Positions 1 through 64,000 of a stretch of 64,000 bases of DNA are shown here, one piece after another. How positions within the stretch are numbered: the first letter of the stretch is position 1; each line of letters begins with the position of its first letter. The notes beneath the pieces were generated by a model. The model was given only the letters and a program-made list of their open reading frames with translations, did not search any database and was not told the origin of the DNA. The position numbers and the translations under genes are program-made. The stretch is from a phage. Where the stretch lies: NCBI GenBank assembly GCA_011911785.1, contig GCA_011911785.1_4084.1; one strand, written 5' to 3'.

Positions 1-202
1 AATAACAGTACAGAAACGTTGTAAGCCAGTACAACATAGGGGTTTGTTTTGGGTGGAGTTGAGTGCATTAGCATTGAATTCAGAGTTGAGTACTGACTTC
101 TTCTATTCAGATGCGAAGCCAGAAAACTTTGGATATTTGAATGGTAAGTTAGTTAAGCTTGATTATGGAGATTAATATGTACGCATTGTATAATAAAGAA
201 AA

Positions 203-235
203 GGGTTGACTTCAGTCAGCCCTTTTTGCTATAAT
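203..235 (+). promoter_or_regulatory. Type-A terminator/promoter cassette: hairpin GGGTTGACTTCAGTCAGCCC + T-run, -35 TTGACT inside the stem, -10 TATAAT
   Basis: Read directly; near-identical cassette recurs at 931, 2356, 33296, 36728, 40039, 43119 and degenerate at 27554. Confidence 0.6.
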
Positions 236-263
236 TATTTCATCGAAACGAGAGGATGAATAC

Positions 264-701
264 ATGACACGCATTAACTTAGTACACGTTAAAGAACTTG
301 CTGACCAACATCTGATGGCTGAATATCGTGAACTTCCACGTGTGTTTGGTGCTGTACAAAAACATGTTCAAGCACGTAAGCGTGTACGTGATTTCAAAAT
401 TAACAGTACTTATCTGTTAGGTTCAGGTCATGTAACATTCTTCTACGACAAGTTACTGTACTTACAGAAGCGTCATATTGATATTGTTAACGAATGTTTG
501 CGTCGTGGTATGAAGATTCAAAACACTGAAGTAAACGACATTAGCGGCTTCCCTGCTGAGTTTTGTAATGACTACGTACCATCGGAGTCCGAGATTAAAA
601 CATCACGCGAGCGTTTGATTGAGAAGCTTCAGATGAAGCCTAAGTGGTATAAGTTTACTGATGTTGAGCTACCTGTATATTATGTTGATATGATACAATG
701 A
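264..701 (+). CDS. denV: Endonuclease V (pyrimidine dimer DNA glycosylase), phage T4 DenV homolog
   Basis: 145-aa product matches T4 endonuclease V along its length ([37 protein letters not shown]); T4 sequence recalled from memory. Confidence 0.9.
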
Positions 702-925
702 ATGATGAAGAATTCAAAAAATATGCGATTGAGAAGCTTGATTCATACAAGCCACGCGAAACGTATAAATTTAATCCTGATAAAACAAAAGCATCTATAA
801 GATGGTTGATTAATTCACCCAAATATACATTTGATGAAAAATATTCATGGATAGTGCAATGTAGTGATTATGAGGATTTGGTATATAATATTAAACTGTG
901 TTGGTATGAATACAACAATAAATGA
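698..925 (+). CDS. Hypothetical protein (75 aa)
   Basis: ATGA start/stop overlap with denV suggests translational coupling. Confidence 0.45.
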
Positions 926-930
926 TATAA

Positions 931-964
931 GGGGTTGACTTCGGTCAGCCCTTTTTGCTATAAT
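931..964 (+). promoter_or_regulatory. Type-A terminator/promoter cassette (GGGGTTGACTTCGGTCAGCCC + T-run; -10 TATAAT)
   Basis: Hairpin with TTCG loop followed by TTTTT, then TATAAT; read directly. Confidence 0.6.
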
Positions 965-990
965 CATTTCATCAACTCAAGAGGTAACAC

Positions 991-1227
991 ATGAAACTAT
1001 CTTTTATACGTTTAGCAGAATTCTTCGGTACTGATGTAATTACTCTACAACAAATCGCAGATAATACATCATTAACTACGCAAGAAGTACTTGACTTAGA
1101 TGTAATTAAGAGCGATAATACTTCCATTGATTTCAAAGAAGGTCTTGTCGAAAAAGATAAGATTCAAGCTAAGATTCATGGTGCTGGGCGGGTTCAGTAC
1201 TGGAAAGGAGTTTTAAGTAATGTTTGA
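991..1227 (+). CDS. Hypothetical protein (78 aa)
   Basis: ORF after type-A promoter with RBS GAGG. Confidence 0.45.
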   Translation: MKLSFIRLAEFFGTDVITLQQIADNTSLTTQEVLDLDVIKSDNTSIDFKEGLVEKDKIQAKIHGAGRVQYWKGVLSNV

Positions 1228-2347
1228 ACAGTACTATTTTAATGAAGATGGTGAAAAAGTTTATTTTTATGAAGAGCATGGAATGCTTTTTGAGTGGATG
1301 AAAGCCGAAGATATAAATTTTGTAAAAAAATCCAACATTGCTCAAGATCCTATTAGTATTATGGGTGAAATAAATGATCCAAGAGTTCTTGGATTCTATA
1401 TCAATAGATCACAAGATTATATATCTAAATCAAAAACCAAACTTGTAGTGAATAACGATGGTATGTTAGTTATTGGAGCCACCTGCACGAATTTTATTAG
1501 GCAGGGATTTAATGGGAAGATTTTTTACAATATTATTAATATTCCATATTACAGCCTTAATCATATTAGTGTCATCAACAAAAAATATGGTTATGATAAA
1601 TTTACTTATAGTGGAATAACTTCGTTTAACTCTACACTTCCTAGTAGAACTAAAATTGAAGTAGTATGTAATGATTGTGGTGATATAAAAAAACCCACAA
1701 TTACTGACTTAGCTACTGGTAAAATTGGTTGTCAAGAATGCACGAAACAAACTTTAGGTGAATTTATAAAAAAATCACATCTTATACACGGAAATAAGTA
1801 TGATTATTCTTTATATGACTACATTAACAACCAAGTAACCTCTATTATAATATGCAAAGAACATGGTGAATTTCAACAAACACCAAATTCACATCTGTCT
1901 GGTTCTGGTTGTCCCACGTGTGCAGTAAAAGGATTTAAAACTTCCAAGCCTGGAAGATTTTATATTCACAATGATTATGCAAAAAAATCGGATAAAGCTG
2001 GTATTACAAACAAAACTATTAAAGCAAGATTAAGTCCACAAAACTTATCTTATAAAAAAATATATAAAGTAGATAATTTTTGGAGTAATGAAATTTCCAT
2101 TTTATTTCATAAGAATGTGGGTGGGAAACTTGCTAGAGAATTGGAAATAATAATACATACAATTGCGTTATGTGGTAAACTATATAATAAAGGTTATTAT
2201 GAAAAGGGAGATGGTTGCACAGAAACATTCAATAATATCCATCGTCCTAAAGTTAATGAAGCCATTAAAAAATTCTTAGCTGAACATGAAGGAGAATACA
2301 TCATTGAACGTGATATCAATGGTATTTTTGGTGAAGTGATTGTATAA
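1220..2347 (+). CDS. Hypothetical protein with two zinc-ribbon-like Cys/His clusters (375 aa)
   Basis: CNDCG..GCQEC and CKEHG..GCPTC motifs; start overlaps upstream stop. Confidence 0.5.
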   Translation: MFEQYYFNEDGEKVYFYEEHGMLFEWMKAEDINFVKKSNIAQDPISIMGEINDPRVLGFYINRSQDYISKSKTKLVVNNDGMLVIGATCTNFIRQGFNGKIFYNIINIPYYSLNHISVINKKYGYDKFTYSGITSFNSTLPSRTKIEVVCNDCGDIKKPTITDLATGKIGCQECTKQTLGEFIKKSHLIHGNKYDYSLYDYINNQVTSIIICKEHGEFQQTPNSHLSGSGCPTCAVKGFKTSKPGRFYIHNDYAKKSDKAGITNKTIKARLSPQNLSYKKIYKVDNFWSNEISILFHKNVGGKLARELEIIIHTIALCGKLYNKGYYEKGDGCTETFNNIHRPKVNEAIKKFLAEHEGEYIIERDINGIFGEVIV

Positions 2348-2355
2348 AACAAAAA

Positions 2356-2387
2356 GGTTGACTTCGGTCAGCCCTTTTTGCTATAAT
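2356..2387 (+). promoter_or_regulatory. Type-A terminator/promoter cassette
   Basis: GGTTGACTTCGGTCAGCC hairpin + TTTTT + TATAAT upstream of ATPase gene. Confidence 0.6.
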
Positions 2388-2415
2388 CATATCATCAACT
2401 ACAGAGGGTAACGAA

Positions 2416-3189
2416 ATGAACCGTACAGAGAAAGCAATCCAAATCGAAAAGAACTTCAACTCCATGATGGCAGCACTGGAATGTCTTCTTGATACACAAA
2501 CTAACTCTATCAACTCTCTGATCGTTTCTGGCAAGGGTGGTGTTGGTAAAACTTTCAACGTTGACCAACGGTTGCAGAAAGCTGATGACAACTTTGAAAT
2601 CGACTACAAGAAAATCAGTGGCAAAGTAACTACTGTTGGTCTGTACGAAGCACTGTATCGTTCACGTCACGCTGCTTCAGTACTGTTACTTGATGATGTT
2701 GATATCTTCTCTGATGAGACGAATATTGATTTGCTTAAAGCTGTATTGGATACTTCTGAGAAGCGTGTAGTATCTTACGCTACTTCTGCTAAGTACCTGG
2801 AACAGCAGGGTATCCCTAAGCAGTTTGAATTCCGTGGTAAAGTAATCTTCCTGACTAACAAAAACCTGTCACAGATTGCTAAAGGTAAAAGCAGTTTAGC
2901 ACCACACATTGATGCACTGATCACTCGTAGTATCTTTGTTGACCTGCAACTGTTCACCAACGAAGAAGTGATGATTCACATTGAGAACATCATGAACAAA
3001 ACTAACATCCTTGAAAACAATGGTGTTAACAAAAATGGTTGTAAAGCAATCCTGAACTGGATGCTGAGCAATGAAGACCGTCTGCGTAGTCCTTCACTGC
3101 GTATGCCAGTACTGATCGCTGGTCTTTACAATAAATTCCCATACGACTGGGAATCAATGGCTGAAAATATGTTCCTGGAGAAAAATTAA
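2416..3189 (+). CDS. P-loop NTPase, AAA+-like ATPase (257 aa)
   Basis: Walker A GKGGVGKT, Walker B LLLDDVD, sensor-1-like FLTNKN. Confidence 0.6.
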   Translation: MNRTEKAIQIEKNFNSMMAALECLLDTQTNSINSLIVSGKGGVGKTFNVDQRLQKADDNFEIDYKKISGKVTTVGLYEALYRSRHAASVLLLDDVDIFSDETNIDLLKAVLDTSEKRVVSYATSAKYLEQQGIPKQFEFRGKVIFLTNKNLSQIAKGKSSLAPHIDALITRSIFVDLQLFTNEEVMIHIENIMNKTNILENNGVNKNGCKAILNWMLSNEDRLRSPSLRMPVLIAGLYNKFPYDWESMAENMFLEKN

Positions 3190-3216
3190 TTGATAACATA
3201 TAACATCGATAAGGTC

Positions 3217-3408
3217 ATGTTATTATATGCATGTATTAACATGATTGTCGTTTTAGTTAAAGTTTATAGATGGTTTCATACACTTGATATTGATACTGAA
3301 AAGGAGTATAATCCTCAAGAAGCATCTCTTGGATTAAAAATTATTGTTTTAATTAGCGTAGTATCCGTATACATGGTATTACTATCAACTATGATTAAGT
3401 TCACTTAA
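3217..3408 (+). CDS. Small hydrophobic membrane protein (63 aa; track start 3190 is TTG)
   Basis: Hydrophobic ORF; first ATG with AAGG upstream. Confidence 0.3.
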   Translation: MLLYACINMIVVLVKVYRWFHTLDIDTEKEYNPQEASLGLKIIVLISVVSVYMVLLSTMIKFT

Positions 3409-3418
3409 CGAGGAACAT

Positions 3419-3751
3419 ATGATTAATTTATTTTCAACTGAGGTTATGATTAAAATTACATTAGTATACATGTGTCTATTCGTATACTACCACGCTCTCA
3501 TCGGAATCTTGTGGTTCTTTAAGAAAGGTCGTCTTCTTGAGAAATTGTACCCAGACTATATGATATTGTATACAATCGTCCAGGGTGTAGGAATAGTACT
3601 GGGAATTCTAGTGCACTTGATATATTTGTTTGAACCACACCTTCCGTGTATTACACAATACATTGTATTCGGAACTACTATTATGTGGCTTGTAATGATG
3701 GGTGTGTATGGTCTGTATTTGTACAGGAAACGTATAGTGGGAGATTTCTAA
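3419..3751 (+). CDS. Small membrane protein, WFFKxx paralog group (110 aa)
   Basis: RBS GAGGA; hydrophobic; motif LWFFKKGRL. Confidence 0.5.
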   Translation: MINLFSTEVMIKITLVYMCLFVYYHALIGILWFFKKGRLLEKLYPDYMILYTIVQGVGIVLGILVHLIYLFEPHLPCITQYIVFGTTIMWLVMMGVYGLYLYRKRIVGDF

Positions 3752-4104
3752 TGCAAGAGGTTATTAAATGGTTGACAACCAGTGATATTGCTAGTACACT
3801 GAACTATGTACTCATTATCTTATATCCGTTTTTGATGGTTCTAAACTTCATTGGATGGTATTTCAAACGTCCAATTTACTACAAGATTAATAATTCAGAG
3901 TACTATGAAAGTGTTGTAATTGCAACCTCAATCACGTATACTATGGGTGCAGTTCTTACAGTCATAGGATTAGGTCAAGGTGATAATCTTAACTTTATGC
4001 TATGTACCTTTGTTATGATATGTATTCCAACACTAATTGTAATTCTATCGAATATTGTGTGGAAAAAAATGTTATTTGCACGCAACAAAATACCGGAGGC
4101 ATAA
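3751..4104 (+). CDS. Small membrane protein, paralog (117 aa)
   Basis: TAATG overlap with upstream stop; motif GWYFKRPIYY; track start 3646 rejected. Confidence 0.5.
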   Translation: MQEVIKWLTTSDIASTLNYVLIILYPFLMVLNFIGWYFKRPIYYKINNSEYYESVVIATSITYTMGAVLTVIGLGQGDNLNFMLCTFVMICIPTLIVILSNIVWKKMLFARNKIPEA

Positions 4105-4439
4105 TGGAGTACTTTATCAGTTTACTACCGTGGTACTTGAAAGTAAGTACAATTTACTACATCATTTCCGCTGGGTTTTATTTCTTGATGTGGTTCTTTA
4201 AACGTCCAATCAGTGAATTCATCGATAATCATCTGATGAGTTTTAAACTTCACTGCTGGTTTTGGTCATCGTCAGTGATGCCATTCATCCATTACGGAAT
4301 TATCAGTACTGGTAAACGTTCTAATGGTGAAATAATTTCCTTGGGTTTTTACTGGATATCGACTATTGTTTACATTGGTGTGCTTTTGTATCCATTTGTA
4401 GTTAAACTACGAAACTCTATCCCAGATCACAGGAAATAA
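4104..4439 (+). CDS. Small membrane protein, paralog (111 aa)
   Basis: RBS GGAGG; TAATG overlap; motif MWFFKRPISEF. Confidence 0.5.
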   Translation: MEYFISLLPWYLKVSTIYYIISAGFYFLMWFFKRPISEFIDNHLMSFKLHCWFWSSSVMPFIHYGIISTGKRSNGEIISLGFYWISTIVYIGVLLYPFVVKLRNSIPDHRK

Positions 4440-4440
4440 T

Positions 4441-4761
4441 ATGAAGATTGAATTGATTCTTTTCACAGTAAGTGCATTCTACTTTTGGGTTTGCTGGATT
4501 GGTTTTCTCTTTGCACTAAAACCATTTGACTTCTATGCAAAGCAGTGTAAAAATGCTGCTGTTGGTAATGTAGCTTTTACATTGCTTAGTACATTATGGG
4601 TAATACTGCTTATATTCAATCCACCTGATAATGATTTGGAAATGTCATTGTGTACATTATTTGCAGTCCTGTGTGTATTCGCAGCATTCTGTAGTTATAT
4701 TGGAAAGTTATGTTCTTTGGTATCAAATTTCCATCGTAAACAAAAAGATAAGAGGGTATAA
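4441..4761 (+). CDS. Small membrane protein (106 aa)
   Basis: Hydrophobic ORF, coupled in operon. Confidence 0.5.
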   Translation: MKIELILFTVSAFYFWVCWIGFLFALKPFDFYAKQCKNAAVGNVAFTLLSTLWVILLIFNPPDNDLEMSLCTLFAVLCVFAAFCSYIGKLCSLVSNFHRKQKDKRV

Positions 4762-5144
4762 TGTACACAACAATATATGTTATTCTTAATATCCTAAGTG
4801 CATGTCTAACAATAGGTGCATTAATATACATTGGAAAGTTCTTTTGTGTAAAGTTCGTCGAAGATGTGTATGAGGATATTGAATACGACTACGAATCTAA
4901 GTGCTTCTTCCATGTTGGATATATCATTTGCTTAGTAACTACTATCTTCACATGGATTGTATACGTATTCGGGATTGGAATCACTTCAATTGGTGAACCA
5001 GTACTGTGCATTATTGGATTAGTGTTTTCTTCAATATTCGGGTTATTGTTCATGATTATTCTTATGTATAATTTAATCTGTACTGCTATTGTTCCTTTCT
5101 TTTATGAAATTCACAATAACATTAAACGTAAGAAACGAGGTTAA
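4761..5144 (+). CDS. Small membrane protein (127 aa)
   Basis: TAATG overlap; multiple hydrophobic segments. Confidence 0.5.
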   Translation: MYTTIYVILNILSACLTIGALIYIGKFFCVKFVEDVYEDIEYDYESKCFFHVGYIICLVTTIFTWIVYVFGIGITSIGEPVLCIIGLVFSSIFGLLFMIILMYNLICTAIVPFFYEIHNNIKRKKRG

Positions 5145-5146
5145 TT

Positions 5147-5500
5147 ATGTTTTCTCCTGCTGGTCAAGTTATATTCATGTTATGTACACTGGTATTCTTT
5201 ATGTTATCTGTACTACTTGTGATGAAATTCTTTCACATGAAACCATTCAGTACTTGGTATGATAATATTGTGTACTATATTGGTAATGCTATAACACTCT
5301 TTTCAGTTGCATACTATTTCGGTTATTTTGCAATGCTATTTGGGTTATTACTTGAAGCTCGTGCATTGCTTGTAGCTGGTATGGTGGCAGATTTAATGTG
5401 TCTAACACTAGCCTGTATTGGATTTACTGTATGTATGTCGTTAACCATTTTTGACAAATTATGTAAACTACACAAACGTTTAGGTGAGAGGATGAAATAA
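5147..5500 (+). CDS. Small membrane protein (117 aa)
   Basis: Hydrophobic ORF with RBS. Confidence 0.5.
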   Translation: MFSPAGQVIFMLCTLVFFMLSVLLVMKFFHMKPFSTWYDNIVYYIGNAITLFSVAYYFGYFAMLFGLLLEARALLVAGMVADLMCLTLACIGFTVCMSLTIFDKLCKLHKRLGERMK

Positions 5501-5883
5501 TGACTTACCGTGATTACTTTTGTATTTTTGAAATTGCAGTATTCGCTTTAGGTTCAGTCTGGTTACTTCTATACTACTTCTGTATTAATCCAGTATTCAA
5601 TTGGGTTCGTCGTGCTGAACAAAGTAGTGCTGGACAAATAGCAGTTGTTATGGGTATGACATATTATATGTTCGCCGTAGCTTCTGTTGTTATTGAAGTA
5701 ATATTTGGTGGCATGAATGGTGATGATGGGGCAACGTTCTATGGATTCGTAACATTCTTTAGTGTGCTGATTCCGTGTGGTGCTCTTATTATTACTGCGT
5801 TCTATTGGCTATATCGTGGTGTTAAGAAGCTGGAATCAATTCACGTAGATATGCGTTCAAAACGAATGGGGATTGACAAATAA
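5500..5883 (+). CDS. Small membrane protein (127 aa)
   Basis: Start overlaps upstream stop; hydrophobic. Confidence 0.5.
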   Translation: MTYRDYFCIFEIAVFALGSVWLLLYYFCINPVFNWVRRAEQSSAGQIAVVMGMTYYMFAVASVVIEVIFGGMNGDDGATFYGFVTFFSVLIPCGALIITAFYWLYRGVKKLESIHVDMRSKRMGIDK

Positions 5884-6434
5884 TGAAACGAAGTTCTAAT
5901 GTCATTCGTGAACGATTTCGTAAAGTAAAAACTATTAAGTACGGGACTATTGCTCTTGTACTTAGTAGTACTTTTATTATGACAGGATGTGAACGCTCTG
6001 AAGATATTTCTGTATATCAGAATGTGGACCAATGTAAAAGAAGTGGTAGCAATCCGGTACAATGTGAAGATGATTATAAAAAAGCCCTAACTGAATCGGA
6101 AAAGGTAGCACCAAAATATAGTTCACAGAGTGATTGCTCAAGCGATTTTGGTAATCAATGTCAACAACATAGTTCGGGATTCTTTTGGATTCCAATCATG
6201 AGCGGGTTCCATAGTAGTGGTAATGGGTTTGCTAGTCAACCACTATACAACTCTAAAGGGAACTACTATGATGCTGGTGGTAACTCCTACGGTAGCAGTA
6301 CTGCAAAAGGTACAACACGTACTGTATCAAGTTCCGCATTAGCTCCAAAACCTCCTACAACGACCACAATCACCCGCAATGGGTTTGGGTCTTCAATAGC
6401 CAGAAGTGCCGCTCACACGAGTTCTGGTGGATAA
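5883..6434 (+). CDS. Putative lipoprotein (183 aa), possibly YgiB/DUF1190-like
   Basis: Signal peptide + lipobox FIMTGC; Ser/Gly/Thr-rich C-terminus; YgiB resemblance is from memory, unverified. Confidence 0.5.
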   Translation: MKRSSNVIRERFRKVKTIKYGTIALVLSSTFIMTGCERSEDISVYQNVDQCKRSGSNPVQCEDDYKKALTESEKVAPKYSSQSDCSSDFGNQCQQHSSGFFWIPIMSGFHSSGNGFASQPLYNSKGNYYDAGGNSYGSSTAKGTTRTVSSSALAPKPPTTTTITRNGFGSSIARSAAHTSSGG

Positions 6435-6435
6435 T

Positions 6436-6465
6436 AAAAAAGCCCACTTAATGTGGGCTTTTTGT
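6436..6465. terminator. Bidirectional intrinsic terminator between convergent genes
   Basis: AAAAAGCCCAC-ttaat-GTGGGCTTTTT; A-run and T-run flank the hairpin. Confidence 0.75.
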
Positions 6466-9398
6466 TATTTGTGTTTTATGTGTAAAGTATCTAATATTGT
6501 ATTGAACAATGATTTAGCAGAAATCATGATTACTTGATCAAAATCTTTAGTATAAGAAATATTAGCAGTACTGGAAGAATCTTTCACCTCATCCGGTAAT
6601 GCATCAAACTCTTCTTTTTCCATAATCTTTTCAAGTTCTTCACGAGAAATGGCTTTTACGTTTTCAATAGTCCTTAGTTGTATATTATAATCTTTATAAT
6701 ACGAAACTAAGTTCGTTGCGTATGAACCATCTTTAGATGCTGTTCCAGTAAAATCATAACATCCTGTATCAGTACTAACCCAATCGATTTTCCCTGAGCT
6801 ACCACTATATACACCTTTGTTAAATTTAATATTAACAACATCGCCAATAGTTTTCAATATACCACCTTTACATTCATTAAATGCGTTTAATTGATAACTT
6901 GTAGTCATATAGAATTTCGGTTCTAATGTAACAGTATCACCTACAGTTGCTTTCATGTCAGAAACACTTAAGAACAATTCATTAAATCCTTTTGAATAAG
7001 TCTTGGTAATTGTTGTTCCATCCCTGTTAGTTACTGTGTATTCTAAGTCCAATTCACAAATACTATTCAATGATAAGTAAGGGATATCAAATTTATCAGT
7101 ACTAGCATCATAAGGACATCTTGATGATGGTAGTATACCAGTAGGGTTTGGTACGTATTGAACTTTTGTTAACTCATACCCGCTTGCATTCGCTGGTGTA
7201 ACTGTAATAGACGGTGTAGATATTCCTTTCATTCCACAGAAGTATATGTTATCTGGAAAATCATTTATTACGAAGTCAGTGACAGGAATATCATAAGTAT
7301 CTTTATCAGTCCAATTGAGAACAACATTAGAACTGGTTGGATCAACAATATGTTCACTAGAACCACAGAAATATACTGATTTGGTATTAGTAATCATTAG
7401 TAATGTTTTGGATGATGAGTTCAATTCAAGAACATCTTTCACTTCAAGACCAGATGGTAATGTCAATGGTAACTTCGTGAATGATGTTAAATCTTGTTCA
7501 TCTTTAACACCACTAGTCCCCGCCGGAAACTTACCTGAACCATAGAAAACACCTTTATTCGTCATGAAATACATGAACGGGGTTGATGTTCCTTTGTCAA
7601 ATAGTTTAATGTCATCACATGTTAAACCATCAGGTAAACTTACTTTAGATGGAGTTCTATAAACACCAGGCTTAATACCACCTTCACCATTACTTACATC
7701 ACCTAGTACATATAAATCTTTACCTAGTTTCAAGAACATTGATTTATTTTTAGCACACAAGAATGTATCATATGATTTATCATCAATTGGTAGCTTGGTA
7801 TATTCGGTGTATGTAGGTATTGAATCATCAATCCACGAACTATCACCACTAATGTAAATGTGATTGTTTCTGTCAATATAATATGAATACACATCAGTAC
7901 TGTTCATATATAAAGCATTTAGTGCATTTGTTTTCACTAAGTGATTGAACTTAAGAACTTGTTTTCCATCGTACTTATGGGAGTTGACACCAATATCACC
8001 ATTCAGGCTACTACCAAATGAATATATGTGACCACGTGGTAATAGAACTTGAACACCACTTTTGGTTAAATTATATTTGGAGTGCAAGAGATCGTTATAT
8101 ACAACTCTAACTTTCTTAAAGATATCAGTACATTCAATCCACGATTTAGATGGTGTACCATCCATTCCTATTATTGCTGGATCACCATAATAATAAGCTT
8201 TATTTTCATATGATATTTTAAAAGATGATTTACCATCTTTTGTATTAGCACTGAAATACACATCTTTACTATCTTTAATTGGATAAGTACTATTCTCTAC
8301 AAAAGTATTATATGAGATATCGTTGTTAGAACTATTAAGAACAAAAGAAGTAGATGTACTATTGGACTTATAGACTGCTACGGAAGATGTATCACTGAAA
8401 TCAATTTTAGTGAACGTATCTTTGTATGTTTCGTTTAATAATCCTACATAAAAAACATCAGTGCCATCAGTAACGAATATAGCATTTCTATTATTACATA
8501 AAGAAGTAATATTTTTTACTACTTTATTTGAATTATAGTTCGGTAACTTCTTTAATCCACGAACAAAATTATCACAAATAATACCAGTACCATAGAAGTT
8601 ATAATCTTTATCACAGTATATAAATGCTGTATCATATGGTGAAGTACTTAAATTCTTATAGAATGGGAATGGAGTGAATGTGAATTGTAGAACATTACGC
8701 AATTCCCCTACTGTCTCTGTTGGGAATTGTCTGTTTTTATTATTTCCAAGAAAAACAACTCTATCTGTTAGGTATGTGTACATAATTCCATATGGTTTTA
8801 CGTACAAGTCATTATATCCTAATGATAATTTAGTTGGTGATGTTAGTGGACCGGAATTTATTTTATTTTGGTTAAAAGAAAATTCATTTGAATTATAACC
8901 AGCCCCATATGTATTACCATCAGTACTTAAATAATATACAGTAGCTTCCCCTGCTCCAAGAAAAGTCTTTACATCAGTTGCTAACGTTTTTTTGAAAGTT
9001 GGATAAAATTTATTATATGTTCCCGTTCCCATCATCAGTTCACCATTGCGGTTATGACCACGAGCATATAGAATACCTTTGTCTGTATCTAAGAAGAACA
9101 TACCATTATATGTTTTGTAAATCTTACCTTTTGTAATATCGAAATTGGAAAAATCATCACTAATATCAATGAATATCGTCTCAAGGTTATTTTCAAGGGA
9201 GTTTAGAGATTTACCACAATACCATACTGAGTTATCTTTTTTAACAGCAACACAACCACACGGACTGGCATCAAAATATGTTACATCGGAAAGAACCAGA
9301 GATAAGTTCTTTGTACTGCAATAATTATCCATTGCATATAAATCGGAATCTTTAAGTATATATACGGAATTCCCTACCGCTTTAATCGAATTTATCAT
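6465..9398 (-). CDS. Large beta-propeller-like repeat protein, RCC1-like (977 aa), lacks the conserved N-terminus of the downstream paralogs
   Basis: Start moved to ATG with RBS GAGGAT (track start is TTG at 9488); Gly-rich repeats e.g. GHNRNGELMMGTG. Confidence 0.55.
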   Translation of the reverse strand: MINSIKAVGNSVYILKDSDLYAMDNYCSTKNLSLVLSDVTYFDASPCGCVAVKKDNSVWYCGKSLNSLENNLETIFIDISDDFSNFDITKGKIYKTYNGMFFLDTDKGILYARGHNRNGELMMGTGTYNKFYPTFKKTLATDVKTFLGAGEATVYYLSTDGNTYGAGYNSNEFSFNQNKINSGPLTSPTKLSLGYNDLYVKPYGIMYTYLTDRVVFLGNNKNRQFPTETVGELRNVLQFTFTPFPFYKNLSTSPYDTAFIYCDKDYNFYGTGIICDNFVRGLKKLPNYNSNKVVKNITSLCNNRNAIFVTDGTDVFYVGLLNETYKDTFTKIDFSDTSSVAVYKSNSTSTSFVLNSSNNDISYNTFVENSTYPIKDSKDVYFSANTKDGKSSFKISYENKAYYYGDPAIIGMDGTPSKSWIECTDIFKKVRVVYNDLLHSKYNLTKSGVQVLLPRGHIYSFGSSLNGDIGVNSHKYDGKQVLKFNHLVKTNALNALYMNSTDVYSYYIDRNNHIYISGDSSWIDDSIPTYTEYTKLPIDDKSYDTFLCAKNKSMFLKLGKDLYVLGDVSNGEGGIKPGVYRTPSKVSLPDGLTCDDIKLFDKGTSTPFMYFMTNKGVFYGSGKFPAGTSGVKDEQDLTSFTKLPLTLPSGLEVKDVLELNSSSKTLLMITNTKSVYFCGSSEHIVDPTSSNVVLNWTDKDTYDIPVTDFVINDFPDNIYFCGMKGISTPSITVTPANASGYELTKVQYVPNPTGILPSSRCPYDASTDKFDIPYLSLNSICELDLEYTVTNRDGTTITKTYSKGFNELFLSVSDMKATVGDTVTLEPKFYMTTSYQLNAFNECKGGILKTIGDVVNIKFNKGVYSGSSGKIDWVSTDTGCYDFTGTASKDGSYATNLVSYYKDYNIQLRTIENVKAISREELEKIMEKEEFDALPDEVKDSSSTANISYTKDFDQVIMISAKSLFNTILDTLHIKHK

Positions 9399-9618
9399 GT
9401 TTATATCCTCATAAATTGATACCAATTCTAATGTATTTACCCACTTAAAGTACAAAAAATGATCAATTAAATGGGGAATCTTTAACAAATGAATTCATGA
9501 TGTACTTGATGAATTGCCCATACCAACGGATTCCCCAGTCCCAGCATACCACATGGTATTATCGAACTTTTTTATCATTGTAGTATCATAACCACACCAA
9601 ACATCATCAACATTAGTA

Positions 9619-10971
9619 TTACAACAATTGTATTTCTGTGAGTGTTTGATATGTTGTACCGTTGTACACACCTCTCCAATATACCCTACCTTCAGTACTA
9701 ACCACTAATAGTCCATATGTTGTAAACCCAAGAGTACCACCAACATACATAGCATCTTTAATTCGAATACCAATGTCTTCATATGTAAATGAAGCGACTG
9801 CTCCCGCTTGCCACGAAGGACTAGCGTAGTAATCACTATAAACACCATGTGCTTTATATATTGATGTTGTTCCTGGTTCAAAAATTACAGTTCCACAGTA
9901 GTTCATTCGTATTTTAGTACTGGATGAAGTCGGTACATTTATACCTATGCCATCTTTTATCCCTGTAGTTAGGACGTTAAAACCACCCGCCACACGGTTG
10001 ACGTCATTCTCACCGATTAAAAACATACCAACGTTGTAGCCCATATAATATACACTGCTACTGCCATTCCAGAAAGAAAAACCACCACCATTACCACAGC
10101 GATATAGTTGTGAATTTGAGCAGTACATCATACCTTCGTTTGTCGCATCAAATTCATCTGCTGTTCCTATTGTAGCTACAGTAGTCCACGTTTTAATCAC
10201 TTGGTTTGTACTAGCTGGTGTTTGTATACCATATCGTATATTATATCCCTTACCAACGATTGTACCATCTTCTAATTTAGCATAAAGTACAGGTCTATTA
10301 CCAACAAAATACATATTATTGTGTGACATGTCTATTGTGCATCTTAATGAAACTACTTTTTGTGTCAATTGATTATCTTTAGTAAAAGAAGTAAAGTAGT
10401 AATCCGATGTTGAGTTGTTTATTAAACCTTGTATTGACAATCCCATATACCAGATTTCACCATTGCTGTTTAATGCTGCCAAAATACAACTATATTTTGA
10501 AGTGTATGCTGGTGATGTTGTTGAAGTTGCTGGTCCTTTATCATATCCACCACAGAATACCATCTCCACAACTTCACCTACGTTCGCAAAATAAGAAGAT
10601 ACATTGATAAAACCATTTGTTATAAAAGGTGCTGTATTCATACTTGAATGTGTGAATATCCCATTTGCATATACACCACAAAAATGATATGAACCATCAT
10701 TATCTTGGACTATTATTCCATTTGATAGTAACCAAAAATTGTTTACATTTTTTCTTACTAATTCAACTCCTGCACCATTGGTTGGTGTTATACCAAAAGA
10801 AACATATTTTGTTTGACCAATACCATATAAATTTCCATTAGTTGCTAGTATTGCACCAAACCAGTTCCCACCACCATTCCTATCATGACCCATACCAATG
10901 GAGTCGAATTTCTTTACAGTAGGAACTTCAACTTTATTCCCATACTCTAGCATTCTAACAAAAGGTAACAT
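9619..10971 (-). CDS. Beta-propeller-like repeat protein, paralog with N-terminus MLPFVRMLEYGN (450 aa)
   Basis: RBS AAGGAGG 5 nt upstream of ATG; track N-terminal extension rejected. Confidence 0.65.
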   Translation of the reverse strand: MLPFVRMLEYGNKVEVPTVKKFDSIGMGHDRNGGGNWFGAILATNGNLYGIGQTKYVSFGITPTNGAGVELVRKNVNNFWLLSNGIIVQDNDGSYHFCGVYANGIFTHSSMNTAPFITNGFINVSSYFANVGEVVEMVFCGGYDKGPATSTTSPAYTSKYSCILAALNSNGEIWYMGLSIQGLINNSTSDYYFTSFTKDNQLTQKVVSLRCTIDMSHNNMYFVGNRPVLYAKLEDGTIVGKGYNIRYGIQTPASTNQVIKTWTTVATIGTADEFDATNEGMMYCSNSQLYRCGNGGGFSFWNGSSSVYYMGYNVGMFLIGENDVNRVAGGFNVLTTGIKDGIGINVPTSSSTKIRMNYCGTVIFEPGTTSIYKAHGVYSDYYASPSWQAGAVASFTYEDIGIRIKDAMYVGGTLGFTTYGLLVVSTEGRVYWRGVYNGTTYQTLTEIQLL

Positions 10972-11002
10972 ATATCCTCCTTTATTCATTATATTATATT
11001 TA
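10972..11002 (-). promoter_or_regulatory. Conserved leader ATTAAATATAATATAATGAATAAAGGAGG (AT-rich box + RBS)
   Basis: Near-identical leader precedes all nine MLPFVRM paralogs; promoter identity not resolved. Confidence 0.5.
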
Positions 11003-11035
11003 ATCAAAAAAGAAAAGCCAGTACAGAGTACTGGC
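11003..11035 (-). terminator. Intrinsic terminator GCCAGTAC-tct-GTACTGGC + T-run
   Basis: 8-bp stem followed by TTTTCTTTTTT on minus strand. Confidence 0.7.
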
Positions 11036-11046
11036 ATTTAAAATAA

Positions 11047-12222
11047 TCAAAATGTAGGAAGTTTGAATTCTCTCATAACAGATGAACTGCTTGCAGATAC
11101 ATTATCTGGTGATTTCCCTGCGTAGTATAATTTATTATCAATGAACATATACAATGTTGCATCATTTCCTGCTACAAGCGATTCACTTTTCTTAAATTTA
11201 ACACCACTAGGTAAAATTGCTTCAACAAATGAACCTGATTCTCGTGTAGTATTATTTGCCAATTGACCATTGTTATTATAACCAGTACTATAAATTTTAC
11301 CTGAACTATAATATACGAGTCCACGAGTACTAGTGTTTTCTATTCGAATGAATTCACTATCATCTGGAACTGTCGTTGATAGTACTGGGTTTAACTTATA
11401 AGCAGATGATACATTATTATTACCCAATTGACCATAACCTTGAAAGCCTAGTGTATACATAGGACATGATTCTGGTGTACCTTTTGTTATAATACCAATA
11501 TAATTCGTACTACAAAAAATGTCTATTACTTCTGTAATAGGTGTACCCTTATATTGAACCCAAGGGAATACATACGATTGTTGCTTACCATTTCCCAAAG
11601 TACCGGAAGTTGTTGTCCCAGTACGCCACATTGTATCATCAAGTTTAATAATCCAGTTAGCTGTCGTTATCGATGAACAGAATTTTTTAACATTATCCAC
11701 TAAAAATGTAAATTGATTATAATATGATGCAGTGTTTATACCAAACTTAGCACCAGTATTATCACCTAACAAATATAAACTATTATCTGTACCTAAAATC
11801 AAAGCATAATCATAACCCACGTATATATCTTTAATTCTTGAAATTCCAAATTGTGTAAAATAGCTTGTACATTCTGTGAATGTTGTTATATTATTGGTTG
11901 TATTATTACCCAGCCATTTATCTAAACCACTATAAAAGAATCTATCATCATTTGTGCGTATTAGACAAAAAGCGTTCATTGTACTGCACCAAAAATCTTT
12001 AACATTGCTATATATTTTTGTCCATTCAGTTAGTGGATTAGTATGACCTAAACCAAAAATTCCACCATTCTGAAGACCAATAGCCCATATTGAACCATTT
12101 TTATCAAGCATCATTGTACATGTATGTGAATAACCACCCGATGGTGTAACTAATTTAACAAAATTGGGAATATATGGTAAAACTTTATTTCCATAATCCA
12201 ACATTCTAACAAAAGGTAACAT
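11047..12222 (-). CDS. RCC1-like repeat protein, MLPFVRMLDYGN paralog (391 aa)
   Basis: YGQLGNN RCC1-type motif; RBS AAGGAGG. Confidence 0.65.
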   Translation of the reverse strand: MLPFVRMLDYGNKVLPYIPNFVKLVTPSGGYSHTCTMMLDKNGSIWAIGLQNGGIFGLGHTNPLTEWTKIYSNVKDFWCSTMNAFCLIRTNDDRFFYSGLDKWLGNNTTNNITTFTECTSYFTQFGISRIKDIYVGYDYALILGTDNSLYLLGDNTGAKFGINTASYYNQFTFLVDNVKKFCSSITTANWIIKLDDTMWRTGTTTSGTLGNGKQQSYVFPWVQYKGTPITEVIDIFCSTNYIGIITKGTPESCPMYTLGFQGYGQLGNNNVSSAYKLNPVLSTTVPDDSEFIRIENTSTRGLVYYSSGKIYSTGYNNNGQLANNTTRESGSFVEAILPSGVKFKKSESLVAGNDATLYMFIDNKLYYAGKSPDNVSASSSSVMREFKLPTF

Positions 12223-12292
12223 ATTCCCTCCTTTATTCATTATACTATATTTAATCAAAAAGAAATGCCAGCATCAAGTACTGGCGAAATTA

Positions 12293-13483
12293 TTACAATT
12301 GTCTAGGTGTATCCAGAACATATCTATTTGTACTAGGACCACCATCATCATACGTTCCGGTTGAATATATATTTTTCATATCAGCAGTTAAAAATGTACG
12401 ATACGAACCTCTATATATTTTTATTTTATCATACATAGAATATGTTATTTGTGCTGGCAGTGGACATGCAGTAAATCTACCAATAGTAACATTAGAACCA
12501 ACACCCAATGTACCAGCATAACTACTCTCATTTAAACCAGTTGCATATACACCAGTACTCGTAACTAGTATACTAGATTGTGTTGGATATCCAGTATGGA
12601 TTGAATACAACGTGCCAGTTGGTAGAGTAGTACTATTATTTCCTAATACTGCTAGTGCTGTACTAGTCGTAGTGTTATTACCCCATGCACCATTCCTAGC
12701 TAAACCACCCACAAGGAACTGGCGTGCTCCTGTACTTGGATTTTCAACTAAAGCACTGACCGCACCACTTGAACAACCAGTGTATTGTAACGTTTTTGTA
12801 TATGTTGTACTTGGCTGATATAAAGTATATTCATTATAGGGAGTCCATGTGGTACTGGTACTTATACCTGACGTACCACCACCAATATATAAATTATTTT
12901 GTGTATCAAAAAACATTACACAGTTATTTGTTGACTGTATTTGTGCAATATCAACATTAGGCGTGACAGCTTTTACAAATGATCCATCTGTTATTTGTTG
13001 AGTACTACCAGTACCATCAGCGAATTGTCTAGCCCCACTCCAACCAGTACTCCATATTGTATTATTATCCATTAATACCGTAAACCACGTAGTACCTCCA
13101 TACATCTGTTTAATTGAAGTACTTGAACTTTGCGTGTACAAATTTTCAATATATTGGTTATAACTTAAAAACGTAGTAGTACTAGTTGGTAAACCAATAT
13201 GATCACCATATCCACAATAAAAATAATTTGAGTCATTATCTTTTACTAATAAAGTTCCTTGTGTAACCCAGCAATCATTAACGTTTTCTCTAATTAATGT
13301 CCATGATTTTAATGCAGTGTTGTTTCCCCTCCCAAATTTCCCAAAACTATTATCCCCACGTGCATATAGTTGACCATCCGTATACAGAACAACAACATCT
13401 AAATCAGTTGGGATTATTTTCTTAATTTGAAGTGGTACTGGGGTAATATTCCCATAATCAAATAATCTAACAAAAGGTAACAT
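12293..13483 (-). CDS. RCC1-like repeat protein, MLPFVRLFDYGN paralog (396 aa)
   Basis: GDNSFGKFGRGNN motif; conserved leader. Confidence 0.65.
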   Translation of the reverse strand: MLPFVRLFDYGNITPVPLQIKKIIPTDLDVVVLYTDGQLYARGDNSFGKFGRGNNTALKSWTLIRENVNDCWVTQGTLLVKDNDSNYFYCGYGDHIGLPTSTTTFLSYNQYIENLYTQSSSTSIKQMYGGTTWFTVLMDNNTIWSTGWSGARQFADGTGSTQQITDGSFVKAVTPNVDIAQIQSTNNCVMFFDTQNNLYIGGGTSGISTSTTWTPYNEYTLYQPSTTYTKTLQYTGCSSGAVSALVENPSTGARQFLVGGLARNGAWGNNTTTSTALAVLGNNSTTLPTGTLYSIHTGYPTQSSILVTSTGVYATGLNESSYAGTLGVGSNVTIGRFTACPLPAQITYSMYDKIKIYRGSYRTFLTADMKNIYSTGTYDDGGPSTNRYVLDTPRQL

Positions 13484-13516
13484 ATATTCCTCCTTTATTC
13501 ATTATACTATATTTAC

Positions 13517-13548
13517 CCCAAAAAGAAATGCCAGTATCAAGTACTGGC
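13517..13548 (-). terminator. Intrinsic terminator GCCAGTA-cttga-TACTGGC + U-rich tract
   Basis: Read directly on minus strand. Confidence 0.6.
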
Positions 13549-13554
13549 CTATAT

Positions 13555-14724
13555 TTAAACTGGTGAATCTAATACAAATTCTAAACTACTAATGCCACCA
13601 TATGTGACATTTGTCCCTGTGCTATATACAAAATTACCATCAGTTATATAAGTTCGGTTATACCCACCTGCCATCTGCGACTTACTATAATCAAACCCAT
13701 CAGGAACGATTGCTTTGGTATATACTAATGCATTATTAGATGTACCAATACCTAACATACCAGCTTCTGAAGATTTATTGTAGCCGCAACAATATATACC
13801 ATCTGTTGTAGCAATAACTTGGTTATAATATGAAGTAATGTTAGCAATGCTTACTACATCACCGGGTGGCATTAGTGAAGCAGTTTGAACCTCAAATGCT
13901 CTATAATCACTGAGAGAACCATTTATCCCATCTGCTTGTGCACCAAATATTCTCGAACCGCCATTTGCGATGATGGTTTTACCAGTGGGATCAGTACCAA
14001 TTGCCATTGCCATTGAAGTACTATTCTCCATATAGTACTTGATATTAATTGTATTTCTTAAGCTGGTAGGAGCACCATAATATATAGTATATAACTTACC
14101 TCCTGAACTTGTAACTGCATTTACTCTTCCTGTATAAAATAGCCATCCTTGGTTTGTAACATAACCGTGCATTAAATTACTTGCAAACAATTTAACAGGT
14201 AATTGATCTGCTGCGGTCGGAACAGTACTTTTGACGAATTTTCTAGCAACATTGTTAGTTGTTGTCCCATCACCCAACTGACCATCACCCCCTGCTCCAG
14301 TACTCCATATTGTTTGGTCTGTTAGTAATACACTTGTAGTCTGATAACTAACTGCTATATCTAATATTGGTAATGTTAACGTATCGAATGTTGGCATAGC
14401 AGAAGTCCATATTGATACTGCTGCCCCTGGCATACCAACAGTTGTTGAACTTCCACTGTACCATATTTCATCATTGCTTTTCTTAATAACTATCGACGTG
14501 GCTCCCATCCAAAAATCTTGAACATCAGAAGTGCTAAAAGTCCATGTAGTAACAATATTTTTGTGACCTAAACCCAAAAGACCATTTGCATTCTCACCAC
14601 GCACATATAAATCACCACTGTTTGTTAAAACAGCAACATTATAGTTGTTAGCTAGTATTTTTTTAATATTTGGTTTAGCAGGTGCAATATTCCCATACTC
14701 TAACATTCTTACAAAAGGTAACAT
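13555..14724 (-). CDS. RCC1-like repeat protein, MLPFVRMLEYGN paralog (389 aa)
   Basis: GDGQLGDG and GLLGLGH motifs; track start 14856 rejected. Confidence 0.65.
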   Translation of the reverse strand: MLPFVRMLEYGNIAPAKPNIKKILANNYNVAVLTNSGDLYVRGENANGLLGLGHKNIVTTWTFSTSDVQDFWMGATSIVIKKSNDEIWYSGSSTTVGMPGAAVSIWTSAMPTFDTLTLPILDIAVSYQTTSVLLTDQTIWSTGAGGDGQLGDGTTTNNVARKFVKSTVPTAADQLPVKLFASNLMHGYVTNQGWLFYTGRVNAVTSSGGKLYTIYYGAPTSLRNTINIKYYMENSTSMAMAIGTDPTGKTIIANGGSRIFGAQADGINGSLSDYRAFEVQTASLMPPGDVVSIANITSYYNQVIATTDGIYCCGYNKSSEAGMLGIGTSNNALVYTKAIVPDGFDYSKSQMAGGYNRTYITDGNFVYSTGTNVTYGGISSLEFVLDSPV

Positions 14725-14757
14725 AATTCCTCCTTTATTCATTATATTATATTTAAT

Positions 14758-14789
14758 CCAAATAAGAAAGCCAGTATCAAGTACTGGCT
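14758..14789 (-). terminator. Intrinsic terminator AGCCAGTA-cttga-TACTGGCT + U-rich tract
   Basis: Read directly on minus strand. Confidence 0.6.
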
Positions 14790-14794
14790 TTAAT

Positions 14795-15943
14795 TCATTG
14801 TATAAATGACATATCAACTTCGGTATATCTTGTAGTGTACTGCCCAGAACTTCCACCCATTACTAGATTGGAAAAACCAGTATAAAATAACTTACCTTCA
14901 TCTGTGAGAATCAAACTACCGATGTTATTCAGTACTAAACTGTAAGAACTATTAAAATTAGCATAGGACTGGGTATAATAGAACTGATTTGTAAGATTAC
15001 CAACACCCAATTGTCCACCAGTGTTAACCCCAGTTGCAAATATCGTAGTACCAAATCTGCGAATATGCGAGGCCATATTGCCGACGCAACAATGTACATT
15101 CTGAACATCCGAATTCAATAAAGTTGGTGTTGTGTATTGCTTAAGTGTTGTGCCTGTACCGAATTCATTACCATATGATACCCCATACTGTGTACCACAA
15201 GCGTACAATTTATTATCATCTTTAATAAAAAATGTACTCTGATAACTTACATCGACATCTATAACATTAGTCTGTATTCTAACAACTCCAGTACTAGCAG
15301 TTTGATTGCCTGTCCCTAACTGATAGTAAGTGTTAATACCACAACCCCATAATGTATTATCTTCTTTTAGGTATATGTTACCAACAGCTTTTTTTACCGA
15401 TGATATGGCTTCAATCTTAACAAAGGCGTTAAATGAATTTGTATTTGTGCCATTACCAAAAGATGATCTGGTTGATGTGCTGTTTGTTCCGCAGCAATAT
15501 AAAGTACCATCAGTTGTTATCAAATTCACTTTAAGATCACTGTAACTACTCATGTATTTTATATCAGAAACATTAATACCACTGGATGTTATCCATGAAG
15601 TACAATCTGTCCACGTGTTATAATATGCACCTGAACCAGAAAACGCACTCGGACTTCCTGTTATAAACACTTTTCCAGTACCGTCTTCTTCATATAATTG
15701 ACAACCACTACTGTTATTTTCCAAAAGAACTCTTTTAACATTAGTTGCACTAAGAATAAATTTACTTGACGATACACCAGTCCCCGTACCCTGACTGACT
15801 GCTGCTGAAGCATACAAATTTTTAGTGTATGTATCATGAAAATACATAGCACTACCACCGGAATATATTTTAAAACGTGTACTAGGATCTGGTGGAATTG
15901 GTGCAATATTCCCATAATCTAACATTCTTACAAAAGGTAACAT
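14795..15943 (-). CDS. RCC1-like repeat protein, MLPFVRMLDYGN paralog (382 aa)
   Basis: YYQLGTGNQ and GGQLGVGN motifs; track start 16105 rejected. Confidence 0.65.
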   Translation of the reverse strand: MLPFVRMLDYGNIAPIPPDPSTRFKIYSGGSAMYFHDTYTKNLYASAAVSQGTGTGVSSSKFILSATNVKRVLLENNSSGCQLYEEDGTGKVFITGSPSAFSGSGAYYNTWTDCTSWITSSGINVSDIKYMSSYSDLKVNLITTDGTLYCCGTNSTSTRSSFGNGTNTNSFNAFVKIEAISSVKKAVGNIYLKEDNTLWGCGINTYYQLGTGNQTASTGVVRIQTNVIDVDVSYQSTFFIKDDNKLYACGTQYGVSYGNEFGTGTTLKQYTTPTLLNSDVQNVHCCVGNMASHIRRFGTTIFATGVNTGGQLGVGNLTNQFYYTQSYANFNSSYSLVLNNIGSLILTDEGKLFYTGFSNLVMGGSSGQYTTRYTEVDMSFIQ

Positions 15944-16013
15944 AATTCCTCCTTTATTCATTATATTATATTTAATCCAAATAAGAAAGCCAGTATCAAG
16001 TACTGGCATTATG

Positions 16014-17123
16014 TTATTTTGGTAAATCAATTTTAGTAAAGACTGCAACATCCTCGCTTGCACCGGGAATGGCGTAATACGTTCCAGTACTATATACATC
16101 TCCATTTTTGGTTAATATTGAAGTCAAACCATCACTAAAAAGAACATCCCTAATCTCACTAACTTCAACGGGTAATTGTAAATTTGTAGCACTATATATA
16201 GCACCAGTTTGAGAATTGTTTAATCCCAAACCACGGTTCGCCCCAACACCCTTCTGATATGTACTGGTAATTACCATTTGTGTAGCAGTATTTAATGCAG
16301 GTGAATTCGTCATAAACAACGGAGAACTATTAGGAAAAGTACTTGCAGGAACTGCACGGAATGTAGTCGTGCCTGAACTAAGAAAGTTTGGAGTTTGACC
16401 ACATACGAAATATGATGTACCATTATAGTAATTAAATGCATTACCACCAATGGCTGCATCGATTACACCAGAACTACGTAATCCCCAAGTGTTAATTTGT
16501 GTTTGGTCCCCTGTACCATGCTGCCCACTGCTATTCCATCCAGAACTATATAGCTTATTATCTAATGTAATATACATACTATCATTTGCATTAGTCATTA
16601 CTTTACGCACGTTAGTAGCACATTGAGTTAATGTGTAAATCGATGATGAGCCAATACCTAAAGAACCACGATATCCATTATCTCCTGCACCATAGAGTAC
16701 TGAACTAGTGCTAAGTACAAATATTAAACCATTTGTACATACAATATTAGCAATTTCACTCACTGGTATAGCATTGGTAAACCAATTAGTCCTTTCAACT
16801 AATATAGTACTGTAAGAAGTAGTTGTAGAAGATGAGAACCAGTACGTTTCACCCGATGTCCATATCGTATTATCATTTTTAATAATAACAAGTGTACGAC
16901 CACCCACGAAAAAATTAGAAACATCTGAACTTACTAATATCCATGAAGATACCGTGTTGTTATTACCATTTCCAGATTCACCACCTTGATTTCTACCTAT
17001 GTAATATAAATCATGTGAATCAGTCAATAAGAATTGACCTTGTGTAGAAGCACCAACTTTAATTATATTTTTAGGACCAGGTACAATATTCCCATACTCT
17101 AACATTCTAACAAAAGGTAACAT
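16014..17123 (-). CDS. RCC1-like repeat protein, MLPFVRMLEYGN paralog (369 aa)
   Basis: SGQHGTGD motif; conserved leader. Confidence 0.65.
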   Translation of the reverse strand: MLPFVRMLEYGNIVPGPKNIIKVGASTQGQFLLTDSHDLYYIGRNQGGESGNGNNNTVSSWILVSSDVSNFFVGGRTLVIIKNDNTIWTSGETYWFSSSTTTSYSTILVERTNWFTNAIPVSEIANIVCTNGLIFVLSTSSVLYGAGDNGYRGSLGIGSSSIYTLTQCATNVRKVMTNANDSMYITLDNKLYSSGWNSSGQHGTGDQTQINTWGLRSSGVIDAAIGGNAFNYYNGTSYFVCGQTPNFLSSGTTTFRAVPASTFPNSSPLFMTNSPALNTATQMVITSTYQKGVGANRGLGLNNSQTGAIYSATNLQLPVEVSEIRDVLFSDGLTSILTKNGDVYSTGTYYAIPGASEDVAVFTKIDLPK

Positions 17124-17195
17124 AATTCCTCCTTTATTCATTATACTATATTTAATACAAATAAGAAAAGCCAGTACAGAGTACTGGCTATTATA

Positions 17196-18338
17196 TTATT
17201 TCCACGGTAGAAGTGAATCAGGAACTCTGGTTGGTACTCTAACGGCTGGAACATTTCCAAGTTCAGGTAAACCACTCATATACAAATTGTTATTTTCATC
17301 AATTATCATTGAATAGAAATTATCAATTACGAAGCCTGAAATTCGTCTTCCTTCTAATGCATCAAGAACCATTTCGGTGAAAGTTAGTATATTTTCGGAT
17401 GTTTGATTAACACCACATGCACCATAGGTATTTCGACCACAAGTATATAACTTATTATTATTTTTAACAACACATCCATTCCCTTCGTTGTTGGATAAAC
17501 CACCCACCAACTCTATTTCACCTTGGAATGATAAATTGGGAATTAATGTACTCATTGGTACTGCTGATACTCTACCTACACCAGCTTGACCATATGCATT
17601 TGGTGAAGCAACCTTCACTGAACCATCATTAAGAAATATATATGAAGTACGGTATGTATTTACAGCTTGTATAGCATTGGTGATCGTATTGTCTTTTGTA
17701 AAACTTAATATATTTGATGTTGTTGTACTACCAGGAGCAACAGTATTTCCTGCATACCAATAGGAGCCATCATCAAGTACTAACCCAGTACTGAGCAAAG
17801 AACAGCCATAACTTTTAACATTTTCTATAGTGCTGTATCTGAACGATGTGACATTAGCTGTTGACGCGTTACCAAATACACCACCTTCGCCAGCACCACA
17901 GTAGAACCATTTTCCATTTTTTAAAAATACACGCAAATTCTGCCCAACAGCAATACCATCAATATCATCAGCACTGACACCAAAATCAGTGAAGTACTGG
18001 GTTACATCAATCCAAACCCCATTTGTATTTGTTCCGATTTGTGGCATTACTATACTAGCACCTGTGAACCAAATAGTTCCATCATTCTTAATGGCAATGG
18101 AACCAAGAACACCACCCCAGTAACGTTCAATATTATTATTCACACGGGTCCATACGGTGGATGATTGTAATGAACCATTACCACCTTGTCCAAATGAAGA
18201 TGAACCATACCAGTACAAGTCACCATTAACATGCAAATAAAAACGAGTATTATAATTTGCTTGTAATCTATTTTTAAATAGAGGTTTTGGTTCTGGTGCT
18301 TCATTTCCATACTCTAACATTCTAGCAAAAGGTAACAT
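17196..18338 (-). CDS. RCC1-like repeat protein, MLPFARMLEYGN paralog (380 aa)
   Basis: YGQAGVGR motif; close paralog of 18412-19554. Confidence 0.65.
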   Translation of the reverse strand: MLPFARMLEYGNEAPEPKPLFKNRLQANYNTRFYLHVNGDLYWYGSSSFGQGGNGSLQSSTVWTRVNNNIERYWGGVLGSIAIKNDGTIWFTGASIVMPQIGTNTNGVWIDVTQYFTDFGVSADDIDGIAVGQNLRVFLKNGKWFYCGAGEGGVFGNASTANVTSFRYSTIENVKSYGCSLLSTGLVLDDGSYWYAGNTVAPGSTTTSNILSFTKDNTITNAIQAVNTYRTSYIFLNDGSVKVASPNAYGQAGVGRVSAVPMSTLIPNLSFQGEIELVGGLSNNEGNGCVVKNNNKLYTCGRNTYGACGVNQTSENILTFTEMVLDALEGRRISGFVIDNFYSMIIDENNNLYMSGLPELGNVPAVRVPTRVPDSLLPWK

Positions 18339-18411
18339 AATTTCCTCCTTTATTCATTATACTATATTTAATACAAATAAGAAAAGCCAGTACAGAGTAC
18401 TGGCTATTATA

Positions 18412-19554
18412 TTATTTCCACGGTAGAAGTGAATCAGGAACCCTTGTCGGTACATTTGTAGTAGACACCCCATCAAGATTTGGTACACCGCATGTATATA
18501 AATTATCAGCATCGTCAACTAACATCGTATAGTTATATCCCCTACAAAAACTACTAACATTACGACCTTCTAATGCAGTAAGAATCATTTCAGTGAATGT
18601 TGTTATATTTGTCGAGGTTGAACCAACACCACATTGTCCATTTGAATTAAGACCACATAAAAATAACTTATTATCATTTTTAATTATACAGGATGGTCCA
18701 GTAAGGTTTGTACCAAGCTCACCCACTAACTCTATTTCACCTTGGAATGCTAAATTTGGAATTAATGTACTCATAGGGGCTGGTGTTGTATTCCCAGTAC
18801 CTGCTTGACCACGTTCGTTGGAAGATGCAACTTTAACTGTTCCATCACTAAGAAATATATAGGAAGTTTCAATTGTATTGACTGCTTTAATTGCAGTGCT
18901 GATAGAAGTTTCTTGTGTAAATCTTAGCACGTTTTGTGCTGACGTTCCCGATATAAACGTATTACCTGCATACCAATATGTACCATCATTGAGTACTAAT
19001 GCAGTACTTCGAATTGCACAACCAGCACTTCGAACATTTTCTATAGTACTGTACGTGAATTGTGAAACGCTTGCCGATGAACCATTTCCGAATACACCAC
19101 CACTCCCAGCACCACAGAAGAACCACTTTCCATTTTTCAAAAATACACGCATACACGCAGATATAACAATACTATCAATATCATCAGCACTGACACCGAA
19201 ATCAGCAAAGTGCGATGTCACATCAACCCAAACACCGTTAGTGTTTGATGCAATTACTGGAATAACAGAACTTGTACCAGTGTACCAAATAGTACCATCT
19301 TTCTTTATCGCTATTGTTCCTTGAACACCACCCCAATATCGTACAACATTTGTATTGACGAGAGTCCATGCGGTTGAAGAGTTCAATGAACCATTACCAC
19401 CTTGACCATATGATGAAGAACCAAACCAATATAGATTACCATTGGTGTGTAAATAAAATTTGGCATCTGCCGAGCATTGTAACCTATTTTTTAATCGTGG
19501 TGCGGGTTCCGGTGCAATATTCCCGTACTCTAACATTCTTGCAAAAGGTAACAT
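18412..19554 (-). CDS. RCC1-like repeat protein, MLPFARMLEYGN paralog (380 aa)
   Basis: RGQAGTGN motif; RBS directly follows upstream stop, no terminator. Confidence 0.65.
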   Translation of the reverse strand: MLPFARMLEYGNIAPEPAPRLKNRLQCSADAKFYLHTNGNLYWFGSSSYGQGGNGSLNSSTAWTLVNTNVVRYWGGVQGTIAIKKDGTIWYTGTSSVIPVIASNTNGVWVDVTSHFADFGVSADDIDSIVISACMRVFLKNGKWFFCGAGSGGVFGNGSSASVSQFTYSTIENVRSAGCAIRSTALVLNDGTYWYAGNTFISGTSAQNVLRFTQETSISTAIKAVNTIETSYIFLSDGTVKVASSNERGQAGTGNTTPAPMSTLIPNLAFQGEIELVGELGTNLTGPSCIIKNDNKLFLCGLNSNGQCGVGSTSTNITTFTEMILTALEGRNVSSFCRGYNYTMLVDDADNLYTCGVPNLDGVSTTNVPTRVPDSLLPWK

Positions 19555-19566
19555 AATTCCTCCATA

Positions 19567-20463
19567 TTATTTAAAAACATACTGCGTATTAACACGAGTG
19601 CCATTGTCAAAACCAAGTACATAAAATATCTCAGCACTATTCTTAGAACCAAATAACGCACCAGTACTACTACTCAAAGTAGTATTAACCGCTAAGGGAA
19701 TCCATATGTCTTCTTCTGCATCGTATCTCAATAAATTTAATGCACCATACGACACTGCATATATATTTTTATCATATGTACTGTAACATATTTTACTAGG
19801 GTTATTACCACCAACTGGTGCTATGTTAGACCACACCGCACTTTGTATATGATATTTTTGTGCAGTACTAGTACCTTGACCAGTAATATATATGTAAGTA
19901 CCATCCGTACACATATCACCACCTCCATTGTTATTTGTTCCATCACTTGTACCTAATGATGACCATGTATTAGTACTTGGAGTATAACTGTATAACGAAT
20001 TATTAGTAGGCGAACCCCACAAATATATCTTATCCCCAGCAGTAATCATCTTACTATACGCCAGTTGACTAGGCTTCCCAATACTGTTAGTGTTCAGAAT
20101 CCATGTATTTGTACTTATATTATATACATAAAAATTATTACTACTATTACCTGAACCACCAAACAAATATATTTTTCCCTGATAAGCACATAACGCACTA
20201 CCAAATGTAGATACAGGTGCATTGGCTAATTGTGACCACGTTCTTGTAGTTAAATTAAAACTCCATAACTGATTATCCGTCTGCACCGCATTCTGTATAC
20301 CACCAAATATATAAGCAATATTACTTTCCGCATCATACGTATAACCAAAGTTATTTCGTGCTGAAGGTACTGGTGTTGTAGTAAATTGTGTTCGTACTCC
20401 ACCATTTGGGCCAGGTAATGGACCTACATTCCCGAACTCAAACATTCTAACAAAAGGTAACAT
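19567..20463 (-). CDS. Kelch/beta-propeller-like repeat protein with N-terminus MLPFVRMFEFGN (298 aa); first gene of the array
   Basis: Repeated YIFGG / IYLFGG / IYLWG motifs; conserved leader. Confidence 0.6.
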   Translation of the reverse strand: MLPFVRMFEFGNVGPLPGPNGGVRTQFTTTPVPSARNNFGYTYDAESNIAYIFGGIQNAVQTDNQLWSFNLTTRTWSQLANAPVSTFGSALCAYQGKIYLFGGSGNSSNNFYVYNISTNTWILNTNSIGKPSQLAYSKMITAGDKIYLWGSPTNNSLYSYTPSTNTWSSLGTSDGTNNNGGGDMCTDGTYIYITGQGTSTAQKYHIQSAVWSNIAPVGGNNPSKICYSTYDKNIYAVSYGALNLLRYDAEEDIWIPLAVNTTLSSSTGALFGSKNSAEIFYVLGFDNGTRVNTQYVFK

Positions 20464-20511
20464 AATTCCTCCTTTATTCATTATACTATATTTAATCAAA
20501 AAAGAAAACCC

Positions 20512-20540
20512 TTGACACCCTTTCAGTACTGATGTACTAT
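20512..20540 (+). promoter_or_regulatory. Sigma70-type promoter TTGACA-17-TACTAT for the F3 array, in a divergent region
   Basis: Read directly; RBS TAAGGAG follows. Confidence 0.55.
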
Positions 20541-20565
20541 ATGAGAAATCTAAGGAGAATCGTAC

Positions 20566-20793
20566 ATGCCATATGCTCTAAAGTACTACATCAATGAACT
20601 AAATGAACTAGAGTACGCAAAGGTTCTCTCTGACCAATCGTGGCTAATTGAACTAAAAAATCATAAGAGCACAGGGTGTAACCTTATGCTTGGTAGTGCA
20701 CTGAATACCCTTACTGTGAGCATTGTACACAATACACTATTAGGGGATACCCGTAAACAATTTTTAAACATCTTAGTACTAGTGGCTATATGA
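20566..20793 (+). CDS. F3 family small protein (75 aa)
   Basis: First gene after promoter. Confidence 0.5.
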   Translation: MPYALKYYINELNELEYAKVLSDQSWLIELKNHKSTGCNLMLGSALNTLTVSIVHNTLLGDTRKQFLNILVLVAI

Positions 20794-20990
20794 ACATTAA
20801 CCCGTACTACATCAATGCATTGCACCCTGGGCTACAAGATGCAATGAAGAACCAAAAAACAGTACTGAAAAATGCTAAACGCATACCAGGACTCCTGAAC
20901 TCAAACAGGAATAACCTCATATGGAATGCAATAGAAGGTAACGAAAGTATGCAGTACTATTTCATCTTAACACTACTATTGGAGTACTAA
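20790..20990 (+). CDS. F3 family small protein (66 aa)
   Basis: N-term PYYINAL, C-term YYFILTLLLEY; start/stop overlap. Confidence 0.5.
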   Translation: MNINPYYINALHPGLQDAMKNQKTVLKNAKRIPGLLNSNRNNLIWNAIEGNESMQYYFILTLLLEY

Positions 20991-20991
20991 T

Positions 20992-21201
20992 ATGAATACT
21001 GAACATAAAGAATTCTACACCAAATACCTCAGCAACGAAGAACAAATGTTTCTAAGGAGTGTACCACCTGTAAGTATAGACACACCCAACACAAGGAATT
21101 GCTTTAATAATTGTATACGTAGTACTCTAGAAGCTATTGAATGCAATAACAAAAATATGCAGTACTCAAGTTTAATCGGACTAATATACTTCTATGAATA
21201 A
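20992..21201 (+). CDS. F3 family small protein (69 aa)
   Basis: N-term HKEFYTKYL, C-term LIYFYE. Confidence 0.5.
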   Translation: MNTEHKEFYTKYLSNEEQMFLRSVPPVSIDTPNTRNCFNNCIRSTLEAIECNNKNMQYSSLIGLIYFYE

Positions 21202-21385
21202 TCATAAAGATTTCTACTGTAGTAAACTACACGAACAATACAGGGACTCATTCCCTCAAGAACCTATGAGAAAGAATAGTCCCTTTTATAATTACGATTT
21301 CAGGTTGGAGACACGTTATGCAATAGAACAACCATTTACTTCAACTAAGTACCGCTCTATCCTGAACCTCATCTTTAAGTTCTAA
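21194..21385 (+). CDS. F3 family small protein (63 aa)
   Basis: N-term HKDFY, C-term LNLIFKF. Confidence 0.5.
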   Translation: MNNHKDFYCSKLHEQYRDSFPQEPMRKNSPFYNYDFRLETRYAIEQPFTSTKYRSILNLIFKF

Positions 21386-21396
21386 AAAGGTACTAT

Positions 21397-21609
21397 ATGA
21401 AAACTACAAACATTCATCAGTACTACATAGATATTCTCCCTAAAGATATACAGTTCATACTTAAACAAGAATTCAGTACTTTTTAAAAACTTAAAAGAAC
21501 CGCACCGAATGTACTCATCCAGCACCAAAAAAATGTCGTGCGTAATATTCTACAAGGTGCAACAGGGACCGAGTACTTTAATATAGTAAGGCTAATTACA
21601 TTACAATGA
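21397..21609 (+). pseudogene. F3 family member interrupted by in-frame TAA at 21484-21486
   Basis: Reading frame continues in the same frame after the stop and ends ..EYFNIVRLITLQ with family-like C-terminus. Confidence 0.45.
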
Positions 21610-21791
21610 ATCATATAAGCTACTATTACCAAAAACTATCCGACAGAGACAAGTACAGCCACAACTCCCATGTGTGGTACTACAAACGCGGCAGTATAAG
21701 AGACAAACAACATTACTTCTGTACTGCTATAAAAGAAACACTAACAACTAAGTACACGTACAGAGCAGTACTTAAACTTATTGAAATGTAG
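21606..21791 (+). CDS. F3 family small protein (61 aa)
   Basis: ATGA overlap; C-term LKLIEM. Confidence 0.5.
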   Translation: MNHISYYYQKLSDRDKYSHNSHVWYYKRGSIRDKQHYFCTAIKETLTTKYTYRAVLKLIEM

Positions 21792-21799
21792 AGAATACA

Positions 21800-21979
21800 A
21801 TGCTAGAATACTACCTAAGCGTAATTTACCCAGAAGATAGATACGGCTTCAATTACTTCTCAATGAGCTATCATTGTAGTTCGCAAAGAAAACAAAGAAA
21901 ATTACTCCTGAATTGTACTAAATTGGCACAGGACGAAATGTTCACATATAATGAAGTACTGAAACTAATCTCTATATAA
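21800..21979 (+). CDS. F3 family small protein (59 aa), not in ORF track
   Basis: Hand-translated MLEYYLSVIY..LKLISI. Confidence 0.4.
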   Translation: MLEYYLSVIYPEDRYGFNYFSMSYHCSSQRKQRKLLLNCTKLAQDEMFTYNEVLKLISI

Positions 21980-21989
21980 GGAATAAACT

Positions 21990-22169
21990 ATGCTAGAGTA
22001 CTACACCGATAATCTCAGTACTAAGGATCGTTTCATGTACGACACCTTCGTGAAGTACTACAACATAGGAACAAAAAGTACTAAAACTATTAATCTCAAT
22101 AGCTGCATTCATCACGTCCTGACAAAAAATAACCCATACAGAGAAATAATCTCGCTTGTAACAGTATAA
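21990..22169 (+). CDS. F3 family small protein (59 aa), not in ORF track
   Basis: Hand-translated MLEYYTDNL..ISLVTV. Confidence 0.4.
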   Translation: MLEYYTDNLSTKDRFMYDTFVKYYNIGTKSTKTINLNSCIHHVLTKNNPYREIISLVTV

Positions 22170-22197
22170 GCAGTATAAGCAATTTAAGGAGACTAAA

Positions 22198-22869
22198 ATG
22201 AAACTCAATCCACAAAGCAAACGATACCTACAGCACTTTAAGTACCTACAATCAATCCAGGCTGAATCTACCACTAATGCATATACTTATCATCCTAATG
22301 TACTAAAGAACCTAAAGAAAAGTAAAAAAACCAGTACAAATGGAGTTAACGTATCAAAGAACCTTGAATTGTACATGAAGAAAAATAATATAGCTGTTCA
22401 TTATATGAATATCTATAATACTGATTTAAAAGTATTGAGTACTAATACGAGCATGAAGGTACTAAAGAACGCATCCTTCATCATCCATATGCAGTTGGAT
22501 AATACCCCGTGCACTTTAATGCTATACTTCGGGAATACATACTTCTTCGGGAATTGTAACACCTCCCACGATGTCAATACAGCACAATTCCAAATGGGTG
22601 GCATATACAGTATGGGTTCAGAAGAAATACACGATAACATGCATTTCTTCCAACAGCAACGTACAGAAGAAACTAAATCAATTGTAGAATTCCTCAAAGA
22701 ACTACAAGGCAAAGAATTATCAGAAGAAGAACTATTCATGTACAGTACTGTAATCGATAATCCTGTACTGTACAAAAACGCGTACAATCTTACAAAACAT
22801 GTACAGGAACTTATCAGTACTAATAAGAAAATTCATCACCTCATTACATATATTACAAACTATGCATAA
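22198..22869 (+). CDS. F2-like protein (223 aa) sitting inside the F3 array
   Basis: Motif SEEELFMYSTVID matches F2 signature; RBS AAGGAG. Confidence 0.5.
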   Translation: MKLNPQSKRYLQHFKYLQSIQAESTTNAYTYHPNVLKNLKKSKKTSTNGVNVSKNLELYMKKNNIAVHYMNIYNTDLKVLSTNTSMKVLKNASFIIHMQLDNTPCTLMLYFGNTYFFGNCNTSHDVNTAQFQMGGIYSMGSEEIHDNMHFFQQQRTEETKSIVEFLKELQGKELSEEELFMYSTVIDNPVLYKNAYNLTKHVQELISTNKKIHHLITYITNYA

Positions 22870-23044
22870 AGAATACTACGTAAGTAAACTTACAATAGAT
22901 CTCCAAAAACTTATTCCCCAAAAACCTGTAGATTTCAAAGATAAAAGCCAAACTATATTCTACCGATATCAAACAGAATCTGCAATAAATGAAGATGATA
23001 TCTATAACCTGTACAATGTACTAACACTTATATACAGGTACTAA
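22862..23044 (+). CDS. F3 family small protein (60 aa)
   Basis: MHKEYYVSKL; track start 22799 rejected. Confidence 0.5.
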   Translation: MHKEYYVSKLTIDLQKLIPQKPVDFKDKSQTIFYRYQTESAINEDDIYNLYNVLTLIYRY

Positions 23045-23045
23045 T

Positions 23046-23234
23046 ATGCACAAAGAATACTACACAAAATATTTCCCAATGTACCTCAGAACTAATCTAT
23101 TAGATAAACCTCGCGGTATCAATGCACAAAACGATAAAAAGTACTTTACTATGTGCACTAAAGCATGTATACAAGATTATGATAGCTATCATCGAGTACT
23201 GTACCACACCCTGTACCTCGCATTCGTGTACTAA
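23046..23234 (+). CDS. F3 family small protein (62 aa)
   Basis: MHKEYYTKYF..LYLAFVY. Confidence 0.5.
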   Translation: MHKEYYTKYFPMYLRTNLLDKPRGINAQNDKKYFTMCTKACIQDYDSYHRVLYHTLYLAFVY

Positions 23235-23243
23235 GGAAATCAT

Positions 23244-23444
23244 ATGCATAAAGAACACTACATAAAAGAACTACCAAAGTTTCTACAAGGCAATCTATTA
23301 GATGATGAACCTCGCGACATTAACTGTATATACGAAGCTGATTACTTCCGTACATGTACTGAACAAGTACTTAATGAAGAAGTTAATGAAAACAATTCTC
23401 AAGTGCAACTGTACCACACTCTGTATCTCGCGTTCCAGTACTAA
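23244..23444 (+). CDS. F3 family small protein (66 aa)
   Basis: MHKEHYIKEL..LYLAFQY. Confidence 0.5.
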   Translation: MHKEHYIKELPKFLQGNLLDDEPRDINCIYEADYFRTCTEQVLNEEVNENNSQVQLYHTLYLAFQY

Positions 23445-23452
23445 GGACTAAT

Positions 23453-23635
23453 ATGTATAAAGAATTTTATAAAGATCATCTCCCAATGCATCTCCAACAC
23501 CATGTGCCAACAAAACCATTGGGCATAAAAGATCATGCAAAAATAATGTTCCAACAATGTACTAAGTACACCCTAATATACGATGACAATCCATATATGC
23601 TGTACTACATAACAATGCTAATATTCAGGTACTAA
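23453..23635 (+). CDS. F3 family small protein (60 aa)
   Basis: MYKEFYKDHL..MLIFRY. Confidence 0.5.
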   Translation: MYKEFYKDHLPMHLQHHVPTKPLGIKDHAKIMFQQCTKYTLIYDDNPYMLYYITMLIFRY

Positions 23636-23637
23636 TC

Positions 23638-23838
23638 ATGTATAAAGAATACTATATGAGTAAACTATCAAGCACCGAAAGAATCTGGTGCGGAGCCGCC
23701 GCCCCCGTTAATCCAAAAAGTGCATACGCAAAAATGTGCTTTAGGAAAGCTACAACGAACTCAATTGAAGCTCTAGAACAAGATGACACTAAAGCACTAT
23801 ACTCTAACCTAATGTTGCTAGTATATATCTATGGATAA
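23638..23838 (+). CDS. F3 family small protein (66 aa)
   Basis: MYKEYYMSKL..LLVYIYG. Confidence 0.5.
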   Translation: MYKEYYMSKLSSTERIWCGAAAPVNPKSAYAKMCFRKATTNSIEALEQDDTKALYSNLMLLVYIYG

Positions 23839-24022
23839 TTATAAAGAATACTATAAACAATTTGTTAAAGAGAACTACAAAGATGCCGTCCCCGTAATCC
23901 CTTTAAATTCCCATGACCCAAGTTCTATATTCTTGTTTAAGGACGCAATACGTACAGTACTCAATACTAAAGATGAACAGGTGCAGTACGTATTCTTACT
24001 ATTACTTATATACAGACACTAA
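23831..24022 (+). CDS. F3 family small protein (63 aa)
   Basis: MDNYKEYYKQF..LLLIYRH. Confidence 0.5.
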   Translation: MDNYKEYYKQFVKENYKDAVPVIPLNSHDPSSIFLFKDAIRTVLNTKDEQVQYVFLLLLIYRH

Positions 24023-24023
24023 T

Positions 24024-24221
24024 ATGAATGACCATAAAGAATTCTATATAAGTAAACTCAAAGAGAATGAACAAGTATGGATTAACGCTCTAATCCCTCT
24101 ACCAATGACTCGATATGAATTTAATAAATGTACTAATATAGCAATAGACCCTTCTCCTGTTCTAGAGAATGTACAGTACAATCAGTACTACTATATCTTA
24201 ATGCTTATATATAGGAAGTAA
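24024..24221 (+). CDS. F3 family small protein (65 aa)
   Basis: MNDHKEFYISKL..MLIYRK; track start 23913 rejected. Confidence 0.5.
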   Translation: MNDHKEFYISKLKENEQVWINALIPLPMTRYEFNKCTNIAIDPSPVLENVQYNQYYYILMLIYRK

Positions 24222-24339
24222 TTAAACACATATAGCTAGGGGAAGCTCCGTAGTGCAAGCATTATACAGGCTTTAACATATGTTGCATATGTTAAAATTC
24301 AGCCTGGACAAATGCGATCACTAGGATTCTCCCCAGGCT

Positions 24340-24400
24340 AAACCCCGTAATCATAGGTAGTCATAAGTAATCATATATAAACATTTAAGTAATCATTTAT
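24340..24400. repeat. Cluster of direct 8-mer repeats GTAATCAT (4-5 copies)
   Basis: Read directly in non-coding region. Confidence 0.6.
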
Positions 24401-24613
24401 AATCATTGCAGTGAAGAGTATTGAGTACTGTTTCCCCTATATGATTCAGTACTGATATCCCACTAAGTAGGCAAATGAAGTCGCCCAAAATTTACATAAT
24501 TTTACAGTACTGAACAATTGCAAAACAAATCATTTCCAATCAAAAGTAATCACGGAATGACCAGTACTGAAAACTCCCAATCACCTATTCAAAAAAGTTC
24601 AATTTACCCTTTG

Positions 24614-24656
24614 TCAAAAATCCCGAATACCCATTGGGGAAAATTCCGAATACCCC
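24614..24656. repeat. Direct repeat AAAAT(C/T)CCGAATACCC, 2 copies
   Basis: Read directly. Confidence 0.6.
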
Positions 24657-24851
24657 TTGAGGCTCCAGCAAAAAGTTGGTTAGTACTCCATTGTAAATCT
24701 GGATCGTAAAAATTTTGGAGTACCTATGAAATAAAAGTTGGATCTTCGAAAGTTGAAATTTACATTGGGACATATAGGATTAGTGGGATATAATGAGTTT
24801 TGAAGAGATACAGAAGATATGTTTTCAGTACTGAATAATGAAAGAAATCTA

Positions 24852-24879
24852 TTGACATTATGATTCAGTACTGTATAAT
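24852..24879 (+). promoter_or_regulatory. Orphan sigma70 promoter TTGACA-16-TGTATAAT (extended -10)
   Basis: No CDS within 1.2 kb downstream. Confidence 0.5.
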
Positions 24880-25280
24880 GTTCTACATAGAGTGATGGAT
24901 TGCCGCAAACAATTCAGAGCCTTAACCCTCCTGTCGTGAGACAGTACAGAAGAGATTGAATCCTCCTATGCAGTGGTTCATCTTTGACAACCTCTTTTTT
25001 CGTAATATAAACAGTACTGTTATTAACAGAATGGTAGCAGTACTGATATTAATCTAATATAATGTTACCATGCAATGTGGTGAATTTCCCTTAACAGTAT
25101 TCAGTACTACATGATAGTCTTCATCCTCCTAGGGTAACATAGTGAGGGCTATTGTGGCAGTACTGAATACTCCTTTCACAAGATAGATCTATGGTATAGT
25201 ACTGACGGATTTTGGGCGTAGTAACCCTGGGTGGATTTTGGACGTAGAGATGCCTAGCCCTCCAGAAGTCTGGAAGTAAA

Positions 25281-25409
25281 GATGGCTATCCCTCTAGACG
25301 GCTGGATGGCTAGATTTCTAGATGGCTGTACTGCTAGACGTTTGGACGGCTAAACGGCTAAACGGCTAAACGGCTAGATGGTTAAACGTCTGGATGTATA
25401 GACGGCTAA
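25281..25409. repeat. Iteron-like array of 8-bp direct repeats (AAACGGCT x3 tandem plus about 8 degenerate copies), followed by an AT-rich tract
   Basis: GGCTAAACGGCTAAACGGCTAAACGGCTAGATGG and flanking variants read directly. Confidence 0.7.
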
Positions 25410-25566
25410 ATCAAAATTTTTATTTTGTTTTTTCCAATAGTTCCCCTACCGCGTGGGGATGGTTTCCCCGCAGTATCTGGAGTTAGATTTTTCTGAATCT
25501 GGAATCATTATCTAATAAACTGGGGGCAATGTCAACCGCCTGGATGAATATTTTTAAAAATAATCT

Positions 25567-25646
25567 AGTACTGAATTTTGGGCGTAACTATGCACCCGGT
25601 GGGCTAGAGTCTTTCTCGACTTGATGAAATAATTATAGCAGTACTG
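25567..25646. repeat. ~80-bp repeat element (copy 1) containing GCACCCGGTGGGC and TAATTATA, flanked by AGTACTG
   Basis: Related copies at 25786-25868 and 29147-29230. Confidence 0.55.
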
Positions 25647-25785
25647 AATGATAAAAGCAATAGCCTAAGTGTAAAAAGTTTTAATTAATTTGCTTGCCAT
25701 CCTGGGGCGTACTATGGTACTATGATTCAGTACTGAGAAAGTGCTTTTACCTGCTAGGGTGCGGGAGTGTATCCTTTTTAAATTT

Positions 25786-25868
25786 ACTGAATTTTGGGCG
25801 TAGTTCCGCACCCCCTGGGGTATCCGCTTTCTCGCGTCTATGTAGTAATTATACGCTTTTTTAGTACT
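25786..25868. repeat. ~80-bp repeat element (copy 2)
   Basis: Aligns with 25567-25646. Confidence 0.5.
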
Positions 25869-26077
25869 GAGTCAATAGCTAAAAACAAAATAATTGAAAA
25901 TAATTTAACGCGTTTAAATGGCCCGTAAAGCCCTGGATTGTTGGGAGTGGTGCAAATGTATAGCTTAGGTGTATTAATGCGTTAGAATGCGTATGAGGCC
26001 GTTTTAAGGGTATAGTACTGAATAATAGTACTCCTATATAGAAAGAAAACTATTTTAAAAAGTATTTGTAGAAAGTA

Positions 26078-26106
26078 CTTGCAAAGTATTGGGAAAGGTG
26101 TAGAAT
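26078..26106 (+). promoter_or_regulatory. Type-B early promoter CTTGCA-17-TAGAAT; 5' stem-loop at 26120-26138
   Basis: A-rich upstream tract; hairpin AGCGGGAA-cac-TTCCCGCT in the leader. Confidence 0.55.
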
Positions 26107-26161
26107 GTTTTACATCGAGAGCGGGAACACTTCCCGCTACACTTTAAGAGAGATTAAAACG

Positions 26162-26524
26162 ATGGCTACTCAAATCAATAAAATTATTGCTAACCTGGTT
26201 AACTTCCGCGAAGAGATGAAAGGTCTTCCGGCTGAAACTGTAAAGATTCACATTTCAGCTTATCGGGAATTGATTGCGATGTTACCGCTTAAGCGTGAAC
26301 AATACGCCGCTACCGTGATGCTTGATGCGATGATCCACAAGATGATTGCCAGTGATTTAACGATGGCTTATCAGTACATGGGCGAAATGTTTGCGGTGTA
26401 TAGTAAACCAGTACCAGGGATGGAAAGTACCGAAGTATTGCACGGTTTAAACTTAAAACAAGATGCATGGGATAATATGCCTCGTTTCCTGGTATGGGCT
26501 GACAGTGGCAAGATTTACGAATAA
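26162..26524 (+). CDS. Hypothetical small early protein (120 aa)
   Basis: Start moved downstream of leader hairpin; RBS AAGAGAG. Confidence 0.5.
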   Translation: MATQINKIIANLVNFREEMKGLPAETVKIHISAYRELIAMLPLKREQYAATVMLDAMIHKMIASDLTMAYQYMGEMFAVYSKPVPGMESTEVLHGLNLKQDAWDNMPRFLVWADSGKIYE

Positions 26525-26537
26525 GTTTTAAAAAGTA

Positions 26538-26566
26538 CTTGCAAACTAAGTTTAAAAGCGTATAAT
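26538..26566 (+). promoter_or_regulatory. Type-B early promoter AAAAAGTACTTGCA-17-TATAAT; 5' stem-loop at 26579-26597
   Basis: Read directly; hairpin GTGGGGA-atagt-TCCCCAC. Confidence 0.6.
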
Positions 26567-26618
26567 ACTTTCTATCAGGTGGGGAATAGTTCCCCACTAC
26601 AAATAAGAGAATTTAAAA

Positions 26619-26858
26619 ATGGCTACTACTAAAACTTTCAACGGTCACAAAAACAAAACTCAATGGAATGTAAGCCTTTGGATTAATAACGATGAGTCAT
26701 TGTATCGTCTGGCGAAAGAATTTATCGACGCTAATACTAATCGTAATGATGCGGCCCGTCATATGATGCTATTTTTAGAACAAATTGGACAAGATAAAAC
26801 ACCGGACGGATTCAAGTATAGCACTACTGCGATCCGTGCTGCAATGGTTGGCATGTAA
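26619..26858 (+). CDS. Hypothetical small early protein (79 aa)
   Basis: Own promoter cassette; start ATGGCT. Confidence 0.55.
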   Translation: MATTKTFNGHKNKTQWNVSLWINNDESLYRLAKEFIDANTNRNDAARHMMLFLEQIGQDKTPDGFKYSTTAIRAAMVGM

Positions 26859-26939
26859 GAGAATAGATTAAAAGTACTATTGCACGGTGATAGTACTTTA
26901 TAATAGATTTCTTTTATACATCAACGATGGGGTAACAGC

Positions 26940-27206
26940 ATGAATATTATATACTTTGCAACGCGTGAACTAGCTCGGATTGCAGCACGCCAGGACGGGG
27001 CGACGTTTAAAGATATGGGTGTACAATCGGAACGTGGTAAACGTTGGGCCGTAGTAAAGCAAAGTACAGCCCGATCAATTCAGTACTGGTTAGCGGCGTT
27101 AAAAAGTCCTGATAGTGTATCGCGTCGAGTAGTAGAAATAAAGCACGACCGCAAGGGCAACCGTGTTACTGTGTACAGTACTAAAAAGATTGCAGTACTT
27201 GAATAA
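26940..27206 (+). CDS. Hypothetical small early protein (88 aa); paralog of 38093-38488
   Basis: Shared FYATRE..FKDMG..HDRKGNRVTVYS. Confidence 0.55.
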   Translation: MNIIYFATRELARIAARQDGATFKDMGVQSERGKRWAVVKQSTARSIQYWLAALKSPDSVSRRVVEIKHDRKGNRVTVYSTKKIAVLE

Positions 27207-27211
27207 AAGTA

Positions 27212-27240
27212 CTTGCATACTAAGTTTAAAAGCGTATAAT
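27212..27240 (+). promoter_or_regulatory. Type-B early promoter CTTGCA-17-TATAAT; 5' stem-loop at 27253-27271
   Basis: Read directly. Confidence 0.6.
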
Positions 27241-27292
27241 ACTTTATATCAGGTGGGGAATACTTCCCCACTACAATGAAGAGGATTTTAAA

Positions 27293-27523
27293 ATGGCTAT
27301 CATGTATATGACCGAAGTTAAAACCGTAAAAGATACTACCACTAATAAAACTACTTACTTACAGCGGGTATGCGGTGTATGGCAACGTATTAGTAAAGCA
27401 AAGTACTTTAAATTAACATCATATGCTAATCGTTCGGATTCATTCAGTACTGAAATAAAAGGTAATAAATTACACCAATACGGCACTTATTATTATTATA
27501 GCCTGGACGCGATTGCAGTCTAA
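27293..27523 (+). CDS. Hypothetical small early protein (76 aa)
   Basis: RBS GAGGA; promoter cassette. Confidence 0.55.
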   Translation: MAIMYMTEVKTVKDTTTNKTTYLQRVCGVWQRISKAKYFKLTSYANRSDSFSTEIKGNKLHQYGTYYYYSLDAIAV

Positions 27524-27807
27524 GCAGTTTACAAATCTTTACAATTGCCGGTATTGACTTATTTTGTCAGTACTGGCATAATGTATCTATTGAAACGAAC
27601 AATTTGGCCCACGGGGTGCGGGAGTGTATCTATAGAAAAAGTAGTTTAGTACAGTTACAATTGTGCACCCGGTGGGTTAGCTGTTGTCATGGGGTATATT
27701 ATACCAGTACTTGATAATGCTGTCAATACTTTTTTTTACTATTCAGTACTGAAAACTATTTTTAAAAAGTACTTGCAAACTATGTTTAAAGGCGTATAAT
27801 GTTTTAC

Positions 27808-27883
27808 ATCAGGACGGGGAACGAAATAAGTAACTCCCCGTTAAGTAGCCCAGGAGTAAGGCATACGAAAAACTCCCCTGATA
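27808..27883 (+). other. Conserved ~76-nt structured leader element between tandem promoters (candidate small RNA or 5' leader)
   Basis: Second copy at 36895-36970; internal hairpin ACGGGGA..TCCCCGT; outer ATCAGG/CCTGAT; no start codon inside. Confidence 0.35.
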
Positions 27884-27889
27884 AAATAG

Positions 27890-27917
27890 TTTGACAATTG
27901 TTTTTAAAAGCGTATAA
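27890..27917 (+). promoter_or_regulatory. Early promoter TTGACA-16-TATAAT; 5' stem-loop at 27930-27953
   Basis: Read directly. Confidence 0.6.
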
Positions 27918-27973
27918 TACTTTACATCGAGGCGGGGGAATGATTCTCCCGCCTATAACCAGGAGTAAGCATC

Positions 27974-28207
27974 ATGATCGAACAAATCAAAACTACTACA
28001 AGCCGGACTGGAACGAAAGTACATTGCATCGCTGATAACGAAAAAGGCGTACCCTATTGTGCTGTACACGTAAACACAGATGGCGACTATTGGTTAACTG
28101 TATATGGGAGTTATTCGTTTGCTCGACCTGCTCATAGTAAGATCCTGGACGTAGTGAAGCCTACCGGAAAGGATATCACGGTAGAAAAATATTTTACTAA
28201 GCACTAA
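27974..28207 (+). CDS. Hypothetical small early protein (77 aa)
   Basis: RBS AGGAG. Confidence 0.55.
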   Translation: MIEQIKTTTSRTGTKVHCIADNEKGVPYCAVHVNTDGDYWLTVYGSYSFARPAHSKILDVVKPTGKDITVEKYFTKH

Positions 28208-28295
28208 AAAGTACTTGCATACTAAGTTTAAACGAGTATAATACTTTATATCGAGGCGGGGGAATGGTTCCCCTGCATTTACAGAGGATTATCTA

Positions 28296-28583
28296 ATGAG
28301 CAAAGTAATTGACTATAAAGTGTTAACCAAATCATTTTCTATCAGCCAGTGCACCGATGGTTATTGGCTTTATGATGAAACACGCGGCATGAATTTAGCT
28401 ATGCGGGAGAAAACTGCTGAGGCGGCGTATGTGCAAGCCCTGGAATACTACCAGAAACGTTTAAAGGAAGTAGAAGAGGATTATAAAAGCCTCAAAGAGA
28501 AAGTAGATAATTTCGTCGGTCAATTCGTTGACGATGACGAGGAAGACGGGTACTACTGCAACCGCTGCGGATCTTACAATTAA
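28296..28583 (+). CDS. Hypothetical small early protein (95 aa)
   Basis: RBS GAGGA; C-terminal CNRCG. Confidence 0.55.
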   Translation: MSKVIDYKVLTKSFSISQCTDGYWLYDETRGMNLAMREKTAEAAYVQALEYYQKRLKEVEEDYKSLKEKVDNFVGQFVDDDEEDGYYCNRCGSYN

Positions 28584-28600
28584 GTACTGAGGATTATCTA

Positions 28601-28804
28601 ATGAGTGATTTAATCGACCGTATCAAAGAGCTTGAAGAAAAAGAATTGCAGTTAATCGGCTTACAAAATAAAATCTTTCATGATTTGGGGAGTTTTATCA
28701 ATGCCTGGGATAGTGGCGATCCTGCTGCGTTACCTGCTAACCGCGAGGCGATGATCAATGATGTGCGTGGTGTCTTTGAGTATGTTTTAAAGCAATTAAA
28801 TTAA
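28601..28804 (+). CDS. Hypothetical small early protein (67 aa)
   Basis: Same RBS context GAGGATTATCTAATGAG as upstream gene. Confidence 0.55.
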   Translation: MSDLIDRIKELEEKELQLIGLQNKIFHDLGSFINAWDSGDPAALPANREAMINDVRGVFEYVLKQLN

Positions 28805-28811
28805 AAAAGTA

Positions 28812-28840
28812 CTTGCAATTAGTTTTCAGTACTGTATAAT
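28812..28840 (+). promoter_or_regulatory. Type-B early promoter CTTGCA-17-TGTATAAT; 5' stem-loop at 28854-28871
   Basis: Read directly. Confidence 0.6.
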
Positions 28841-28890
28841 AGTTTACATCAAGGGGAGAAATGGTTCTCCCTGGTAATGAGGAAAATAAA

Positions 28891-29112
28891 ATGGCTAATA
28901 TCACTACTCTTTCCCAACTTGAAGCACTGGTTAAATCTATGCGGGAACATGCCGACAATATCGGCGTAAAAGATCCAGCCGTTTGCTTCTGCGACGAATT
29001 GAATGATGATACATTGGTAATAGCAGAAGTCCAGGACGTTTCTAACTATTCATCGCGTTACACTGGCGGCGTAGCAAATAAAGGTGACTTCTGTTTATAC
29101 CTTACAAAATAA
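28891..29112 (+). CDS. Hypothetical small early protein (73 aa)
   Basis: Track start 28861 lies inside the leader hairpin; RBS GAGGA. Confidence 0.55.
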   Translation: MANITTLSQLEALVKSMREHADNIGVKDPAVCFCDELNDDTLVIAEVQDVSNYSSRYTGGVANKGDFCLYLTK

Positions 29113-29116
29113 CAAC

Positions 29117-29146
29117 GAGGGGATCAATTGATCCCCTTTCTTTTTT
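29117..29146 (+). terminator. Intrinsic terminator GGGGATC-aatt-GATCCCC + T-run
   Basis: Read directly. Confidence 0.75.
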
Positions 29147-29230
29147 CAGTACTGAATCATTTAATAGACGGATCTATGCACCCGGTGGGTTAGAGACTGT
29201 TTCGTCTTTATGTAGTAATTATACAGTACT
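29147..29230. repeat. ~80-bp repeat element (copy 3)
   Basis: Aligns with 25567-25646 and 25786-25868. Confidence 0.5.
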
Positions 29231-29357
29231 GGATGCAGTTGTCAAGAACTATTTTTCAAATACTTTTATATTAATGTACTATACAATAGTTTTTAAACGC
29301 GTATAATGTTTTACATCTAGTCGGGAATACTCCCTAGTACTAACAAAGGATATACAA

Positions 29358-29657
29358 ATGAAAACTGCAATCATCGCCCTGGCTTTATCTGTTTCCTCTT
29401 TCGCTGTTAATGCGTCGTTAGATGTACCTGGTGATAAATTCATTCAGTGCACCGTAGCAATGACCGATGAAAGTACTGGCGAGATTGTTTTAAAGGATCT
29501 GGAATTACAGCCAGAAGCATTTAAAAACGGGCCGTTCCATGAAGAAGACGAAAACGGTAGCACAACAATTTATTATGATGCAAAGAAAAAACGCGGTTCG
29601 GTCACTGTTATGGATACTGAGAAAGTAACGCATACAGGCGTTATTAACTGCCTATAA
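29358..29657 (+). CDS. Small secreted protein with signal peptide (99 aa)
   Basis: N-terminus MKTAIIALALSVSSFAVNA. Confidence 0.55.
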   Translation: MKTAIIALALSVSSFAVNASLDVPGDKFIQCTVAMTDESTGEIVLKDLELQPEAFKNGPFHEEDENGSTTIYYDAKKKRGSVTVMDTEKVTHTGVINCL

Positions 29658-29677
29658 TACATCAGTACTGAATCACT

Positions 29678-29705
29678 AGCCCACTATAAGCAGTGGGCTT
29701 TTTTG
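29678..29705 (+). terminator. Intrinsic terminator AGCCCACT-ataagc-AGTGGGCT + T-run
   Basis: Read directly; same module at 30408. Confidence 0.75.
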
Positions 29706-29752
29706 TAGTATCGTAGTACTGGAATACTTTGAAAATAGTTTTAAAAAAGTAG

Positions 29753-29780
29753 TTGACATTACCGCAAAAAGGCGTAGAAT
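29753..29780 (+). promoter_or_regulatory. Early promoter TTGACA-16-TAGAAT with ~120-nt leader
   Basis: Leader is a diverged copy of the 27808-type element. Confidence 0.5.
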
Positions 29781-29903
29781 GTATTACATCAAGACGGGGA
29801 ACACTAAGTAGACCGCCAGTAAGTCGAACGAAAAACTGGACACGTCGAGAAAACTTTGATACACTAACTAACGTAAACTAAACTTTAATTGAGGAATTAC
29901 ATA

Positions 29904-30386
29904 ATGGCTAACGTAAAATCATTCATCAAAGCACTGGTAGCAAATGAAACTAACGTAGCGGCAGAGATCCTGGCCGAACTGGATAGCGATACCATGAAAG
30001 CAGTACGCAACAATTTTAACATTGCGTACAGCGAAGCGAAAGAACTGCAAGCTAATAAAGCGGCAGCACTTGAAGCTGAGAAGGCAGCACGCGAAGCTGA
30101 ATTGCAGAAAACGATTGAAGATATTAACGCCGCCGTCGCTGGGCTTGATCTGGAAGTAGTTACCGAAATGGCACGTAAAGCCCTGGCAGCGAAATACGGG
30201 GAAGACAAGCCAGAAGTAAAAGCTAAAAAATGGATTCAGGAACGCGTGACGGTAGTACTGGATAACGGCGAGGAATACACTGTACCAGTACGCGGTAACT
30301 GCATTGCGGTAGTACTGGATGCTATCAAAGAAAGCGGATTGACTCGCGAGGAATGGATCGAAGCTCATCGCAAAGTTGAAGCATAA
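29904..30386 (+). CDS. Hypothetical Ala/Lys/Glu-rich protein (160 aa)
   Basis: RBS GAGGA; track start 29889 rejected. Confidence 0.55.
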   Translation: MANVKSFIKALVANETNVAAEILAELDSDTMKAVRNNFNIAYSEAKELQANKAAALEAEKAAREAELQKTIEDINAAVAGLDLEVVTEMARKALAAKYGEDKPEVKAKKWIQERVTVVLDNGEEYTVPVRGNCIAVVLDAIKESGLTREEWIEAHRKVEA

Positions 30387-30407
30387 CAATTAAAGTACTG
30401 AATCACT

Positions 30408-30435
30408 AGCCCACCTTAAACAGTGGGCTTTTTTG
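30408..30435 (+). terminator. Intrinsic terminator AGCCCAC..GTGGGCT + T-run
   Basis: Read directly. Confidence 0.7.
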
Positions 30436-30661
30436 TGTCTATCGTTTACCAGGCCAGCAGCACCGCCTAGAATCGATTCTAACGCATTAAACTGATTATC
30501 TGATGCATCGCCCTAGCTGGTGGCGTTAAGGTCGTTAGAATGCGATTGAGGACGTTTAAAGTATTTTGCAAAAAGTAATAAAAAGTACTTGCACGATTAA
30601 GAGATTAGCGTATAATTAATTTCATCAAGGCGAGACACCTTAACTAACTGAGGATATAAAG

Positions 30662-30814
30662 ATGAATACTTATGAACTGGATTGTTTCACTTTACAAGTA
30701 ATGTCAGTATGCAGCAAGAAAGATTGGTCATCAAAGGAATTTAAAGCAGTTATCGCGTGTGCAAAACACGGCAAGACTATCAATGAAACGGCATCAATCA
30801 TTGATAAACTTTAA
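30662..30814 (+). CDS. Hypothetical small protein (50 aa), not in ORF track
   Basis: Promoter CTTGCA-17-TATAAT upstream; RBS GAGGA; hand-translated. Confidence 0.4.
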   Translation: MNTYELDCFTLQVMSVCSKKDWSSKEFKAVIACAKHGKTINETASIIDKL

Positions 30815-30885
30815 AAAATAGTTTGACAATAGTTTTAAGTACTGACATAATACATACATCAACTACTGAATAGGAATTAAAAAAA

Positions 30886-31113
30886 ATGGCTATCGTAATC
30901 ACTCGCGTAACTGGTACTACTGGCAATTCTTCTACTGTTGCTGTAATTACTAACAAGAAAGGTGCGGAACTACATTTTGCAATGTATAACTGGTCAGTTG
31001 ATGAGTTTGGTCAGTACGCTAGTGTAGAATACATTGAAACCTATCAAGTGCCGTCGATTAGTTTAACTGATTTGGGCGTTGAGCGTATCCTTTGCCTGGA
31101 TGAATTAAATTAA
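30886..31113 (+). CDS. Hypothetical small early protein (75 aa)
   Basis: Promoter TTGACA-17-CATAAT upstream. Confidence 0.55.
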   Translation: MAIVITRVTGTTGNSSTVAVITNKKGAELHFAMYNWSVDEFGQYASVEYIETYQVPSISLTDLGVERILCLDELN

Positions 31114-31198
31114 AAAAGTACTTGCAAAGTAAAACGAATAAAGTATAATACATTACATCAAGGGGAGAAATGGTTCTCCCCACTAAGAGGAAACGAAA

Positions 31199-31342
31199 AT
31201 GAAAACTTGTCAATGTGGTAAAAAATCTATTACTGGTTTAAAGCGGGGCGTTGCTCTTTGTCAGTATCACTATAATGCTCAAGTATGGGGTAAAGAGTGG
31301 GCCGACCAGGTTGAAGCAGTAAAGAAAGCAAAAAGTAAGTAA
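31199..31342 (+). CDS. Small Cys-rich protein (47 aa), not in ORF track
   Basis: Promoter + GGGGAGAA hairpin + RBS GAGGAAA; CQCG..CQYH. Confidence 0.4.
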   Translation: MKTCQCGKKSITGLKRGVALCQYHYNAQVWGKEWADQVEAVKKAKSK

Positions 31343-31433
31343 AATTATTATCACAGTACTATTGACATAGATTGATAGTACTGGCATAATAGATTTTATC
31401 AAGACAACACATATTAATTTAAGGAATACTAAA

Positions 31434-31646
31434 ATGGCTATCATTATTAAAAACAAAGTTAACAAGACTATCGTTAAACTGGCAGAAGTGAAAGAAGGTT
31501 ATAAAGTATCTTGGGAGGGTTTTTATAGGATGTTCACAGATATAGACGATGCAATCAAGTACTACACTGATACGGTTGCTGACTTTGTTCGTTCTGATGT
31601 AGTAATGGCAGTTGCACAACATAAAGCATCGAAAGAAAGTAAGTAA
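31434..31646 (+). CDS. Hypothetical small early protein (70 aa)
   Basis: Upstream cassette 31345-31433 duplicated at 31647-31737. Confidence 0.55.
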   Translation: MAIIIKNKVNKTIVKLAEVKEGYKVSWEGFYRMFTDIDDAIKYYTDTVADFVRSDVVMAVAQHKASKESK

Positions 31647-31737
31647 AAATATTATCACAGTACTATTGACATAGTTTGATAGTACTGGCATAATAGATTT
31701 TATCAAGACAACACATATTAATTTAAGGAATACTAAA

Positions 31738-32061
31738 ATGGCTAAAACTATCATTAACACCGTATCCCTGGCTGCAATCCGTGCAATCAATGTTGACGGT
31801 AAACGTTGGACTGATTCATATGGCAATACTTATCATTCTTGTCATGTAAGCGTTGAACTGGATAACGGTGTGAATGATCTGGCGGTTGAATCATTTACTT
31901 ATGGCTATGAAGATGCATATCAACAAACGGCGTTATCTCTCTTAAAGGAATCAGTAGATGGGCTTGATACTGTTGAAACCTCCCTTAATCGTTTGTGCAA
32001 TGATTTGTCTATCCCGTTGCATTGTACTGTACAGAATGTTAAACGCAAAAAAGATCTTTAA
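31738..32061 (+). CDS. Hypothetical small early protein (107 aa); paralog of 37670-37993
   Basis: Shared RWTDSxGNTYHSC..FTYGY. Confidence 0.55.
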   Translation: MAKTIINTVSLAAIRAINVDGKRWTDSYGNTYHSCHVSVELDNGVNDLAVESFTYGYEDAYQQTALSLLKESVDGLDTVETSLNRLCNDLSIPLHCTVQNVKRKKDL

Positions 32062-32141
32062 TTAGCTTTACTTTATGCAGATACTTTGATATAGTGTCTG
32101 CATAGGGGAAAGAAATTAAATTAACTTAAGAGGATAGTATA

Positions 32142-32411
32142 ATGAAAAATATCAGTACTTTAATCGATGCAGGTACGCATGTTCGTCGGTCTATGGTTGC
32201 AACCAGTACTACAAAACAAGTACCAAGCGGTTATCTTGTATTTGTACACGATGGAAAACTCCTGGAACGTTCAATCAATTTTGATGTTAAGAACAATTGT
32301 CGTTTTATTATCTTTAAGCGTGAACAATATAAAATTGATTTGCCAGCGAAGCCCATTAGCGGGGCGTACAACGTGCAATCATTGTTTGAGCGTCAACCAT
32401 ACACCTATTAA
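32142..32411 (+). CDS. Hypothetical small early protein (89 aa)
   Basis: RBS AAGAGGA; inverted repeat TGCAGATACT/AGTGTCTGCA upstream. Confidence 0.5.
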   Translation: MKNISTLIDAGTHVRRSMVATSTTKQVPSGYLVFVHDGKLLERSINFDVKNNCRFIIFKREQYKIDLPAKPISGAYNVQSLFERQPYTY

Positions 32412-32462
32412 TCAAAACATCGTTAGCGGTCGATTTAGGCCGCTAATATTGAGGATAATACC

Positions 32463-32633
32463 ATGAACGTTAATCAAGTACTGAATGAAGTTGAAAGCAT
32501 CATTAAACCTATGCAGCGTAGCGATGCTATTCCTACACCGGAAGAATGCAGACTATACGAACAATACAGCGTAGAACAAGCCCAGGCGATGGCCCGTATT
32601 CGTCCGGTTGCTAGTACTGATAAGGCGGTGTAA
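32463..32633 (+). CDS. Hypothetical small protein (56 aa), not in ORF track
   Basis: RBS GAGGA; coupled to next gene (TAATATG). Confidence 0.4.
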   Translation: MNVNQVLNEVESIIKPMQRSDAIPTPEECRLYEQYSVEQAQAMARIRPVASTDKAV

Positions 32634-32634
32634 T

Positions 32635-32844
32635 ATGCTTACTGTACAGGATAAGATCGACATCTTAAAGGTTAATATGTATGTGATTGATGCCGTACCT
32701 GGTAAAGTATTTGCATACGATGATTCTAATCGTAGTCCTTTCTATTGTAGTCATGTAGTTGGATACGTGCCGTTGGCGTATGTTATCGAAAGAGTGGTTG
32801 ATGCAGCATACAATCATTTTTTAGAAAATAATACTTGCAATTAG
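32635..32844 (+). CDS. Hypothetical small early protein (69 aa)
   Basis: Track start 32608 rejected. Confidence 0.5.
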   Translation: MLTVQDKIDILKVNMYVIDAVPGKVFAYDDSNRSPFYCSHVVGYVPLAYVIERVVDAAYNHFLENNTCN

Positions 32845-32913
32845 TTTTCAGTACTGTATAATTGTTTACATAGAGGGGGGAAATGGTTCTCCCCTGATAC
32901 TAGGAGAATCAAA

Positions 32914-33066
32914 ATGAAACAATACAACGCTCGGTTTGATGTTACTATCGGCAACGGCAAAGGTCAATTTTCTTTCAGTACTCGTCGCAGTTATACAGAA
33001 AACTTCCTGCGTAATTGTGCATTGACCGCCGCACAAATTAAACATTACTTCCAGGCTAAAAAATGA
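32914..33066 (+). CDS. Hypothetical small protein (50 aa), not in ORF track
   Basis: Promoter + hairpin + RBS AGGAG. Confidence 0.4.
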   Translation: MKQYNARFDVTIGNGKGQFSFSTRRSYTENFLRNCALTAAQIKHYFQAKK

Positions 33067-33152
33067 AATCATTGGCTTATTACAGTTCGGCGGTGATCGG
33101 TGCATTGATCGCGGCATTGTTAGTAACCTATCTATTCTTTGTGGTGATTTAA
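33063..33152 (+). CDS. Tiny hydrophobic peptide (29 aa)
   Basis: ATGA overlap with upstream stop; single TM-like segment. Confidence 0.25.
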   Translation: MKSLAYYSSAVIGALIAALLVTYLFFVVI

Positions 33153-33290
33153 ATGAATCCTAACGGTTTAATTTACAGTGCTCCTAAAACGAAAGCAGAT
33201 AAAGCGAAAGCACGTAAAGCGAAAGTAAAGGAGTACATCAAGCAAGGCATGACGCGAAAAGCAGCAGTACTAAAAGCTAAAAATAAATGA
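33153..33290 (+). CDS. Small Lys-rich basic protein (45 aa)
   Basis: TAAATG overlap; hand-translated. Confidence 0.3.
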   Translation: MNPNGLIYSAPKTKADKAKARKAKVKEYIKQGMTRKAAVLKAKNK

Positions 33291-33295
33291 AAAAA

Positions 33296-33329
33296 GTGGT
33301 TGACTTCGGTCAGCCATTTTGCTATTATA
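33296..33329 (+). promoter_or_regulatory. Type-A terminator/promoter cassette
   Basis: GTGGTTGACTTCGGTCAGCCA hairpin; -10 TATTAT; 13-nt motif follows at 33353. Confidence 0.55.
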
Positions 33330-33409
33330 TATTCATTGAGAGATAGCTCACTAGCCCACCGGGTGCGGAAGTGTAAATAAAATATATCAATCTAATAAGG
33401 AGTACTACA

Positions 33410-33592
33410 ATGTTTAAACCAATCGAACTAGCGGCATCACATATCATCGGTAAACCTGCCGTTATCATACGCCAGGAAGACGTAAACCTATGGATCATCT
33501 ATGTAGACATGAAAGAGATTGAGCGTCACGATGATTTCAAATCAGCGTCAATTGCGTATGATATGGCGTTATGTGAGTATCAAAGAGATTAA
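33410..33592 (+). CDS. Hypothetical small early protein (60 aa)
   Basis: RBS AAGGAG. Confidence 0.5.
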   Translation: MFKPIELAASHIIGKPAVIIRQEDVNLWIIYVDMKEIERHDDFKSASIAYDMALCEYQRD

Positions 33593-33691
33593 AAGTATTT
33601 TGCAAAAAGTACTTGCATTGTACTTAGAATCAAGTATAATGTTTTACATAGCAAGGGGAAACGGTTTCCCCTGGTAATAAGGAAACGAATC

Positions 33692-34033
33692 ATGACTATC
33701 TCAATTGCTCAATCTAACTTTGAAAACGAAATCATCGCCCAGGCACTGCGTTTAAATGATGGTCGGGCCGAAATTAATTACGGTTTCAATTCAGGCGGTT
33801 GTGAAAACTATCAGTACTTTGTAACGGCTGATGGCGGTGTCCTGGGAATCAATACAGTTATTGTAAACATTCAGAAAATTAATTTCAATGATCCAGACGA
33901 TAGCCAGTTTTACATTGTCGGCGTAGACGTGAACTATGAGGATGACTCACTAACTGATGATTGCACTGGTGAGAAGTTAGAAAGTGCATACGGTGAAGAT
34001 GATTATCAGTCCGGTCCAGAAGATTTCGAATAA
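33692..34033 (+). CDS. Hypothetical acidic protein (113 aa)
   Basis: Promoter cassette; RBS AAGGAAA. Confidence 0.55.
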   Translation: MTISIAQSNFENEIIAQALRLNDGRAEINYGFNSGGCENYQYFVTADGGVLGINTVIVNIQKINFNDPDDSQFYIVGVDVNYEDDSLTDDCTGEKLESAYGEDDYQSGPEDFE

Positions 34034-34128
34034 TATTAAAAAATAGTTTGACAATAGATTATAGTACTGTATAATAGTTTACATCAAGGGGAGAATAGTT
34101 CTCCCCACTAACAGAGAGAGAAAACAAA

Positions 34129-34341
34129 ATGGCTAATATCCGGTCGAAATTGAAAAATGCAAAACAAGTTTTATTTTCAGACCATGAATACTTTAATAAA
34201 GATATTACAGGAGTTACAAGTATCAAGGAAGTAAAAGAAAAAACTGGCGTTTTGTGTGATGTGCGATTGGTTGGAACATTTGGGAATAACGTGCTATATC
34301 GATGCGGTGATTATAACTTTACATTAACCATTATCGATTAA
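34129..34341 (+). CDS. Hypothetical small early protein (70 aa)
   Basis: Promoter TTGACA..TGTATAAT + hairpin upstream. Confidence 0.55.
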   Translation: MANIRSKLKNAKQVLFSDHEYFNKDITGVTSIKEVKEKTGVLCDVRLVGTFGNNVLYRCGDYNFTLTIID

Positions 34342-34423
34342 AAATATTATCACAGTACTATTGACAAAGATTGATAGTACTGGCATAATAGATTTTATCA
34401 ACTACACTACTAAGGAATTAAAA

Positions 34424-34603
34424 ATGGCTATCATCGCAAAAACTGAAATCGTTGGTCTGGATTCTATCATCATGACGTTTGAAGATCAAAAAGGGATGTA
34501 TGTAGTTTCCTATGGTGATTATGTTCGGGAGTATGAAACGGTAGACGAAGCCTTTGAAAGTTACATTCGCCAGGTGAATAAAGCATACGACGACTACCGC
34601 TAA
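34424..34603 (+). CDS. Hypothetical small early protein (59 aa)
   Basis: Upstream cassette shared with 31434 and 31738; track start 34361 rejected. Confidence 0.5.
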   Translation: MAIIAKTEIVGLDSIIMTFEDQKGMYVVSYGDYVREYETVDEAFESYIRQVNKAYDDYR

Positions 34604-34702
34604 AATATATTACCAGTACTATTAAAGATATTGACATAGTTTGATAGTACTGTATAATAAGTTTTATCAACAGTAGTTAACTTAACCTAAGAGAGAAAGA
34701 AA

Positions 34703-34846
34703 ATGATCGCACTGGATTCATTCATCGAAGCAGTACTGGCAAAAACTGGCGAAGATCTGACCGCAGAACAATACGCAATGATCGAACAATGCCAGCAAGA
34801 CGGTAAATCGGTGAAAGATACTGTTAAGATTATCCGCAAGATGTAA
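34703..34846 (+). CDS. Hypothetical small protein (47 aa), not in ORF track
   Basis: Promoter + RBS AGAGAGAAAG; terminator follows. Confidence 0.4.
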   Translation: MIALDSFIEAVLAKTGEDLTAEQYAMIEQCQQDGKSVKDTVKIIRKM

Positions 34847-34852
34847 GATTAT

Positions 34853-34882
34853 AGCCCACTGGTTAACGCTGGTGGGCTTTTT
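34853..34882 (+). terminator. Intrinsic terminator AGCCCAC..GTGGGCT + TTTT
   Basis: Read directly. Confidence 0.65.
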
Positions 34883-35024
34883 AGTATATACCTATCCGAT
34901 AGTACTACAAAATAGATTAGCTCGTTAGAATGCGTTTGAGAGCGTTTAAATAAGTACTAAAAAGTAATTGACAGTACTGAAAGATAGTATATAATATTTT
35001 ATATCTTAACTGAGGATAGAAATC

Positions 35025-35381
35025 ATGGGAATACAACACATCACGCGTACTACTGACAATGGTGAGATCACTGGTTATCAAGTACAGGGAAAAGCGTCAC
35101 AATTGCAGTACTGGTTTGAAAAACGTGGATTGATTGCACCGGATCTTGATTATGACCGTGTAGCGTTTATTGATTCTCTTTATGTTGATTCTGCTAGTCG
35201 GGGTAATGGTGAAGGCACGGAATTGATGAACGCCTTTATTGATGCCGCCGATGATTCAGATTGTATCATTTTAGAATGCGATACGGGAGAAGATAACGCC
35301 TTTAATCTTAAAGAATGGTACGAAGGTTTCGGATTCGAAGTACTGATCGATAGTGAATATCCTATCATGATTTTATCGTAG
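35025..35381 (+). CDS. Putative GNAT-family N-acetyltransferase (118 aa)
   Basis: Motif A-like VDSASRGNGEGTELM and motif B-like NAFNLKEWYEGFGF. Confidence 0.5.
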   Translation: MGIQHITRTTDNGEITGYQVQGKASQLQYWFEKRGLIAPDLDYDRVAFIDSLYVDSASRGNGEGTELMNAFIDAADDSDCIILECDTGEDNAFNLKEWYEGFGFEVLIDSEYPIMILS

Positions 35382-35469
35382 TACTAAAAAGTAATTGACA
35401 GTACTGATAGATAGTGTATAATGTTTTACATGAAGGGGAAACATCTTCCCCTACTAAGAGGAAATGAAA

Positions 35470-35658
35470 ATGGAAAACTTATCAAGTATTTTAGTACAAG
35501 ATGAATACGGCAATCCAGGAAGTGCTATCATTGTTCGGGGTAATAAGGCAACGTTTGTTATTGCTGGTGGACCTGTACAGCGTAGCATTAAAAACAATGC
35601 CGTTACTATTAATAATGTACGCTATCGCTTAGATAAAGAATTGATTCACAAACTGTAA
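35470..35658 (+). CDS. Hypothetical small early protein (62 aa)
   Basis: RBS AAGAGGA 7 nt upstream; promoter + hairpin. Confidence 0.5.
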   Translation: MENLSSILVQDEYGNPGSAIIVRGNKATFVIAGGPVQRSIKNNAVTINNVRYRLDKELIHKL

Positions 35659-35685
35659 TATTAATTTAATAGAGGATAACAATAA

Positions 35686-36009
35686 ATGTACATTCATACT
35701 ACTATCACAAAGGAAGTCCGTTGCCAGTTCGAAAGTATTCCGGGCGTATGTTTCATCACTGGTACGTTTTCCCCTGGTGATCGTGATAATCCAGTACTGT
35801 TACAATTACGCCATCCATCATGGGATAAAGCATTTGATCTACCGTTGAATGAATTCGCAACTACTGCTGAAAAGTACATTAAAAATATTCGCGAGAATGA
35901 TCGACTATTCATTAATGCTTTTAGTGATTCCGCGTTAAGCGAGATCCACGGCGTATTGGTTGCAATCATGGAATCTATGCAGAAAACTAAATTCAAACAA
36001 GGTGAATAA
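35686..36009 (+). CDS. Hypothetical small early protein (107 aa)
   Basis: RBS AGAGGA. Confidence 0.55.
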   Translation: MYIHTTITKEVRCQFESIPGVCFITGTFSPGDRDNPVLLQLRHPSWDKAFDLPLNEFATTAEKYIKNIRENDRLFINAFSDSALSEIHGVLVAIMESMQKTKFKQGE

Positions 36010-36093
36010 AAACTATTGACAATGCAATCCAGTACTGTATAATAAGTTACATGAAGGGGAGAAATGATTCTCCCCAGTACTGAGGAAAGAAAA

Positions 36094-36306
36094 ATGCAAG
36101 GTCAACTAATCGTTCGTAAATGGTCTGATACTAACGAAAAACCGTGGGATGTACAATACATCGCCCCCAATGGTGAATCCAGATATCAACCAGGTGTAAC
36201 GCATAGTACTGAGCAATTCGCCGCCGCACACCGTGAACGCCTGTTACAATCCATGCAGCAAGGCTTCGGTGAAAAATTCATCCAAGATCATTGGCTGAAA
36301 GATTAA
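36094..36306 (+). CDS. Hypothetical small early protein (70 aa)
   Basis: Track start 36064 lies in the leader hairpin; RBS GAGGAAAG. Confidence 0.55.
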   Translation: MQGQLIVRKWSDTNEKPWDVQYIAPNGESRYQPGVTHSTEQFAAAHRERLLQSMQQGFGEKFIQDHWLKD

Positions 36307-36393
36307 AAAAGTACTTGTGAAGTACTTAGAATCAAGTATAATGTTTTACATAGAGAGGGGAATAGTTCCCCTCCTAACAAAAAGGAAAGTAAC

Positions 36394-36567
36394 ATGATCC
36401 AAGTAGAATTGACAGTACTGAAAGATCTGTTTTATCGGATGGGTACTACTGGCGAATATCCGAAAGGTGATACCGCAAAACTTTACGTATCGCTGGATGT
36501 ATGGCAACGCGAACAATTAGCAACGGCCTGGCGTAAAGGCAAAGCAGATCGCGAGGTGCAAGCATGA
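36394..36567 (+). CDS. Hypothetical small protein (57 aa), not in ORF track
   Basis: Promoter + hairpin + RBS AAAGGAAAG. Confidence 0.4.
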   Translation: MIQVELTVLKDLFYRMGTTGEYPKGDTAKLYVSLDVWQREQLATAWRKGKADREVQA

Positions 36568-36713
36568 AAGAATACTTATTCGAAGTTACATTTTTGGGGC
36601 AAGGTATGCACCAACTAGTAAGATCCAGCGGTTATAGTCTTAACCAGGCATGGAATAACTTAAAGAAAATGTACCCTAACGCTATCACATATCGCAACCC
36701 AAAAGAAGTTTAA
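36564..36713 (+). CDS. Hypothetical small protein (49 aa), not in ORF track
   Basis: ATGA overlap with upstream gene. Confidence 0.35.
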   Translation: MKEYLFEVTFLGQGMHQLVRSSGYSLNQAWNNLKKMYPNAITYRNPKEV

Positions 36714-36727
36714 AAATAATTGAAAAA

Positions 36728-36760
36728 GGGATTGACTCCGGTCAGTCCCTTTGCTATTAT
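36728..36760 (+). promoter_or_regulatory. Type-A terminator/promoter cassette
   Basis: GGGATTGACTCCGGTCAGTCCC hairpin; -10 TATTAT; motif GCCCACAGGGTGC at 36781. Confidence 0.6.
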
Positions 36761-36894
36761 ATACGCATAGAAACAAATCAGCCCACAGGGTGCATAAATG
36801 TATCTATTATATGCTGGTGGACGTATTATCTAGTACTGAAAACTATTATAAAAAAGTACTTGCATTGTACTTAGAATCAAGTATAATGTTTTAC

Positions 36895-36970
36895 ATCAGG
36901 ACGGGGAATGAAACAAGTAACCCCGTTAAGTAGTCCAGGAGTAAGACATAAGAAAACCTCCCCTGATAAA
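36895..36970 (+). other. Conserved ~76-nt structured leader element (copy 2)
   Basis: About 85% identical to 27808-27883; lies between promoter at 36858-36887 and promoter at 36976. Confidence 0.35.
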
Positions 36971-36975
36971 ATAGT

Positions 36976-37003
36976 TTGACAATAGAAAGTAAACGAGTAT
37001 AAT
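36976..37003 (+). promoter_or_regulatory. Early promoter TTGACA-16-TATAAT
   Basis: Read directly. Confidence 0.6.
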
Positions 37004-37035
37004 ACTTACATCAACCACTGATAAGGAAACATAAA

Positions 37036-37311
37036 ATGCGGATTCTACTGACAGCTAACGAAATCGAACAAGTACTGACTACTAACCTGCAAGACTGGAA
37101 ACGTGAAGCAGATATCCAGGCGGTTCAATGGCTTAACGATAAGTTAACGCCGGATGACTTAAGCAAGATTGTAGATCCTCAATTCTATGAAGATATTCAC
37201 GACACCGCGTTAAGCGTCGAGGATGTACTTGATAAGCACTACATTGATATTGATTTGCAGGTTTACGGTCGTAAAAACTTTATCACTATTCACGACATTT
37301 ACAATAATTAA
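37036..37311 (+). CDS. Hypothetical small early protein (91 aa)
   Basis: RBS AAGGAAA. Confidence 0.55.
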   Translation: MRILLTANEIEQVLTTNLQDWKREADIQAVQWLNDKLTPDDLSKIVDPQFYEDIHDTALSVEDVLDKHYIDIDLQVYGRKNFITIHDIYNN

Positions 37312-37314
37312 GTA

Positions 37315-37342
37315 TTGACAAAGTATCTTAGTACTGTATAAT
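37315..37342 (+). promoter_or_regulatory. Early promoter TTGACA-16-TGTATAAT; 5' stem-loop at 37357-37375; cassette duplicated at 37573-37640
   Basis: Read directly. Confidence 0.6.
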
Positions 37343-37398
37343 AGTTTACATCAAGTGAGGGGAATGGTTCCCCTCCTAACTAAAAGAGAGAAATAAAA

Positions 37399-37581
37399 AT
37401 GGCTAAGTGCACTATCTGTAAGAAAGAAATCGTATTAGTTCCAAGTGCCCGTGAACGTGCCGCTCGGTTCGGTGGCAAAGCGTCAGACTATACAAAAATG
37501 TTTACTACCCATGCAGATTGCCAGGTAGCAAAACGTTCACAAGAAAGCGTAGAATTAATGCGTAAACTTTCCAGAAAATAA
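37399..37581 (+). CDS. Small Cys-containing protein (60 aa)
   Basis: CTICKK..HADC; start ATGGCT. Confidence 0.5.
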   Translation: MAKCTICKKEIVLVPSARERAARFGGKASDYTKMFTTHADCQVAKRSQESVELMRKLSRK

Positions 37582-37669
37582 GTATTGACAAAGTATCTTA
37601 GTACTGTATAATAGTTTACATCGAGTGAGGGGAAACGGTTCCCCTCCTAACAAAGAGAGAGAAATAAAA

Positions 37670-37993
37670 ATGGCTATGATCCTCACCCAGAAAGTAGAAC
37701 TGAAAATTGTAACCTCCTTTGACATTAAAGTTAATCGGTGGACTGATTCACACGGCAATACTTACCACTCTTGCTACGTGTCTGCTTTGATTGGTGATCG
37801 CTGGGAGGATTTAGGACATGAAACCTTTACTTACGGTTACGGCACACAAGGCGAATACACAGGCTTGGAGATCATTAAAGAAACCGTTATAGGTTTCAAC
37901 CCGAAAGAAAAAGTTATTCATCAAATAGAAAAAGAGATCAACAAAGAAATAACAGTTCGATACTACGATGTAAAACGTAAGAAAGACATGTAA
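37670..37993 (+). CDS. Hypothetical small early protein (107 aa); paralog of 31738-32061
   Basis: Track start 37625 rejected. Confidence 0.55.
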   Translation: MAMILTQKVELKIVTSFDIKVNRWTDSHGNTYHSCYVSALIGDRWEDLGHETFTYGYGTQGEYTGLEIIKETVIGFNPKEKVIHQIEKEINKEITVRYYDVKRKKDM

Positions 37994-38015
37994 TAGAATC
38001 CATTTAAAGTACTAT

Positions 38016-38044
38016 TTGACATTGCCCAGATAGTACTTTATAAT
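38016..38044 (+). promoter_or_regulatory. Early promoter TTGACA-17-TATAAT
   Basis: Degenerate copy precedes paralog gene at 26940. Confidence 0.55.
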
Positions 38045-38092
38045 AGACTCTAGCTTGTAGTACTAATTAACTTAACTAATAGGATGTATACC

Positions 38093-38488
38093 ATGATTAC
38101 TAAATTCTACGCTACCCGTGAAGCTGCCCGTATTGTTGCACGCGAGGAAGGAGCAGCATTTAAAGACATGGGCACGACCGCACCGAAAGGCCAACGCTGG
38201 GCCGTACAGTTCAAAGAAATCTCTGATATTGTGCATTCACCTGAGCCAGTACTAACAGCAGCAGAACTAAAACGAGCGGATATGCTGGCGGCAGTACTTA
38301 ACGCACAAGATGAGTTTATCGCTGGTTCTGATATCAAAGTACAGGTAAATGCTAATGCATGGACTCACGCGGATCACCTGGCTAACCTGAAGCGTCCAAG
38401 TGAACTGGTTCGCAACCAAAAAGAGATCCGTCATGATCGTAAGGGTAATCGTGTAACAGTATACAGTAAACGCCGCCAGGTTATCTAA
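38093..38488 (+). CDS. Hypothetical early protein (131 aa); paralog of 26940-27206
   Basis: RBS AGGA 8 nt upstream. Confidence 0.55.
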   Translation: MITKFYATREAARIVAREEGAAFKDMGTTAPKGQRWAVQFKEISDIVHSPEPVLTAAELKRADMLAAVLNAQDEFIAGSDIKVQVNANAWTHADHLANLKRPSELVRNQKEIRHDRKGNRVTVYSKRRQVI

Positions 38489-38510
38489 TAACTTGCAGTA
38501 CTAACAACAC

Positions 38511-38535
38511 GGCGGGATCAGTTCCCGCCTTTTTT
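38511..38535 (+). terminator. Intrinsic terminator GGCGGGA-tcagt-TCCCGCC + TTTTTT
   Basis: Read directly. Confidence 0.8.
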
Positions 38536-38550
38536 ATAGGATAAACTAAA

Positions 38551-38805
38551 ATGATTAAGGTTCAACTATCAAAAGATAATATCTTGCGGGTACACTATAA
38601 AGCACCACAGAGAATCATCACAAAGGCCGTACAGCTTGCTAATGAGTTTATTAATGGTAATCTATTGCCCAGGAAGTTAAGCAACGGCAAACTGCGTGTA
38701 ATCGATGTAGACACTAACAACAGAATAGTAATCGAGAATACAGGAAAGATAAACCTATATGAACACCAACAATATAATAAGAAAATAAAACTAATATCAC
38801 GTTGA
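38551..38805 (+). CDS. Hypothetical small early protein (84 aa)
   Basis: RBS AGGA. Confidence 0.5.
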   Translation: MIKVQLSKDNILRVHYKAPQRIITKAVQLANEFINGNLLPRKLSNGKLRVIDVDTNNRIVIENTGKINLYEHQQYNKKIKLISR

Positions 38806-38858
38806 CAGTACTCAATTGTTTTAGTACTATGTATCTATACCAACACGGGAGAAACAAA

Positions 38859-39077
38859 ATGAAATTATCTAAAATCGAAAAGAAAACTATTGATGAAGCA
38901 GTTAAGCACGGTTATACCTTTCGTAATGATTCACATTTTACCAATTTTCAACAAGGGTATCGTACTATTAAAAAACTTATTGACAAAGGTTTATTAGTTG
39001 AAGTCAATAACGGTAACGGTATCGAGTATCAACCAACACAAGACGCATTATCTTTAAAGAAATATGCAATTATCTAA
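38859..39077 (+). CDS. Hypothetical small early protein (72 aa)
   Basis: Promoter TTGACA-17-TACTAT duplicated at 39080; track start 38802 rejected. Confidence 0.5.
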   Translation: MKLSKIEKKTIDEAVKHGYTFRNDSHFTNFQQGYRTIKKLIDKGLLVEVNNGNGIEYQPTQDALSLKKYAII

Positions 39078-39142
39078 TTGACAGTACTCAATTGTTTTAG
39101 TACTATATGTACATACCAACACGGAATAACTGGAGAAACAAA

Positions 39143-39370
39143 ATGATTAATATCTTAGAACGCATCAAAGAAACTACTACGCTGGTGGATCTACTCAATG
39201 TACTGACTTTTAAAGTAACTCGGTTTAGTACTCCTGAATTTATCAACCTCATTGATAGTAAAGGTGAATACCGCATCACTATTGAAAATGGTCGTGCTAA
39301 TGTATTCAGTACTAAATCAGGTAAAACCGCAATTCATTCAGTAATTGCAAATAAAACTGTTGCAATCTAA
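39143..39370 (+). CDS. Hypothetical small early protein (75 aa)
   Basis: RBS GGAG; track start 39107 rejected. Confidence 0.5.
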   Translation: MINILERIKETTTLVDLLNVLTFKVTRFSTPEFINLIDSKGEYRITIENGRANVFSTKSGKTAIHSVIANKTVAI

Positions 39371-39439
39371 TTAGTACTAACATATAATAGTCACATCAAG
39401 GCAGGGAATACCTCCCTGCTATCTTAAAGAGTAAATGCA

Positions 39440-40024
39440 ATGCGTAATTATACTAAATTCATCCGTACACTGGCAGAAATGGAAACTAATAAAGAGATCC
39501 TTACAGCTTGTCGGTTGGCTGGTCTGGAGATCATCGGGGCCGGATCATCCCGTATCGTATTCGCTTTAAATGATCGGTTAGTGATTAAGGTCGCTAATTG
39601 TGACGCTGGCGTAGAACAAAATGAAACAGAATGTAAGGTATGGAATTTTTTAGATTATGACCGCCCTCACCTTAAACAGTACTTTGCTAAGGTGCATATG
39701 CATTTAAGCGATCCTGATAATATGTTTATTGTTATGGATCGTTTGAGTACTGCAAGCAAAGGCAGTGTAAAGCACGTTAACGCTTGCAATGAATTAAAGT
39801 ACAATGTCAAACGTAACACTATTGAACGCCAACACCATTTCGCTGATGCACTACAACACGTTGATGATACCTTATCAACACTAACGATAAGAGATATCAG
39901 AAAGCAGAACATAGGCCAAGATCGCAATGGCCTGATTAAAGTACTTGATTACGGTTTAACCCGCAATATCTGGAATCAGTACTATAAACAACGCGACGTA
40001 AAAGCCGTAACTATAACACGATAA
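39440..40024 (+). CDS. Putative protein kinase-like protein (194 aa)
   Basis: Gly-loop IGAGSSRIV, Lys in VIKV, catalytic-loop-like RDIRKQN, DYG in place of DFG. Confidence 0.5.
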   Translation: MRNYTKFIRTLAEMETNKEILTACRLAGLEIIGAGSSRIVFALNDRLVIKVANCDAGVEQNETECKVWNFLDYDRPHLKQYFAKVHMHLSDPDNMFIVMDRLSTASKGSVKHVNACNELKYNVKRNTIERQHHFADALQHVDDTLSTLTIRDIRKQNIGQDRNGLIKVLDYGLTRNIWNQYYKQRDVKAVTITR

Positions 40025-40038
40025 AAAAGATTAAAAAA

Positions 40039-40071
40039 GGGATTGACTCCAGTCAGTCCCTTTGCTATTAT
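40039..40071 (+). promoter_or_regulatory. Type-A terminator/promoter cassette
   Basis: GGGATTGACTCCAGTCAGTCCC hairpin; -10 TATTAT; motif variant at 40097. Confidence 0.6.
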
Positions 40072-40248
40072 ATAGTCATTGAGAGATAACTCACTGACCC
40101 ATAGGGTGCATAAGTGTATCTATAATATAAGTATTGTCAGTACTGAAAACTATTTTTAAAAAGTACTTGCATTGTACTTAGATTCAAGTATAATGTTTTA
40201 CATAGAGAGGGGGAAATAGTTCTCCCTCAAAGAATAAGGAATAAAATC

Positions 40249-40470
40249 ATGACTACAATGACTTGCATTTACGCTTCCAATCTTCTGAATGATGCGGCCT
40301 TTAATGTTGATTCAGAATATCAATGTTATCGGGATGAAAATAAAAAAGTTTTTGTAGTTGATAATAATGGTTTCCATATTGAATTACAATCCGGCTTCAC
40401 TGGTGTTGATGGTAAATCAGTATGGGGCGTTCAGGATGATAAAGGCACATATCATTTTAAACGTAATTAA
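40249..40470 (+). CDS. Hypothetical small early protein (73 aa)
   Basis: Promoter + hairpin + RBS AAGGAAT. Confidence 0.55.
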   Translation: MTTMTCIYASNLLNDAAFNVDSEYQCYRDENKKVFVVDNNGFHIELQSGFTGVDGKSVWGVQDDKGTYHFKRN

Positions 40471-40553
40471 GTATTGACAAAGTATATCAGTACTGTATAA
40501 TAGTTTACATCAAGGGGAGAATAGTTCTCCCCGATACTAAAAGGAATAAAATC

Positions 40554-40961
40554 ATGACTACTACTAATCAAGCTCGGTCCATCACCAACGATAAAAATCA
40601 TGCTGCAATGGTCGCTGGTTACATTGAAGCTATGCAATTCAGTACTGTACACAATGAGAACGGCGACTACCTGGAAGATTATGAATTATCAGAGCAAGCC
40701 CATCAAGCGGCAGTGATTGCATGTTCTCGTTTCCTTGAGAAGTTTAGTAATGAAATGGAAGCAGTACAAAAACACCATAATCCTGATTATACTTATAGTC
40801 ATGCAGGTCATGATCTCTTTCTTACCCGCGAAGGTCACGGTACTGGCTTTTGGGATCGTGATATCGGTCACTATGACGATGTATTCACTAAGTACTGCGA
40901 AGAAATCAACGTTTGCGATCCCTATGTAGGCGATGATAATCTAATCTATATGGGCGAATAA
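40554..40961 (+). CDS. Hypothetical His-rich early protein (135 aa)
   Basis: HAGHDLFLTREGHGTGFWDRDIGH; promoter cassette. Confidence 0.55.
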   Translation: MTTTNQARSITNDKNHAAMVAGYIEAMQFSTVHNENGDYLEDYELSEQAHQAAVIACSRFLEKFSNEMEAVQKHHNPDYTYSHAGHDLFLTREGHGTGFWDRDIGHYDDVFTKYCEEINVCDPYVGDDNLIYMGE

Positions 40962-41048
40962 AAGTATTTGACAAAGCATATCAGTACTGTATAATAGTTT
41001 ACATCAAGGGGAGAATAGTTCTCCCCACTACTAAAAGGAAACAAAATT

Positions 41049-41321
41049 ATGTCTAGCTACTCCGCTACTATGATCATCAAAGATATGAACGGTAATCCTA
41101 CTTCCGCTGGTGGATCATTTGGAAACATTAACTTAGATGGTCGGTTATCAATGGAATCAGCCATCAATGCAGCGAAAGAAGTTTTTAAGAATGAATGTAC
41201 TGTAAGCAAGCTGGATTATATGGGCTTCGCTATCGAGAAAACTAAACGTTTTGTGGACTACAAAAATCCACTGATGATTGATACTAACCTGAAAGCTAAC
41301 GAAGTGGAATACTTATTATGA
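41049..41321 (+). CDS. Hypothetical small early protein (90 aa)
   Basis: Promoter cassette; RBS AAGGAAA. Confidence 0.55.
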   Translation: MSSYSATMIIKDMNGNPTSAGGSFGNINLDGRLSMESAINAAKEVFKNECTVSKLDYMGFAIEKTKRFVDYKNPLMIDTNLKANEVEYLL

Positions 41322-41509
41322 CAGTTGATGAAGTTAAAAAAGTACTGGCAGTACTACGCTATCATAATCATTGTAAGGTTAAGAATGATCCTGATTATGT
41401 TGATTCATCCCTGGAGGAAGACACCTTAAACGCGATAAGCCATATGCAAACATTAGCAAAGCGTATGACCGAAAAGAATAGGCCGGACTATATCGGAAAT
41501 AAAATTTAA
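41318..41509 (+). CDS. Hypothetical small early protein (63 aa)
   Basis: ATGA overlap. Confidence 0.5.
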   Translation: MTVDEVKKVLAVLRYHNHCKVKNDPDYVDSSLEEDTLNAISHMQTLAKRMTEKNRPDYIGNKI

Positions 41510-41596
41510 AAAGTACTTGCATTGTAGTTAGATTAACGTATAATGTTTTATATCGAGAGGGGGAAATGGTTTCCCCTCAAGTCCAGGAGATACACC

Positions 41597-41863
41597 ATGA
41601 ACACTATCGAAATCACTATCAATGCTCACGTATACGACAACGTAGTACTGCAAACTACTATGACCGCTAACGATACCAGTACTTTGCGGAATACTGTTAT
41701 AAGTGCTGTATGTGCCGCTATCGGTGATGTATCCCTGGAAAACGCAGAACACATCAATAACGGTTTCACTATGTGCAAACGTGATAACGCAAAACATATC
41801 ATCGTAGAAGGTTACGGCGGTGTAGAATATAATCTTTATATGAAAAAAGTACTTGCATCGTAA
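41597..41863 (+). CDS. Hypothetical small early protein (88 aa)
   Basis: Track start 41543 lies in promoter/leader; RBS AGGAG. Confidence 0.55.
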   Translation: MNTIEITINAHVYDNVVLQTTMTANDTSTLRNTVISAVCAAIGDVSLENAEHINNGFTMCKRDNAKHIIVEGYGGVEYNLYMKKVLAS

Positions 41864-41928
41864 GTAAAACAAAGTATAATGTTTTGCATAGGGGGAGATA
41901 TCCTCCCCCACTAATAAGGAGTACTACG

Positions 41929-42153
41929 ATGGCTAATCATGATGAACTGATTCGGGAAGTAGCTAACCTGGCGGCAGAAAAGAAATCATTTGATTCTATC
42001 TATAACACCGCTCACCGTGATTCAGTACTGGCATGTAATCAGGATCAAAAAGATGAACTGATCGCAACCTATCATGAAGCGTGGAAGTATTACCGTCAAT
42101 GGGAGAAAGAAGAAAAAGCATCAACCATAAGAGGATTAAATAATCTAGTATAA
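41929..42153 (+). CDS. Hypothetical small early protein (74 aa)
   Basis: Track start 41884 rejected; RBS AAGGAG. Confidence 0.55.
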   Translation: MANHDELIREVANLAAEKKSFDSIYNTAHRDSVLACNQDQKDELIATYHEAWKYYRQWEKEEKASTIRGLNNLV

Positions 42154-42205
42154 CAATAAAAGGGGATGATAATATCCCCTTAATAATTTCTATAATAGGT
42201 TAACA

Positions 42206-42472
42206 ATGAAAAAGAAAACAACATATCGCTATAATAAAAATTATCAATCCGTTGTATTAGATCACTCTATGCTCCCGCTCGTTGTCCCTGCCGTTGGTGT
42301 AGTCTATCAATCCATATACTGGTCAAGGAAACAACAAAAGTACTTAAAAGGCCCAATAGCACGCTATGAGGGTAATGGTGTATGGTCCGATCCGTTACAT
42401 CCAATCACTACGCGTTATATTGAATATTTTCCTTATTGTGACTACATTGAAATACATCCTAAATTTAATTGA
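42206..42472 (+). CDS. Hypothetical small protein (88 aa); paralog of 42553-42810
   Basis: Shared ..GNG(V/E)W(S/F)DP.. Confidence 0.5.
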   Translation: MKKKTTYRYNKNYQSVVLDHSMLPLVVPAVGVVYQSIYWSRKQQKYLKGPIARYEGNGVWSDPLHPITTRYIEYFPYCDYIEIHPKFN

Positions 42473-42552
42473 TAGTATTGACAGTACTAACTGATAGTGT
42501 ATAATGTTTTGCATAGGGGGAATACTCCCCCAATATTAAAAGGGGAAACATC

Positions 42553-42810
42553 ATGGAACAATTCACACAATATCGGGTAAATCCTCAAGCTATGGCCTAC
42601 GTAGAAGACCATAAAACGTTACCAGTACTGCAACCAGTTAAAGGCCGTATCTATCGTGGCCTTGCATGGAATACGGCCCAGGATGGATATAAAACCGTTG
42701 CCGTGGGGATGTATTGCGGTAATGGTGAATGGTTTGATCCAAATAATCCGGTAGCTATTGACAGTACTGAAAAAATGAAATGGGCCGACTATATCGAGGA
42801 TATCTCATAA
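42553..42810 (+). CDS. Hypothetical small protein (85 aa); paralog of 42206-42472
   Basis: Promoter + hairpin; RBS AAGGGGAAA. Confidence 0.55.
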   Translation: MEQFTQYRVNPQAMAYVEDHKTLPVLQPVKGRIYRGLAWNTAQDGYKTVAVGMYCGNGEWFDPNNPVAIDSTEKMKWADYIEDIS

Positions 42811-42899
42811 AACTATTTGACAGTACTATCATATAGTGTATAATGTTTTACATAGAGCGGGGGAATAGTTCTCCCGCCAATAGTTTGGAGTAAAACATT

Positions 42900-43100
42900 A
42901 TGTCAATCGCTAACGAAATGATCGCAGTACTGAAAGAAGCTAAAGCCAACCTGATCGACGTAAAGATCCAGGAACTACAATCCGGCTTAATCGGCTGTAC
43001 TTGTACCGCTGGTGGGGCGACAGATTATCGTGAATTCGAATCACTCGAATCGATGGTTCGGTATCTTACAATGATCGTGGAAGATTGGAAGATCATCTAA
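42900..43100 (+). CDS. Hypothetical small early protein (66 aa)
   Basis: Promoter + hairpin. Confidence 0.5.
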   Translation: MSIANEMIAVLKEAKANLIDVKIQELQSGLIGCTCTAGGATDYREFESLESMVRYLTMIVEDWKII

Positions 43101-43118
43101 CAAAAAAGAATAAAAAAA

Positions 43119-43151
43119 GGGATTGACTCCGGTCAGTCCCTTTGCTATTAT
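43119..43151 (+). promoter_or_regulatory. Type-A terminator/promoter cassette
   Basis: GGGATTGACTCCGGTCAGTCCC; -10 TATTAT; motif GCCCACAGGGTGC at 43172. Confidence 0.6.
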
Positions 43152-43347
43152 ATACGCATAGACAAAAACTAGCCCACAGGGTGCATAAGTGTATCCAAAA
43201 TATATAGTTAATAACGGTGAGTAACTATCTGCTGGTGGAGTGAAAACTATTAATAAAAAAAGTATTGACAAAGTATATCAGTACTGCAATAATGTATCTC
43301 GTAGGGCGGCAATGGTGCGACGGCCCACAAAGTTAGGAGATTCACAA

Positions 43348-43680
43348 ATGAGTACTTCAATCGCCATCGTTAATGCTTTCATCCGTACCAATGTTTCTTC
43401 TGTATTCATCGACGGACTGGATCGGGAAGTAGAATACTCAATCATTATCGCACAGACTGCAAACGGTGCTCGGTATATCCTCAATGATAGCGAAGCAAAT
43501 CACTACTACTACACTAAAGCTACTGGCTTTAAACGCATCGATGCGGACGTAGTATACGCTAAGATGAATAAGCTGGTAGACAAGATTAACGCTAAAGGTA
43601 CTATCGATTTACAGTACTGGACCGAAACCGATCCAGAATATGGATCTCACCGCTACCTGAATCCAGGTATTAAAATGTAA
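43348..43680 (+). CDS. Hypothetical early protein (110 aa)
   Basis: RBS AGGAGA; track start 43240 rejected. Confidence 0.55.
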   Translation: MSTSIAIVNAFIRTNVSSVFIDGLDREVEYSIIIAQTANGARYILNDSEANHYYYTKATGFKRIDADVVYAKMNKLVDKINAKGTIDLQYWTETDPEYGSHRYLNPGIKM

Positions 43681-43769
43681 AAAGTACTTGCATAGTACTT
43701 AGTAAAGTGTATAATGTTTTACATAGAGAGGGGGAAATGGTTCTCCCTCCTAAATTAAGGAGTACTACC

Positions 43770-44171
43770 ATGACTTTCTCAATCACTTCCTACGCTGACG
43801 TTTTAGTACTGGCTCGGACTTTTGGTAAAGCTGGCATGGAGTATGCTGTAAACAATGGTCACATGCACCCTGAATATTGCCGCATCATTGGAAGCTGTAA
43901 ACGTTGGGCAACTAACAATACGATTGAACTGGAAAACTTCAATGATGGTAACAATGAATATACTGTTGATGCAGTATTTGAAGCCGTTGATCTCGGCGGT
44001 ATCTATAACACTAACCTGAATGATGTGCGTATCGTTCGCACGGGGTTCGGTGCTTATGATGTATCCATCCGTGAAGCTATGGACACGGGATACATTAGTA
44101 AGGACTTGCTCGCTTACATCATGCAGCAGACTAAGGAGCGTAACGAAGCACGCACTATCTTAGGACTGTAA
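43770..44171 (+). CDS. Hypothetical early protein (133 aa)
   Basis: Track start 43707 rejected; RBS AAGGAG. Confidence 0.55.
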   Translation: MTFSITSYADVLVLARTFGKAGMEYAVNNGHMHPEYCRIIGSCKRWATNNTIELENFNDGNNEYTVDAVFEAVDLGGIYNTNLNDVRIVRTGFGAYDVSIREAMDTGYISKDLLAYIMQQTKERNEARTILGL

Positions 44172-44239
44172 GCATTACACATCACCAAACATCATAGGCC
44201 GCTCTCTAGCGGCCTTAACTATATCAGGAGTACACACAC

Positions 44240-44449
44240 ATGATCTATACAGTATACAGCGTTCTAGGTACTATTGCAGGCGTACATGATAACGTCGATG
44301 ATGCTATGCGTACAGTACTGCAACAGGTTCCACTAAAGCCTAAGACTATTAAGCAGATGACAGCACGACTAACCAGGGCAAAGGCTGGCGGTGAAGTCTG
44401 GCAGGACTACGCGGATACGCAGATTATCATTGCAGTAAGTAATGATTAA
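44240..44449 (+). CDS. Hypothetical small protein (69 aa)
   Basis: RBS CAGGAG. Confidence 0.5.
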   Translation: MIYTVYSVLGTIAGVHDNVDDAMRTVLQQVPLKPKTIKQMTARLTRAKAGGEVWQDYADTQIIIAVSND

Positions 44450-44493
44450 TGAATTAAATGATTCAGTACTAAAACTATTAGTCAGAAAATAAT

Positions 44494-44527
44494 CGGTGCA
44501 TTTTAAAAATGCATCGTTTTTTATTTT
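44494..44527 (+). terminator. Intrinsic terminator TGCATTTT-a-AAAATGCA + T-run
   Basis: Read directly; closes the early small-gene region. Confidence 0.65.
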
Positions 44528-44684
44528 AACCAGTACACTATAACGTATGAAATAGTTTCGACCTGTGATTATATTCTTAGGCAACTAGGGGCAGGTAATG
44601 CTTAGCTGCGTGTATAGGGGTTCATAGGTGGGACAAAATTGTTTCGTATGCTACAATCATAACAAATAACATAAGGAGAAACCA

Positions 44685-45107
44685 ATGATTAAATTTAAAG
44701 TTGATTATAATTCTAATATACAAATGGATGCAAATGTTCAATTTCCAAAAAACTTACTAAAAATGTCATTCAGTTATCATATACCATCGAATTCTATGTT
44801 GATTGATTGTGTTAATAAGAATGAAGATGTTATGCGTTCAAGTGTTTATTTCATAAGTGATGATTCTGAAATATTTAACATTGAATATTCAGATTATAAA
44901 GGTCAATTTGTTTTAGATACACCCAGTAACCAATATAAATTCAACATTCTTGATGTATCAAATACAGTAATTAGTTCGTTTGATGTGGGTAATTTATCTG
45001 TTCCACATGACAACGGTGTATCTGGGGATTTATATGAAAACACCATGCCATATACTAAACAAGAAAATATGAGTATTAACGATATATGTAATTATTTGAA
45101 AAAATAA
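44685..45107 (+). CDS. Hypothetical protein (140 aa)
   Basis: RBS AAGGAGA. Confidence 0.55.
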   Translation: MIKFKVDYNSNIQMDANVQFPKNLLKMSFSYHIPSNSMLIDCVNKNEDVMRSSVYFISDDSEIFNIEYSDYKGQFVLDTPSNQYKFNILDVSNTVISSFDVGNLSVPHDNGVSGDLYENTMPYTKQENMSINDICNYLKK

Positions 45108-45114
45108 GTTCTAC

Positions 45115-45143
45115 TTGACATCATGCCTCGTATGGGGTATGAT
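45115..45143 (+). promoter_or_regulatory. Sigma70-type promoter TTGACA-17-TATGAT at head of F1 array
   Basis: Read directly. Confidence 0.55.
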
Positions 45144-45177
45144 GTTTTTTCATATATGAACCTATGGAATTTGCCCT

Positions 45178-45375
45178 ATGCGTATTTTAACCCAAGAAGA
45201 GCATCACGAAAGACTTATCAATAACATGGCTATGATAATGTATAAGTCACATAAACGTGGTAATGCCTATAAACGTGAATTAGTTATGGAACTATTCTTA
45301 GGAACTAACTTACAAAATGAATATGTTAAACTATATGTAAAAGAGTTATGTTTAGAGATAAATGGTAAACTATGA
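45178..45375 (+). CDS. F1 family small protein (65 aa)
   Basis: Motif FLGTNLQNEY. Confidence 0.5.
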   Translation: MRILTQEEHHERLINNMAMIMYKSHKRGNAYKRELVMELFLGTNLQNEYVKLYVKELCLEINGKL

Positions 45376-45572
45376 AAATGCGTACATTAACTCAAGATGA
45401 ATATCATCATATACTACGTAAAAACACGGCAAGGATTTACCAAAGCAATGTGCACTTAGAAAGAGTTGAGTTGTACCTTTTGATTACGATGGGAACAAAC
45501 TATCAGGAAGTGTGGATAACTCACTATTTGGAATCTTTGAAAGCTGACATACGAGCGAGGTGCAAACATTGA
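45372..45572 (+). CDS. F1 family small protein (66 aa)
   Basis: Motif MGTNYQEVW; ATGA overlap. Confidence 0.5.
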   Translation: MKMRTLTQDEYHHILRKNTARIYQSNVHLERVELYLLITMGTNYQEVWITHYLESLKADIRARCKH

Positions 45573-45778
45573 AAATCATAACACAGACACAAGCATTTGG
45601 TCGTATATTGAAATACCTTGATGACATGATAGATATACATAGTGACCTCCCTAAAACTGTAATCGACGCCAAAAGAGCAGAATATCGCATGATGGCTGTA
45701 CTGGACACAAACTTTCAGGAAGAGTATGTCAATGATTGGATTGGATTTTTAATTGAAGATATAAAGAGTAAACTATGA
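45560..45778 (+). CDS. F1 family small protein (72 aa; non-ATG start, alternative TTG at 45569)
   Basis: Motif LDTNFQEEY. Confidence 0.45.
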   Translation: MQTLKIITQTQAFGRILKYLDDMIDIHSDLPKTVIDAKRAEYRMMAVLDTNFQEEYVNDWIGFLIEDIKSKL

Positions 45779-45987
45779 TTATATTAACACCAGAGCAATA
45801 TAGGAAACGTTACAATTCTAAGCAGATTGAAATCTTGCTGATATATGCAGACAGGGATGATGTATACTTATCAAAAGTTATGGAAAAAGAATTACTTATG
45901 GGTGTCTTCTTAGGAACTGACCACCAGAAATCTTATGTCCAAGAGTATCTAATAGCTCTTGAGAAATACATCAGGAGTAAACTATGA
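45775..45987 (+). CDS. F1 family small protein (70 aa)
   Basis: Motif FLGTDHQKSY; ATGA overlap. Confidence 0.5.
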   Translation: MIILTPEQYRKRYNSKQIEILLIYADRDDVYLSKVMEKELLMGVFLGTDHQKSYVQEYLIALEKYIRSKL

Positions 45988-46208
45988 ACTGCATTAATAA
46001 CTTTGAATACGAGGCTCGCTCAAGGTGTGCATCTCAAAAAGAGAACCACATTTACTTCACTATGATGTACTTATCTTGGAATGAAATTGAAGAAATGGTT
46101 GCTGAAGTATGGCTGTTTGAATTCATGGGGACGCAGTATCAGAATAGGTTTGTGGGTGAGTATCTTAATGTTCTTATGAAACATATAGAAAGAAAGGGAA
46201 TGAACTAA
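45984..46208 (+). CDS. F1 family small protein (74 aa)
   Basis: Motif FMGTQYQNRF. Confidence 0.5.
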   Translation: MNCINNFEYEARSRCASQKENHIYFTMMYLSWNEIEEMVAEVWLFEFMGTQYQNRFVGEYLNVLMKHIERKGMN

Positions 46209-46459
46209 TGAAAGTATTATCAAGCACTGAGTATCAATCTGCCCTATTCTCTCTTATCAATACCCTTCGCAAGAACAATGAACTTTATCCTTCCCCTGAG
46301 AATGATGTAGTTAATGGTGACGTGTTTCTACTTAAATTCGTTGGGACTAATAAACAAGTTATCTTCACTGATCGTTATATCAATGCACTAAGAAACCTTG
46401 TAGCGTATAAAACCCGCCAGGCCAAAAGAGAATGGAAGAGACAATGCGATCCAGAATAA
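46208..46459 (+). CDS. F1 family small protein (83 aa)
   Basis: Motif FVGTNKQVIF. Confidence 0.5.
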   Translation: MKVLSSTEYQSALFSLINTLRKNNELYPSPENDVVNGDVFLLKFVGTNKQVIFTDRYINALRNLVAYKTRQAKREWKRQCDPE

Positions 46460-46692
46460 ATCACATCATGTACGTTAAACTATTTCAGAAACTAATCCAC
46501 AAACACTATGATACAGTATCTGATAAACTCACTAATGATATCAGCAGACTTATTCACTGTGAAGCAGAGATGCTTGTACTGATGACGGGAGACGATACAC
46601 AAACAATCGCTAAGGCAATAGAGAACTATCTGGAAGCATATCAACAACATATAAGAACGGAAGTCTGGAGACGAGAGAATGAAAATCCTTAG
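46432..46692 (+). CDS. F1-like small protein, degenerate motif (86 aa; start uncertain)
   Basis: LMTGDDTQTIAKAIENYLEAY in the motif position. Confidence 0.4.
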   Translation: MEETMRSRINHIMYVKLFQKLIHKHYDTVSDKLTNDISRLIHCEAEMLVLMTGDDTQTIAKAIENYLEAYQQHIRTEVWRRENENP

Positions 46693-46894
46693 TGGGTATG
46701 AATATTACAGGCTGTTGCGAACTATACAAGCAAAAGTTTCTAGTATTTCTTTAAACAAATCTATTGCACAAGTGGACAAATGTGTTATAATAACTGAAAT
46801 GAAGCTATCTATCTTCATTGGGACAAACTATCAAAGCATCTACACTGACGCATGGTTAGCAAGTCTACGTAACAAGGTGATATCCAGAGAATGA
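46679..46894 (+). CDS. F1 family small protein (71 aa)
   Basis: Motif FIGTNYQSIY. Confidence 0.5.
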   Translation: MKILSGYEYYRLLRTIQAKVSSISLNKSIAQVDKCVIITEMKLSIFIGTNYQSIYTDAWLASLRNKVISRE

Positions 46895-47109
46895 AAAATT
46901 TACAAGGTTTTGAATATATTAAGCTTCTGCAAACCTGTGAAATCCAAAGAAGAAAGATTCAAAAGGCTAAAAGAATTACCGCAGAACGAAAGTTTACACT
47001 GATAACTGAAGTCTATGTAGAGGCACTCTTAGGCACAAACTATCAACAAACGTATATAGACCTATGGATCGATGCACTCCAGAAAGAGGTTAAAAGTAAA
47101 TGCAAATGA
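46891..47109 (+). CDS. F1 family small protein (72 aa)
   Basis: Motif LLGTNYQQTY. Confidence 0.5.
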   Translation: MKNLQGFEYIKLLQTCEIQRRKIQKAKRITAERKFTLITEVYVEALLGTNYQQTYIDLWIDALQKEVKSKCK

Positions 47110-47324
47110 TTAATTTAAGTAAAGATGAATATTATGTACGTCTTGCAAAAACTTATTCATTACGCAAGGCCATTTATGAAAGTCACATTATTGAACAATC
47201 AAATAAGTGGATTGTAGTAAATGAGATCAAGATGCTTTCAGTCTTAGGAACAAACTATCAAGCGAGTGCTGTACTGAAGGTCATTAATGCACTTCAAAAT
47301 GAGGTCCAAAGTAAATGCAAATGA
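47100..47324 (+). CDS. F1 family small protein (74 aa)
   Basis: Motif VLGTNYQASA. Confidence 0.5.
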   Translation: MQMINLSKDEYYVRLAKTYSLRKAIYESHIIEQSNKWIVVNEIKMLSVLGTNYQASAVLKVINALQNEVQSKCK

Positions 47325-47578
47325 TTAATTTAAGTCAAGATGAATATAACGAGCGACTTGCAAAAATCTCACCTAAACGTAATGCAATCTATCACAGCCA
47401 AGAAATTCAACACAGTAAGAAGATGATTATGTTTCGTGAGTTAAAGATGGGTGTCTTCTTAGGAACAAACTATCAAGAGACAGAAGTAAATCGCGTCATA
47501 ACCGAGTTACTCATGGAAATCAGAGGTAAGCTGTACTTTCATCAAATGACCCAACCACTGAGGTGTAATGAGAAATGA
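47315..47578 (+). CDS. F1 family small protein (87 aa)
   Basis: Motif FLGTNYQETE. Confidence 0.5.
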   Translation: MQMINLSQDEYNERLAKISPKRNAIYHSQEIQHSKKMIMFRELKMGVFLGTNYQETEVNRVITELLMEIRGKLYFHQMTQPLRCNEK

Positions 47579-47811
47579 ATAAAATTAATAACATCAACTT
47601 AGCAGAAAGATTTGATAGAATTGGGGAAGCTCTGAGAAGATACGATAAAGCATATGGTCATTTAAGCTTTACCATAGAAACGAGATATGCCCTTGAAGAA
47701 GAGTTTAAAATGCATAGTCTCTTAGGCACACAGTATCAAAATCAATATGTTCAAAATTGGATTGAACTTTTAATCCAAACAATTCATGTGAGGAACATAA
47801 AATGCAAATGA
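47575..47811 (+). CDS. F1 family small protein (78 aa)
   Basis: Motif LLGTQYQNQY. Confidence 0.5.
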   Translation: MNKINNINLAERFDRIGEALRRYDKAYGHLSFTIETRYALEEEFKMHSLLGTQYQNQYVQNWIELLIQTIHVRNIKCK

Positions 47812-48056
47812 TATACTTAACAGACGATGAAATAAAAGAAAGAATAATTAAATCCAGAAAACATACAAATCAACTTCCAAAAGACCCAAATCAAACCCCT
47901 GCTGAAAGGAGTGCAGAAGTATTATATCAACAACTCCTGTACTTTCTTGGGACTGATAGACAGGATTATTATGTTCGATCGATTCTTAGATATCTTAAAA
48001 TGACTATTCAGGAAAAGATACATGACCAAATATATAAAAATCTTAACAGTCAATGA
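47802..48056 (+). CDS. F1 family small protein (84 aa)
   Basis: Motif FLGTDRQDYY. Confidence 0.5.
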   Translation: MQMIYLTDDEIKERIIKSRKHTNQLPKDPNQTPAERSAEVLYQQLLYFLGTDRQDYYVRSILRYLKMTIQEKIHDQIYKNLNSQ

Positions 48057-48279
48057 ATATCATAAGATTATCATGAAGACTAATATTGAGAATTCTAAAA
48101 AATCAAATACCAAGTACATTCTGGAACACACATTTGAAGAACGACAATTAGCTTTAGTTGAAGCAAAACTTCTTGCACTATTAGGGACTAACTATCAAGA
48201 CGAGTACGTAAGAAAACTAATATACCTTTTAACTAAACATATAAGAAAAAGAAAAGCACATGAAACACTTGACAGATGA
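48022..48279 (+). CDS. F1 family small protein (85 aa)
   Basis: Motif LLGTNYQDEY; overlaps upstream gene by 35 nt. Confidence 0.45.
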   Translation: MTKYIKILTVNEYHKIIMKTNIENSKKSNTKYILEHTFEERQLALVEAKLLALLGTNYQDEYVRKLIYLLTKHIRKRKAHETLDR

Positions 48280-48490
48280 CGAATACGGTGTTATCATCCT
48301 TGATGTTATCAATAAAGAATACCATAGGAAACAACGATACGCTTGTTATGAAGATAAACAGCTTTCTATAGCTGAACAACAATTAGTTCATTTATTAGGA
48401 ACAAACTATCAAGAACAATGCACTGAACGTTACCTGTATCTACTGTCGAGGAAAGCAAAAAGAGATTATGAAAATTTTAAACGAAGGTGA
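48260..48490 (+). CDS. F1 family small protein (76 aa)
   Basis: Motif LLGTNYQEQC. Confidence 0.5.
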   Translation: MKHLTDDEYGVIILDVINKEYHRKQRYACYEDKQLSIAEQQLVHLLGTNYQEQCTERYLYLLSRKAKRDYENFKRR

Positions 48491-48683
48491 TGAAGTAATA
48501 TTACTTATAGAGAATTCAAGTAAATTCTTAAACATATCACTGTCTGATATAGATGAAGATGACAAAGAAGTACTGAGAGCAGATTTAAGAGTACTGTTAC
48601 ATCTCGGAACAAACCTACAAGAGCAATTCGTTGAGGACTACATCGATGAACTTAAAGAATCAGTACTGAGAAGATGCAAATGA
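48468..48683 (+). CDS. F1 family small protein (71 aa)
   Basis: Motif HLGTNLQEQF. Confidence 0.5.
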   Translation: MKILNEGDEVILLIENSSKFLNISLSDIDEDDKEVLRADLRVLLHLGTNLQEQFVEDYIDELKESVLRRCK

Positions 48684-48925
48684 AAATCCTTTCACCAAGT
48701 GAATACCACGAACTATTAAGTAGTTTAATTCCAAAGTTACATCGTAGCTGGTCAGCAGAATTATCACAGGATGAAAAAAATATTCTAATAAGTGAAATCT
48801 ATGTTCTAGCTACTATAGGAACTAACTATCAAGAACACATCATCGTGGATTATATTAATACACTTCAAAGGTCTATCCAATGCAAATGCGAATCATTACC
48901 GGAGAAGAATACCGAACAATCATAA
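48674..48925 (+). CDS. F1 family small protein (83 aa)
   Basis: Motif TIGTNYQEHI. Confidence 0.5.
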   Translation: MQMKILSPSEYHELLSSLIPKLHRSWSAELSQDEKNILISEIYVLATIGTNYQEHIIVDYINTLQRSIQCKCESLPEKNTEQS

Positions 48926-49122
48926 ATGGACTGTTTTTGAAGTTATTTGCCATTAACACATCAAAACTACCAGACACGGATAAAATTATTAAGTTAAATG
49001 AAATCTACGTTCAAGCAACTCTAGGAACTAACTATCAAGAAGCCAATGTTTATAATTACATTAATACACTTAAAAGGGTAATACAATTAAAATGCACAGA
49101 CAGCACATACACAAACCCCTAG
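48880..49122 (+). CDS. F1 family small protein (80 aa)
   Basis: Motif TLGTNYQEAN. Confidence 0.5.
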   Translation: MQMRIITGEEYRTIINGLFLKLFAINTSKLPDTDKIIKLNEIYVQATLGTNYQEANVYNYINTLKRVIQLKCTDSTYTNP

Positions 49123-49322
49123 GAACAGCAGAATACCTTGAACTAATGGCAGCAAACTTCTCATCCTTTCAGAAACTGATGCAAGAATCAAATAATGATT
49201 TAGAATATCATATCAAAAGTTCAGATTTAAGATTGTTACTCACTCTAGGAACAGACAGTCAGTACCAATTCGTACAGGAGCATATTAGAGCACTTTTAAA
49301 TGGCATCAGGAATAAACTATGA
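49092..49322 (+). CDS. F1 family small protein (76 aa)
   Basis: Motif TLGTDSQYQF. Confidence 0.5.
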   Translation: MHRQHIHKPLGTAEYLELMAANFSSFQKLMQESNNDLEYHIKSSDLRLLLTLGTDSQYQFVQEHIRALLNGIRNKL

Positions 49323-49534
49323 AGACAATATCTAATCAAGAGTACTTAGAACTATTCAGAAAGAATAATCACAAATTTTTAGTACTTGATACAAGAACTG
49401 ATATAGGGGAACTTGAAAAAAATCTTTTGCGTTCAGAGATGATAGTACTGACACTCTTAGGAACACAGCACCAAGAGAGAACTGTTAATTCACACATAGG
49501 GATTCTTATACAGATAGTACAGGAAAAGATATGA
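49319..49534 (+). CDS. F1 family small protein (71 aa)
   Basis: Motif LLGTQHQERT. Confidence 0.5.
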   Translation: MKTISNQEYLELFRKNNHKFLVLDTRTDIGELEKNLLRSEMIVLTLLGTQHQERTVNSHIGILIQIVQEKI

Positions 49535-49752
49535 GAATCATAACACAACAAGATATTCTTAAGTTCACAAGGGTTCATGCATCTGAATTTGATGCTATAT
49601 TATCAAAAAGTTACAACAACCCTTATACAGAAGATGTACACTACAGTGAATTATGGGTGTATATACTTTTAGATACAAATTATCAAGAGCAAGCAGTACA
49701 GAAGTATTTGACAGCTTTAAGTACTGCTATTGCTAATGGAATAGGTGTTTAA
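49531..49752 (+). CDS. F1 family small protein (73 aa)
   Basis: Motif LLDTNYQEQA. Confidence 0.5.
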   Translation: MRIITQQDILKFTRVHASEFDAILSKSYNNPYTEDVHYSELWVYILLDTNYQEQAVQKYLTALSTAIANGIGV

Positions 49753-49754
49753 AA

Positions 49755-50096
49755 ATGAAAACTAATATTCAACTTAAGGTTTATAAATCATTTGCAAGTA
49801 CATATATCAAATGCAGTCTATGTAAAGATGTAATGGACTACAAAGGTAAGCCATTCACGATTACTTACGATTCTACAAGAGGTTTTTATATATCTTTTGC
49901 TGATTACAAATATAACATGTACGAACACATTGACATTAAAGATTTAAGTACTTTATCTGAAGAAGAATACTTTCAAGAATCATTAGTATGGGATTTAGAG
50001 TTTCCTATGCCATTGGTACATAAGATGATAGTACTAATAAAAGAAACTAAACAGGAGCCTAATAGTGCTTATGAAGAACACATTATTGAGTACTGA
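49755..50096 (+). CDS. F2 family protein (113 aa)
   Basis: Motif SEEEYFQESLVWD. Confidence 0.5.
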   Translation: MKTNIQLKVYKSFASTYIKCSLCKDVMDYKGKPFTITYDSTRGFYISFADYKYNMYEHIDIKDLSTLSEEEYFQESLVWDLEFPMPLVHKMIVLIKETKQEPNSAYEEHIIEY

Positions 50097-50099
50097 ACC

Positions 50100-50330
50100 A
50101 TGAAAAGATTATCATTCGAAGAGTACTGCAAGCTTATTAATACTTTACAACCACAAATAAAACAAATAAATTCTCTTCCTATATCCCAAGAAGAACGTGC
50201 AGTACTGAAAGATGAGTTAATTTTAAAATGCACAGTAGGTACTAACTATCAAGCTGATAGTGTTCGTTATCTAATTTGGGGTTTAATGTGCATAATAGAG
50301 AACAAAGCAGTTGACAGTACTCTAATGTAG
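50100..50330 (+). CDS. F1 family small protein (76 aa)
   Basis: Motif TVGTNYQADS. Confidence 0.5.
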   Translation: MKRLSFEEYCKLINTLQPQIKQINSLPISQEERAVLKDELILKCTVGTNYQADSVRYLIWGLMCIIENKAVDSTLM

Positions 50331-50378
50331 TGCTATAGTACTTGTACTTTTCGAGCGTTCTAATAGAGGGTACAGATT

Positions 50379-50624
50379 ATGTTAAAATTTTTAAATTTTC
50401 TTATCGTCTTGTGTATTGTTCTTGGGATTGCACCGTTTGTATTAGCGTATCTGGATTCAGATGAAATGCACAAGATGAATTGCACAAAGACAGGACAGAG
50501 TAGAAAAGAGACGGTTATGATGCCCGTAACGGTTATTGTGAATAACATGCCGATTACAAACATGGTCCCTACCCTAACGACAACGTACCAGTACTCTTGC
50601 GATGACGGAGAGAGATGGAGATGA
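50379..50624 (+). CDS. Small protein with N-terminal hydrophobic segment (81 aa)
   Basis: MLKFLNFLIVLCIVLGIAPFVLA. Confidence 0.45.
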   Translation: MLKFLNFLIVLCIVLGIAPFVLAYLDSDEMHKMNCTKTGQSRKETVMMPVTVIVNNMPITNMVPTLTTTYQYSCDDGERWR

Positions 50625-50958
50625 TGCGATAATGCGTAAGATCAATTGTATAAAAAGAGCGAATACATGTTTCATTGCGTTGACCAATGTACCGGGTGGG
50701 TCTGGTGTTAAGATATTTGAGTACAATAAAGTTGATAATTGTTTCTATTGGGTAGAAGGTATCAAATCATATGAAAATACGATAGCAGTACCGAATCTAG
50801 TTGATATCTCTGAAGAAGAAGAGTTTCAGTACATGTTAGTACACGATGATTCTTTTGGGTTGACATACAAAGAGATGAAGGAAGTACAAAGGCAGATGAT
50901 ATCATGTATGAATATTTCTAAGCATTTCCTTCAAAATATTCATCCAATTTACGTATAA
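50602..50958 (+). CDS. F2 family protein (118 aa; start may be 50632)
   Basis: Motif SEEEEFQYMLVHD. Confidence 0.45.
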   Translation: MTERDGDDAIMRKINCIKRANTCFIALTNVPGGSGVKIFEYNKVDNCFYWVEGIKSYENTIAVPNLVDISEEEEFQYMLVHDDSFGLTYKEMKEVQRQMISCMNISKHFLQNIHPIYV

Positions 50959-50967
50959 GAGATTAAT

Positions 50968-51303
50968 ATGAAATTCAACATTCATAGAATTAATTCCGGT
51001 TGTATATTTGCTTATACGCATGAGAATTACAAGAAGTACATGAATCATGAAGTACATTATGTTTTTGAGGACGGTAAAGAATATTTTGCTTATTTGAGTC
51101 CCAGGAGTTTAGGTAAGTACGAGTTGCTTCAGGATCTTTCTCTTATGCAGGAAGATGAATTATTTCAGTACAGTCTAATTCATGACCCTTATATGTTTGA
51201 TATAGATATTATGTGCAGTTTACAGAAGAGGATGAAAGAAGTTTGGGATTCGATTAAAAGAGGTGATTGTATAGAATATGATAGTATACAAGAAGATGCC
51301 TAA
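50968..51303 (+). CDS. F2 family protein (111 aa)
   Basis: Motif QEDELFQYSLIHD. Confidence 0.5.
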   Translation: MKFNIHRINSGCIFAYTHENYKKYMNHEVHYVFEDGKEYFAYLSPRSLGKYELLQDLSLMQEDELFQYSLIHDPYMFDIDIMCSLQKRMKEVWDSIKRGDCIEYDSIQEDA

Positions 51304-51496
51304 CGGATATGAATTGAAGTACAGACAGTTTATTCGAAATGTAGATTCAGATCCTTTTAATGTTAAAATGGCAGAGTTTGATTTATTATTTTATCTAGGA
51401 ACGAGAGCACAGCCACAATTCGTTGATGCATACATAAGGGCTTTACGAACAGAGATAGTATGCACACCAAAGGAGTCTAAATGTACAAAAATGTAA
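51278..51496 (+). CDS. F1 family small protein (72 aa)
   Basis: Motif YLGTRAQPQF. Confidence 0.5.
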   Translation: MIVYKKMPNGYELKYRQFIRNVDSDPFNVKMAEFDLLFYLGTRAQPQFVDAYIRALRTEIVCTPKESKCTKM

Positions 51497-51738
51497 ACCA
51501 TCATTTGTACGCATCGAAGTACAGGGATTTTTGTTTACAAGGGGGCGATGAAGATTTTGCTCTGCGATTATCGGAATTTAATATGTTATTTTATCTTGGT
51601 ACATCAGTACAAGAAGAAATGGTACAGAAATTTATCAAGCACCTTGAGCGAAAAATTCATACGCAAATTTTGGTTGTTAAGTTACAGAATGAGATAAATG
51701 AATACAATGCAGAATCTAACAATAGTACAGGATCTTAG
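51481..51738 (+). CDS. F1 family small protein (85 aa)
   Basis: Motif YLGTSVQEEM. Confidence 0.5.
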   Translation: MYKNVNHHLYASKYRDFCLQGGDEDFALRLSEFNMLFYLGTSVQEEMVQKFIKHLERKIHTQILVVKLQNEINEYNAESNNSTGS

Positions 51739-52099
51739 ACCAGTAATAATGATGTTAAATGCAAGACGAGATTTATGGCACGAAATGCATAACAAGAAGG
51801 ATTCATTTGCACAAATCAATTTAGTCTTTCAGGAGTTAATCCAGAGTGCATTGGGTGTTATCGAACCAAAATACAAAGATGGTATATTCTGTGTAAAGAA
51901 TGCAGTTCGTCCTCATGCAATTCCAAGGAAAATTAAGTTAGCCAGATTAACATTTGACGAGAGGGATTTCTTCAGTTATAATCCCAGTACAGCTTTATAT
52001 TTTATTCCTGATTCAGACAAATATCATCCTATCCATTACGGATGGATTATGTCTTATATAGTAAATGAAACGGAATACCCTATTAAATGGGAAAGATGA
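51698..52099 (+). CDS. Hypothetical protein (133 aa)
   Basis: ORF track; overlaps neighbours. Confidence 0.4.
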   Translation: MNTMQNLTIVQDLRPVIMMLNARRDLWHEMHNKKDSFAQINLVFQELIQSALGVIEPKYKDGIFCVKNAVRPHAIPRKIKLARLTFDERDFFSYNPSTALYFIPDSDKYHPIHYGWIMSYIVNETEYPIKWER

Positions 52100-52275
52100 T
52101 GATAGATACAAAGACATTAAATGCATTACAGGATTCATTATTAGATAGTATTAAGCTGTATTACAATATGCATTTGAGGGGTGGTATCAATGATTACAAT
52201 TATTATTTGAGTGTAATTATATTTGAGCATCTTTCAGTACAGGATAGAATTTTACACAAGTACAAACATTATTGA
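52087..52275 (+). CDS. Hypothetical small protein (62 aa)
   Basis: ORF track; ATG start. Confidence 0.35.
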   Translation: MGKMMIDTKTLNALQDSLLDSIKLYYNMHLRGGINDYNYYLSVIIFEHLSVQDRILHKYKHY

Positions 52276-52286
52276 GGAAACAAAAT

Positions 52287-52646
52287 ATGTTCAATAAAAT
52301 CATGTTCATTTTAACATTTGTGTTTTTATCATTCACAAACACCGCTCATGCAGCACAGGCAGTACAGGCATCATCGGATGTACCGTTATATGAAACATAC
52401 AAATTTGATTGCAGATTACAGAATAATGAAATAATCAATATCTTTTTACACAATACAGAAGTACCTTATTTGCAGATTGAAGCAACGAAGTACATGTATT
52501 ATGGTACGAATTCGGTACAGGAATTTTTATTTAAACACACAGAACAGGATGTAATTATATCATTGCAGTACGTTGATAGTTCATTGTCTTTAATGCATTT
52601 CAAGAATGCAGAGGGATTAGTTACAGTGCTCAAATGCTATAGGTAA
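52287..52646 (+). CDS. Small secreted protein with signal peptide (119 aa)
   Basis: MFNKIMFILTFVFLSFTNTAHA; RBS GAGGA; track TTG start 52272 rejected. Confidence 0.5.
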   Translation: MFNKIMFILTFVFLSFTNTAHAAQAVQASSDVPLYETYKFDCRLQNNEIINIFLHNTEVPYLQIEATKYMYYGTNSVQEFLFKHTEQDVIISLQYVDSSLSLMHFKNAEGLVTVLKCYR

Positions 52647-52652
52647 TAATAT

Positions 52653-53168
52653 ATGAATGAAATTGAATTATTAACGCACAAGATTAGTACAATAATGCTT
52701 ATGCTCAAAAATAATCATCCTATACATAAGTACATTGATATAGATGAATTACGCATAGAAGATAGGCATGGTAAATTATCGTTTATGTTTCACAATGCAA
52801 ATAATGCAGGGAATGTTAACGTTTGTTTTGCAGCATTTACCCAAGCCAATCCAGTACAAACATCTCCTGTTGTATACGAAAATAAAGAAGGGTATTTGTG
52901 GGTAAACACAAACGATTATTTCTTTTATGATTTGAAACAAGATGATGAAGTAGAAGAACGAATTGATTTAATTGATATTAGTACAGATTGTAGTGCTGAA
53001 TTATTTCAGAAATCGTTATTATATAGTCCTCGTCAAATGCATTATCTAAAGTTATTCAGTTCATTGTACGCGAATCCTTTAATTAAGGGTTTTAAATTTT
53101 ATATAAAAGTTCCTGACATTCAAGCAGTTTATGATATTTTGATGCAAGGATATAGTTATGAAGTATAG
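52653..53168 (+). CDS. F2 family protein (171 aa)
   Basis: Motif SAELFQKSLLYS. Confidence 0.5.
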   Translation: MNEIELLTHKISTIMLMLKNNHPIHKYIDIDELRIEDRHGKLSFMFHNANNAGNVNVCFAAFTQANPVQTSPVVYENKEGYLWVNTNDYFFYDLKQDDEVEERIDLIDISTDCSAELFQKSLLYSPRQMHYLKLFSSLYANPLIKGFKFYIKVPDIQAVYDILMQGYSYEV

Positions 53169-53466
53169 AATGCTCTATACCAAAGATATGATTTATGTTG
53201 AATTAGAAGGCGATGAAGACGGTTGGAATTTGATTTATTCATGTAGTTCAGGTTGGTACATGGCACATTTAAATGATAACGAAGTCACAGATTATTTTGT
53301 AGATTTCAATACATTATCCGACGAAGAATTGTTTCAACAGCAATTAGTGATTGACACAGGTGGATATGATGTGTTATTATTAAAAAAGATACAGAAAGCT
53401 GTTATGAATTTTAATGCACATGTATCCGAATGGGAAAGGAAATATTATGACCTCGAAGTACAATAA
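53158..53466 (+). CDS. F2 family protein (102 aa)
   Basis: Motif SDEELFQQQLVID. Confidence 0.5.
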   Translation: MKYRMLYTKDMIYVELEGDEDGWNLIYSCSSGWYMAHLNDNEVTDYFVDFNTLSDEELFQQQLVIDTGGYDVLLLKKIQKAVMNFNAHVSEWERKYYDLEVQ

Positions 53467-53815
53467 TACATTTGATATTAATAAGTTAACAGAATGGTTT
53501 TATAATATTGAAATTGAAGCTATTCCGTATCACAAGTACGAACAACGTGATTTACGTAGTATAGATATTCGTGAGTTGTACGAGTATTATCAGAGTGCAT
53601 TAGAGATGCATAAGATATTTTTGAGTACAGAATACATGACACGTTGTAAGGATGCGTTTGATGAATTCAAGAAGAATGATAATTTAGTACAGAAATATGT
53701 AATAGCAAAGTACATGTACCTTCAGGGAATTACAAGTACAGTGCAATTCAATACAGTTCTTGCTTTAGTTGAGATTATTTTATTATGCAAAAATGTAAAG
53801 TGGAATTTAGTTTAG
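53447..53815 (+). CDS. Hypothetical protein (122 aa)
   Basis: No family motif; track start 53414 rejected. Confidence 0.4.
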   Translation: MTSKYNNTFDINKLTEWFYNIEIEAIPYHKYEQRDLRSIDIRELYEYYQSALEMHKIFLSTEYMTRCKDAFDEFKKNDNLVQKYVIAKYMYLQGITSTVQFNTVLALVEIILLCKNVKWNLV

Positions 53816-54282
53816 AGAGTGCTGTGCAGTACGTTAAGTACATTGAAGGTGTATACAATATAATGAAAGCATATGAAGGAAAAGGATATGCTTCAATAAA
53901 TCACAAATATGATTATATTAACAATCAGTTAGAAGAATCAAATTCAGGTAAAGTGCTTTTTAGTTTTTTATATTTTGCTCCTGACAATGTATATCCTGAT
54001 GAAAATGATCTTCGTCTGGAAAGAGATGACCTTTGGTATATGTATCCAGGACGTGATAAGCCAATGGATGATGCTTTGTTGGAAATCAAATACAGTCCAG
54101 AACCCTTGACACCGGAGTTGTGGTTCCAGTACAGTACAATACATGAAGAAATTGATATCTTTTTCTACGCAATATACAAGATGCTTTATGAGAATGGTGT
54201 GCTTAAGAATCATGTATATTTTTATTTCCAGCAAATGAAAAATGTATATGAGTCCTTTTACCCAACCGAGCCTGTATCGTAA
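53785..54282 (+). CDS. F2 family protein (165 aa)
   Basis: Motif TPELWFQYSTIHEE. Confidence 0.5.
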   Translation: MQKCKVEFSLESAVQYVKYIEGVYNIMKAYEGKGYASINHKYDYINNQLEESNSGKVLFSFLYFAPDNVYPDENDLRLERDDLWYMYPGRDKPMDDALLEIKYSPEPLTPELWFQYSTIHEEIDIFFYAIYKMLYENGVLKNHVYFYFQQMKNVYESFYPTEPVS

Positions 54283-54308
54283 GATATGGGCTTTTTTTCG
54301 TTTTGGTA

Positions 54309-54337
54309 TTGACACAGTACAGAATCGGTGCTAATAT
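54309..54337 (+). promoter_or_regulatory. Sigma70-type promoter TTGACA-17-TAATAT inside the F2 array
   Basis: Preceded by a weak hairpin + T7 run. Confidence 0.5.
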
Positions 54338-54363
54338 ACCTGAACATTTTTAAGGAGAACCCC

Positions 54364-54897
54364 ATGCAAACATCGCAAAAATCGCAAGTACAGAAAGCAA
54401 TGTCATTCAATGAAATTGGTGCATTTAAAGATAAGATTATTGATTGTATTGAATACGCGATTTGTAGTAATATCAAAAGTATAGAGGTATTTAACAAGTC
54501 AAATCGCTCTTACCATATGATGTACATTGCAAACAATAATGGTATCATTCCATTTGTTTCGGATAGTACAATATGGTTCGCTTGCGATGTGAAAAAATAC
54601 ACAATAGGTTCATATGTCTTCGGTAAACATGGTGATCTAATTATTCCTGAGCATTGTATGCAAGAAGAAGAATATTTTCAAAAGCAATGTGTACATGAAC
54701 CATTAGAGATGGTTGCTTTATATATGATACCTTATATCTCTAAATGTGTTCATGAGAATAAAGCTCCGTGGAATCATGAATTTGTATCGTTGAAGTTATT
54801 GTATAATGTTTTAGTACAATATTATGATTACAGACACGAGGGTACAATCAGCGATGTATGGGATTTCGAAAATTTAAGGGTAAAAACATATGAATAA
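54364..54897 (+). CDS. F2 family protein (177 aa)
   Basis: Motif QEEEYFQKQCVHE; RBS AAGGAG; track start 54328 rejected. Confidence 0.5.
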   Translation: MQTSQKSQVQKAMSFNEIGAFKDKIIDCIEYAICSNIKSIEVFNKSNRSYHMMYIANNNGIIPFVSDSTIWFACDVKKYTIGSYVFGKHGDLIIPEHCMQEEEYFQKQCVHEPLEMVALYMIPYISKCVHENKAPWNHEFVSLKLLYNVLVQYYDYRHEGTISDVWDFENLRVKTYE

Positions 54898-55528
54898 TTT
54901 TCCAAGAAATGCTTCACCGTATGAGGTGATGAAGTTCATGGAGCCTCATGTTCCTTATATGTTTGAAATGCTAAAGAAGTTCAATGCTATTTTCCCTGAG
55001 AATTCAAAATTGGAGATTCCATTTGATTCCGCATCCAGATACAGTGCATCCTGTGGTAAATTAGTTTTAGTTATCGGTAGTGACAGAATAGGTTTCAGGG
55101 AAGTATTTGACACGTCATTAGCATTTGGTATATTCGATAACAACAATAACATCACATACATTGACAAGTACATTTGCGACATAGCAGGTTCCTCTAAGCC
55201 GGATTCCTTTGTGGATTCAGTTGCAGATTATGGTGTTTCAAAAGATGGTAATGTAATAAGTACAAAGACGTTCATATCATTATCGTTAGAAGATGACATA
55301 TGTTACATTGCAGGGCAAGAGTACGAGGGTGTAGAGGAAGTGCTTTTTCAAATGTCCTTAGTACAGAAGGATATGGTGGACCCTACCGAAATCCTGAAGT
55401 TGTGCAAATATGCGAATGAGTACAAGAAATTGATTGAACCTGGGTTTAGTTTCAGTGCACAGAGTCCGCATTTTCAGATAAAAGTATATGAAGATTTCAT
55501 TTTGAAGTTAAAAGAGATTGTGTTATAA
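54890..55528 (+). CDS. F2 family protein (212 aa)
   Basis: Motif VEEVLFQMSLVQKD. Confidence 0.5.
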   Translation: MNNFPRNASPYEVMKFMEPHVPYMFEMLKKFNAIFPENSKLEIPFDSASRYSASCGKLVLVIGSDRIGFREVFDTSLAFGIFDNNNNITYIDKYICDIAGSSKPDSFVDSVADYGVSKDGNVISTKTFISLSLEDDICYIAGQEYEGVEEVLFQMSLVQKDMVDPTEILKLCKYANEYKKLIEPGFSFSAQSPHFQIKVYEDFILKLKEIVL

Positions 55529-55580
55529 TACGCAATAACATGCAATAACACACAATACAACAAAGACGGGAGTGATTTAG

Positions 55581-56117
55581 ATGATCCAGCACAAACATTT
55601 TGAGTACGAGTTCGCTGACAATTTAGTAAAAATCGTACAGGCGTTTGAGGCTGGGGATTTTGACCACATCTATCCTAAGCACAAGGAAGGATGGCTTGAG
55701 CCTAAGAGCGATATTGAAAAGTATCCATCTATTGTGTATTACAGGAGAGATACGGTAATGCACGCTGTAGGTGAGAAGATGCAGTTAGAGTATTGTCTTT
55801 TGTTCAATGCTATTACATCGGCTACATCAGCATCTGAAGAGTTCGCTCCAGTGAATTGGATTCGTTATTTGGATATGAGCAAGAGAGAGGAAGAAACCTT
55901 TTTTGGTTTAACAAAGCACGTTGATATTGCAACCTTGAATCCTAACATCCTGAGTCCTGAAGAATATTTTCAGGAGTCCTTAGTACAAGATCCTTATATT
56001 TTACAGGTGCAGCAAGTATATAATGTATTACGTGCTAATGTGAAAACGAATTTCTTTTTAGCTTTAACGTGGTACGATAGGTTAGTAAAAGATCTCAAAG
56101 AGATTAAGGGGGAGTAA
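55581..56117 (+). CDS. F2 family protein (178 aa)
   Basis: Motif SPEEYFQESLVQD. Confidence 0.5.
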   Translation: MIQHKHFEYEFADNLVKIVQAFEAGDFDHIYPKHKEGWLEPKSDIEKYPSIVYYRRDTVMHAVGEKMQLEYCLLFNAITSATSASEEFAPVNWIRYLDMSKREEETFFGLTKHVDIATLNPNILSPEEYFQESLVQDPYILQVQQVYNVLRANVKTNFFLALTWYDRLVKDLKEIKGE

Positions 56118-56683
56118 TGCTGGACCTTCAGGACATAGAAAGTACATGCAAAGCGATAGAAGATGATTTAGAATACATCAAGGGGTTGTATTTAATTGTA
56201 GATAGGATTTACAAAAATCCGAATGCGTTTCAGGAAACGTACCAGCATGATAAATTTCGACACGAACCAATCATTACGCTTATGTCGGATTTATCGATTT
56301 ACGAAAGAAAATCCAACAAATCACATAGTGTATTATTTGTGAGTACAGATAGATTTTACAGTACAACATCAATTTGTTCAGATGTATCATGTGCATGGTT
56401 CAGTTCAAATGAATATATAACAGTTAAAAATAATGGCGAAAATGAGAAATTAAAAGTAAGTGAGCTTATTGATTTGATGCCATATAGTCCTGATGTAGTG
56501 TTTCAGTACAGTACATTGCACGATTATAATTCAATACGATATCGTTATTTTGTTAAGCATTATTATGATACCTTCGGGGAGTTAACGGAGAAGTTAACGT
56601 TGAGATTTGACCGTGATATTGATCTCGTTGCAATGCTTCAGTACATACAGTACGTGTTTGATAAGGACGCGGAAAAGGGGTAA
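56117..56683 (+). CDS. F2 family protein (188 aa)
   Basis: Motif SPDVVFQYSTLHD. Confidence 0.5.
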   Translation: MLDLQDIESTCKAIEDDLEYIKGLYLIVDRIYKNPNAFQETYQHDKFRHEPIITLMSDLSIYERKSNKSHSVLFVSTDRFYSTTSICSDVSCAWFSSNEYITVKNNGENEKLKVSELIDLMPYSPDVVFQYSTLHDYNSIRYRYFVKHYYDTFGELTEKLTLRFDRDIDLVAMLQYIQYVFDKDAEKG

Positions 56684-56895
56684 TTTTAAAATGATAAATA
56701 TAGGCTTGTTTTTGGGGGCGTTTTGGGGGGTCAAAAAAATTTTCGCTGAAAAACATGTTAAGGTATATGTTTAATATAAAATTTTATATTGTGTTTTTCA
56801 GAGTACAGTTCATGTTTCCTTAAACAAAAAATACCCCGCCGCCGAACGTGCTCCTTATATTGTAGTTTACCTTATTAATTATAGTAGAGGTTATT

Positions 56896-57252
56896 ATGAG
56901 CAATGATTTTGCTATTCACAGTTTTTTCTACAAAAAGGTTGAGTTCTATTGTAATCTCGTTAAGGGTGATACCAATCATTCGTTGGACCAATATATTAAG
57001 TACACCTCAAATGGATTTTCTTTTATTGATTACGGTCGAGTGGGTGGTGGTGTTAATGAACCTATGCTGGACTATACAGAAATGGATGAGGCTACACTAT
57101 TTCAGGAATCATTAGTGTTCGATAAGAAATATATTTGTACACTAGATGAAGTTATTGGTATTCAGAATATCATGAAAGAACACTCTGCGAAGTGCATGAT
57201 AGAATTAACTCAAGATAAGCACAAGACTGTTCAGTACCATTTCAATCTTTAG
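56896..57252 (+). CDS. F2 family protein (118 aa)
   Basis: Motif DEATLFQESLVFD. Confidence 0.5.
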   Translation: MSNDFAIHSFFYKKVEFYCNLVKGDTNHSLDQYIKYTSNGFSFIDYGRVGGGVNEPMLDYTEMDEATLFQESLVFDKKYICTLDEVIGIQNIMKEHSAKCMIELTQDKHKTVQYHFNL

Positions 57253-57263
57253 GGGTCTTAACT

Positions 57264-57608
57264 ATGACATACAATGAATACCGTGAAATAGATCTTCTCC
57301 AGAATACATTATATGAAATTGAAGATTTAATGCACGGATGGACAAGTCTTTCTTTCTTTAATGAAATGTTCGAAGAAATAAAAGTAGTACTACAGAAAAA
57401 ACATAATGGTACTAAAATTAAAATAAAGACTTTCACTGGAGAAGTCTGGTGCGGAGAAATTGTGAAATACATTATAACTCGCAATAACGCATCATTCTGT
57501 TTGAATACTGGTCATTACAGAAATCATTTCAACAATAGCAGTACTCAAGTTATTTCCGAGGAAGAATACAATGAGCACTGTAATAAACTTCTTAAGAGTA
57601 GATTCTAA
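57264..57608 (+). CDS. F2-like protein, degenerate motif (114 aa)
   Basis: ISEEEYNEHCNKL in the motif position. Confidence 0.4.
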   Translation: MTYNEYREIDLLQNTLYEIEDLMHGWTSLSFFNEMFEEIKVVLQKKHNGTKIKIKTFTGEVWCGEIVKYIITRNNASFCLNTGHYRNHFNNSSTQVISEEEYNEHCNKLLKSRF

Positions 57609-57934
57609 TGAATACTAAAATATATGTTTCTTCAAGTACAATGGGAAGTGGTTTTACTTATACGTGCTTTTTTACTACATTGAATAAAACACCTATATTG
57701 ATTATTCGTGATTTCAATGAATGTAATATAGAGTACGTATCCAAAACAGATAAGCTTCCTAATTACATCGAATGCGAATACATGGAGAACTATGAAAGTT
57801 TTATATTTCAGGAATCATTAGTATGGGATAAAGAAATCGATTTCTTTATGTACCTTGCATTACAAAAGTACTACAGAGATAACAAGGACCAAATAGTTCG
57901 TTCTTGCATTTATTCTATTAATCTGGAGTACTGA
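57608..57934 (+). CDS. F2 family protein (108 aa)
   Basis: Motif ESFIFQESLVWD. Confidence 0.5.
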   Translation: MNTKIYVSSSTMGSGFTYTCFFTTLNKTPILIIRDFNECNIEYVSKTDKLPNYIECEYMENYESFIFQESLVWDKEIDFFMYLALQKYYRDNKDQIVRSCIYSINLEY

Positions 57935-58104
57935 TGCTTAAAAAAGAACAAATGGAATCATTAATGAATGCAGTTATTCGTCGTTTTGTTAAAGACATTA
58001 GTCATAAAAACTGTATTACAAATGACAGGTACGGTATAGAATTGTATATAGCTAATATTCACATGGCGTACAGAGAATATATTAAGACACGTCACAGGGG
58101 TTGA
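57934..58104 (+). CDS. Small ORF (56 aa), likely 3' remnant of an F2 copy
   Basis: Ends ..KTRHRG + GGTTGAAATGAG junction identical to the end of 58106-58588. Confidence 0.3.
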   Translation: MLKKEQMESLMNAVIRRFVKDISHKNCITNDRYGIELYIANIHMAYREYIKTRHRG

Positions 58105-58105
58105 A

Positions 58106-58588
58106 ATGAGTTTAGAAAGTGCATTGAAAGAAGCAAAGAAGATTCATGAGTACATGAATATGGCAAAAGAAGGTTCAGTTTACGGTATTTTCAAAGACAC
58201 AAGTACTCAATATTATGTCTCTGATAACCTCATTGATAATGACTTCCCAGATACAGAAACGTGCGTACTAGATACCGACCCTAATGATTATGAATGTTTC
58301 ATTGATATGCATAATGAGTACATGGTCTATGTTAATGATGGAGATATTACCATCTACAGTACTGTCCACGATACCGATGACATTATAATTCCGTGTGCAG
58401 TACTGGAAGGTCCGTGGGATAGTGAAGAGTATTACTTCCAACAAAGTACTGTATACAATGAAGAAGAACTTGATTGTATTGTAATTATGTGGTACTTTAA
58501 AAGTATTGGTTCTGAGAACTTCTATTTCGATTACAGATACGTAAAGAAAACTGTAGATAACGGTATTAATAAACTTCACAGGGGTTGA
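58106..58588 (+). CDS. F2 family protein (160 aa), one of a recently duplicated triplet
   Basis: Motif SEEYYFQQSTVYN; N-term MSLESALKEAKKIHEYM. Confidence 0.55.
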   Translation: MSLESALKEAKKIHEYMNMAKEGSVYGIFKDTSTQYYVSDNLIDNDFPDTETCVLDTDPNDYECFIDMHNEYMVYVNDGDITIYSTVHDTDDIIIPCAVLEGPWDSEEYYFQQSTVYNEEELDCIVIMWYFKSIGSENFYFDYRYVKKTVDNGINKLHRG

Positions 58589-58589
58589 A

Positions 58590-59033
58590 ATGAGTTTAGA
58601 AAGAGCACTAGAACTAGCCAACAAAATACATCACTTCCACGATAACATAAAAAGTGGGTTCTATGGTGATAAAGTAAGTGCATTTGGTAATGAGTATTAT
58701 CTATCAGGTATAAAGACATACTCTGCTGATATTTTACTTATGGGTCATGATAAAGACAATACTATACAGTACTCTTCATGTAGTCAATATACTAGTTTTA
58801 TGGTATATATTCCAGGTACTAAGATTACTTTTGACACATCAAATTCACCTGTTGACTTCGGGGTACTTGATGGCCCGTGGGGTACTGAAGAGTATTACTT
58901 CCAACAGAGTCTCATTTTTAACCAAGAAATGCTTGATTCCTTGGTTGTGTTGTGGTACTTTAAGGAATTGAATTTTGAACCATTCTTTCTTGACTGGGGA
59001 GCATGTGAATATTTAAGTACAGGGGATTTGTAA
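58590..59033 (+). CDS. F2 family protein (147 aa), triplet member
   Basis: Motif TEEYYFQQSLIFN. Confidence 0.55.
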   Translation: MSLERALELANKIHHFHDNIKSGFYGDKVSAFGNEYYLSGIKTYSADILLMGHDKDNTIQYSSCSQYTSFMVYIPGTKITFDTSNSPVDFGVLDGPWGTEEYYFQQSLIFNQEMLDSLVVLWYFKELNFEPFFLDWGACEYLSTGDL

Positions 59034-59488
59034 TGTCGTTACAAAGTGCATTGAAAGAAGCAAAGAAGATTCATGAGTACATGATTAAGGTCAAAGGTGG
59101 AGAAATTCCAGGTATCTTCAAAATGTCAGAGACTGAATATTGCACGAAGAATATTGAGGATTTTGATGGTTCTGATACATTAGTACTGCAATGTGATGAT
59201 TATGATCATGATAATTGTGGTTATAACCCTTTGTACTACTTTATCAATTACTACCCAGGGTCAGATATAACCGTATACAACCCTGATTATTATGCTAAAG
59301 ATTTGACAATTCCGTTTTCAGTACTGGATGGTCCGTGGGATAGTGAAGAGTATTACTTTCAGCAAAGTACTGTATATACTGAACATGAACTCGATACTCT
59401 GGTCATTATGTGGTACTTTAAAAGTATAGATTCAACATGTTTCTATATGGATTATGAATACATAGAGACACAGAAATATAAGAGGTAA
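59033..59488 (+). CDS. F2 family protein (151 aa), triplet member
   Basis: Motif SEEYYFQQSTVYT; 5' ~40 nt identical to 58106 gene. Confidence 0.55.
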   Translation: MSLQSALKEAKKIHEYMIKVKGGEIPGIFKMSETEYCTKNIEDFDGSDTLVLQCDDYDHDNCGYNPLYYFINYYPGSDITVYNPDYYAKDLTIPFSVLDGPWDSEEYYFQQSTVYTEHELDTLVIMWYFKSIDSTCFYMDYEYIETQKYKR

Positions 59489-59493
59489 TTGTA

Positions 59494-59940
59494 ATGTTTT
59501 TTTATTATTATGAAGTAAATGATAAGTTGGTTCAGGATATTGTACAAATAATCAAGTACTTCAATGATAATCCTAAAGTATTGGGTAGTGAACTTGAATA
59601 CGAGAAAGGTGGGTGTGTATATTTTACTTTCTGCGGTGGGTGCTCTGATGAGCAATCATTTTTCAATTCTTATTCAAATTACATCTCCTATAATGCACTT
59701 GCAGACGAGTTGATTGTGGTACGTGACAGTAGTGATGACCGTACAGTGTATACCAGAGAGACAATACAAAGTGTAGGTAATGAAGAAGGATACTTTCAAT
59801 TGAGTACAGTACTTAATCATGAAGAACTACATGTATTACGTTTGTTTTATCTTATTAGTACTATGAACTTGAAGCACGATCAGGTATACATTGATTTAGA
59901 TTACTTTGAGTACTTACGTAAGATTAGTTCTAAAAAATAA
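59494..59940 (+). CDS. F2 family protein (148 aa)
   Basis: Motif NEEGYFQLSTVLN. Confidence 0.5.
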   Translation: MFFYYYEVNDKLVQDIVQIIKYFNDNPKVLGSELEYEKGGCVYFTFCGGCSDEQSFFNSYSNYISYNALADELIVVRDSSDDRTVYTRETIQSVGNEEGYFQLSTVLNHEELHVLRLFYLISTMNLKHDQVYIDLDYFEYLRKISSKK

Positions 59941-59950
59941 GTTCATGCTA

Positions 59951-59978
59951 TTGACAAGAGCCTGTACTGTGTTACAAT
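59951..59978 (+). promoter_or_regulatory. Sigma70-type promoter TTGACA-16-TACAAT
   Basis: Read directly. Confidence 0.5.
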
Positions 59979-60012
59979 GCACAGTAATATTAATTCAAAA
60001 GGTGCACATTAA

Positions 60013-60546
60013 ATGATTATTGATGCTTACAATGCTGAGGAAATGCAGGAATTATCTCGTAAAATCAACATTATAGTTCCTTTGCTTAAGGATTGCAGTA
60101 CTGGTTTGATTCCATCACGAGACATTATTAAAGAAGGATACTACCTACAGGCAGTCTATAAGGGTGGTACATTTCATCGTTGTCGTGTATTACGTGATGG
60201 CCTTCCTGCACTTACACTTATTGGTATTGGTATTGCCGTATGCGGCACGAACCGTTTGTACTTGAATGAAAAAAATCAAATCATGAATTTGTTTTATACA
60301 GGAAAAAGTACTGAATTATATTTTGGTATTCAGAACTGGTGGGATACAGTAAAGAGTAGTACTATTGAAATCCCAAAATACAATTACAACACATTTGAAG
60401 AGCAGATGTTTCAATTGTCATGTACAGATGACATGTACATGATTCTACGTCTCTATATGGAGATGCAAATGAACTTCAGAAGTAATTTATACATTGATAC
60501 TTCAACATTTGAATTCGAAGATGTATTCGTTGATGGTATATTATGA
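60013..60546 (+). CDS. F2 family protein (177 aa)
   Basis: Motif FEEQMFQLSCTDD. Confidence 0.5.
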   Translation: MIIDAYNAEEMQELSRKINIIVPLLKDCSTGLIPSRDIIKEGYYLQAVYKGGTFHRCRVLRDGLPALTLIGIGIAVCGTNRLYLNEKNQIMNLFYTGKSTELYFGIQNWWDTVKSSTIEIPKYNYNTFEEQMFQLSCTDDMYMILRLYMEMQMNFRSNLYIDTSTFEFEDVFVDGIL

Positions 60547-60770
60547 AGTATATTCCAAAACACCAGTACTACAGGATGTGTTCTGACATTTACACAAAAT
60601 GGAATACATTTCATCCCCTTTTGAAGAAGAGGCGTCCATATCATGATTACAAGTTGAATCATTTTCTTGGAACTAATTATCAAGAGGTTGTGATGAAAGA
60701 TTACATTTTTAACCTTCAGAAATTAATTCAGAATAAAGTTCAAGGAAAGGGGGAGTCACCGTGGGTATAA
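60543..60770 (+). CDS. F1 family small protein (75 aa)
   Basis: Motif FLGTNYQEVV. Confidence 0.5.
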   Translation: MKYIPKHQYYRMCSDIYTKWNTFHPLLKKRRPYHDYKLNHFLGTNYQEVVMKDYIFNLQKLIQNKVQGKGESPWV

Positions 60771-60967
60771 GACACAGAGACATGCAAGATATTCTTAACC
60801 AATACAGTGCTCAAATGTTCACTGCAATCAGGTCTTCCAATCAAAATGACGTGTCGGAATTACAGTTACTGATGTACATAGGGACACAATACCAGGAGGC
60901 TTCAGTTGAGACGTATATTAAGTACCTATTGGGTATTATAAGGATGAAAAATGGACAATACTTTTGA
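60761..60967 (+). CDS. F1 family small protein (68 aa)
   Basis: Motif YIGTQYQEAS. Confidence 0.5.
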   Translation: MGIRHRDMQDILNQYSAQMFTAIRSSNQNDVSELQLLMYIGTQYQEASVETYIKYLLGIIRMKNGQYF

Positions 60968-61187
60968 ACAAGCACCAGCATCGGATTTTAGTTATGGGTT
61001 TATTATAGATATATTTTCTGGTACTGAAGAATCGGATATACCTCTTTATATCTTTGCTAATATGCGTTATATTTTTCGTATTGCAGAGGACAGTGACAAA
61101 TCTGATATGTCTTTTATGATTAAAAAAATCATATACTTATCGTGCTATGAATATATGAATGAAATGAGCGAACACTATGACCTATGA
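60951..61187 (+). CDS. Hypothetical small protein (78 aa)
   Basis: No family motif. Confidence 0.4.
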   Translation: MDNTFEQAPASDFSYGFIIDIFSGTEESDIPLYIFANMRYIFRIAEDSDKSDMSFMIKKIIYLSCYEYMNEMSEHYDL

Positions 61188-61725
61188 TGAGATAATTTCT
61201 TTTGCAAATAAGTTAAGTACACTAACCAAATTGACGGAAGTAGTACTGCAAGATGAGCGTATACTTTCTAGGAGTGAGCTAATTGTTTCACAACACGATT
61301 ACATGACGTATATGTCTTTCAGATCGTCAGGCCGAACAATTATTAAGTTCGGTTCTGTTCCTGAAACAAATGGAAAATTATCTATGTGCACCCATAACAA
61401 TGGGGAATTGTATGGATTAGTGTACAGAAAAGATTCGACAGTACTGAATACTTTTAATGCAGGTGCGAGTGCAGTTGATGTTACATCATTAAGCGATGTT
61501 GACAAACACATAGATTTACCACACATTGAAATTAATGAAGAAAGTGTTTTTCAGTTAAGTACTTTGTACAATGATATTGAAGTGTTTGGTATTTCTTTAT
61601 GGAATATCCTTCGTTTAAGGGATGATGCTCCTGTATTTGTATATGCAAATTATGAAGACATTGATACTTGTATTGATGAAATGGAGAAATACATTGATCA
61701 ATTTAAACAAAACTTCCACATTTGA
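61177..61725 (+). CDS. F2 family protein (182 aa)
   Basis: Motif NEESVFQLSTLYND. Confidence 0.5.
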   Translation: MTYDEIISFANKLSTLTKLTEVVLQDERILSRSELIVSQHDYMTYMSFRSSGRTIIKFGSVPETNGKLSMCTHNNGELYGLVYRKDSTVLNTFNAGASAVDVTSLSDVDKHIDLPHIEINEESVFQLSTLYNDIEVFGISLWNILRLRDDAPVFVYANYEDIDTCIDEMEKYIDQFKQNFHI

Positions 61726-62284
61726 TATTCACGAGAAAGCTAAGCTACTCATCAGTACTGCTGAATATTATTACGATACAGTACTGAGTCAATCACCTTC
61801 TACATTTCGTGATTTAGTTAAATCATTTAATAAAACACAAAAAGACTGTGAGCTTTCATATAATGGTGTGAACTTTATGTATATTAAACCATATATGTCA
61901 AAGCGTGATTTGATTAAATGCAATGATGATTTCAAGATTGATCGTGATTTAAATCGTTTCTTCTACGATGTAAGAAGCAATCTGTATCAACTTACATTAA
62001 ATTCCAGTACTTCTTTCATTATTGGATTGGGTAAGAATTTAGGCACAGGTACTTCATTTTATAATAAAGGTGCAGTACAAGATGTGGATCTCAATCCAAG
62101 TACTGATGTTGCATTCCAACAGGATTTGATTATGAATGTGGATTCAGCATCAGTATACAGTTCTAATGTTCTGTGTAAGGAATTTCAGAATTCCAAAATT
62201 CTTGAGTTATTGTACATTGCGGATTGCAATATACTGTACAAATTTTGTACTCATCTGAAGGAGATTTATGAAAAAAGAAATTAG
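61676..62284 (+). CDS. F2-like protein (~202 aa; start uncertain, overlaps upstream gene)
   Basis: VAFQQDLIMN in the motif position; first in-frame ATG after track start region. Confidence 0.35.
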   Translation: MKWRNTLINLNKTSTFDIHEKAKLLISTAEYYYDTVLSQSPSTFRDLVKSFNKTQKDCELSYNGVNFMYIKPYMSKRDLIKCNDDFKIDRDLNRFFYDVRSNLYQLTLNSSTSFIIGLGKNLGTGTSFYNKGAVQDVDLNPSTDVAFQQDLIMNVDSASVYSSNVLCKEFQNSKILELLYIADCNILYKFCTHLKEIYEKRN

Positions 62285-62636
62285 AATCCAATTCGGTATG
62301 AGGAAAAAAGAGGTCATTTGTACACTGAATCATGCGGTCGTGGAAAGGTTTGATGCATTACAAAAATTCTCCCATTTTGTTCTTGTACTATATGAAAATG
62401 GGTCTTTTAAAATCTTCACATATGATGATTCAAAAAATTATCGTAATGATTTTGTAAATCTTACAGTACTGTCAGAAGAGGAATTCTTTCAGGAAAGTAC
62501 AGTCTGGGATTTACCAGGAGCACCAATTGAATACGTCCGTGCTACACAGGCAGAAATGATCAAAGCAATGCAGAACTATCCAGAAGATCATATGACTAAG
62601 TTTCCTGAATCTATTCATGTAGAGGTTGAGTACTGA
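62268..62636 (+). CDS. F2 family protein (122 aa)
   Basis: Motif SEEEFFQESTVWD. Confidence 0.5.
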   Translation: MKKEIRIQFGMRKKEVICTLNHAVVERFDALQKFSHFVLVLYENGSFKIFTYDDSKNYRNDFVNLTVLSEEEFFQESTVWDLPGAPIEYVRATQAEMIKAMQNYPEDHMTKFPESIHVEVEY

Positions 62637-62974
62637 TGGATTTAGTAAAAGTTACTATAGCCAAACATCAGTACTATGTAATGATTGAGTTAGGTTATAA
62701 CCACAAGAAAGAACATTTTTATTATCTTACATATGAAAAGAATATGTTCAAGATAATCACTAATAATTTAGCACGAGATGTATTTCATATTTTTGATTAC
62801 AGTGATTATAGTGAAGAAGAGTTATTTCAGGAATCATTAGTATGGGAGTACAATAGAATTGTAGATATTGAAAAGTTATTTAAGTATCAACAACTAATGA
62901 AAGATATAATGAATAACTATCCATGTGAACTACAAAGAGAACTGGAATTTATTGTCCAATACAAAGAGGTTTAA
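62636..62974 (+). CDS. F2 family protein (112 aa)
   Basis: Motif SEEELFQESLVWE. Confidence 0.5.
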   Translation: MDLVKVTIAKHQYYVMIELGYNHKKEHFYYLTYEKNMFKIITNNLARDVFHIFDYSDYSEEELFQESLVWEYNRIVDIEKLFKYQQLMKDIMNNYPCELQRELEFIVQYKEV

Positions 62975-62976
62975 TT

Positions 62977-63513
62977 ATGTTAGATTATGACAGAATAGAG
63001 AAAGATGATTGGGACGGTACTCACCATTTAAAGGTTGACACTTTTGAACACGCTCGCAGTACTGCTCAAGATCTTATGCAAATCCATGAGTTCATTTGTA
63101 ATAACAGAGAGACTTCTATTTGGACAAAATCTGACAGATTTATTGATTCAAGTTATGATTACTTCAGTATTCGTTCAAATCATCTAGATGATGACGGGTA
63201 CAGTGTTGATATGTTCAATATCAACAAATTTAATGACCCTGAATATGATCCAAAATACAGCGGTGGATTTTTAAGTTATTCCCCTAACTATGACAGAATA
63301 AAGTTCTTTTACGTAGATACTGACATTGTTCTTCCATTTATCGAAGAAGAACTTACCGAAGAACTGTTCTTTCAGATGAGTACTGTTGACGACCCGTACA
63401 TAGTTGGTGTACAATTCATGTTCTCTTGGCTTAAACAGAATAACTTCCCTCCTTTTTATGTTGACCTTACTTTTTACGATTTGATTTGGAATTTTGTTCG
63501 TAATCCATCTTGA
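62977..63513 (+). CDS. F2 family protein (178 aa)
   Basis: Motif TEELFFQMSTVDD. Confidence 0.5.
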   Translation: MLDYDRIEKDDWDGTHHLKVDTFEHARSTAQDLMQIHEFICNNRETSIWTKSDRFIDSSYDYFSIRSNHLDDDGYSVDMFNINKFNDPEYDPKYSGGFLSYSPNYDRIKFFYVDTDIVLPFIEEELTEELFFQMSTVDDPYIVGVQFMFSWLKQNNFPPFYVDLTFYDLIWNFVRNPS

Positions 63514-63538
63514 CACCTCCTTCTGTGCATGATATAAT
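63510..63538 (+). promoter_or_regulatory. Sigma70-type promoter TTGACA-17-TATAAT
   Basis: Read directly. Confidence 0.55.
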
Positions 63539-63569
63539 CTTTTTCATCTAATACGAAAAGGATCATATC

Positions 63570-64000
63570 ATGCAATTCAATCCTGAACTCTCATACAGTA
63601 ATGCTATAACTTTTGCAGACAATTTAATTCGCATTCATAACTTTTTAAGAGATGTTGAAACTAATTTTGACGTTACATATGTGGACCCCAAAAGTGGAGA
63701 GATGTTTACCGATACAGTACAGGTATCCAGTATTCTGTCATTTCGTATGCATATGTTATACAGCAAAGTTGAAGCACATAATAATGTAAGAATTCTTGGT
63801 TCGTCATTCTTTGGATTCAATGCGAAAGCGAAAGGTACTCTTCGTTTTTATAAAGAATTTTTGGAGTACGAAGATATAGAATATATAGATCTCATTGATA
63901 TCAATGATGAGTGTGAATACTTTCAGTACTGCACAATCTATTCAGAAGATGTGGTTTTTGCATTAACTGCAATATCTGAATTGCATAAAAAATTACCACC
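63570..64000 (+). CDS. F2 family protein, 3'-truncated by window end
   Basis: Not in ORF track (no stop); hand-translated MQFNPELSY..; motif ECEYFQYCTIYSED; RBS AAAAGGA. Confidence 0.45.
   Translation, partial: MQFNPELSYSNAITFADNLIRIHNFLRDVETNFDVTYVDPKSGEMFTDTVQVSSILSFRMHMLYSKVEAHNNVRILGSSFFGFNAKAKGTLRFYKEFLEYEDIEYIDLIDINDECEYFQYCTIYSEDVVFALTAISELHKKLP

What the first reader, a model, noticed from the sequence alone, without database searches (positions are those of the whole stretch)
31345..37669. Portable promoter + 5' stem-loop + RBS + ATGGCT cassettes duplicated in front of unrelated genes
The ~90-bp upstream region of 31434 (31345-31433) is repeated almost exactly in front of 31738 (31647-31737) and again in front of 34424 (34343-34423). 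Likewise 37312-37398 is repeated at 37570-37669. Most early genes start ATG-GCT and carry a GGGGAA..TTCCCC hairpin 5-25 nt after the -10. This matches the mobile regulatory cassettes proposed to mediate modular gene shuffling in T4-type phages. Here the density is extreme, about 55 genes in 18 kb.
Basis: partly seen in the sequence, partly recalled or inferred. Interest (0 to 1): 0.5.

Follow-up and report, generated by a model that had tools for sequence, protein, structure and literature searches.

The report
Repeated early-gene expression cassettes in phage terminal repeat
A jumbo E. coli phage packs about 50 tiny genes of unknown function into its 20-kb terminal repeat, most behind a copy of the same about 90-base promoter, RNA hairpin and ribosome-site cassette, and related phages gain and lose single genes at these cassettes, as proposed earlier for T4-like phages.

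Summary
The repeats are real. 31345-31433 and 31647-31737 are 95.6% identical, 34343-34423 is 82% identical to both, and the 37312/37570 pair is 83-93% identical. The genes they precede show no BLASTP similarity. These copies belong to an array of about 37 near-consensus sigma-70 promoters, all on the + strand, spanning 24.85-43.7 kb. The array coincides with the roughly 20-kb direct terminal repeat of an Asteriusvirus jumbo phage (PBECO4/121Q group), so this is not a T4-type phage in the strict sense.

- Only 13 of 52 genes start ATGGCT.
- Only 25 of 52 genes have the hairpin.

The hairpin starts 10-15 nt after the -10 and never has a U-tract. It evolves 2.5-3 times more slowly than loops and linkers, shows compensatory changes, and tolerates G·U but not A·C. 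I read it as a selected RNA element in the 5' UTR, not a terminator.

Comparison with eight relatives found 22 pure indels. Twelve are flanked by 45-120-nt cassette repeats (p = 3.5e-7), with different crossover points in different phages. A few cassette-plus-gene blocks are shared at about 87% identity with unrelated Vequintavirinae phages.

Verdict: a PeSL-like system in a new lineage. This is a new member of a known kind, of moderate interest.

The parts
24465..44600 (+). Region equivalent to the roughly 20-kb direct terminal repeat (DTR) of Asteriusvirus genomes. It holds the whole cassette array.
   Evidence: Collinear at 85-93% identity with positions about 1-21,400 of vB_Ec-M-J, whose record annotates 1-21,525 as 'Direct Terminal Repeats', and with the left ends of CRJP21 and ELP-22. 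A DTR of 20,993 bp was confirmed by restriction digests for the relative fEgEco12 (PMC13070987).
31332..31436 (+). Hairpin-less cassette in front of g31434: TTGACA, 17-nt spacer, TGgCATAAT (extended -10), unstructured leader, AAGGA, ATGGCT.
   Evidence: (family D11).
31636..31740 (+). Near-identical copy (95.6%) of the previous cassette, in front of the unrelated g31738.
34331..34426 (+). Third copy of the hairpin-less cassette (82%), in front of the unrelated g34424.
31434..31646 (+). 70-aa gene flanked by the two 95.6%-identical cassettes. It is absent from G17, JNE01 and ELP-22, which carry one cassette at this site.
   Evidence: HSP overlap of 120 nt in the shorter genomes; three-way alignment A2.
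37298..37401 (+). Hairpin cassette in front of g37399: TTGACA, 16-nt spacer, TATAAT, then 14 nt, GAGGGGAA-tgg-TTCCCCTC, GAGAG, ATGGCT.
   Evidence: family D5; dG -13.9, z -2.4.
37568..37672 (+). Copy of the previous cassette (93% in register), in front of the unrelated g37670.
37399..37581 (+). 60-aa gene flanked by the two cassette copies. It is absent from JP4 and 121Q, whose single cassettes are chimeras with different crossover points.
   Evidence: Alignment A3: the JP4 crossover lies between the hairpin and the RBS, the 121Q crossover between the RBS and the ATG. HSP overlaps of 100-108 nt.
32822..32916 (+). Hairpin cassette in front of g32914. Relatives carry 156-267-nt insertions at this cassette.
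   Evidence: overlaps of 59-73 nt.
33600..33694 (+). Hairpin cassette (AAAAAGTAC-TTGCAT type) in front of g33692.
34034..34131 (+). Hairpin cassette (GGGGAGAA-tag-TTCTCCCC) in front of g34129. This was the query for the taxonomic survey.
   Evidence: dG -13.3, z -3.2.
35382..35472 (+). Hairpin cassette in front of g35470.
36002..36096 (+). Hairpin cassette in front of g36094.
36302..36396 (+). Hairpin cassette in front of g36394.
   Evidence: D1 reference copy; dG -15.0, z -3.2.
40464..41051 (+). g40554 (135 aa) flanked by two 90%-identical hairpin cassettes. The gene is absent from ELP-22, CRJP21, PBECO4 and 121Q.
   Evidence: HSP overlap of 99-101 nt; cassette pair identity.
31738..32061 (+). 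107-aa gene, paralogous to g37670 (37670-37993; 36% identity, E = 7e-25), but preceded by a different cassette class.
36725..36760 (+). Composite terminator-promoter. The stem of an intrinsic-terminator hairpin (AAAGGGATTGACTCCGGTCAGTCCCTTT) contains the -35 hexamer, and the T-run leads into TATTAT. Further copies lie at 33293, 40036 and 43116, with a variant at 206, 935 and 2358.
   Evidence: The homologous sites are annotated as ARNOLD terminators in the G17 record.
36860..36975 (+). Promoter followed by a conserved 75-nt structured leader with no ORF, which runs straight into the next promoter. A second copy lies at 27773-27890.

Best explanation
The finding is part of an array of autonomous early-expression cassettes that fills the direct terminal repeat of an Asteriusvirus jumbo coliphage.

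Each unit consists of:
- an A-rich upstream tract;
- a near-consensus host sigma-70 promoter;
- in two thirds of units, an 8-bp G/C-rich hairpin that starts 10-15 nt after the -10;
- an unpaired Shine-Dalgarno sequence;
- an ATG, often followed by GCT or AAA.

Each unit drives one small ORFan, occasionally two or three. I infer that host RNA polymerase transcribes these genes immediately after DNA entry, as in other terminal-repeat 'host-takeover' modules.

Shown here: the cassettes descend from one another, since they are near-identical even at positions with no known function. They are also the places where genes are gained, lost and swapped between related phages. The gene-containing variant has the gene flanked by two cassette copies, and the gene-lacking variant has one chimeric cassette. 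The crossover point differs between lineages. This is the footprint of general homologous recombination between repeats (unequal crossing-over, or excision and integration of a cassette-plus-gene circle), not of a site-specific enzyme.

The hairpin is under purifying selection as an RNA structure on the sense strand and is not an intrinsic terminator. I infer that it most likely protects or insulates the 5' end of each mRNA, or of fragments processed from read-through transcripts, while leaving the ribosome-binding site open.
For: Promoter array:
- 52 stringent matches on the + strand versus 5 on the - strand; 15 perfect 12/12 TTGACA-N16/17-TATAAT matches on the + strand in 19.8 kb.

DTR location:
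-.
- The number of cassette copies per record doubles (about 20 versus about 10) in records that include both DTR copies.

Common descent:
- Up to 98% identity over 90 nt, including the spacer and linker.
- The four most similar of the 820 pairs are all neighbouring cassettes that flank a polymorphic gene.

Recombination:
- 22 pure indels against 8 relatives; 12 have 45-120-nt flanking cassette repeats. Simulated random intergenic deletions reach that length in 10% of cases; binomial p = 3.5e-7.
- Chimeric single cassettes have three different crossover positions.
- Paralogs g31738/g37670 sit behind different cassettes, and unrelated genes sit behind the same cassette.
- Vequintavirinae phage A73 carries the same cassettes, and 5-6 of the same genes at 72-88% nucleotide identity but in a different order.
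- DNA on either side of the DTR matches no non-jumbo phage apart from one short (1% of the query, 77% identity) endonuclease V match.

Hairpin:
- 188 copies and 48 distinct sequences across the window and 9 loci.
- Stems differ by compensatory pair changes at stem positions 4, 6, 7 and 8.
- Internal mismatches are G·T in 16 distinct hairpins and A·C in 1 (p = 3e-4).
- 0 of 188 copies have at least 5 T in the next 8 nt.
- In 130 orthologous comparisons the stems differ at 5-6% of sites, against 13.7% for loops, 18.8% for linkers, 14.3% for spacers and 14.9% for third codon positions.
- Orthologs show GTGGGG/CCCCAC changing to GCGGGG/CCCCGC, and similar changes.
- Folding gives dG of -13 to -15 kcal/mol (z -2.0 to -3.7), with the SD and ATG unpaired in every minimum-free-energy structure.

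Gene content:
- Only about 5 of 52 proteins have any Pfam hit.
Against: - No transcription start sites, expression timing or RNA half-lives are available. 'Early' is inferred from promoter type and from analogy with SPO1 and T5.
- With the start site predicted 7-8 nt after the -10, class B hairpins would sit behind about 5-6 unpaired nucleotides. This is more than the 2-4 nt usually cited, from my own knowledge of ompA-type work, as the limit for 5' stem-loop protection against RNase E. Class A leaders leave about 2 nt unpaired.
- About 12 promoter-bearing cassettes do without a hairpin.
- Breakpoints of viable indels must be intergenic in any case, and nearly all intergenic DNA here is cassette, so selection inflates the association. 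My null model controls for intergenic position but not for a requirement that a working promoter be regenerated.
- The direction of each event (insertion or deletion) cannot be determined.
- Several indels and replacements have no flanking repeat (overlap of 16 nt or less in 10 of 22).
Confidence: 0.65

Rival explanations
1. The stem-loops are transcription terminators or attenuators that isolate each unit from upstream read-through. This is the function originally assigned to PeSL stem-loops.
For: An RB49 PeSL stem-loop reduced lacZ expression as strongly as rrnB T1 (PMC2839356). Selection at the RNA level on the sense strand fits a terminator as well as it fits a 5' UTR element. With about 37 promoters and only about 11 canonical terminators on the + strand in 19 kb, some attenuation of cumulative read-through would be useful.
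Against: None of the 188 hairpins is followed by a T-run, and the terminator scan does not flag any of them. It does flag 11 separate canonical + strand terminators in the same region, including the composite -35-overlapping ones. The hairpin keeps a fixed distance (10-15 nt) from the -10, which suggests a link to the transcript's own 5' end.
Confidence: 0.2
2. The hairpin is a recognition site for a protein. It could be an RNA operator for a phage translational repressor or endonuclease that shuts off early genes together, or a DNA site that stimulates recombination, as the PeSL authors speculated for GGGG...CCCC.
For: The core of the stem is sequence-conserved (GGGG(A)GAA/TTC(T)CCCC, with A-T closing pairs in 47 of 48 distinct hairpins), beyond what pairing alone requires. 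The stems are under purifying selection. The 5' arm resembles a Shine-Dalgarno sequence and the 3' arm resembles the anti-SD (CCUCC), as the sequence shows directly.
Against: Loop sequences and lengths vary widely (tag, atga, atgg, cgg, cac, aaac, atatc and others), and outer stem pairs covary freely. Crossover points are spread across the cassette rather than fixed at the hairpin. The G·T versus A·C asymmetry argues against a purely DNA-level cruciform role.
Confidence: 0.12
3. The similarity is convergence. Any strong promoter plus RBS looks alike, so the cassettes are neither related by descent nor involved in gene shuffling, and the indels are ordinary illegitimate deletions retained because they fall between genes.
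For: The most conserved positions are the functional ones: -35 (3.6% divergence), -10 (1.2%) and ATG (0.5%). The median pairwise identity of all upstream regions is only 58%.
Against: Subfamilies are 82-98% identical across spacers, leaders and linkers that have no consensus requirement. 12 of 22 indels carry 45-120-nt flanking repeats, against 10% in simulated intergenic deletions. The gene-lacking genomes carry chimeric cassettes.
Confidence: 0.03

Closest known systems
PeSLs (promoter-early stem-loops) of T4-like phages RB49/phi1, T4/PST and KVP40/nt-1 (Arbiol et al. 2010, PMC2839356; Comeau et al. 2014, PMC4122927)
   Same: - Composite motif of about 90-100 bp: AT-rich tract, near-perfect sigma-70 promoter, G-run/loop/C-run stem-loop, SD and ATG.
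- Dozens of copies concentrated in a hyperplastic region of small ORFans.
- Indels and replacements between close relatives are bounded by the motifs, with variable crossover points inside them.
   Different: - The host lineage is an Asteriusvirus jumbo phage (plus Vequintavirinae), not Straboviridae.
- No sequence similarity to RB49-type phages was detected.
- In PeSLs the stem-loop most often lies between or over the -35 and -10 and acts as a terminator. Here it always lies 10-15 nt downstream of the -10 and has no U-tract.
- A third of the cassettes lack it.
- The array sits in the direct terminal repeat.
- Mini-circles were not tested.
[quoted passage not shown] 1998, as summarised in PMC6873191); the pre-early genes in the T5 terminal repeat (my own knowledge)
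   Same: A cluster of a few dozen small, mostly uncharacterised genes in the terminal repeat, with promoters and ribosome-binding sites typical of very highly expressed host-polymerase genes.
   Different: SPO1 has 26 genes, several of them grouped in operons, in its 12.4-kb terminal region. Here there are about 52 genes and about 37 promoters in 20 kb. The repeated, recombining cassette structure and the 5' hairpin have not, to my knowledge, been described for SPO1 or T5. Early expression and host shutoff are untested here.
5'-terminal stem-loop mRNA stabilisers (the ompA 5' UTR type; Emory, Bouvet and Belasco 1992, from my own knowledge)
   Same: A stable hairpin close to the 5' end of the mRNA, upstream of an accessible RBS, that can be moved between genes.
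   Different: The predicted unpaired 5' segment is 2-6 nt, which is at or beyond the reported limit for protection. No half-life data exist, and the start sites are only predicted.
Integron gene cassettes and phage 'morons'
   Same: Single promoter-equipped (moron) or recombination-site-equipped (integron) genes are added to and removed from an array without disturbing their neighbours.
   Different: No integrase or attC-type site is evident, and the crossover positions vary, which points to general homologous recombination. Unlike morons, the flanking regulatory sequence is itself the recombination substrate.

Membership tests
PeSL (promoter-early stem-loop) cassettes | Near-consensus sigma-70 promoter with an AT-rich tract upstream of the -35 | tested here: met
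   TTGACA or TTGCAx, 16-17-nt spacer, TATAAT, preceded by AAAAAGTAC or AAAATAG, in about 37 cassettes. 15 are perfect 12/12 matches on the + strand.
PeSL (promoter-early stem-loop) cassettes | Adjacent stable stem-loop, typically a G-run, a loop and a C-run | tested here: met
25 of 37 promoter-bearing cassettes in the window have one, with dG of -10 to -19 kcal/mol.
PeSL (promoter-early stem-loop) cassettes | The stem-loop works as a terminator or attenuator of upstream transcription ('composite promoter-terminator') | tested here: not met
   By sequence criteria only. 0 of 188 hairpins have a T-run, and none is flagged by the terminator scan. Only the separate class with the hairpin over the -35 (33293, 36725, 40036, 43116) looks like a terminator-promoter composite. 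A functional assay is not possible with these tools.
PeSL (promoter-early stem-loop) cassettes | Shine-Dalgarno sequence and start codon at the 3' end; located upstream of ORFans in hyperplastic regions | tested here: met
   Only about 5 of 52 proteins have a Pfam hit. No relative covers more than 71% of the region, although shared parts are about 91% identical.
PeSL (promoter-early stem-loop) cassettes | Indels or replacements between close relatives bounded by the motifs, with the crossover inside them | tested here: met
   12 of 22 pure indels have 45-120-nt flanking cassette repeats, p = 3.5e-7. Chimeric cassettes are seen in alignments A2 and A3.
PeSL (promoter-early stem-loop) cassettes | Formation of cassette-plus-gene mini-circles during infection | not testable with these tools
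   Needs inverse PCR or long-read sequencing of infected cells. The near-identity of the cassette pairs flanking polymorphic genes is what integration of a circle would leave, but unequal crossing-over explains it too.
PeSL (promoter-early stem-loop) cassettes | Carried by T4-type (Straboviridae) phages; sequence related to the described PeSLs | tested here: not met
   The records place the relatives in Asteriusvirus and Vequintavirinae. BLAST with the cassette returned no RB49/phi1/T4-type record.
Terminal-repeat host-takeover module (SPO1/T5 type) | Cluster of small genes with strong host-polymerase promoters inside the direct terminal repeat | tested here: met
   Position established by homology to an annotated DTR, together with an experimentally confirmed DTR in a relative. 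Promoters.
Terminal-repeat host-takeover module (SPO1/T5 type) | Expressed first after infection; products shut off host functions | not testable with these tools
   I found no transcriptome or functional data for Asteriusvirus.
Intrinsic (Rho-independent) terminator | G+C-rich hairpin immediately followed by a U-tract | tested here: not met
   The hairpin is present, but the U-tract is absent in all 188 copies.
ompA-type 5' stem-loop mRNA stabiliser | Stem-loop within about 2-4 unpaired nucleotides of the transcript's 5' end | tested here: inconclusive
   With the start site predicted 7-8 nt after the -10, the unpaired leader is about 2 nt in TTTACATAGAG-type cassettes and about 5-6 nt in TTTACATCAAG-type cassettes. 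The start sites are not mapped.

The most novel reading that the evidence does not exclude
The cassettes could be a recombinase-independent, integron-like exchange system shared by unrelated coliphage families. The terminal repeat of Asteriusvirus jumbo phages and the early region of Vequintavirinae-type myophages would draw on one pool of small host-takeover genes, each packaged with the same promoter, hairpin and RBS unit. The shared cassette sequence would itself be the homology that lets co-infecting, otherwise unalignable phages trade genes. The hairpin would be a common RNA module read by a host or phage factor rather than a terminator.
Probability: 0.25. Interest if true: 0.65.

Novelty: new member of a known kind. 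Interest (0 to 1): 0.45.

Why it matters
This extends the PeSL idea, that repeated regulatory cassettes serve as the substrate for gene-by-gene shuffling, beyond T4-like phages to jumbo phages, and places it in the terminal repeat, where every gene is present twice per genome. The system is clean and densely sampled: about 40 sequenced relatives, about 30 events in 20 kb, and crossover points that can be mapped. It could be used to measure how phages turn over their host-takeover and anti-defence gene sets. The cassettes themselves are compact, apparently context-independent expression units for E. coli. The evidence that the hairpin is selected as an RNA structure but is not a terminator also bears on what the stem-loop in PeSL-type elements does. 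In the open-access literature I could search, I found no description of these cassettes for Asteriusvirus.

Tried and rejected
- MAFFT plus RNAalifold on 24 leaders predicted no structure. This was an alignment-register artefact, so I replaced it with a loop-anchored census of hairpins.
- An ungapped X-drop measure of flanking repeats failed because the cassette copies differ by 1-nt indels. I replaced it with HSP overlap, using a BLAST simulation as the null.
- A register-based count of stem changes in orthologs suggested as many A·C as G·U pairs. Inspecting the actual variants showed that most of the A·C cases were register shifts and only one is real.
- I suspected that g31434 and g34424 were paralogs because both begin MAII. 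BLASTP finds no alignment.
- ATG triplets in some hairpin loops (atgg, atga) could in principle be upstream-ORF starts. I rejected this because they sit 2-3 nt after the SD-like arm, lie inside the stem-loop, and are absent from most loops.
- Rfam gave no match at gathering thresholds for the whole window, nor at E<=1 for 36700-37050. There are no tRNAs.
- Pattern scans of IMG/VR found the cassette only in a few jumbo-phage contigs and four shorter contigs, so they added little.
- I considered a possible switch in which the anti-SD-like 3' arm pairs with the real SD. The possible pairings are only about 4 bp and I did not pursue it.

Full report
**What the sequence is.** Megablast of 31-38 kb and of 24.5-45 kb against GenBank phages hits only jumbo E. 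coli and Salmonella myophages of the genus Asteriusvirus (PBECO4, 121Q, G17, slurp01 and others) at high coverage. Shared parts are about 91% identical, yet no record covers more than 71% of the 20-kb region, and matches are broken into 4-17 pieces. The region is collinear with positions 1 to about 21,400 of phage vB_Ec-M-J, whose record annotates 1-21,525 as 'Direct Terminal Repeats', and with the left ends of CRJP21 and ELP-22. A 20,993-bp terminal repeat was confirmed by restriction digestion in the relative fEgEco12 (PMC13070987). The finding therefore lies inside the window's equivalent of the terminal repeat, about 24,465-44,600. Beyond 44.6 kb the genes become tightly packed and overlapping, without promoters.

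**Checking the observation.** The named repeats exist:
- 31345-31433 vs 31647-31737 is 95.6% identical.
- Each of these is 82% identical to 34343-34423.

The repeat finder reports these pairs, along with about 20 other overlapping families of 50-100 nt.

A stringent pattern (TTGACA-like, 16-18-nt spacer, TATAAT-like) matches 52 times on the + strand and 5 times on the - strand of the window, with 43 of the + strand matches between 24.85 and 43.7 kb. The consensus scanner finds 15 perfect 12/12 promoters on the + strand in 19.8 kb, and 110 lax matches against 68.5 ± 8.6 in shuffles. Across 820 pairs of 90-nt upstream regions the median identity is 58% and 10% of pairs exceed 71%. Coding 90-mers and shuffled upstream regions give medians of 50-51% and maxima of 60-62%.

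I curated 52 + strand genes between 26,162 and 44,449, with a mean length of about 83 aa. 37 of them have their own promoter.
- ATGGCT starts 13 of 52 genes, not most. It is nevertheless enriched tenfold over the internal GCT codon frequency (p = 2e-10). AAA is the next most common second codon.
- A stable hairpin is present in 25 cassettes. That trio instead has an extended -10 (TGgCATAAT).
- The hairpin begins 10-15 nt after the -10 hexamer, with a mode of 12.

The genes behind the duplicated cassettes are unrelated by BLASTP. Conversely, the paralogs g31738 and g37670 (36% identity) sit behind different cassette classes.

**The hairpin.** I collected every hairpin found downstream of a promoter match in the window and in nine related loci. 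This gave 188 copies and 48 distinct sequences.
- The stems share a core (GGGG(A)GAA / TTC(T)CCCC).
- They differ by double, pairing-preserving changes at stem positions 4, 6, 7 and 8, counted from the loop (G-C to A-T, G-C to C-G, G-C to T-A).
- My stem definition allowed any single internal mismatch. Of the mismatches found, 16 distinct hairpins (43 copies) have G·T and one has A·C (p = 3e-4). This points to selection on the RNA of the sense strand rather than on a DNA cruciform.
- None of the 188 copies is followed by a T-run. The terminator scan ignores them, while finding 11 canonical + strand terminators elsewhere in the region.

In 130 comparisons of orthologous cassettes with eight relatives, divergence by cassette element was as follows:

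| Element | Sites differing |
|---|---|
| ATG | 0.5% |
| -10 | 1.2% |
| -35 | 3.6% |
| Stem arms | 5-6% |
| Loops | 13.7% |
| Spacers | 14.3% |
| Third codon positions | 14.9% |
| Linkers | 18.8% |

Orthologous variants include clear compensatory pairs, such as GTGGGG/CCCCAC changing to GCGGGG/CCCCGC. An apparent excess of A·C pairs in the register-based ortholog count was an alignment artefact.

Folding of seven leaders gives -13 to -15 kcal/mol (z -2.0 to -3.7), and the SD and ATG are unpaired in every minimum-free-energy structure. With the start site predicted 7-8 nt after the -10, the unpaired 5' segment would be about 2 nt in the TTTACATAGAG type and about 5-6 nt in the TTTACATCAAG type. 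The classical '5' stem-loop stabiliser' reading is therefore plausible but not secure.

**Recombination at the cassettes.** I chained BLAST HSPs between the window and eight Asteriusvirus loci. About 30 distinct events appear in 20 kb: 22 pure indels, and the rest replacements. In 12 of the 22 indels the two HSPs overlap by 45-120 nt in the genome that lacks the segment. This means the segment is flanked by direct repeats, and those repeats are cassettes.

Examples of genes present in the window and absent from relatives:
- g31434: overlap 120 nt; absent from G17, JNE01 and ELP-22.
- g37399: overlap 100-108 nt; absent from JP4 and 121Q.
- g40554: overlap 99-101 nt; absent from four phages.
- 38862-39078: overlap 62 nt.
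- 41567-41844: overlap 56 nt.

Relatives also carry extra genes inserted at window cassettes 26530-26610, 29272-29316, 32822-32894, 36963-37038 and 43250-43318.

As a null, I made 300 simulated deletions with both ends at random intergenic positions. These gave an overlap of 45 nt or more in 10% of cases, so 12 of 22 has p = 3.5e-7.

Three-way alignments show chimeric single cassettes. JP4 switches from the upstream to the downstream copy between the hairpin and the RBS. 121Q switches between the RBS and the ATG. G17, JNE01 and ELP-22 switch at the extreme 5' edge, where the two upstream genes share their last codons. Variable crossover points indicate general homologous recombination and independent events.

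The four most similar cassette pairs out of 820 are all neighbours that flank a polymorphic one- or two-gene segment. Recent integration of a cassette-bearing circle, or unequal crossing-over, would leave this pattern.

**Sharing across phage families.** The 20-kb region hits 165 phage records. More than 100 of them are 135-155-kb myophages (Vequintavirinae, Phapecoctavirus-like and similar). The flanking 24 kb and 19 kb of the window hit 51 and 34 records, almost all Asteriusvirus or other Rak2-like jumbo phages. Most of the foreign hits are to a single gene, g26619, with or without its cassette. A few phages (A73, W70, A7_1, LTH01, UPEC06) share several blocks.

In A73 (Vequintavirinae by its record) I read the same promoter-hairpin cassettes, and homologs of g30886+g31199 (87%), g26619 (87%), g37036 (87%), g34129 (72%) and g33692 (74%), in a different order. 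The 98-nt cassette 34034-34131 is also found at 75-79% identity in Klebsiella phages RaK2 and Muenster (there inside a predicted terminal repeat) and in Erwinia phage Hallingskeid. It is not found in any T4-type phage.

**Comparison with what is known.** Arbiol et al. (PMC2839356) and Comeau et al. [quoted passage not shown]

The present cassettes meet the criteria for composition, location and indels. They fail two criteria. The lineage is not T4-type, and I detected no sequence relationship. By sequence criteria, the main hairpin class is not a terminator. A separate class in the window is a true terminator-promoter composite, with its terminator stem containing the -35 hexamer (33293, 36725, 40036, 43116; variant at 206, 935, 2358).

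In overall architecture the closest analogues are the SPO1 host-takeover module in its terminal redundancy (PMC6873191) and the T5 pre-early region (my own knowledge). Papers I could search on Rak2-like and Asteriusvirus phages mention RpoD-like promoters with UP elements (CBB, PMC5259590) or terminal repeats. None mentions repeated cassettes, hairpins or PeSL-type shuffling.

**Verdict.** The core observation is real and well above chance. I classify this as a new member of a known kind, of moderate interest.

Shown here:
- the repeats and their common descent;
- the location in the terminal repeat (by homology);
- recombination footprints at the cassettes;
- RNA-level selection on the hairpin, and the absence of terminator features;
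- sharing of cassette-plus-gene blocks across phage families.

Inferred, not shown:
- early expression;
- the hairpin's role as a 5' protector or insulator;
- circular intermediates.

Noticed in passing
whole window; densest at 20,000-44,000: The palindrome AGTACT occurs 267 times in 64 kb against about 22 expected, a 12-fold excess. It and its extensions CAGTAC and GTACTG are the three most over-represented hexamers. In the terminal repeat the count is 132 against 6.2 ± 2.4 in dinucleotide shuffles, and CAGTACTG occurs 37 times against 0.3. It is enriched in coding DNA in all three frames (15/10/22) as well as between genes. In promoters it sits at two fixed places: abutting the -35 (15 promoters) and abutting the -10 (16 promoters). 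All eight Asteriusvirus loci have 5-6.5 copies per kb, whereas the Vequintavirinae locus A73 has the expected 0.5 per kb. Two stretches (about 44-48 kb and 52-56 kb) almost lack it. No paper I could search mentions this. It may be a binding or modification site for a phage protein.
   Followed up: partly
window 27773-27890 and 36860-36975; L004 (A73) 2980-3097: A strong sigma-70 promoter is followed by a conserved 75-nt sequence with no ORF (ACAUCAGGACGGGGAA...CCCCGUUAAGUAGUCCAGGAGUAAGACAUAAGAAAACCUCCCCUGAUAAAAU). It folds into an outer stem plus two hairpins (dG -17.9, z -2.3) and runs directly into the next promoter (TTGACAAT). There are two copies in every Asteriusvirus terminal repeat examined, and one at 88% identity in a Vequintavirinae phage. 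Rfam gives no match. It could be a small RNA, a structured leader of tandem promoters, or a cassette that has lost its gene.
   Followed up: partly
window 33293-33390, 36725-36812, 40036-40129, 43116-43208 (related: 27552-27643); variant at 206, 935, 2358: A compact terminator-promoter composite. The stem of an intrinsic-terminator hairpin (AAAGGGATTGACTCCGGTCAGTCCCTTT) contains the -35 hexamer, and its T-run leads into the -10 (GCTATTAT). Inside the terminal repeat it is followed by a conserved stretch of about 45 nt without an ORF, containing AGCCCACnGGGTGC. As a result, g27974 and g37036 are each preceded by three tandem promoters in about 320-450 nt of non-coding DNA.
   Followed up: partly
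window 26583-26859 (g26619, 79 aa): This one small gene, with or without its cassette, is shared at 80-90% nucleotide identity with more than 100 records of 135-155-kb E. coli myophages from other subfamilies, and even with a 42.7-kb phage (PGT2). This distribution is far wider than that of anything else in the window.
   Followed up: no
window 24465-26100: The first 1.6 kb of the terminal-repeat equivalent has no convincing gene. It has one perfect + strand promoter at 24852 followed by a non-coding stretch, and - strand promoter matches at 25875 and 25535. These could be terminus- or packaging-related sequences.
   Followed up: no
window 44,600-50,000: Immediately past the terminal repeat the architecture changes. 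Runs of 65-85-aa genes overlap by 4 nt (ATGA-type junctions), with no promoters or hairpins and much lower identity to relatives (73-86%). The upstream flank (about 12-20 kb) carries tandem RCC1-like 'DNA condensation' paralogs on the - strand in relatives.
   Followed up: no
window 26162-44449 proteins: Among the 52 small proteins the only Pfam matches are a GNAT acetyltransferase (g35025), a ParE-like toxin domain, DUF7249, DUF7247, DUF1033 and a weak SAM_SMF hit. I did not work out which gene carries the ParE-like domain.
   Followed up: no

What the first reader, a model, noticed from the sequence alone, without database searches (positions are those of the whole stretch)
35025..35381. Minimal GNAT-like acetyltransferase among early genes
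The 118-aa protein carries R-G-x-G-x-G (SRGNGEG) and N-x-x-A-x-x-x-Y-x-x-x-G-F (NAFNLKEWYEGFGF) in the arrangement of GNAT motifs A and B. Small GNATs in mobile elements include tRNA-acetylating toxins; its own promoter and a 47-aa gene upstream (34703-34846) make a toxin-antitoxin-like or host-modifying role worth testing.
Basis: inference. Interest (0 to 1): 0.45.

Follow-up and report, generated by a model that had tools for sequence, protein, structure and literature searches.

The report
Small phage acetyltransferase, not a toxin
The 118-residue gene is a real, stripped-down GNAT acetyltransferase carried as an optional early-gene cassette by a jumbo E. coli phage; relatives are already annotated as acetyltransferases, it most likely acetylates a host protein, and nothing supports a toxin-antitoxin pairing with the small upstream gene.

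Summary

The window comes from an Asteriusvirus jumbo coliphage (121Q/PBECO4/phAPEC6 group). The gene lies in the ~21-kb terminal-repeat region, behind its own perfect sigma-70 consensus promoter. Orthologues at about 94% identity are already annotated "GNAT family N-acetyltransferase".

The toxin-antitoxin reading is not supported:
- The 47-aa gene has its own promoter and terminator.
- It lies 627-960 nt from the GNAT, with further genes between, in the 21 other phage records where the distance could be measured.
- It occurs without the GNAT in 18 records.
- It is a three-helix protein with no antitoxin domain.

The GNAT lacks the alpha1-alpha2 arm. Its closest solved structure of comparable size is the anti-CRISPR acetyltransferase AcrVA5. 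It belongs to a strongly acidic family of 118-140-aa phage GNATs, which also occur fused to ADP-ribosyltransferase, ParB, NUDIX and amidoligase domains in polyvalent proteins.

Most likely it acetylates a host or defence protein early in infection. The target is unknown.

The parts
34954..34995 (+). Promoter of the GNAT gene: -35 TTGACA at 34968-34973, 16-nt spacer, -10 TATAAT at 34990-34995. It lies inside a 42-nt repeat that forms the left boundary of the GNAT cassette.
   Evidence: 12/12 consensus match. The 42-nt repeat recurs at 35381-35422 with 2 mismatches, 0 expected by chance. It is conserved in 121Q, phAPEC6, CRJP21 and vB_Ec-M-J.
35012..35016 (+). Shine-Dalgarno sequence GAGGA, 8 nt upstream of the ATG. 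The in-frame stop TAA at 35007-35009 excludes a longer N-terminus.
   Evidence: Read directly; conserved across the phages aligned.
35025..35381 (+). Coding sequence of the 118-aa minimal GNAT N-acetyltransferase (stop codon included).
35199..35216 (+). GNAT motif A, the pyrophosphate-binding loop R59-G60-N61-G62-E63-G64 (R/Q-x-x-G-x-G/A) between strand 45-54 and helix 63-74.
   Evidence: Pfam alignment region. G64 is invariant, and R59 and G62 are nearly invariant, in the family alignments. Secondary structure.
35280..35336 (+). Acidic loop and motif B: D86-T-G-E89-D-N91-A-F93-N-L95-K-E-W98-Y99-E-G101-F-G103-F104. Y99 sits where GNATs usually have the catalytic tyrosine.
   Evidence: D86, L95, W98, Y99, G103 and F104 are invariant in 36 family members. 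The tyrosine's role is inferred from general GNAT knowledge.
35381..35422 (+). Second copy of the 42-nt promoter repeat. It is the promoter of the next gene (35464-35658) and the right boundary of the GNAT cassette.
   Evidence: PBECO4 lacks exactly the stretch 34958-35385.
34949..34958 (.). Junction where this phage lacks the ~785-nt segment (three genes in 121Q, including a DksA-like zinc-finger gene) that separates the 47-aa gene from the GNAT in relatives.
   Evidence: BLAST breakpoints against 121Q, phAPEC6, vB_Ec-M-J and CRJP21; annotations.
34631..34878 (+). Neighbouring, independent transcription unit, not part of the GNAT function: promoter 34631-34658, 47-aa gene 34703-34846, intrinsic terminator 34853-34878.

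Best explanation
This is a solo, minimal GNAT-fold, acetyl-CoA-dependent N-acetyltransferase, carried as an optional one-gene cassette (promoter plus gene) in the terminal-repeat early region of an Asteriusvirus jumbo coliphage.

Shown here: it is a real, selected gene. It has an intact acetyl-CoA-binding core (strand 45-54, R-x-x-G-x-G loop, helix 63-74, strand 80-84, W98-Y99 helix). It lacks the alpha1-alpha2 substrate-binding arm, so its size and layout resemble the anti-CRISPR acetyltransferase AcrVA5. It has its own consensus sigma-70 promoter. It belongs to a phage-borne, strongly acidic family that also occurs as a domain of polyvalent proteins, next to ADP-ribosyltransferase domains.

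Inferred: host RNA polymerase transcribes it immediately after DNA entry. The enzyme then transfers an acetyl group from acetyl-CoA to an amino group (lysine side chain or N-terminus) of a basic host protein, such as a defence, transcription, translation or nucleoid protein, to help takeover or counter-defence. The target is unknown. It is not one half of a toxin-antitoxin pair with the 47-aa gene.
For: - AcrVA5-like minimal layout: 6iuf aligns over 90 of its 95 residues. The model has a beta-hairpin plus one helix in place of beta1-alpha1-alpha2-beta2-beta3. An experimentally validated AcrVA5-like Cas12a inhibitor, AcrVA5Bsp (PMC10799925), aligns to the family profile over 109 columns, E 1.7e-4.
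- Real gene: dN/dS 0.05-0.22.
- Catalytic motifs conserved: G64, D86, W98 and Y99 are invariant across 36 diverse members.
- Family: 279 cluster representatives at E<=1e-3, mostly 118-140 aa and aligned over full length. Every genomic context examined was phage-like.
- Fusions: GNAT + ART-PolyVal + NUDIX (P0067, 2284 aa), GNAT + PARP-type ART + ParB_N (P0028), Amidoligase_2 + GNAT (P0043), DUF5661. This matches the ART-neighbouring GNAT family that Iyer et al. 2017 described in polyvalent proteins and predicted to act on proteins (PMC5512222).
- Charge: family median net charge -13, this protein -16, AcrVA5 -14.
- Early expression: perfect promoter conserved in five phages. The gene lies inside the stretch colinear with the confirmed fEgEco12 terminal repeat, where all 15 perfect promoters sit (PMC13070987).
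- Accessory cassette: absent from PBECO4, G17, Sharanji and others, with breakpoints at the promoter repeats.
Against: - No biochemical or transcript evidence exists for this protein or any close relative, and no substrate is known for any family member.
- Structural similarity to AcrVA5 does not transfer its function. E. coli does not normally carry Cas12a (my own knowledge, not tested here). Sequence similarity to AcrVA5 itself is weak (hhalign E 0.006, probability 6%), and the match to AcrVA5Bsp is borderline (probability 50%).
- PADLOC gives no hit, although that library holds defence rather than anti-defence proteins.
- The gene is dispensable for many sister phages, so any role is conditional.
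- This protein has Y29 where at least 90% of family members have N.
Confidence: 0.55

Rival explanations
1. Toxin-antitoxin module: the GNAT is a TacT/AtaT-like toxin that acetylates aminoacyl-tRNA, and the 47-aa upstream protein is its antitoxin.
For: It is a small GNAT next to a small upstream ORF on the same strand in a mobile element. GNAT toxins are a known family (PMC9177977).
Against: - A terminator and a separate promoter lie between the two genes.
- The two genes are 627-960 nt apart in the 21 other records where the distance could be measured, with intervening genes where annotation was read. Eighteen records have the 47-aa gene without the GNAT and three have the reverse.
- The 47-aa protein has no DUF1778 or DUF4065 match and no ribbon-helix-helix fold.
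Confidence: 0.03
2. Small-molecule acetyltransferase: the enzyme acetylates a metabolite, polyamine, antibiotic-like compound or nucleotide-derived signal rather than a protein.
Against: - All those matches cover only the acetyl-CoA-binding half and lie far below the family cut-offs.
- The alpha1-alpha2 arm that usually forms a small-molecule pocket is missing.
- The family is fused to protein- and nucleic-acid-modifying domains in polyvalent proteins, and its closest same-sized structural analogue acts on proteins (PMC5512222).
Confidence: 0.2
3. Antitoxin-less host-shutoff enzyme acting on aminoacyl-tRNA or another RNA, used by the lytic phage to stop host translation.
For: GNAT toxins show that the superfamily can acetylate aminoacyl-tRNA (PMC9177977). 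A lytic phage would need no antitoxin. The promoter is a strong early type.
Against: The protein has strongly acidic net charge and no specific similarity to GNAT toxins. The phage itself depends on host translation.
Confidence: 0.07
4. Non-catalytic GNAT-fold protein that acts only by binding a target.
For: The architecture is very reduced. This protein departs from the family at a nearly invariant position (Y29 instead of N). AcrVA5 is reported to bind Cas2 directly as well as acetylating it (PMC11021501).
Against: Motif A and the W-Y motif are intact and invariant across the family, which is unexpected for a pseudoenzyme. Selection is purifying.
Confidence: 0.05

Closest known systems
Orthologues in other Asteriusvirus phages (for example 121Q gp295, fEgEco12 g031, vB_Ec-M-J EcMJ_030), annotated 'acetyltransferase' or 'GNAT family N-acetyltransferase'
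   Same: 81-95% amino-acid identity (the 81% copy, in CMSTMSU, is split into three pieces). The intact copies have the same length (118 aa); the same promoter and leader were checked in four phages, and the same position in the terminal repeat in fEgEco12 and vB_Ec-M-J.
   Different: In this window the three genes normally lying between the 47-aa gene and the GNAT are missing. Seven to eleven residues differ. None of these proteins has been studied experimentally, as far as the held literature shows.
GNAT domain of phage polyvalent proteins with an adjacent ADP-ribosyltransferase (Iyer et al. 2017, J Bacteriol, PMC5512222)
   Same: Full-length homologues of the window protein occur inside large proteins beside ART-PolyVal, PARP-type ART, ParB_N, NUDIX and Amidoligase_2 domains. 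Solo versions occur in phages, as that paper describes.
   Different: This copy is a stand-alone gene, expressed from a promoter rather than delivered as part of an injected giant protein. I could not compare it directly with the accessions used in that paper, so identity of the two families is inferred from the shared architecture.
AcrVA5 (PDB 6IUF) and AcrVA5Bsp, anti-CRISPR acetyltransferases that inactivate Cas12a
   Different: Sequence similarity is marginal. The window protein has an extra helix (residues 24-33) and linker. The host is E. coli, where Cas12a is not expected (my own knowledge), so any target would differ.
[quoted passage not shown]
   Same: A phage-encoded GNAT that modifies host proteins during takeover.
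   Different: Rac is 157 aa with a full-size GNAT and lies next to the late genes. hhalign aligns only 23 columns around motif A, E 0.015. It is not the same family.
Type II GNAT toxins (TacT, AtaT, ItaT, KacT) with DUF1778 antitoxins
   Same: GNAT superfamily; acetyl-CoA dependent.
   Different: They differ in size, partner gene, operon structure, charge and co-occurrence (see the membership test).

Membership tests
GNAT superfamily (Pfam Acetyltransf_1 and relatives) | Profile match above the curated cut-off | tested here: met
   PF00583 36.7 bits against 20.7; PF13508 30.1 against 27; PF13673 24.9 against 23.6.
GNAT superfamily (Pfam Acetyltransf_1 and relatives) | Motif A R/Q-x-x-G-x-G/A loop between beta4 and alpha3 | tested here: met
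   R59-G60-N61-G62-E63-G64. G64 is invariant and R59 and G62 are nearly invariant in the family.
GNAT superfamily (Pfam Acetyltransf_1 and relatives) | Core fold beta4-alpha3-beta5-alpha4-beta6 | tested here: met
GNAT superfamily (Pfam Acetyltransf_1 and relatives) | Complete N-terminal arm beta1-alpha1-alpha2-beta2-beta3 | tested here: not met
   Only a hairpin (residues 3-9 and 13-21) and one helix (24-33) precede beta4. Profiles match only their C-terminal halves. The protein is therefore a 'minimal' GNAT, like AcrVA5 and YjdJ-type proteins.
GNAT superfamily (Pfam Acetyltransf_1 and relatives) | Acetyl-CoA binding and acyl transfer | not testable with these tools
   Needs biochemistry.
Type II GNAT toxin / DUF1778 antitoxin systems | Adjacent antitoxin with a DUF1778 (ribbon-helix-helix) or DUF4065 domain | tested here: not met
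   The 47-aa protein matches no Pfam family at E<=10. Its model has three helices and no strand, and it has no PDB fold match.
Type II GNAT toxin / DUF1778 antitoxin systems | Toxin and antitoxin in a single operon | tested here: not met
   Terminator at 34853-34878 and a separate perfect promoter at 34968-34995 lie between the genes.
Type II GNAT toxin / DUF1778 antitoxin systems | Conserved pairing of the two genes across genomes | tested here: not met
   Eighteen records have only the 47-aa gene and three have only the GNAT. The gap is 627-960 nt in the 21 other records carrying both where it could be measured.
Type II GNAT toxin / DUF1778 antitoxin systems | Toxin size of about 150-245 aa and specific similarity to known toxins | tested here: not met
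Type II GNAT toxin / DUF1778 antitoxin systems | Growth arrest on expression, rescued by the partner | not testable with these tools
   Needs an expression experiment.
AcrVA5-type anti-CRISPR acetyltransferases | Minimal GNAT fold superposable on 6IUF | tested here: met
AcrVA5-type anti-CRISPR acetyltransferases | Demonstrable sequence homology beyond general GNAT similarity | tested here: inconclusive
   hhalign against AcrVA5: E 0.0057, probability 6%. Against AcrVA5Bsp: E 1.7e-4, probability 50%, 109 columns. Both scores exceed all 100 shuffles, at about 3.8 and 7.2 standard deviations above the shuffle mean, but any GNAT might do the same.
AcrVA5-type anti-CRISPR acetyltransferases | Acetylates and inactivates a Cas effector of its host | not testable with these tools
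   Needs biochemistry. E. coli is not expected to carry Cas12a (my own knowledge).
Polyvalent-protein GNAT family with ART neighbour (Iyer et al. 2017) | The same domain found fused beside an ADP-ribosyltransferase in large phage proteins | tested here: met
   P0067: GNAT at 578-693 plus ART-PolyVal and NUDIX. P0028: GNAT at 41-156 plus PARP-type ART and ParB_N. Both align with the query over residues ~9-117.
Polyvalent-protein GNAT family with ART neighbour (Iyer et al. 2017) | Solo versions encoded by phages | tested here: met
Polyvalent-protein GNAT family with ART neighbour (Iyer et al. 2017) | Direct match to the accessions listed in that paper | not tested
Rac (phiKMV-like GNAT) | Full-length homology to LUZ19 gp28 | tested here: not met
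   Only 23 columns aligned, E 0.015, probability 3%.

The most novel reading that the evidence does not exclude
The protein and its 118-140-aa family are early-expressed counter-defence enzymes that work like AcrVA5, switching off a host immune or takeover-relevant protein by acetylating a key lysine. Here the enzyme would be aimed at an E. coli target that is not Cas12a. The solo genes and the polyvalent-protein domains would then be two ways of delivering the same weapon.
Probability: 0.2. Interest if true: 0.7.

Novelty: already known. Interest (0 to 1): 0.3.

Why it matters
As it stands, this is an ordinary gene that is already annotated: an uncharacterised phage GNAT. It still has some value. 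It belongs to a compact, widespread phage family with no known substrate, and its layout matches the only enzymatic anti-CRISPR acetyltransferases. The family is also built into polyvalent proteins. This copy sits in a phage of E. coli, where natural gene-present and gene-absent sister phages exist (for example 121Q or phAPEC6 against PBECO4 or G17). That makes the question "what do phage mini-acetyltransferases hit?" directly testable. The negative result also matters: the toxin-antitoxin idea should not be pursued.

Tried and rejected
- Toxin-antitoxin pairing: rejected on transcription-unit structure, non-conserved adjacency, independent distribution and the absence of any antitoxin domain or fold.
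- PADLOC defence models: no hit for either protein.
- NCBIfam: only sub-threshold generic GNAT hits.
- The word-indexed protein search with the single sequence found only two clusters. The exhaustive HMMER search was needed to see the family.
- The search for related loci with the family alignment failed for lack of a conserved stretch.
- The genome-contig scan with the nearest non-Asteriusvirus relative (P0003) found only distant GNATs in three metagenome-assembled genomes. The viral-contig scan returned only 121Q itself.
- The PDB sequence and profile searches found no close solved relative.
- Rac of LUZ19 was tested as a possible relative and rejected.
- The giant neighbouring protein in locus L006 was checked for a family domain in the part held, and none was found.
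- The literature search found no transcriptome or functional study of this gene in Asteriusvirus papers.
- The 47-aa protein's fold search gave nothing significant.

Full report
**What the window is.** A 1.8-kb stretch around the finding matches 39 phage records at about 91-94% nucleotide identity. Those whose records I read belong to the genus Asteriusvirus, jumbo coliphages of about 350 kb such as PBECO4, 121Q and phAPEC6. Window 24628-44470 is colinear with positions 141-20862 of phage fEgEco12. The 20,993-bp direct terminal repeat of fEgEco12 was identified with PhageTerm and confirmed by restriction digests (PMC13070987). In fEgEco12 and vB_Ec-M-J the orthologous gene lies inside the annotated repeat. 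This stretch is an array of short same-strand genes, many with their own promoter. The window holds 15 exact TTGACA-N16-TATAAT sites against 0.08 expected, and all lie between 24852 and 42844.

**Checking the observation.** The ORF 35025-35381 (+), 118 aa, exists as described.
- It cannot be longer at the N-terminus, because an in-frame TAA sits at 35007. It is preceded by GAGGA at 35012-35016.
- A 12/12 consensus promoter lies at 34968-34995. The promoter, leader and ribosome-binding site are conserved in four other phages.
- Pfam Acetyltransf_1 (E 5.8e-9, 36.7 bits against a 20.7-bit cut-off), Acetyltransf_7 and Acetyltransf_10 all pass their curated cut-offs. They match only residues ~42-106, which corresponds to the C-terminal half of each profile. 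PHROG acetyltransferase families behave the same way.
- Pairwise dN/dS against four orthologues is 0.05-0.22, so this is a protein under purifying selection.

**Structure.** An AlphaFold2 model built on 36 diverse family members is confident (pLDDT 85, pTM 0.77). Its elements are strands 3-9 and 13-21, helix 24-33, strand 45-54, helix 63-74, strand 80-84, helix 95-100, and strands 105-108 and 114-117. From residue 45 onward this is the canonical GNAT core, beta4-alpha3-beta5-alpha4-beta6-beta7. The usual N-terminal arm (beta1-alpha1-alpha2-beta2-beta3) is reduced to a hairpin and one helix.

I verified the AcrVA5 sequence against 6iuf. Profile comparison with the family is weak (E 0.0057). The score still exceeds all 100 shuffles of the AcrVA5 sequence. 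AcrVA5Bsp is a sequence-unrelated structural homologue of AcrVA5 that was shown to inhibit Cas12a (PMC10799925). It aligns to the family profile over 109 columns, nearly full length, at E 1.7e-4 and probability 50%. I treat this as a resemblance in architecture, not as proof of membership.

**The family.**
- The word-indexed search with the single sequence found only near-identical proteins. The exhaustive HMMER search found 279 cluster representatives at E<=1e-3, most of them 118-140 aa and aligned across the whole query.
- The alignments show invariant G64, D86, L95, W98, Y99, G103 and F104. They also show a conserved N-terminal signature, G-S-x-E-G-Y ... E-Q-L-x-N-W.
- The family is uniformly acidic: median net charge -13, this protein -16, AcrVA5 -14.
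- Roughly one in eight of the listed representatives is part of a larger protein. Examples are GNAT + ART-PolyVal + NUDIX in a 2284-aa protein, GNAT + PARP-type ART + ParB_N, Amidoligase_2 + GNAT, and DUF5661 fusions.
- This is the architecture that Iyer et al. 2017 described for one of two GNAT families in phage 'polyvalent proteins'. They placed that family in a RimI-like, protein-modifying clade and noted solo versions (PMC5512222).
- The solo members I examined sit in phage-like contexts. None has a conserved small upstream partner.

**The toxin-antitoxin idea.**
- The 47-aa gene (34703-34846) has its own perfect promoter (34631-34658). An 11-bp-stem terminator with a T-run follows it (34853-34878), and then comes the GNAT promoter. 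The two genes are separate transcription units.
- Relative to 121Q, phAPEC6, vB_Ec-M-J and CRJP21, the window lacks a ~785-nt segment. In 121Q that segment carries three genes, including a DksA-like zinc-finger protein. The junction is at 34949/34958 (annotations).
- In the 21 other records that carry both genes and where the distance could be measured, the gap is 627-960 nt, against 179 nt here. In one further record the pair spans the record ends. Eighteen records have the 47-aa gene without the GNAT, and three have the GNAT without the 47-aa gene.
- PBECO4 lacks exactly 34958-35385, the promoter-plus-gene cassette. That cassette is flanked by a 42-nt promoter repeat at 34954-34995 and 35381-35422.
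- The 47-aa protein matches no Pfam family at E<=10. It has homologues only in jumbo phages, models as three helices with pLDDT 89 and has no significant PDB fold match. It is not a ribbon-helix-helix DUF1778 antitoxin.
- The phylogeny of GNAT toxins used sequences of 150-245 aa, and toxins are encoded in one operon with DUF1778 or DUF4065 antitoxins (PMC9177977). None of these features is met here.

I put this reading at about 3%.

**How it most likely works.** Three steps are shown. The gene is real and under selection. The acetyl-CoA-binding core is intact, with the motif-A loop and the motif-B tyrosine. The gene has a host-type strong promoter in the terminal-repeat gene array.

The other steps are inferred:
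- The gene is transcribed by host RNA polymerase immediately after DNA entry.
- The enzyme uses acetyl-CoA to acetylate an amino group on a host macromolecule.
- With no alpha1-alpha2 pocket, a strongly acidic surface, AcrVA5-like architecture and kinship with polyvalent-protein domains, that macromolecule is most likely a basic protein involved in defence, transcription, translation or nucleoid structure.

Phage precedents for this logic exist. AcrVA5 acetylates Cas12a (as stated in PMC10799925) and is reported to acetylate Cas2 (PMC11021501). [quoted passage not shown] Rac itself is not a relative: only 23 aligned columns, E 0.015. Because many sister phages lack the gene, its benefit is probably conditional on the host strain.

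**Rivals.** These are a small-molecule substrate (about 0.2), antitoxin-less acetylation of aminoacyl-tRNA (about 0.07) and a non-catalytic binder (about 0.05). The evidence for and against each is in the Rival explanations section.

**Novelty and verdict.** Orthologues are already annotated as acetyltransferase or GNAT family N-acetyltransferase in 121Q, fEgEco12 and others. The wider family appears to have been described in silico in 2017. The identification is therefore already known. What remains unknown is the substrate. Interest is 0.3. The most novel reading still open is an AcrVA5-like counter-defence acetyltransferase with a new E. coli target. I give that about 0.2 probability and 0.7 interest if true.

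Noticed in passing
window 24628-44470: This stretch is colinear with positions 141-20862 of the fEgEco12 direct terminal repeat, so the window spans a whole (collapsed) terminal-repeat copy plus unique DNA on both sides. All 15 exact TTGACA-N16-TATAAT sites of the window (14 on the + strand) fall inside it, against 0.08 expected by chance. The layout is reminiscent of the pre-early region in the terminal repeats of phage T5 (my own knowledge).
   Followed up: partly
window 34954-34995 and 35381-35422: A 42-nt promoter-containing repeat (2 mismatches between copies) flanks the GNAT cassette. Gene presence/absence breakpoints among sister phages coincide with it. This suggests that recombination between repeated promoters shuffles single-gene cassettes in this region.
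   Followed up: partly
window 33293-33330, 36725-36762, 40043-40073, 43123-43153 (+): Four copies of a conserved element, 0 expected by chance. A 12-bp-stem hairpin (AAAGGGATTGAC-TCCG-GTCAGTCCCTTT) carries a -35-like TTGACT inside its stem, with a -10-like TATTAT 17 nt downstream. It could be a combined terminator/promoter or a regulated promoter class distinct from the consensus ones.
   Followed up: partly
window 31738-32061 and 37670-37993 (+): Two paralogous 107-aa genes of unknown function within the repeat region, 36% identical (E 7e-27). They share R-W-T-D-S-x-G-N-T-Y-H-S-C and a C-terminal VKRKKD motif.
   Followed up: partly
window 35428-35446 (+): A 7-bp hairpin (AGGGGAA-ACATC-TTCCCCT) in the 5' leader of the next gene (35464-35658), between its promoter and ribosome-binding site. 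The GNAT leader has no such hairpin.
   Followed up: no
window 34703-34846 (+): The 47-aa protein is a confidently predicted three-helix bundle (pLDDT 89). It is conserved at 70-98% identity in Asteriusvirus and in Salmonella and Klebsiella jumbo phages (Munch, 7t3, fENko-Kae01). It has no Pfam or PDB match, and one record mis-annotates it as 'tail fiber protein'.
   Followed up: yes
L002 2968-3336 (Klebsiella phage 05F01, Stephanstirmvirinae): A 48%-identical homologue of the GNAT sits in a 147-kb phage of a different subfamily. phAPEC6 annotators noted rV5-like hits for neighbouring genes. This suggests exchange of early-gene cassettes between jumbo Asteriusviruses and rV5/phi92-like phages.
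   Followed up: no
L006 1-8405 and L007 3-7103 (metagenomic phage contigs of 33.6 and 110.5 kb): In these contigs a 134-aa family member lies a few genes downstream of a giant (at least 1860-aa) protein with faint GNAT, PARP and DUF6886 hits. A family-B DNA polymerase, a PP-loop ATPase and a ferritin-like gene are also nearby. Solo and polyvalent forms may therefore coexist in one phage.
   Followed up: partly
MH494197.1 120963-121313 (Escherichia phage CMSTMSU): The GNAT orthologue there matches in three pieces at 81% identity and is annotated as an 80-aa fragment (P0002). This is either a frameshifted, decaying copy or sequencing errors in an 'unverified' record.
   Followed up: no

Follow-up and report, generated by a model that had tools for sequence, protein, structure and literature searches.

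A compact kinase-like protein of the phrog_4301 family encoded in the terminal-repeat-equivalent region of a jumbo phage

The window analysed here, a stretch of 64,000 nucleotides of phage DNA, encodes a 194-aa protein that almost certainly adopts the PKL fold, in a form only some two thirds the extent of the canonical kinase domain. The protein matches the phrog_4301 HMM (PHROG scan, E=2.2e-41, residues 3-187), a family whose label in PHROGs v4 is 'unknown function'. We propose that it is a minimal PKL phosphotransferase, made early in infection, that phosphorylates host or host-defence proteins, a proposal that we rate a little above even when taken as a whole. The first-pass annotation had described a 194-aa ORF at 39440-40024 with four kinase-like motifs, and the sequence reads exactly as described. 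The coding features are as follows.

39440..40024, + strand: compact protein-kinase-like protein CDS, 194 aa, stop codon included (ORF list)
39440..39517, + strand: N-terminal two-helix extension, residues 1-26 (model helices 4-12 and 17-26; family-wide in alignments)
39533..39559, + strand: glycine-rich loop IGAGSSRIV, residues 32-40 (beta1-beta2 turn in the AF2 model)
39581..39592, + strand: VIKV, residues 48-51, beta3 strand with the putative ATP-anchoring K50 (model strand 47-52)
39608..39631, + strand: GVEQNETE, start of an alphaC-like helix, with G57, Q60, N61 and E64 (model helix 55-70)
39890..39910, + strand: RDIRKQN, residues 151-157, catalytic-loop equivalent with D152 and N157 (in register with HRDLKxxN)
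39947..39955, + strand: DYG, residues 170-172, equivalent of the Mg-binding DFG (aligned with the DFG of solved kinases)
39962..40021, + strand: C-terminal tail with one helix, 175-182, bearing Y182, replacing the activation segment and helices F-I (AF2)

The 585-nt frame is identical in the annotated orthologues of Turkey3, Sharanji and CRJP21, and dN/dS across four orthologues is 0.04-0.08 (Nei-Gojobori), which together indicate that the ORF is a real gene under strong constraint. Nucleotide identity is 90-94% to 36 records of jumbo coliphages and Salmonella phages of the PBECO4/121Q group (Asteriusvirus, ~350 kb). At the protein level, tblastn retrieved 58 phage records, down to 27% identity, all of them Rak2-like jumbo phages, with hosts in Escherichia, Klebsiella, Salmonella, Yersinia, Erwinia and Xanthomonas. 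Within the window, tblastn detected no paralogue.

Residue conservation was assessed over 205 domains at <80% identity, retained from 214 that had been aligned with the family HMM. Across these 205 domains, K50 of the VIKV strand and E64 of the helix C equivalent are each conserved in 100%; E64 is the probable Lys-pairing glutamate and would form a salt bridge with K50. The GxGxxG-type glycine-rich loop is present as GxGSSR, in which G33 (86%), G35 (97%) and S36 (91%) are retained and the invariant R38 (99.5%) occupies the third Gly position. G57 and N61 (98% each) and Q60 (99%) mark the start of helix C. D170 and G172 of the DYG triad are conserved in 99-100%, with position 171 being Y in 74% and F in 11%, while G159 is kept in 98% and Y182 of the tail in 80%. 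The hallmarks of the family are GxGSSRxV, with its invariant Arg at the third-Gly position, and GxxQNxxE on helix C.

This conservation establishes the glycine-rich loop, the VIKV lysine and DYG, three of the four motifs singled out in the first-pass annotation, as true family signatures, and the catalytic residues are kept down to ~20% identity. The fourth, RDIRKQN, held up as catalytic-loop-like only in its Asp and, within the close subfamily, its Asn. Set against the canonical HRDxKxxN, D152 is conserved (97%), but there is no His and no conserved D+2 Lys. R151 is not conserved either: position 151 is G in 52% of the 205 domains and rarely R, and both R151 and K155 vary even inside the genus, as in an orthologue that reads 'TIIDISKTNIG'. 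Natural variants within the genus alter R151, R154 and Q156 and spare D152 and N157. Position 157 is H in 37%, N in 27%, S in 20% and Q in 10% of the 205 domains, N157 being kept only in the close subfamily and most of the wider family having H, S or Q. On this comparison the R and K of RDIRKQN appear to be coincidental, and only the Asp, joined in the close subfamily by the Asn, seems to be meaningful.

Structure prediction, the check suggested alongside the original kinase assignment, returned a kinase-like model and not a non-kinase fold. A first AF2 run with a shallow 14-sequence alignment was uninformative (pLDDT 48); with a 53-sequence alignment, pLDDT was 93.7 and pTM 0.90. The N-lobe of this model contains strands beta1 (30-35), beta2 (38-42) and beta3 (47-52, carrying K50), followed by the helix C equivalent (55-70, carrying E64) and beta5 (96-100). 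The C-lobe comprises helices D (108-120) and E (130-145), the catalytic loop, two short strands and DYG. The activation segment, the APE motif and helices F-I are absent from the model, and the protein ends 22 residues past DYG, an end point shared by its homologues and its tandem-domain relatives. Foldseek searches of the PDB retrieved almost only PKL folds (APH(2''), MEK1, NEK7, Lpg2603 and RIO2), with a superposable stretch of only ~125 residues. The bilobal fold that defines the PKL superfamily is thus present in the model (an N-lobe of beta-sheet and helix C; helices D/E with catalytic and Mg-binding loops), and the beta3 Lys, helix C Glu, catalytic Asp and DFG Asp are all conserved. The family offers a natural example of kinase-domain trimming, down to a ~170-residue core that dispenses with the activation loop and helices F-I; this is of interest to structural biologists who study kinases, and to engineers in search of a small scaffold.

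Profile comparisons place the family nearer to protein kinases than to APH. The 194-aa protein matches Pfam Pkinase and PK_Tyr_Ser-Thr at E=1e-3 and 18.9 bits, below the gathering thresholds of 31.7 (PF00069) and 23.1 (PF07714). Among 51 diverse family members, Pkinase was the commonest sub-threshold match (9/51, best 26.4 bits), 5/51 matched ABC1 and none matched APH; a search of NCBIfam gave nothing useful. Family profiles run against PDB sequences retrieved kinases almost without exception: 508 sequences matched at E<1 and the best 60 of the 508 were all kinases, the top match being MKK4 (1.2e-4). The profile alignments bring the Gly-loop, Lys, DxxxxN and DFG into register with MKK4, PKC and FGFR (HRDLKxxN), and phmmer pairs K50 with the AIK lysine of PKC theta.

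The protein nevertheless differs from each of these groups. Eukaryotic-like Ser/Thr/Tyr kinases (PF00069/PF07714; MKK4, PKC theta, PknB) have domains of ~260 aa, whereas the 194-aa protein is missing the activation segment, APE and helices F-I, lacks the His and Arg of HRD and the D+2 Lys, carries an invariant Arg as the third Gly of the loop, and scores below the Pfam gathering thresholds. To RIO2, the tRNA 2'-kinase TkArkI (216 aa) and Lpg2603 the protein is unrelated at the level of sequence (no match to Pfam RIO1 or the like); these proteins keep extra helices after DFG that are absent here, and their activities differ, being those of an ATPase, an RNA kinase and an IP6-activated kinase. 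HopBF1-type effector kinases form another minimal or atypical PKL group. APH(2'')-Id/IVa, to which ~125 of the 194 residues align at 19% identity, has a large helical C-terminal substrate-binding subdomain that the phage protein lacks.

The kinase of T7, gp0.7 (T7K), is the phage protein with which comparison is most natural. Both proteins are phage-encoded, both are probably early, and both have a compact domain that stops shortly after the DFG-equivalent Asp. Aligned by hhalign, the family and T7K alignments gave a probability of 62% (E 7e-5) over 146 columns, with the Gly-loop, VIK lysine, DxxxxN and Asp in register. The T7K profile, built from close relatives (at least 69% identity) among the matches listed, is shallow because the T7K homologue search listed only relatives of at least 69% identity. 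Single-sequence comparisons of the family with T7 gp0.7 (probability 1%) and with Sharanji gp144 (2.6%) were uninformative. In BFVD, many phage proteins of 150-250 aa share the compact fold, including T7K-type kinases of Autographiviridae (TMq ~0.55, E~1e-5).

The two families also differ in several respects. T7K and Sharanji gp144 match phrog_2828/15752/18305, whereas the 194-aa protein matches phrog_4301 only. DYG in the latter (D-[YF]-G family-wide) contrasts with ITDPV/ITDPL in T7K and gp144, the DPV motif having been described for the T7K family (PMC13645617). T7K is without the invariant GxGSSR and QNxxE motifs of phrog_4301. Finally, the C-terminal shut-off (SO)/DNA-binding domain of T7K is absent from the 194-aa protein, although SO is also lost in jumbo-phage homologues of T7K (PMC13645617). 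Membership in the T7K family (phrog_2828/15752; PF27024) was rejected on the grounds of the different PHROG, DYG in place of DPV and the lack of an SO domain. The first-pass annotation was right to claim no kinship with T7 gp0.7, given the separate PHROGs (phrog_4301 versus phrog_2828/15752) and the 62% profile-profile result, which is what a remote shared ancestor inside the PKL superfamily would leave, and not family membership.

Both types of protein occur in the same phages. In Sharanji, WNN14351.1 is the orthologue of the 194-aa ORF, and WNN14432.1 is a 224-aa true T7K homologue (BLASTP 4e-8), encoded at a separate locus in related phages. Coordinate mapping places this T7K-like second kinase outside the window, ~5 kb past its left edge. 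If the 194-aa protein is active, Rak2-like jumbo phages would have two distinct mini-kinases at their disposal, of which one is encoded in the terminal repeat.

An exhaustive profile search of 1.8 billion cluster representatives recovered 2,068 family proteins at E<=1e-3, of which 242 reach E<=1e-10; a word-indexed search found 13 homologues only. Phrog_4301 represents a second phage kinase-like family, apart from T7K in PHROGs and much larger in metagenomes. Most members are 180-260 aa long and end soon after D-[YF]-G, and the distant relatives P0127, P0178, P0085, P0016, P0043 and P0064 match phrog_4301 at 1e-15 to 1e-24. A narrow-alignment search for the close subfamily in 185,579 representative bacterial and archaeal genomes found none, an absence that concerns this subfamily only, and the same type of search of IMG/VR returned 121Q only.

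Some relatives carry two to four complete tandem copies per polypeptide, every copy keeping the catalytic residues, which marks the ~190-aa unit as a domain complete in itself and autonomous. One 3,248-aa relative with a PhageMin_Tail (tape-measure-type) domain contains two kinase-like copies, and another relative sits between a T4 gp13-like neck gene and a sheath gene. The neighbours of one distant member include two NADAR genes and genes for an Acb1-like/2H phosphoesterase, cREC and an acetyltransferase, a neighbourhood that is counter-defence-like. The contexts of these distant relatives, which are anecdotes and not statistics, fit proteins that act on the host as the DNA enters or immediately afterwards.

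The location of the gene bears on when it is expressed. In Asteriusvirus CRJP21 the two genome ends are exact 20,152-bp copies of each other, each with the gene in it; the repeated sequence corresponds to ~24.5-44.6 kb of the window, and by this mapping the gene lies ~15 kb from the left terminus. The orthologue in the Klebsiella phage fENko-Kae01 is inside a PhageTerm-defined direct terminal repeat (DTR) of 19,736 bp, all genes of which read inward. Assemblies that include both repeats have two gene copies per record; the idea that the two locations in some records are paralogues was rejected, as they correspond to the two terminal repeats. The relevant features of the window are as follows.

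24490..44600, approximate, no strand: region equivalent to the ~20 kb DTR (homology)
39360-39365 and 39383-39388, + strand: predicted gene-specific sigma-70-type promoter, TTGCAA, 17-nt spacer, TATAAT (scan, 10/12 match)
39393..39431, + strand: 5' leader, with the conserved ACATCAAGG at 39393 (cassette layout)
39400-39420, + strand: leader stem-loop, 8-bp GC, -14 kcal/mol (ViennaRNA)
39426-39431, + strand: RBS AAAGAG, 8 nt before the ATG (sequence coordinates)
40036..40071, + strand: 12-bp hairpin, -17.6 kcal/mol, directly after the stop, embedding the -35 of the next promoter (TTGACT-17-TATTAT)

The terminator/promoter scan showed the post-stop hairpin to be one of three near-identical copies (36725, 40036 and 43116). 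Perfect TTGACA-N16/17-TATAAT promoters number 16 on the + strand of the window, and 15 of the 16 fall in the DTR span. A repeated cassette, consisting of the promoter, ACATCAAGG, a GC-rich 5'-UTR stem-loop, the RBS and the ATG, recurs at 19 TATAAT boxes, all of them at 24.8-43.7 kb. The cassette of the kinase-like gene itself shares the architecture of the perfect-consensus early cassettes around it, in a slightly degenerate form. In the Rak2-like phage CBB, which has a 22-kb repeat, an early region was likewise inferred from RpoD-type promoters over short ORFs (PMC5259590).

DTR-equivalent location and the gene's own sigma-70 promoter/stem-loop cassette lend indirect support to the earlier description of the protein as early, and on this anatomy early expression is likely. 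The gene would be one of ~50 small, inward-reading DTR genes, each on a host sigma-70 promoter/stem-loop cassette, and the terminal repeat is presumably among the first DNA expressed. The DTR location and the sigma-70 cassettes suggest that unmodified host RNA polymerase most likely suffices for its expression, and that the protein is made during the first few minutes after infection begins. About 16 DTR ORFs are common to Asteriusvirus and the Klebsiella jumbo phage, in shuffled order, and comparison with the Klebsiella phage revealed no co-conserved partner gene among the DTR neighbours. Since the immediate neighbours are not co-conserved and the DTR order is shuffled, no partner gene is indicated. 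The fENko-Kae01 orthologue is not flagged among the proteins detected by LC-MS/MS in that phage.

In the proposed mechanism, a full ATP-binding N-lobe (GxGSSR loop, K50 and E64), set behind the two-helix extension, would be paired with a C-lobe reduced to helices D/E, the catalytic loop (D152, N157), the Mg-binding DYG and one short helix. With no activation segment and a catalytic loop that is not of the 'RD' type, the protein is expected to be constitutively active, and it may be so as soon as it is made. That it is an active phosphotransferase is very likely, judging from the retained residues. Most probably it would use ATP to phosphorylate Ser/Thr (possibly Tyr) residues of proteins that belong to the host or to its defences. 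Protein acceptors are somewhat favoured, by analogy with T7K and from profiles that prefer protein kinases to APH. T7K, a kinase that its phage makes early, disarms defences (PMC13645617). Recent work has established phage kinases as broad weapons against defence, with T7K as the example (PMC13645617), and the T7K paper also cites a related kinase from a Salmonella phage. By analogy, the 194-aa protein may act in takeover or counter-defence alongside the T7K-like kinase of the same phages, to which it is unrelated, though this role is tentative and we place it slightly below even.

Several observations run counter to this model, namely the sub-threshold Pfam score, the 10/12 promoter, the absence of the D+2 Lys, the frequent replacement of the Asn and the fENko-Kae01 orthologue not being flagged by LC-MS/MS. 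Helices F-I, the activation segment and APE, which canonical kinases use to bind protein substrates, are likewise absent. Depletion of Ser/Thr/Tyr is a signature reported for T7K-carrying phages; no clear depletion was seen in DTR proteins (0.170 versus 0.187 in the region to the right), a comparison that is uninformative.

The strongest rival, although unlikely, is a PKL kinase with a non-protein acceptor, which could be a small molecule or nucleotide (for instance an immune second messenger or an antibiotic-like compound) or RNA/tRNA. Such an enzyme would neutralise a defence signal or protect or alter tRNA, on the model of 2'-OH phosphorylation by archaeal ArkI. A broader and more speculative variant, which we consider slightly less likely still, would make phrog_4301 a large minimal-kinase class (>2,000 clusters at 50% identity) in which GxGSSR and QNxxE serve a non-canonical acceptor or mechanism, whether RNA/tRNA, an immune nucleotide or promiscuous anti-defence activity. 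Some members would then be pre-made (tandem forms, tape-measure fusion), and those of Rak2-like phages would be expressed at once from both genome ends.

Two further rivals to phosphorylation of host proteins are improbable, to about the same degree. One holds that the protein is an active protein kinase acting mainly on the phage's own proteins (such as early regulators or injected proteins) and so timing the phage programme. T7K does phosphorylate phage as well as host proteins (PMC13645617), the gene belongs to the pool of ~16 DTR genes conserved between Asteriusvirus and the Klebsiella jumbo phage, and relatives adjoin neck or sheath genes or occur within a tape-measure-type protein; yet no neighbour is co-conserved, DTR order is shuffled and no phage substrate is indicated. 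The other holds that the protein binds ATP with no phosphotransfer in vivo, as an ATPase or switch (Bud32, RIO, UbiB/COQ8), a pseudokinase scaffold that would sequester a host protein, or a PKL fold with another chemistry such as AMPylation (SelO) or glutamylation (SidJ). Against this, D152 (97%) and D170 (~100%) are conserved together with the Lys-Glu pair, a pattern of an active transferase rather than a pseudokinase; there is no sign of the flipped nucleotide site of SelO/SidJ, and the full residue set is kept in every tandem copy. Chance resemblance of motifs in an unrelated small protein, for which the sub-threshold Pfam matches and the first, shallow-alignment AF2 model (pLDDT 48) might have spoken, is effectively refuted by the confident second AF2 model with its almost exclusively PKL fold matches, by conservation across 205 domains and by the 508 PDB profile matches at E<1, the best 60 of which are all kinases.

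The kinase-like nature of the protein is already known at the level of annotation. Orthologues are annotated as 'protein kinase' or 'putative protein kinase' in K64-1, Muenster, SE_PL and fENko-Kae01, as 'PknA' in Turkey3 and as 'PRP4' in fEgEco12; UniProt lists the PBECO4 protein as 'Protein kinase domain-containing protein', and the Sharanji paper also carries one sentence on it. Literature searches returned annotation-level remarks only, with no account of family size, signature motifs, truncated architecture, tandem or tape-measure-type fusions, terminal-repeat/early-cassette placement or separation from T7K, and no biochemical, phosphoproteomic or transcriptomic data for any phrog_4301 member. 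On the basis of the conserved residues and predicted fold described above, phrog_4301 and thousands of 'hypothetical proteins' could be labelled kinase-like.

The terminal-repeat region carries a repeated early-gene cassette, and its main features are as follows (window positions).

~24,490 and ~44,600: inferred ends of the direct terminal repeat (~20 kb), from homology with CRJP21
24,800-43,800, + strand: repeated early-gene cassette
27726 and 29245, - strand: two opposite-facing perfect-consensus sigma-70 promoters
36725-36752, 40036-40063 and 43116-43143: three near-identical 12-bp hairpins

Each cassette consists of a perfect sigma-70 promoter (TTGACA-N16/17-TATAAT), the sequence 'ACATCAAGG', a GC-rich stem-loop in the 5'-UTR, an RBS and a short ORF. 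The window contains 19 cassette matches, all of them inside the stretch that corresponds to the direct terminal repeat; of its 16 perfect promoters of this type on the + strand, 15 lie there too. Modules combining a promoter, an early gene and a stem-loop are known from T4-type phages, and the cassette is similar to these. The region is one-directional except for the two - strand promoters at 27726 and 29245.

The boundaries were transferred by homology from the Asteriusvirus phage CRJP21, whose terminal repeat is exact and 20,152 bp long. The assembly appears to have collapsed the repeat in this window, and the virion would therefore have two copies of each gene in this stretch. Approximately 16 ORFs are common to 24-45 kb of the window and positions 1-19,736 of the Klebsiella jumbo phage fENko-Kae01 (30-70% identity), yet their order is thoroughly shuffled between the two genera, a pattern consistent with cassette-wise rearrangement of early genes.

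The three hairpins (AAAGGGATTGACTCCrGTCAGTCCCTTT), one of which lies directly 3' of the kinase stop codon, each enclose the -35 box belonging to a promoter of the form TTGACT-17-TATTAT. None of the three has a T-run, so classical terminators they are not.

Metagenomic relatives of the kinase (P0021, P0023, P0027, P0029-P0032 and P0037) contain two to four complete tandem kinase-like domains of ~190 aa per polypeptide, with R38, K50, Q60, N61, E64, D152, D170 and G172 (numbered on the 194-aa kinase) kept in every copy. In P0118 (3,248 aa), two copies at residues ~653-1041 are embedded in a protein that also has a PhageMin_Tail (tape-measure-type) domain, a fusion suggesting that some phages may deliver the kinase together with their DNA. 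The distant family member P0127, on a 60.8-kb Logan contig (SRR8203764; L009), neighbours two NADAR genes and genes for an Acb1-like/2H phosphoesterase, a cREC domain protein and an acetyltransferase; these surroundings look like a counter-defence island.

Related phages also encode a true T7 gp0.7 homologue of 224 aa (BLASTP 4e-8; ITDPLS motif; phrog_15752), which coordinate mapping places outside the window, ~5 kb to the left of its first nucleotide. This mini-kinase is unrelated to the terminal-repeat kinase, so two different compact kinases are encoded. It and two features left of the repeat are located as follows.

Sharanji OR545507.1 66,182-66,856 (L011:26183-26857), - strand: T7 gp0.7 homologue
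Window 1220-2347, + strand: 375-aa HNH-type endonuclease (phrog_681, E=2.5e-47)
Window 6,465-20,481, - strand: array of ~11 paralogous 300-980-aa proteins

The endonuclease, which gives a weak treble-clef zinc-finger match, is possibly a homing endonuclease. The arrayed proteins carry beta-propeller repeats of the RCC1-like or Kelch type (phrog_4219, 'regulator of chromosome condensation'), and their transcription points away from the terminal repeat.
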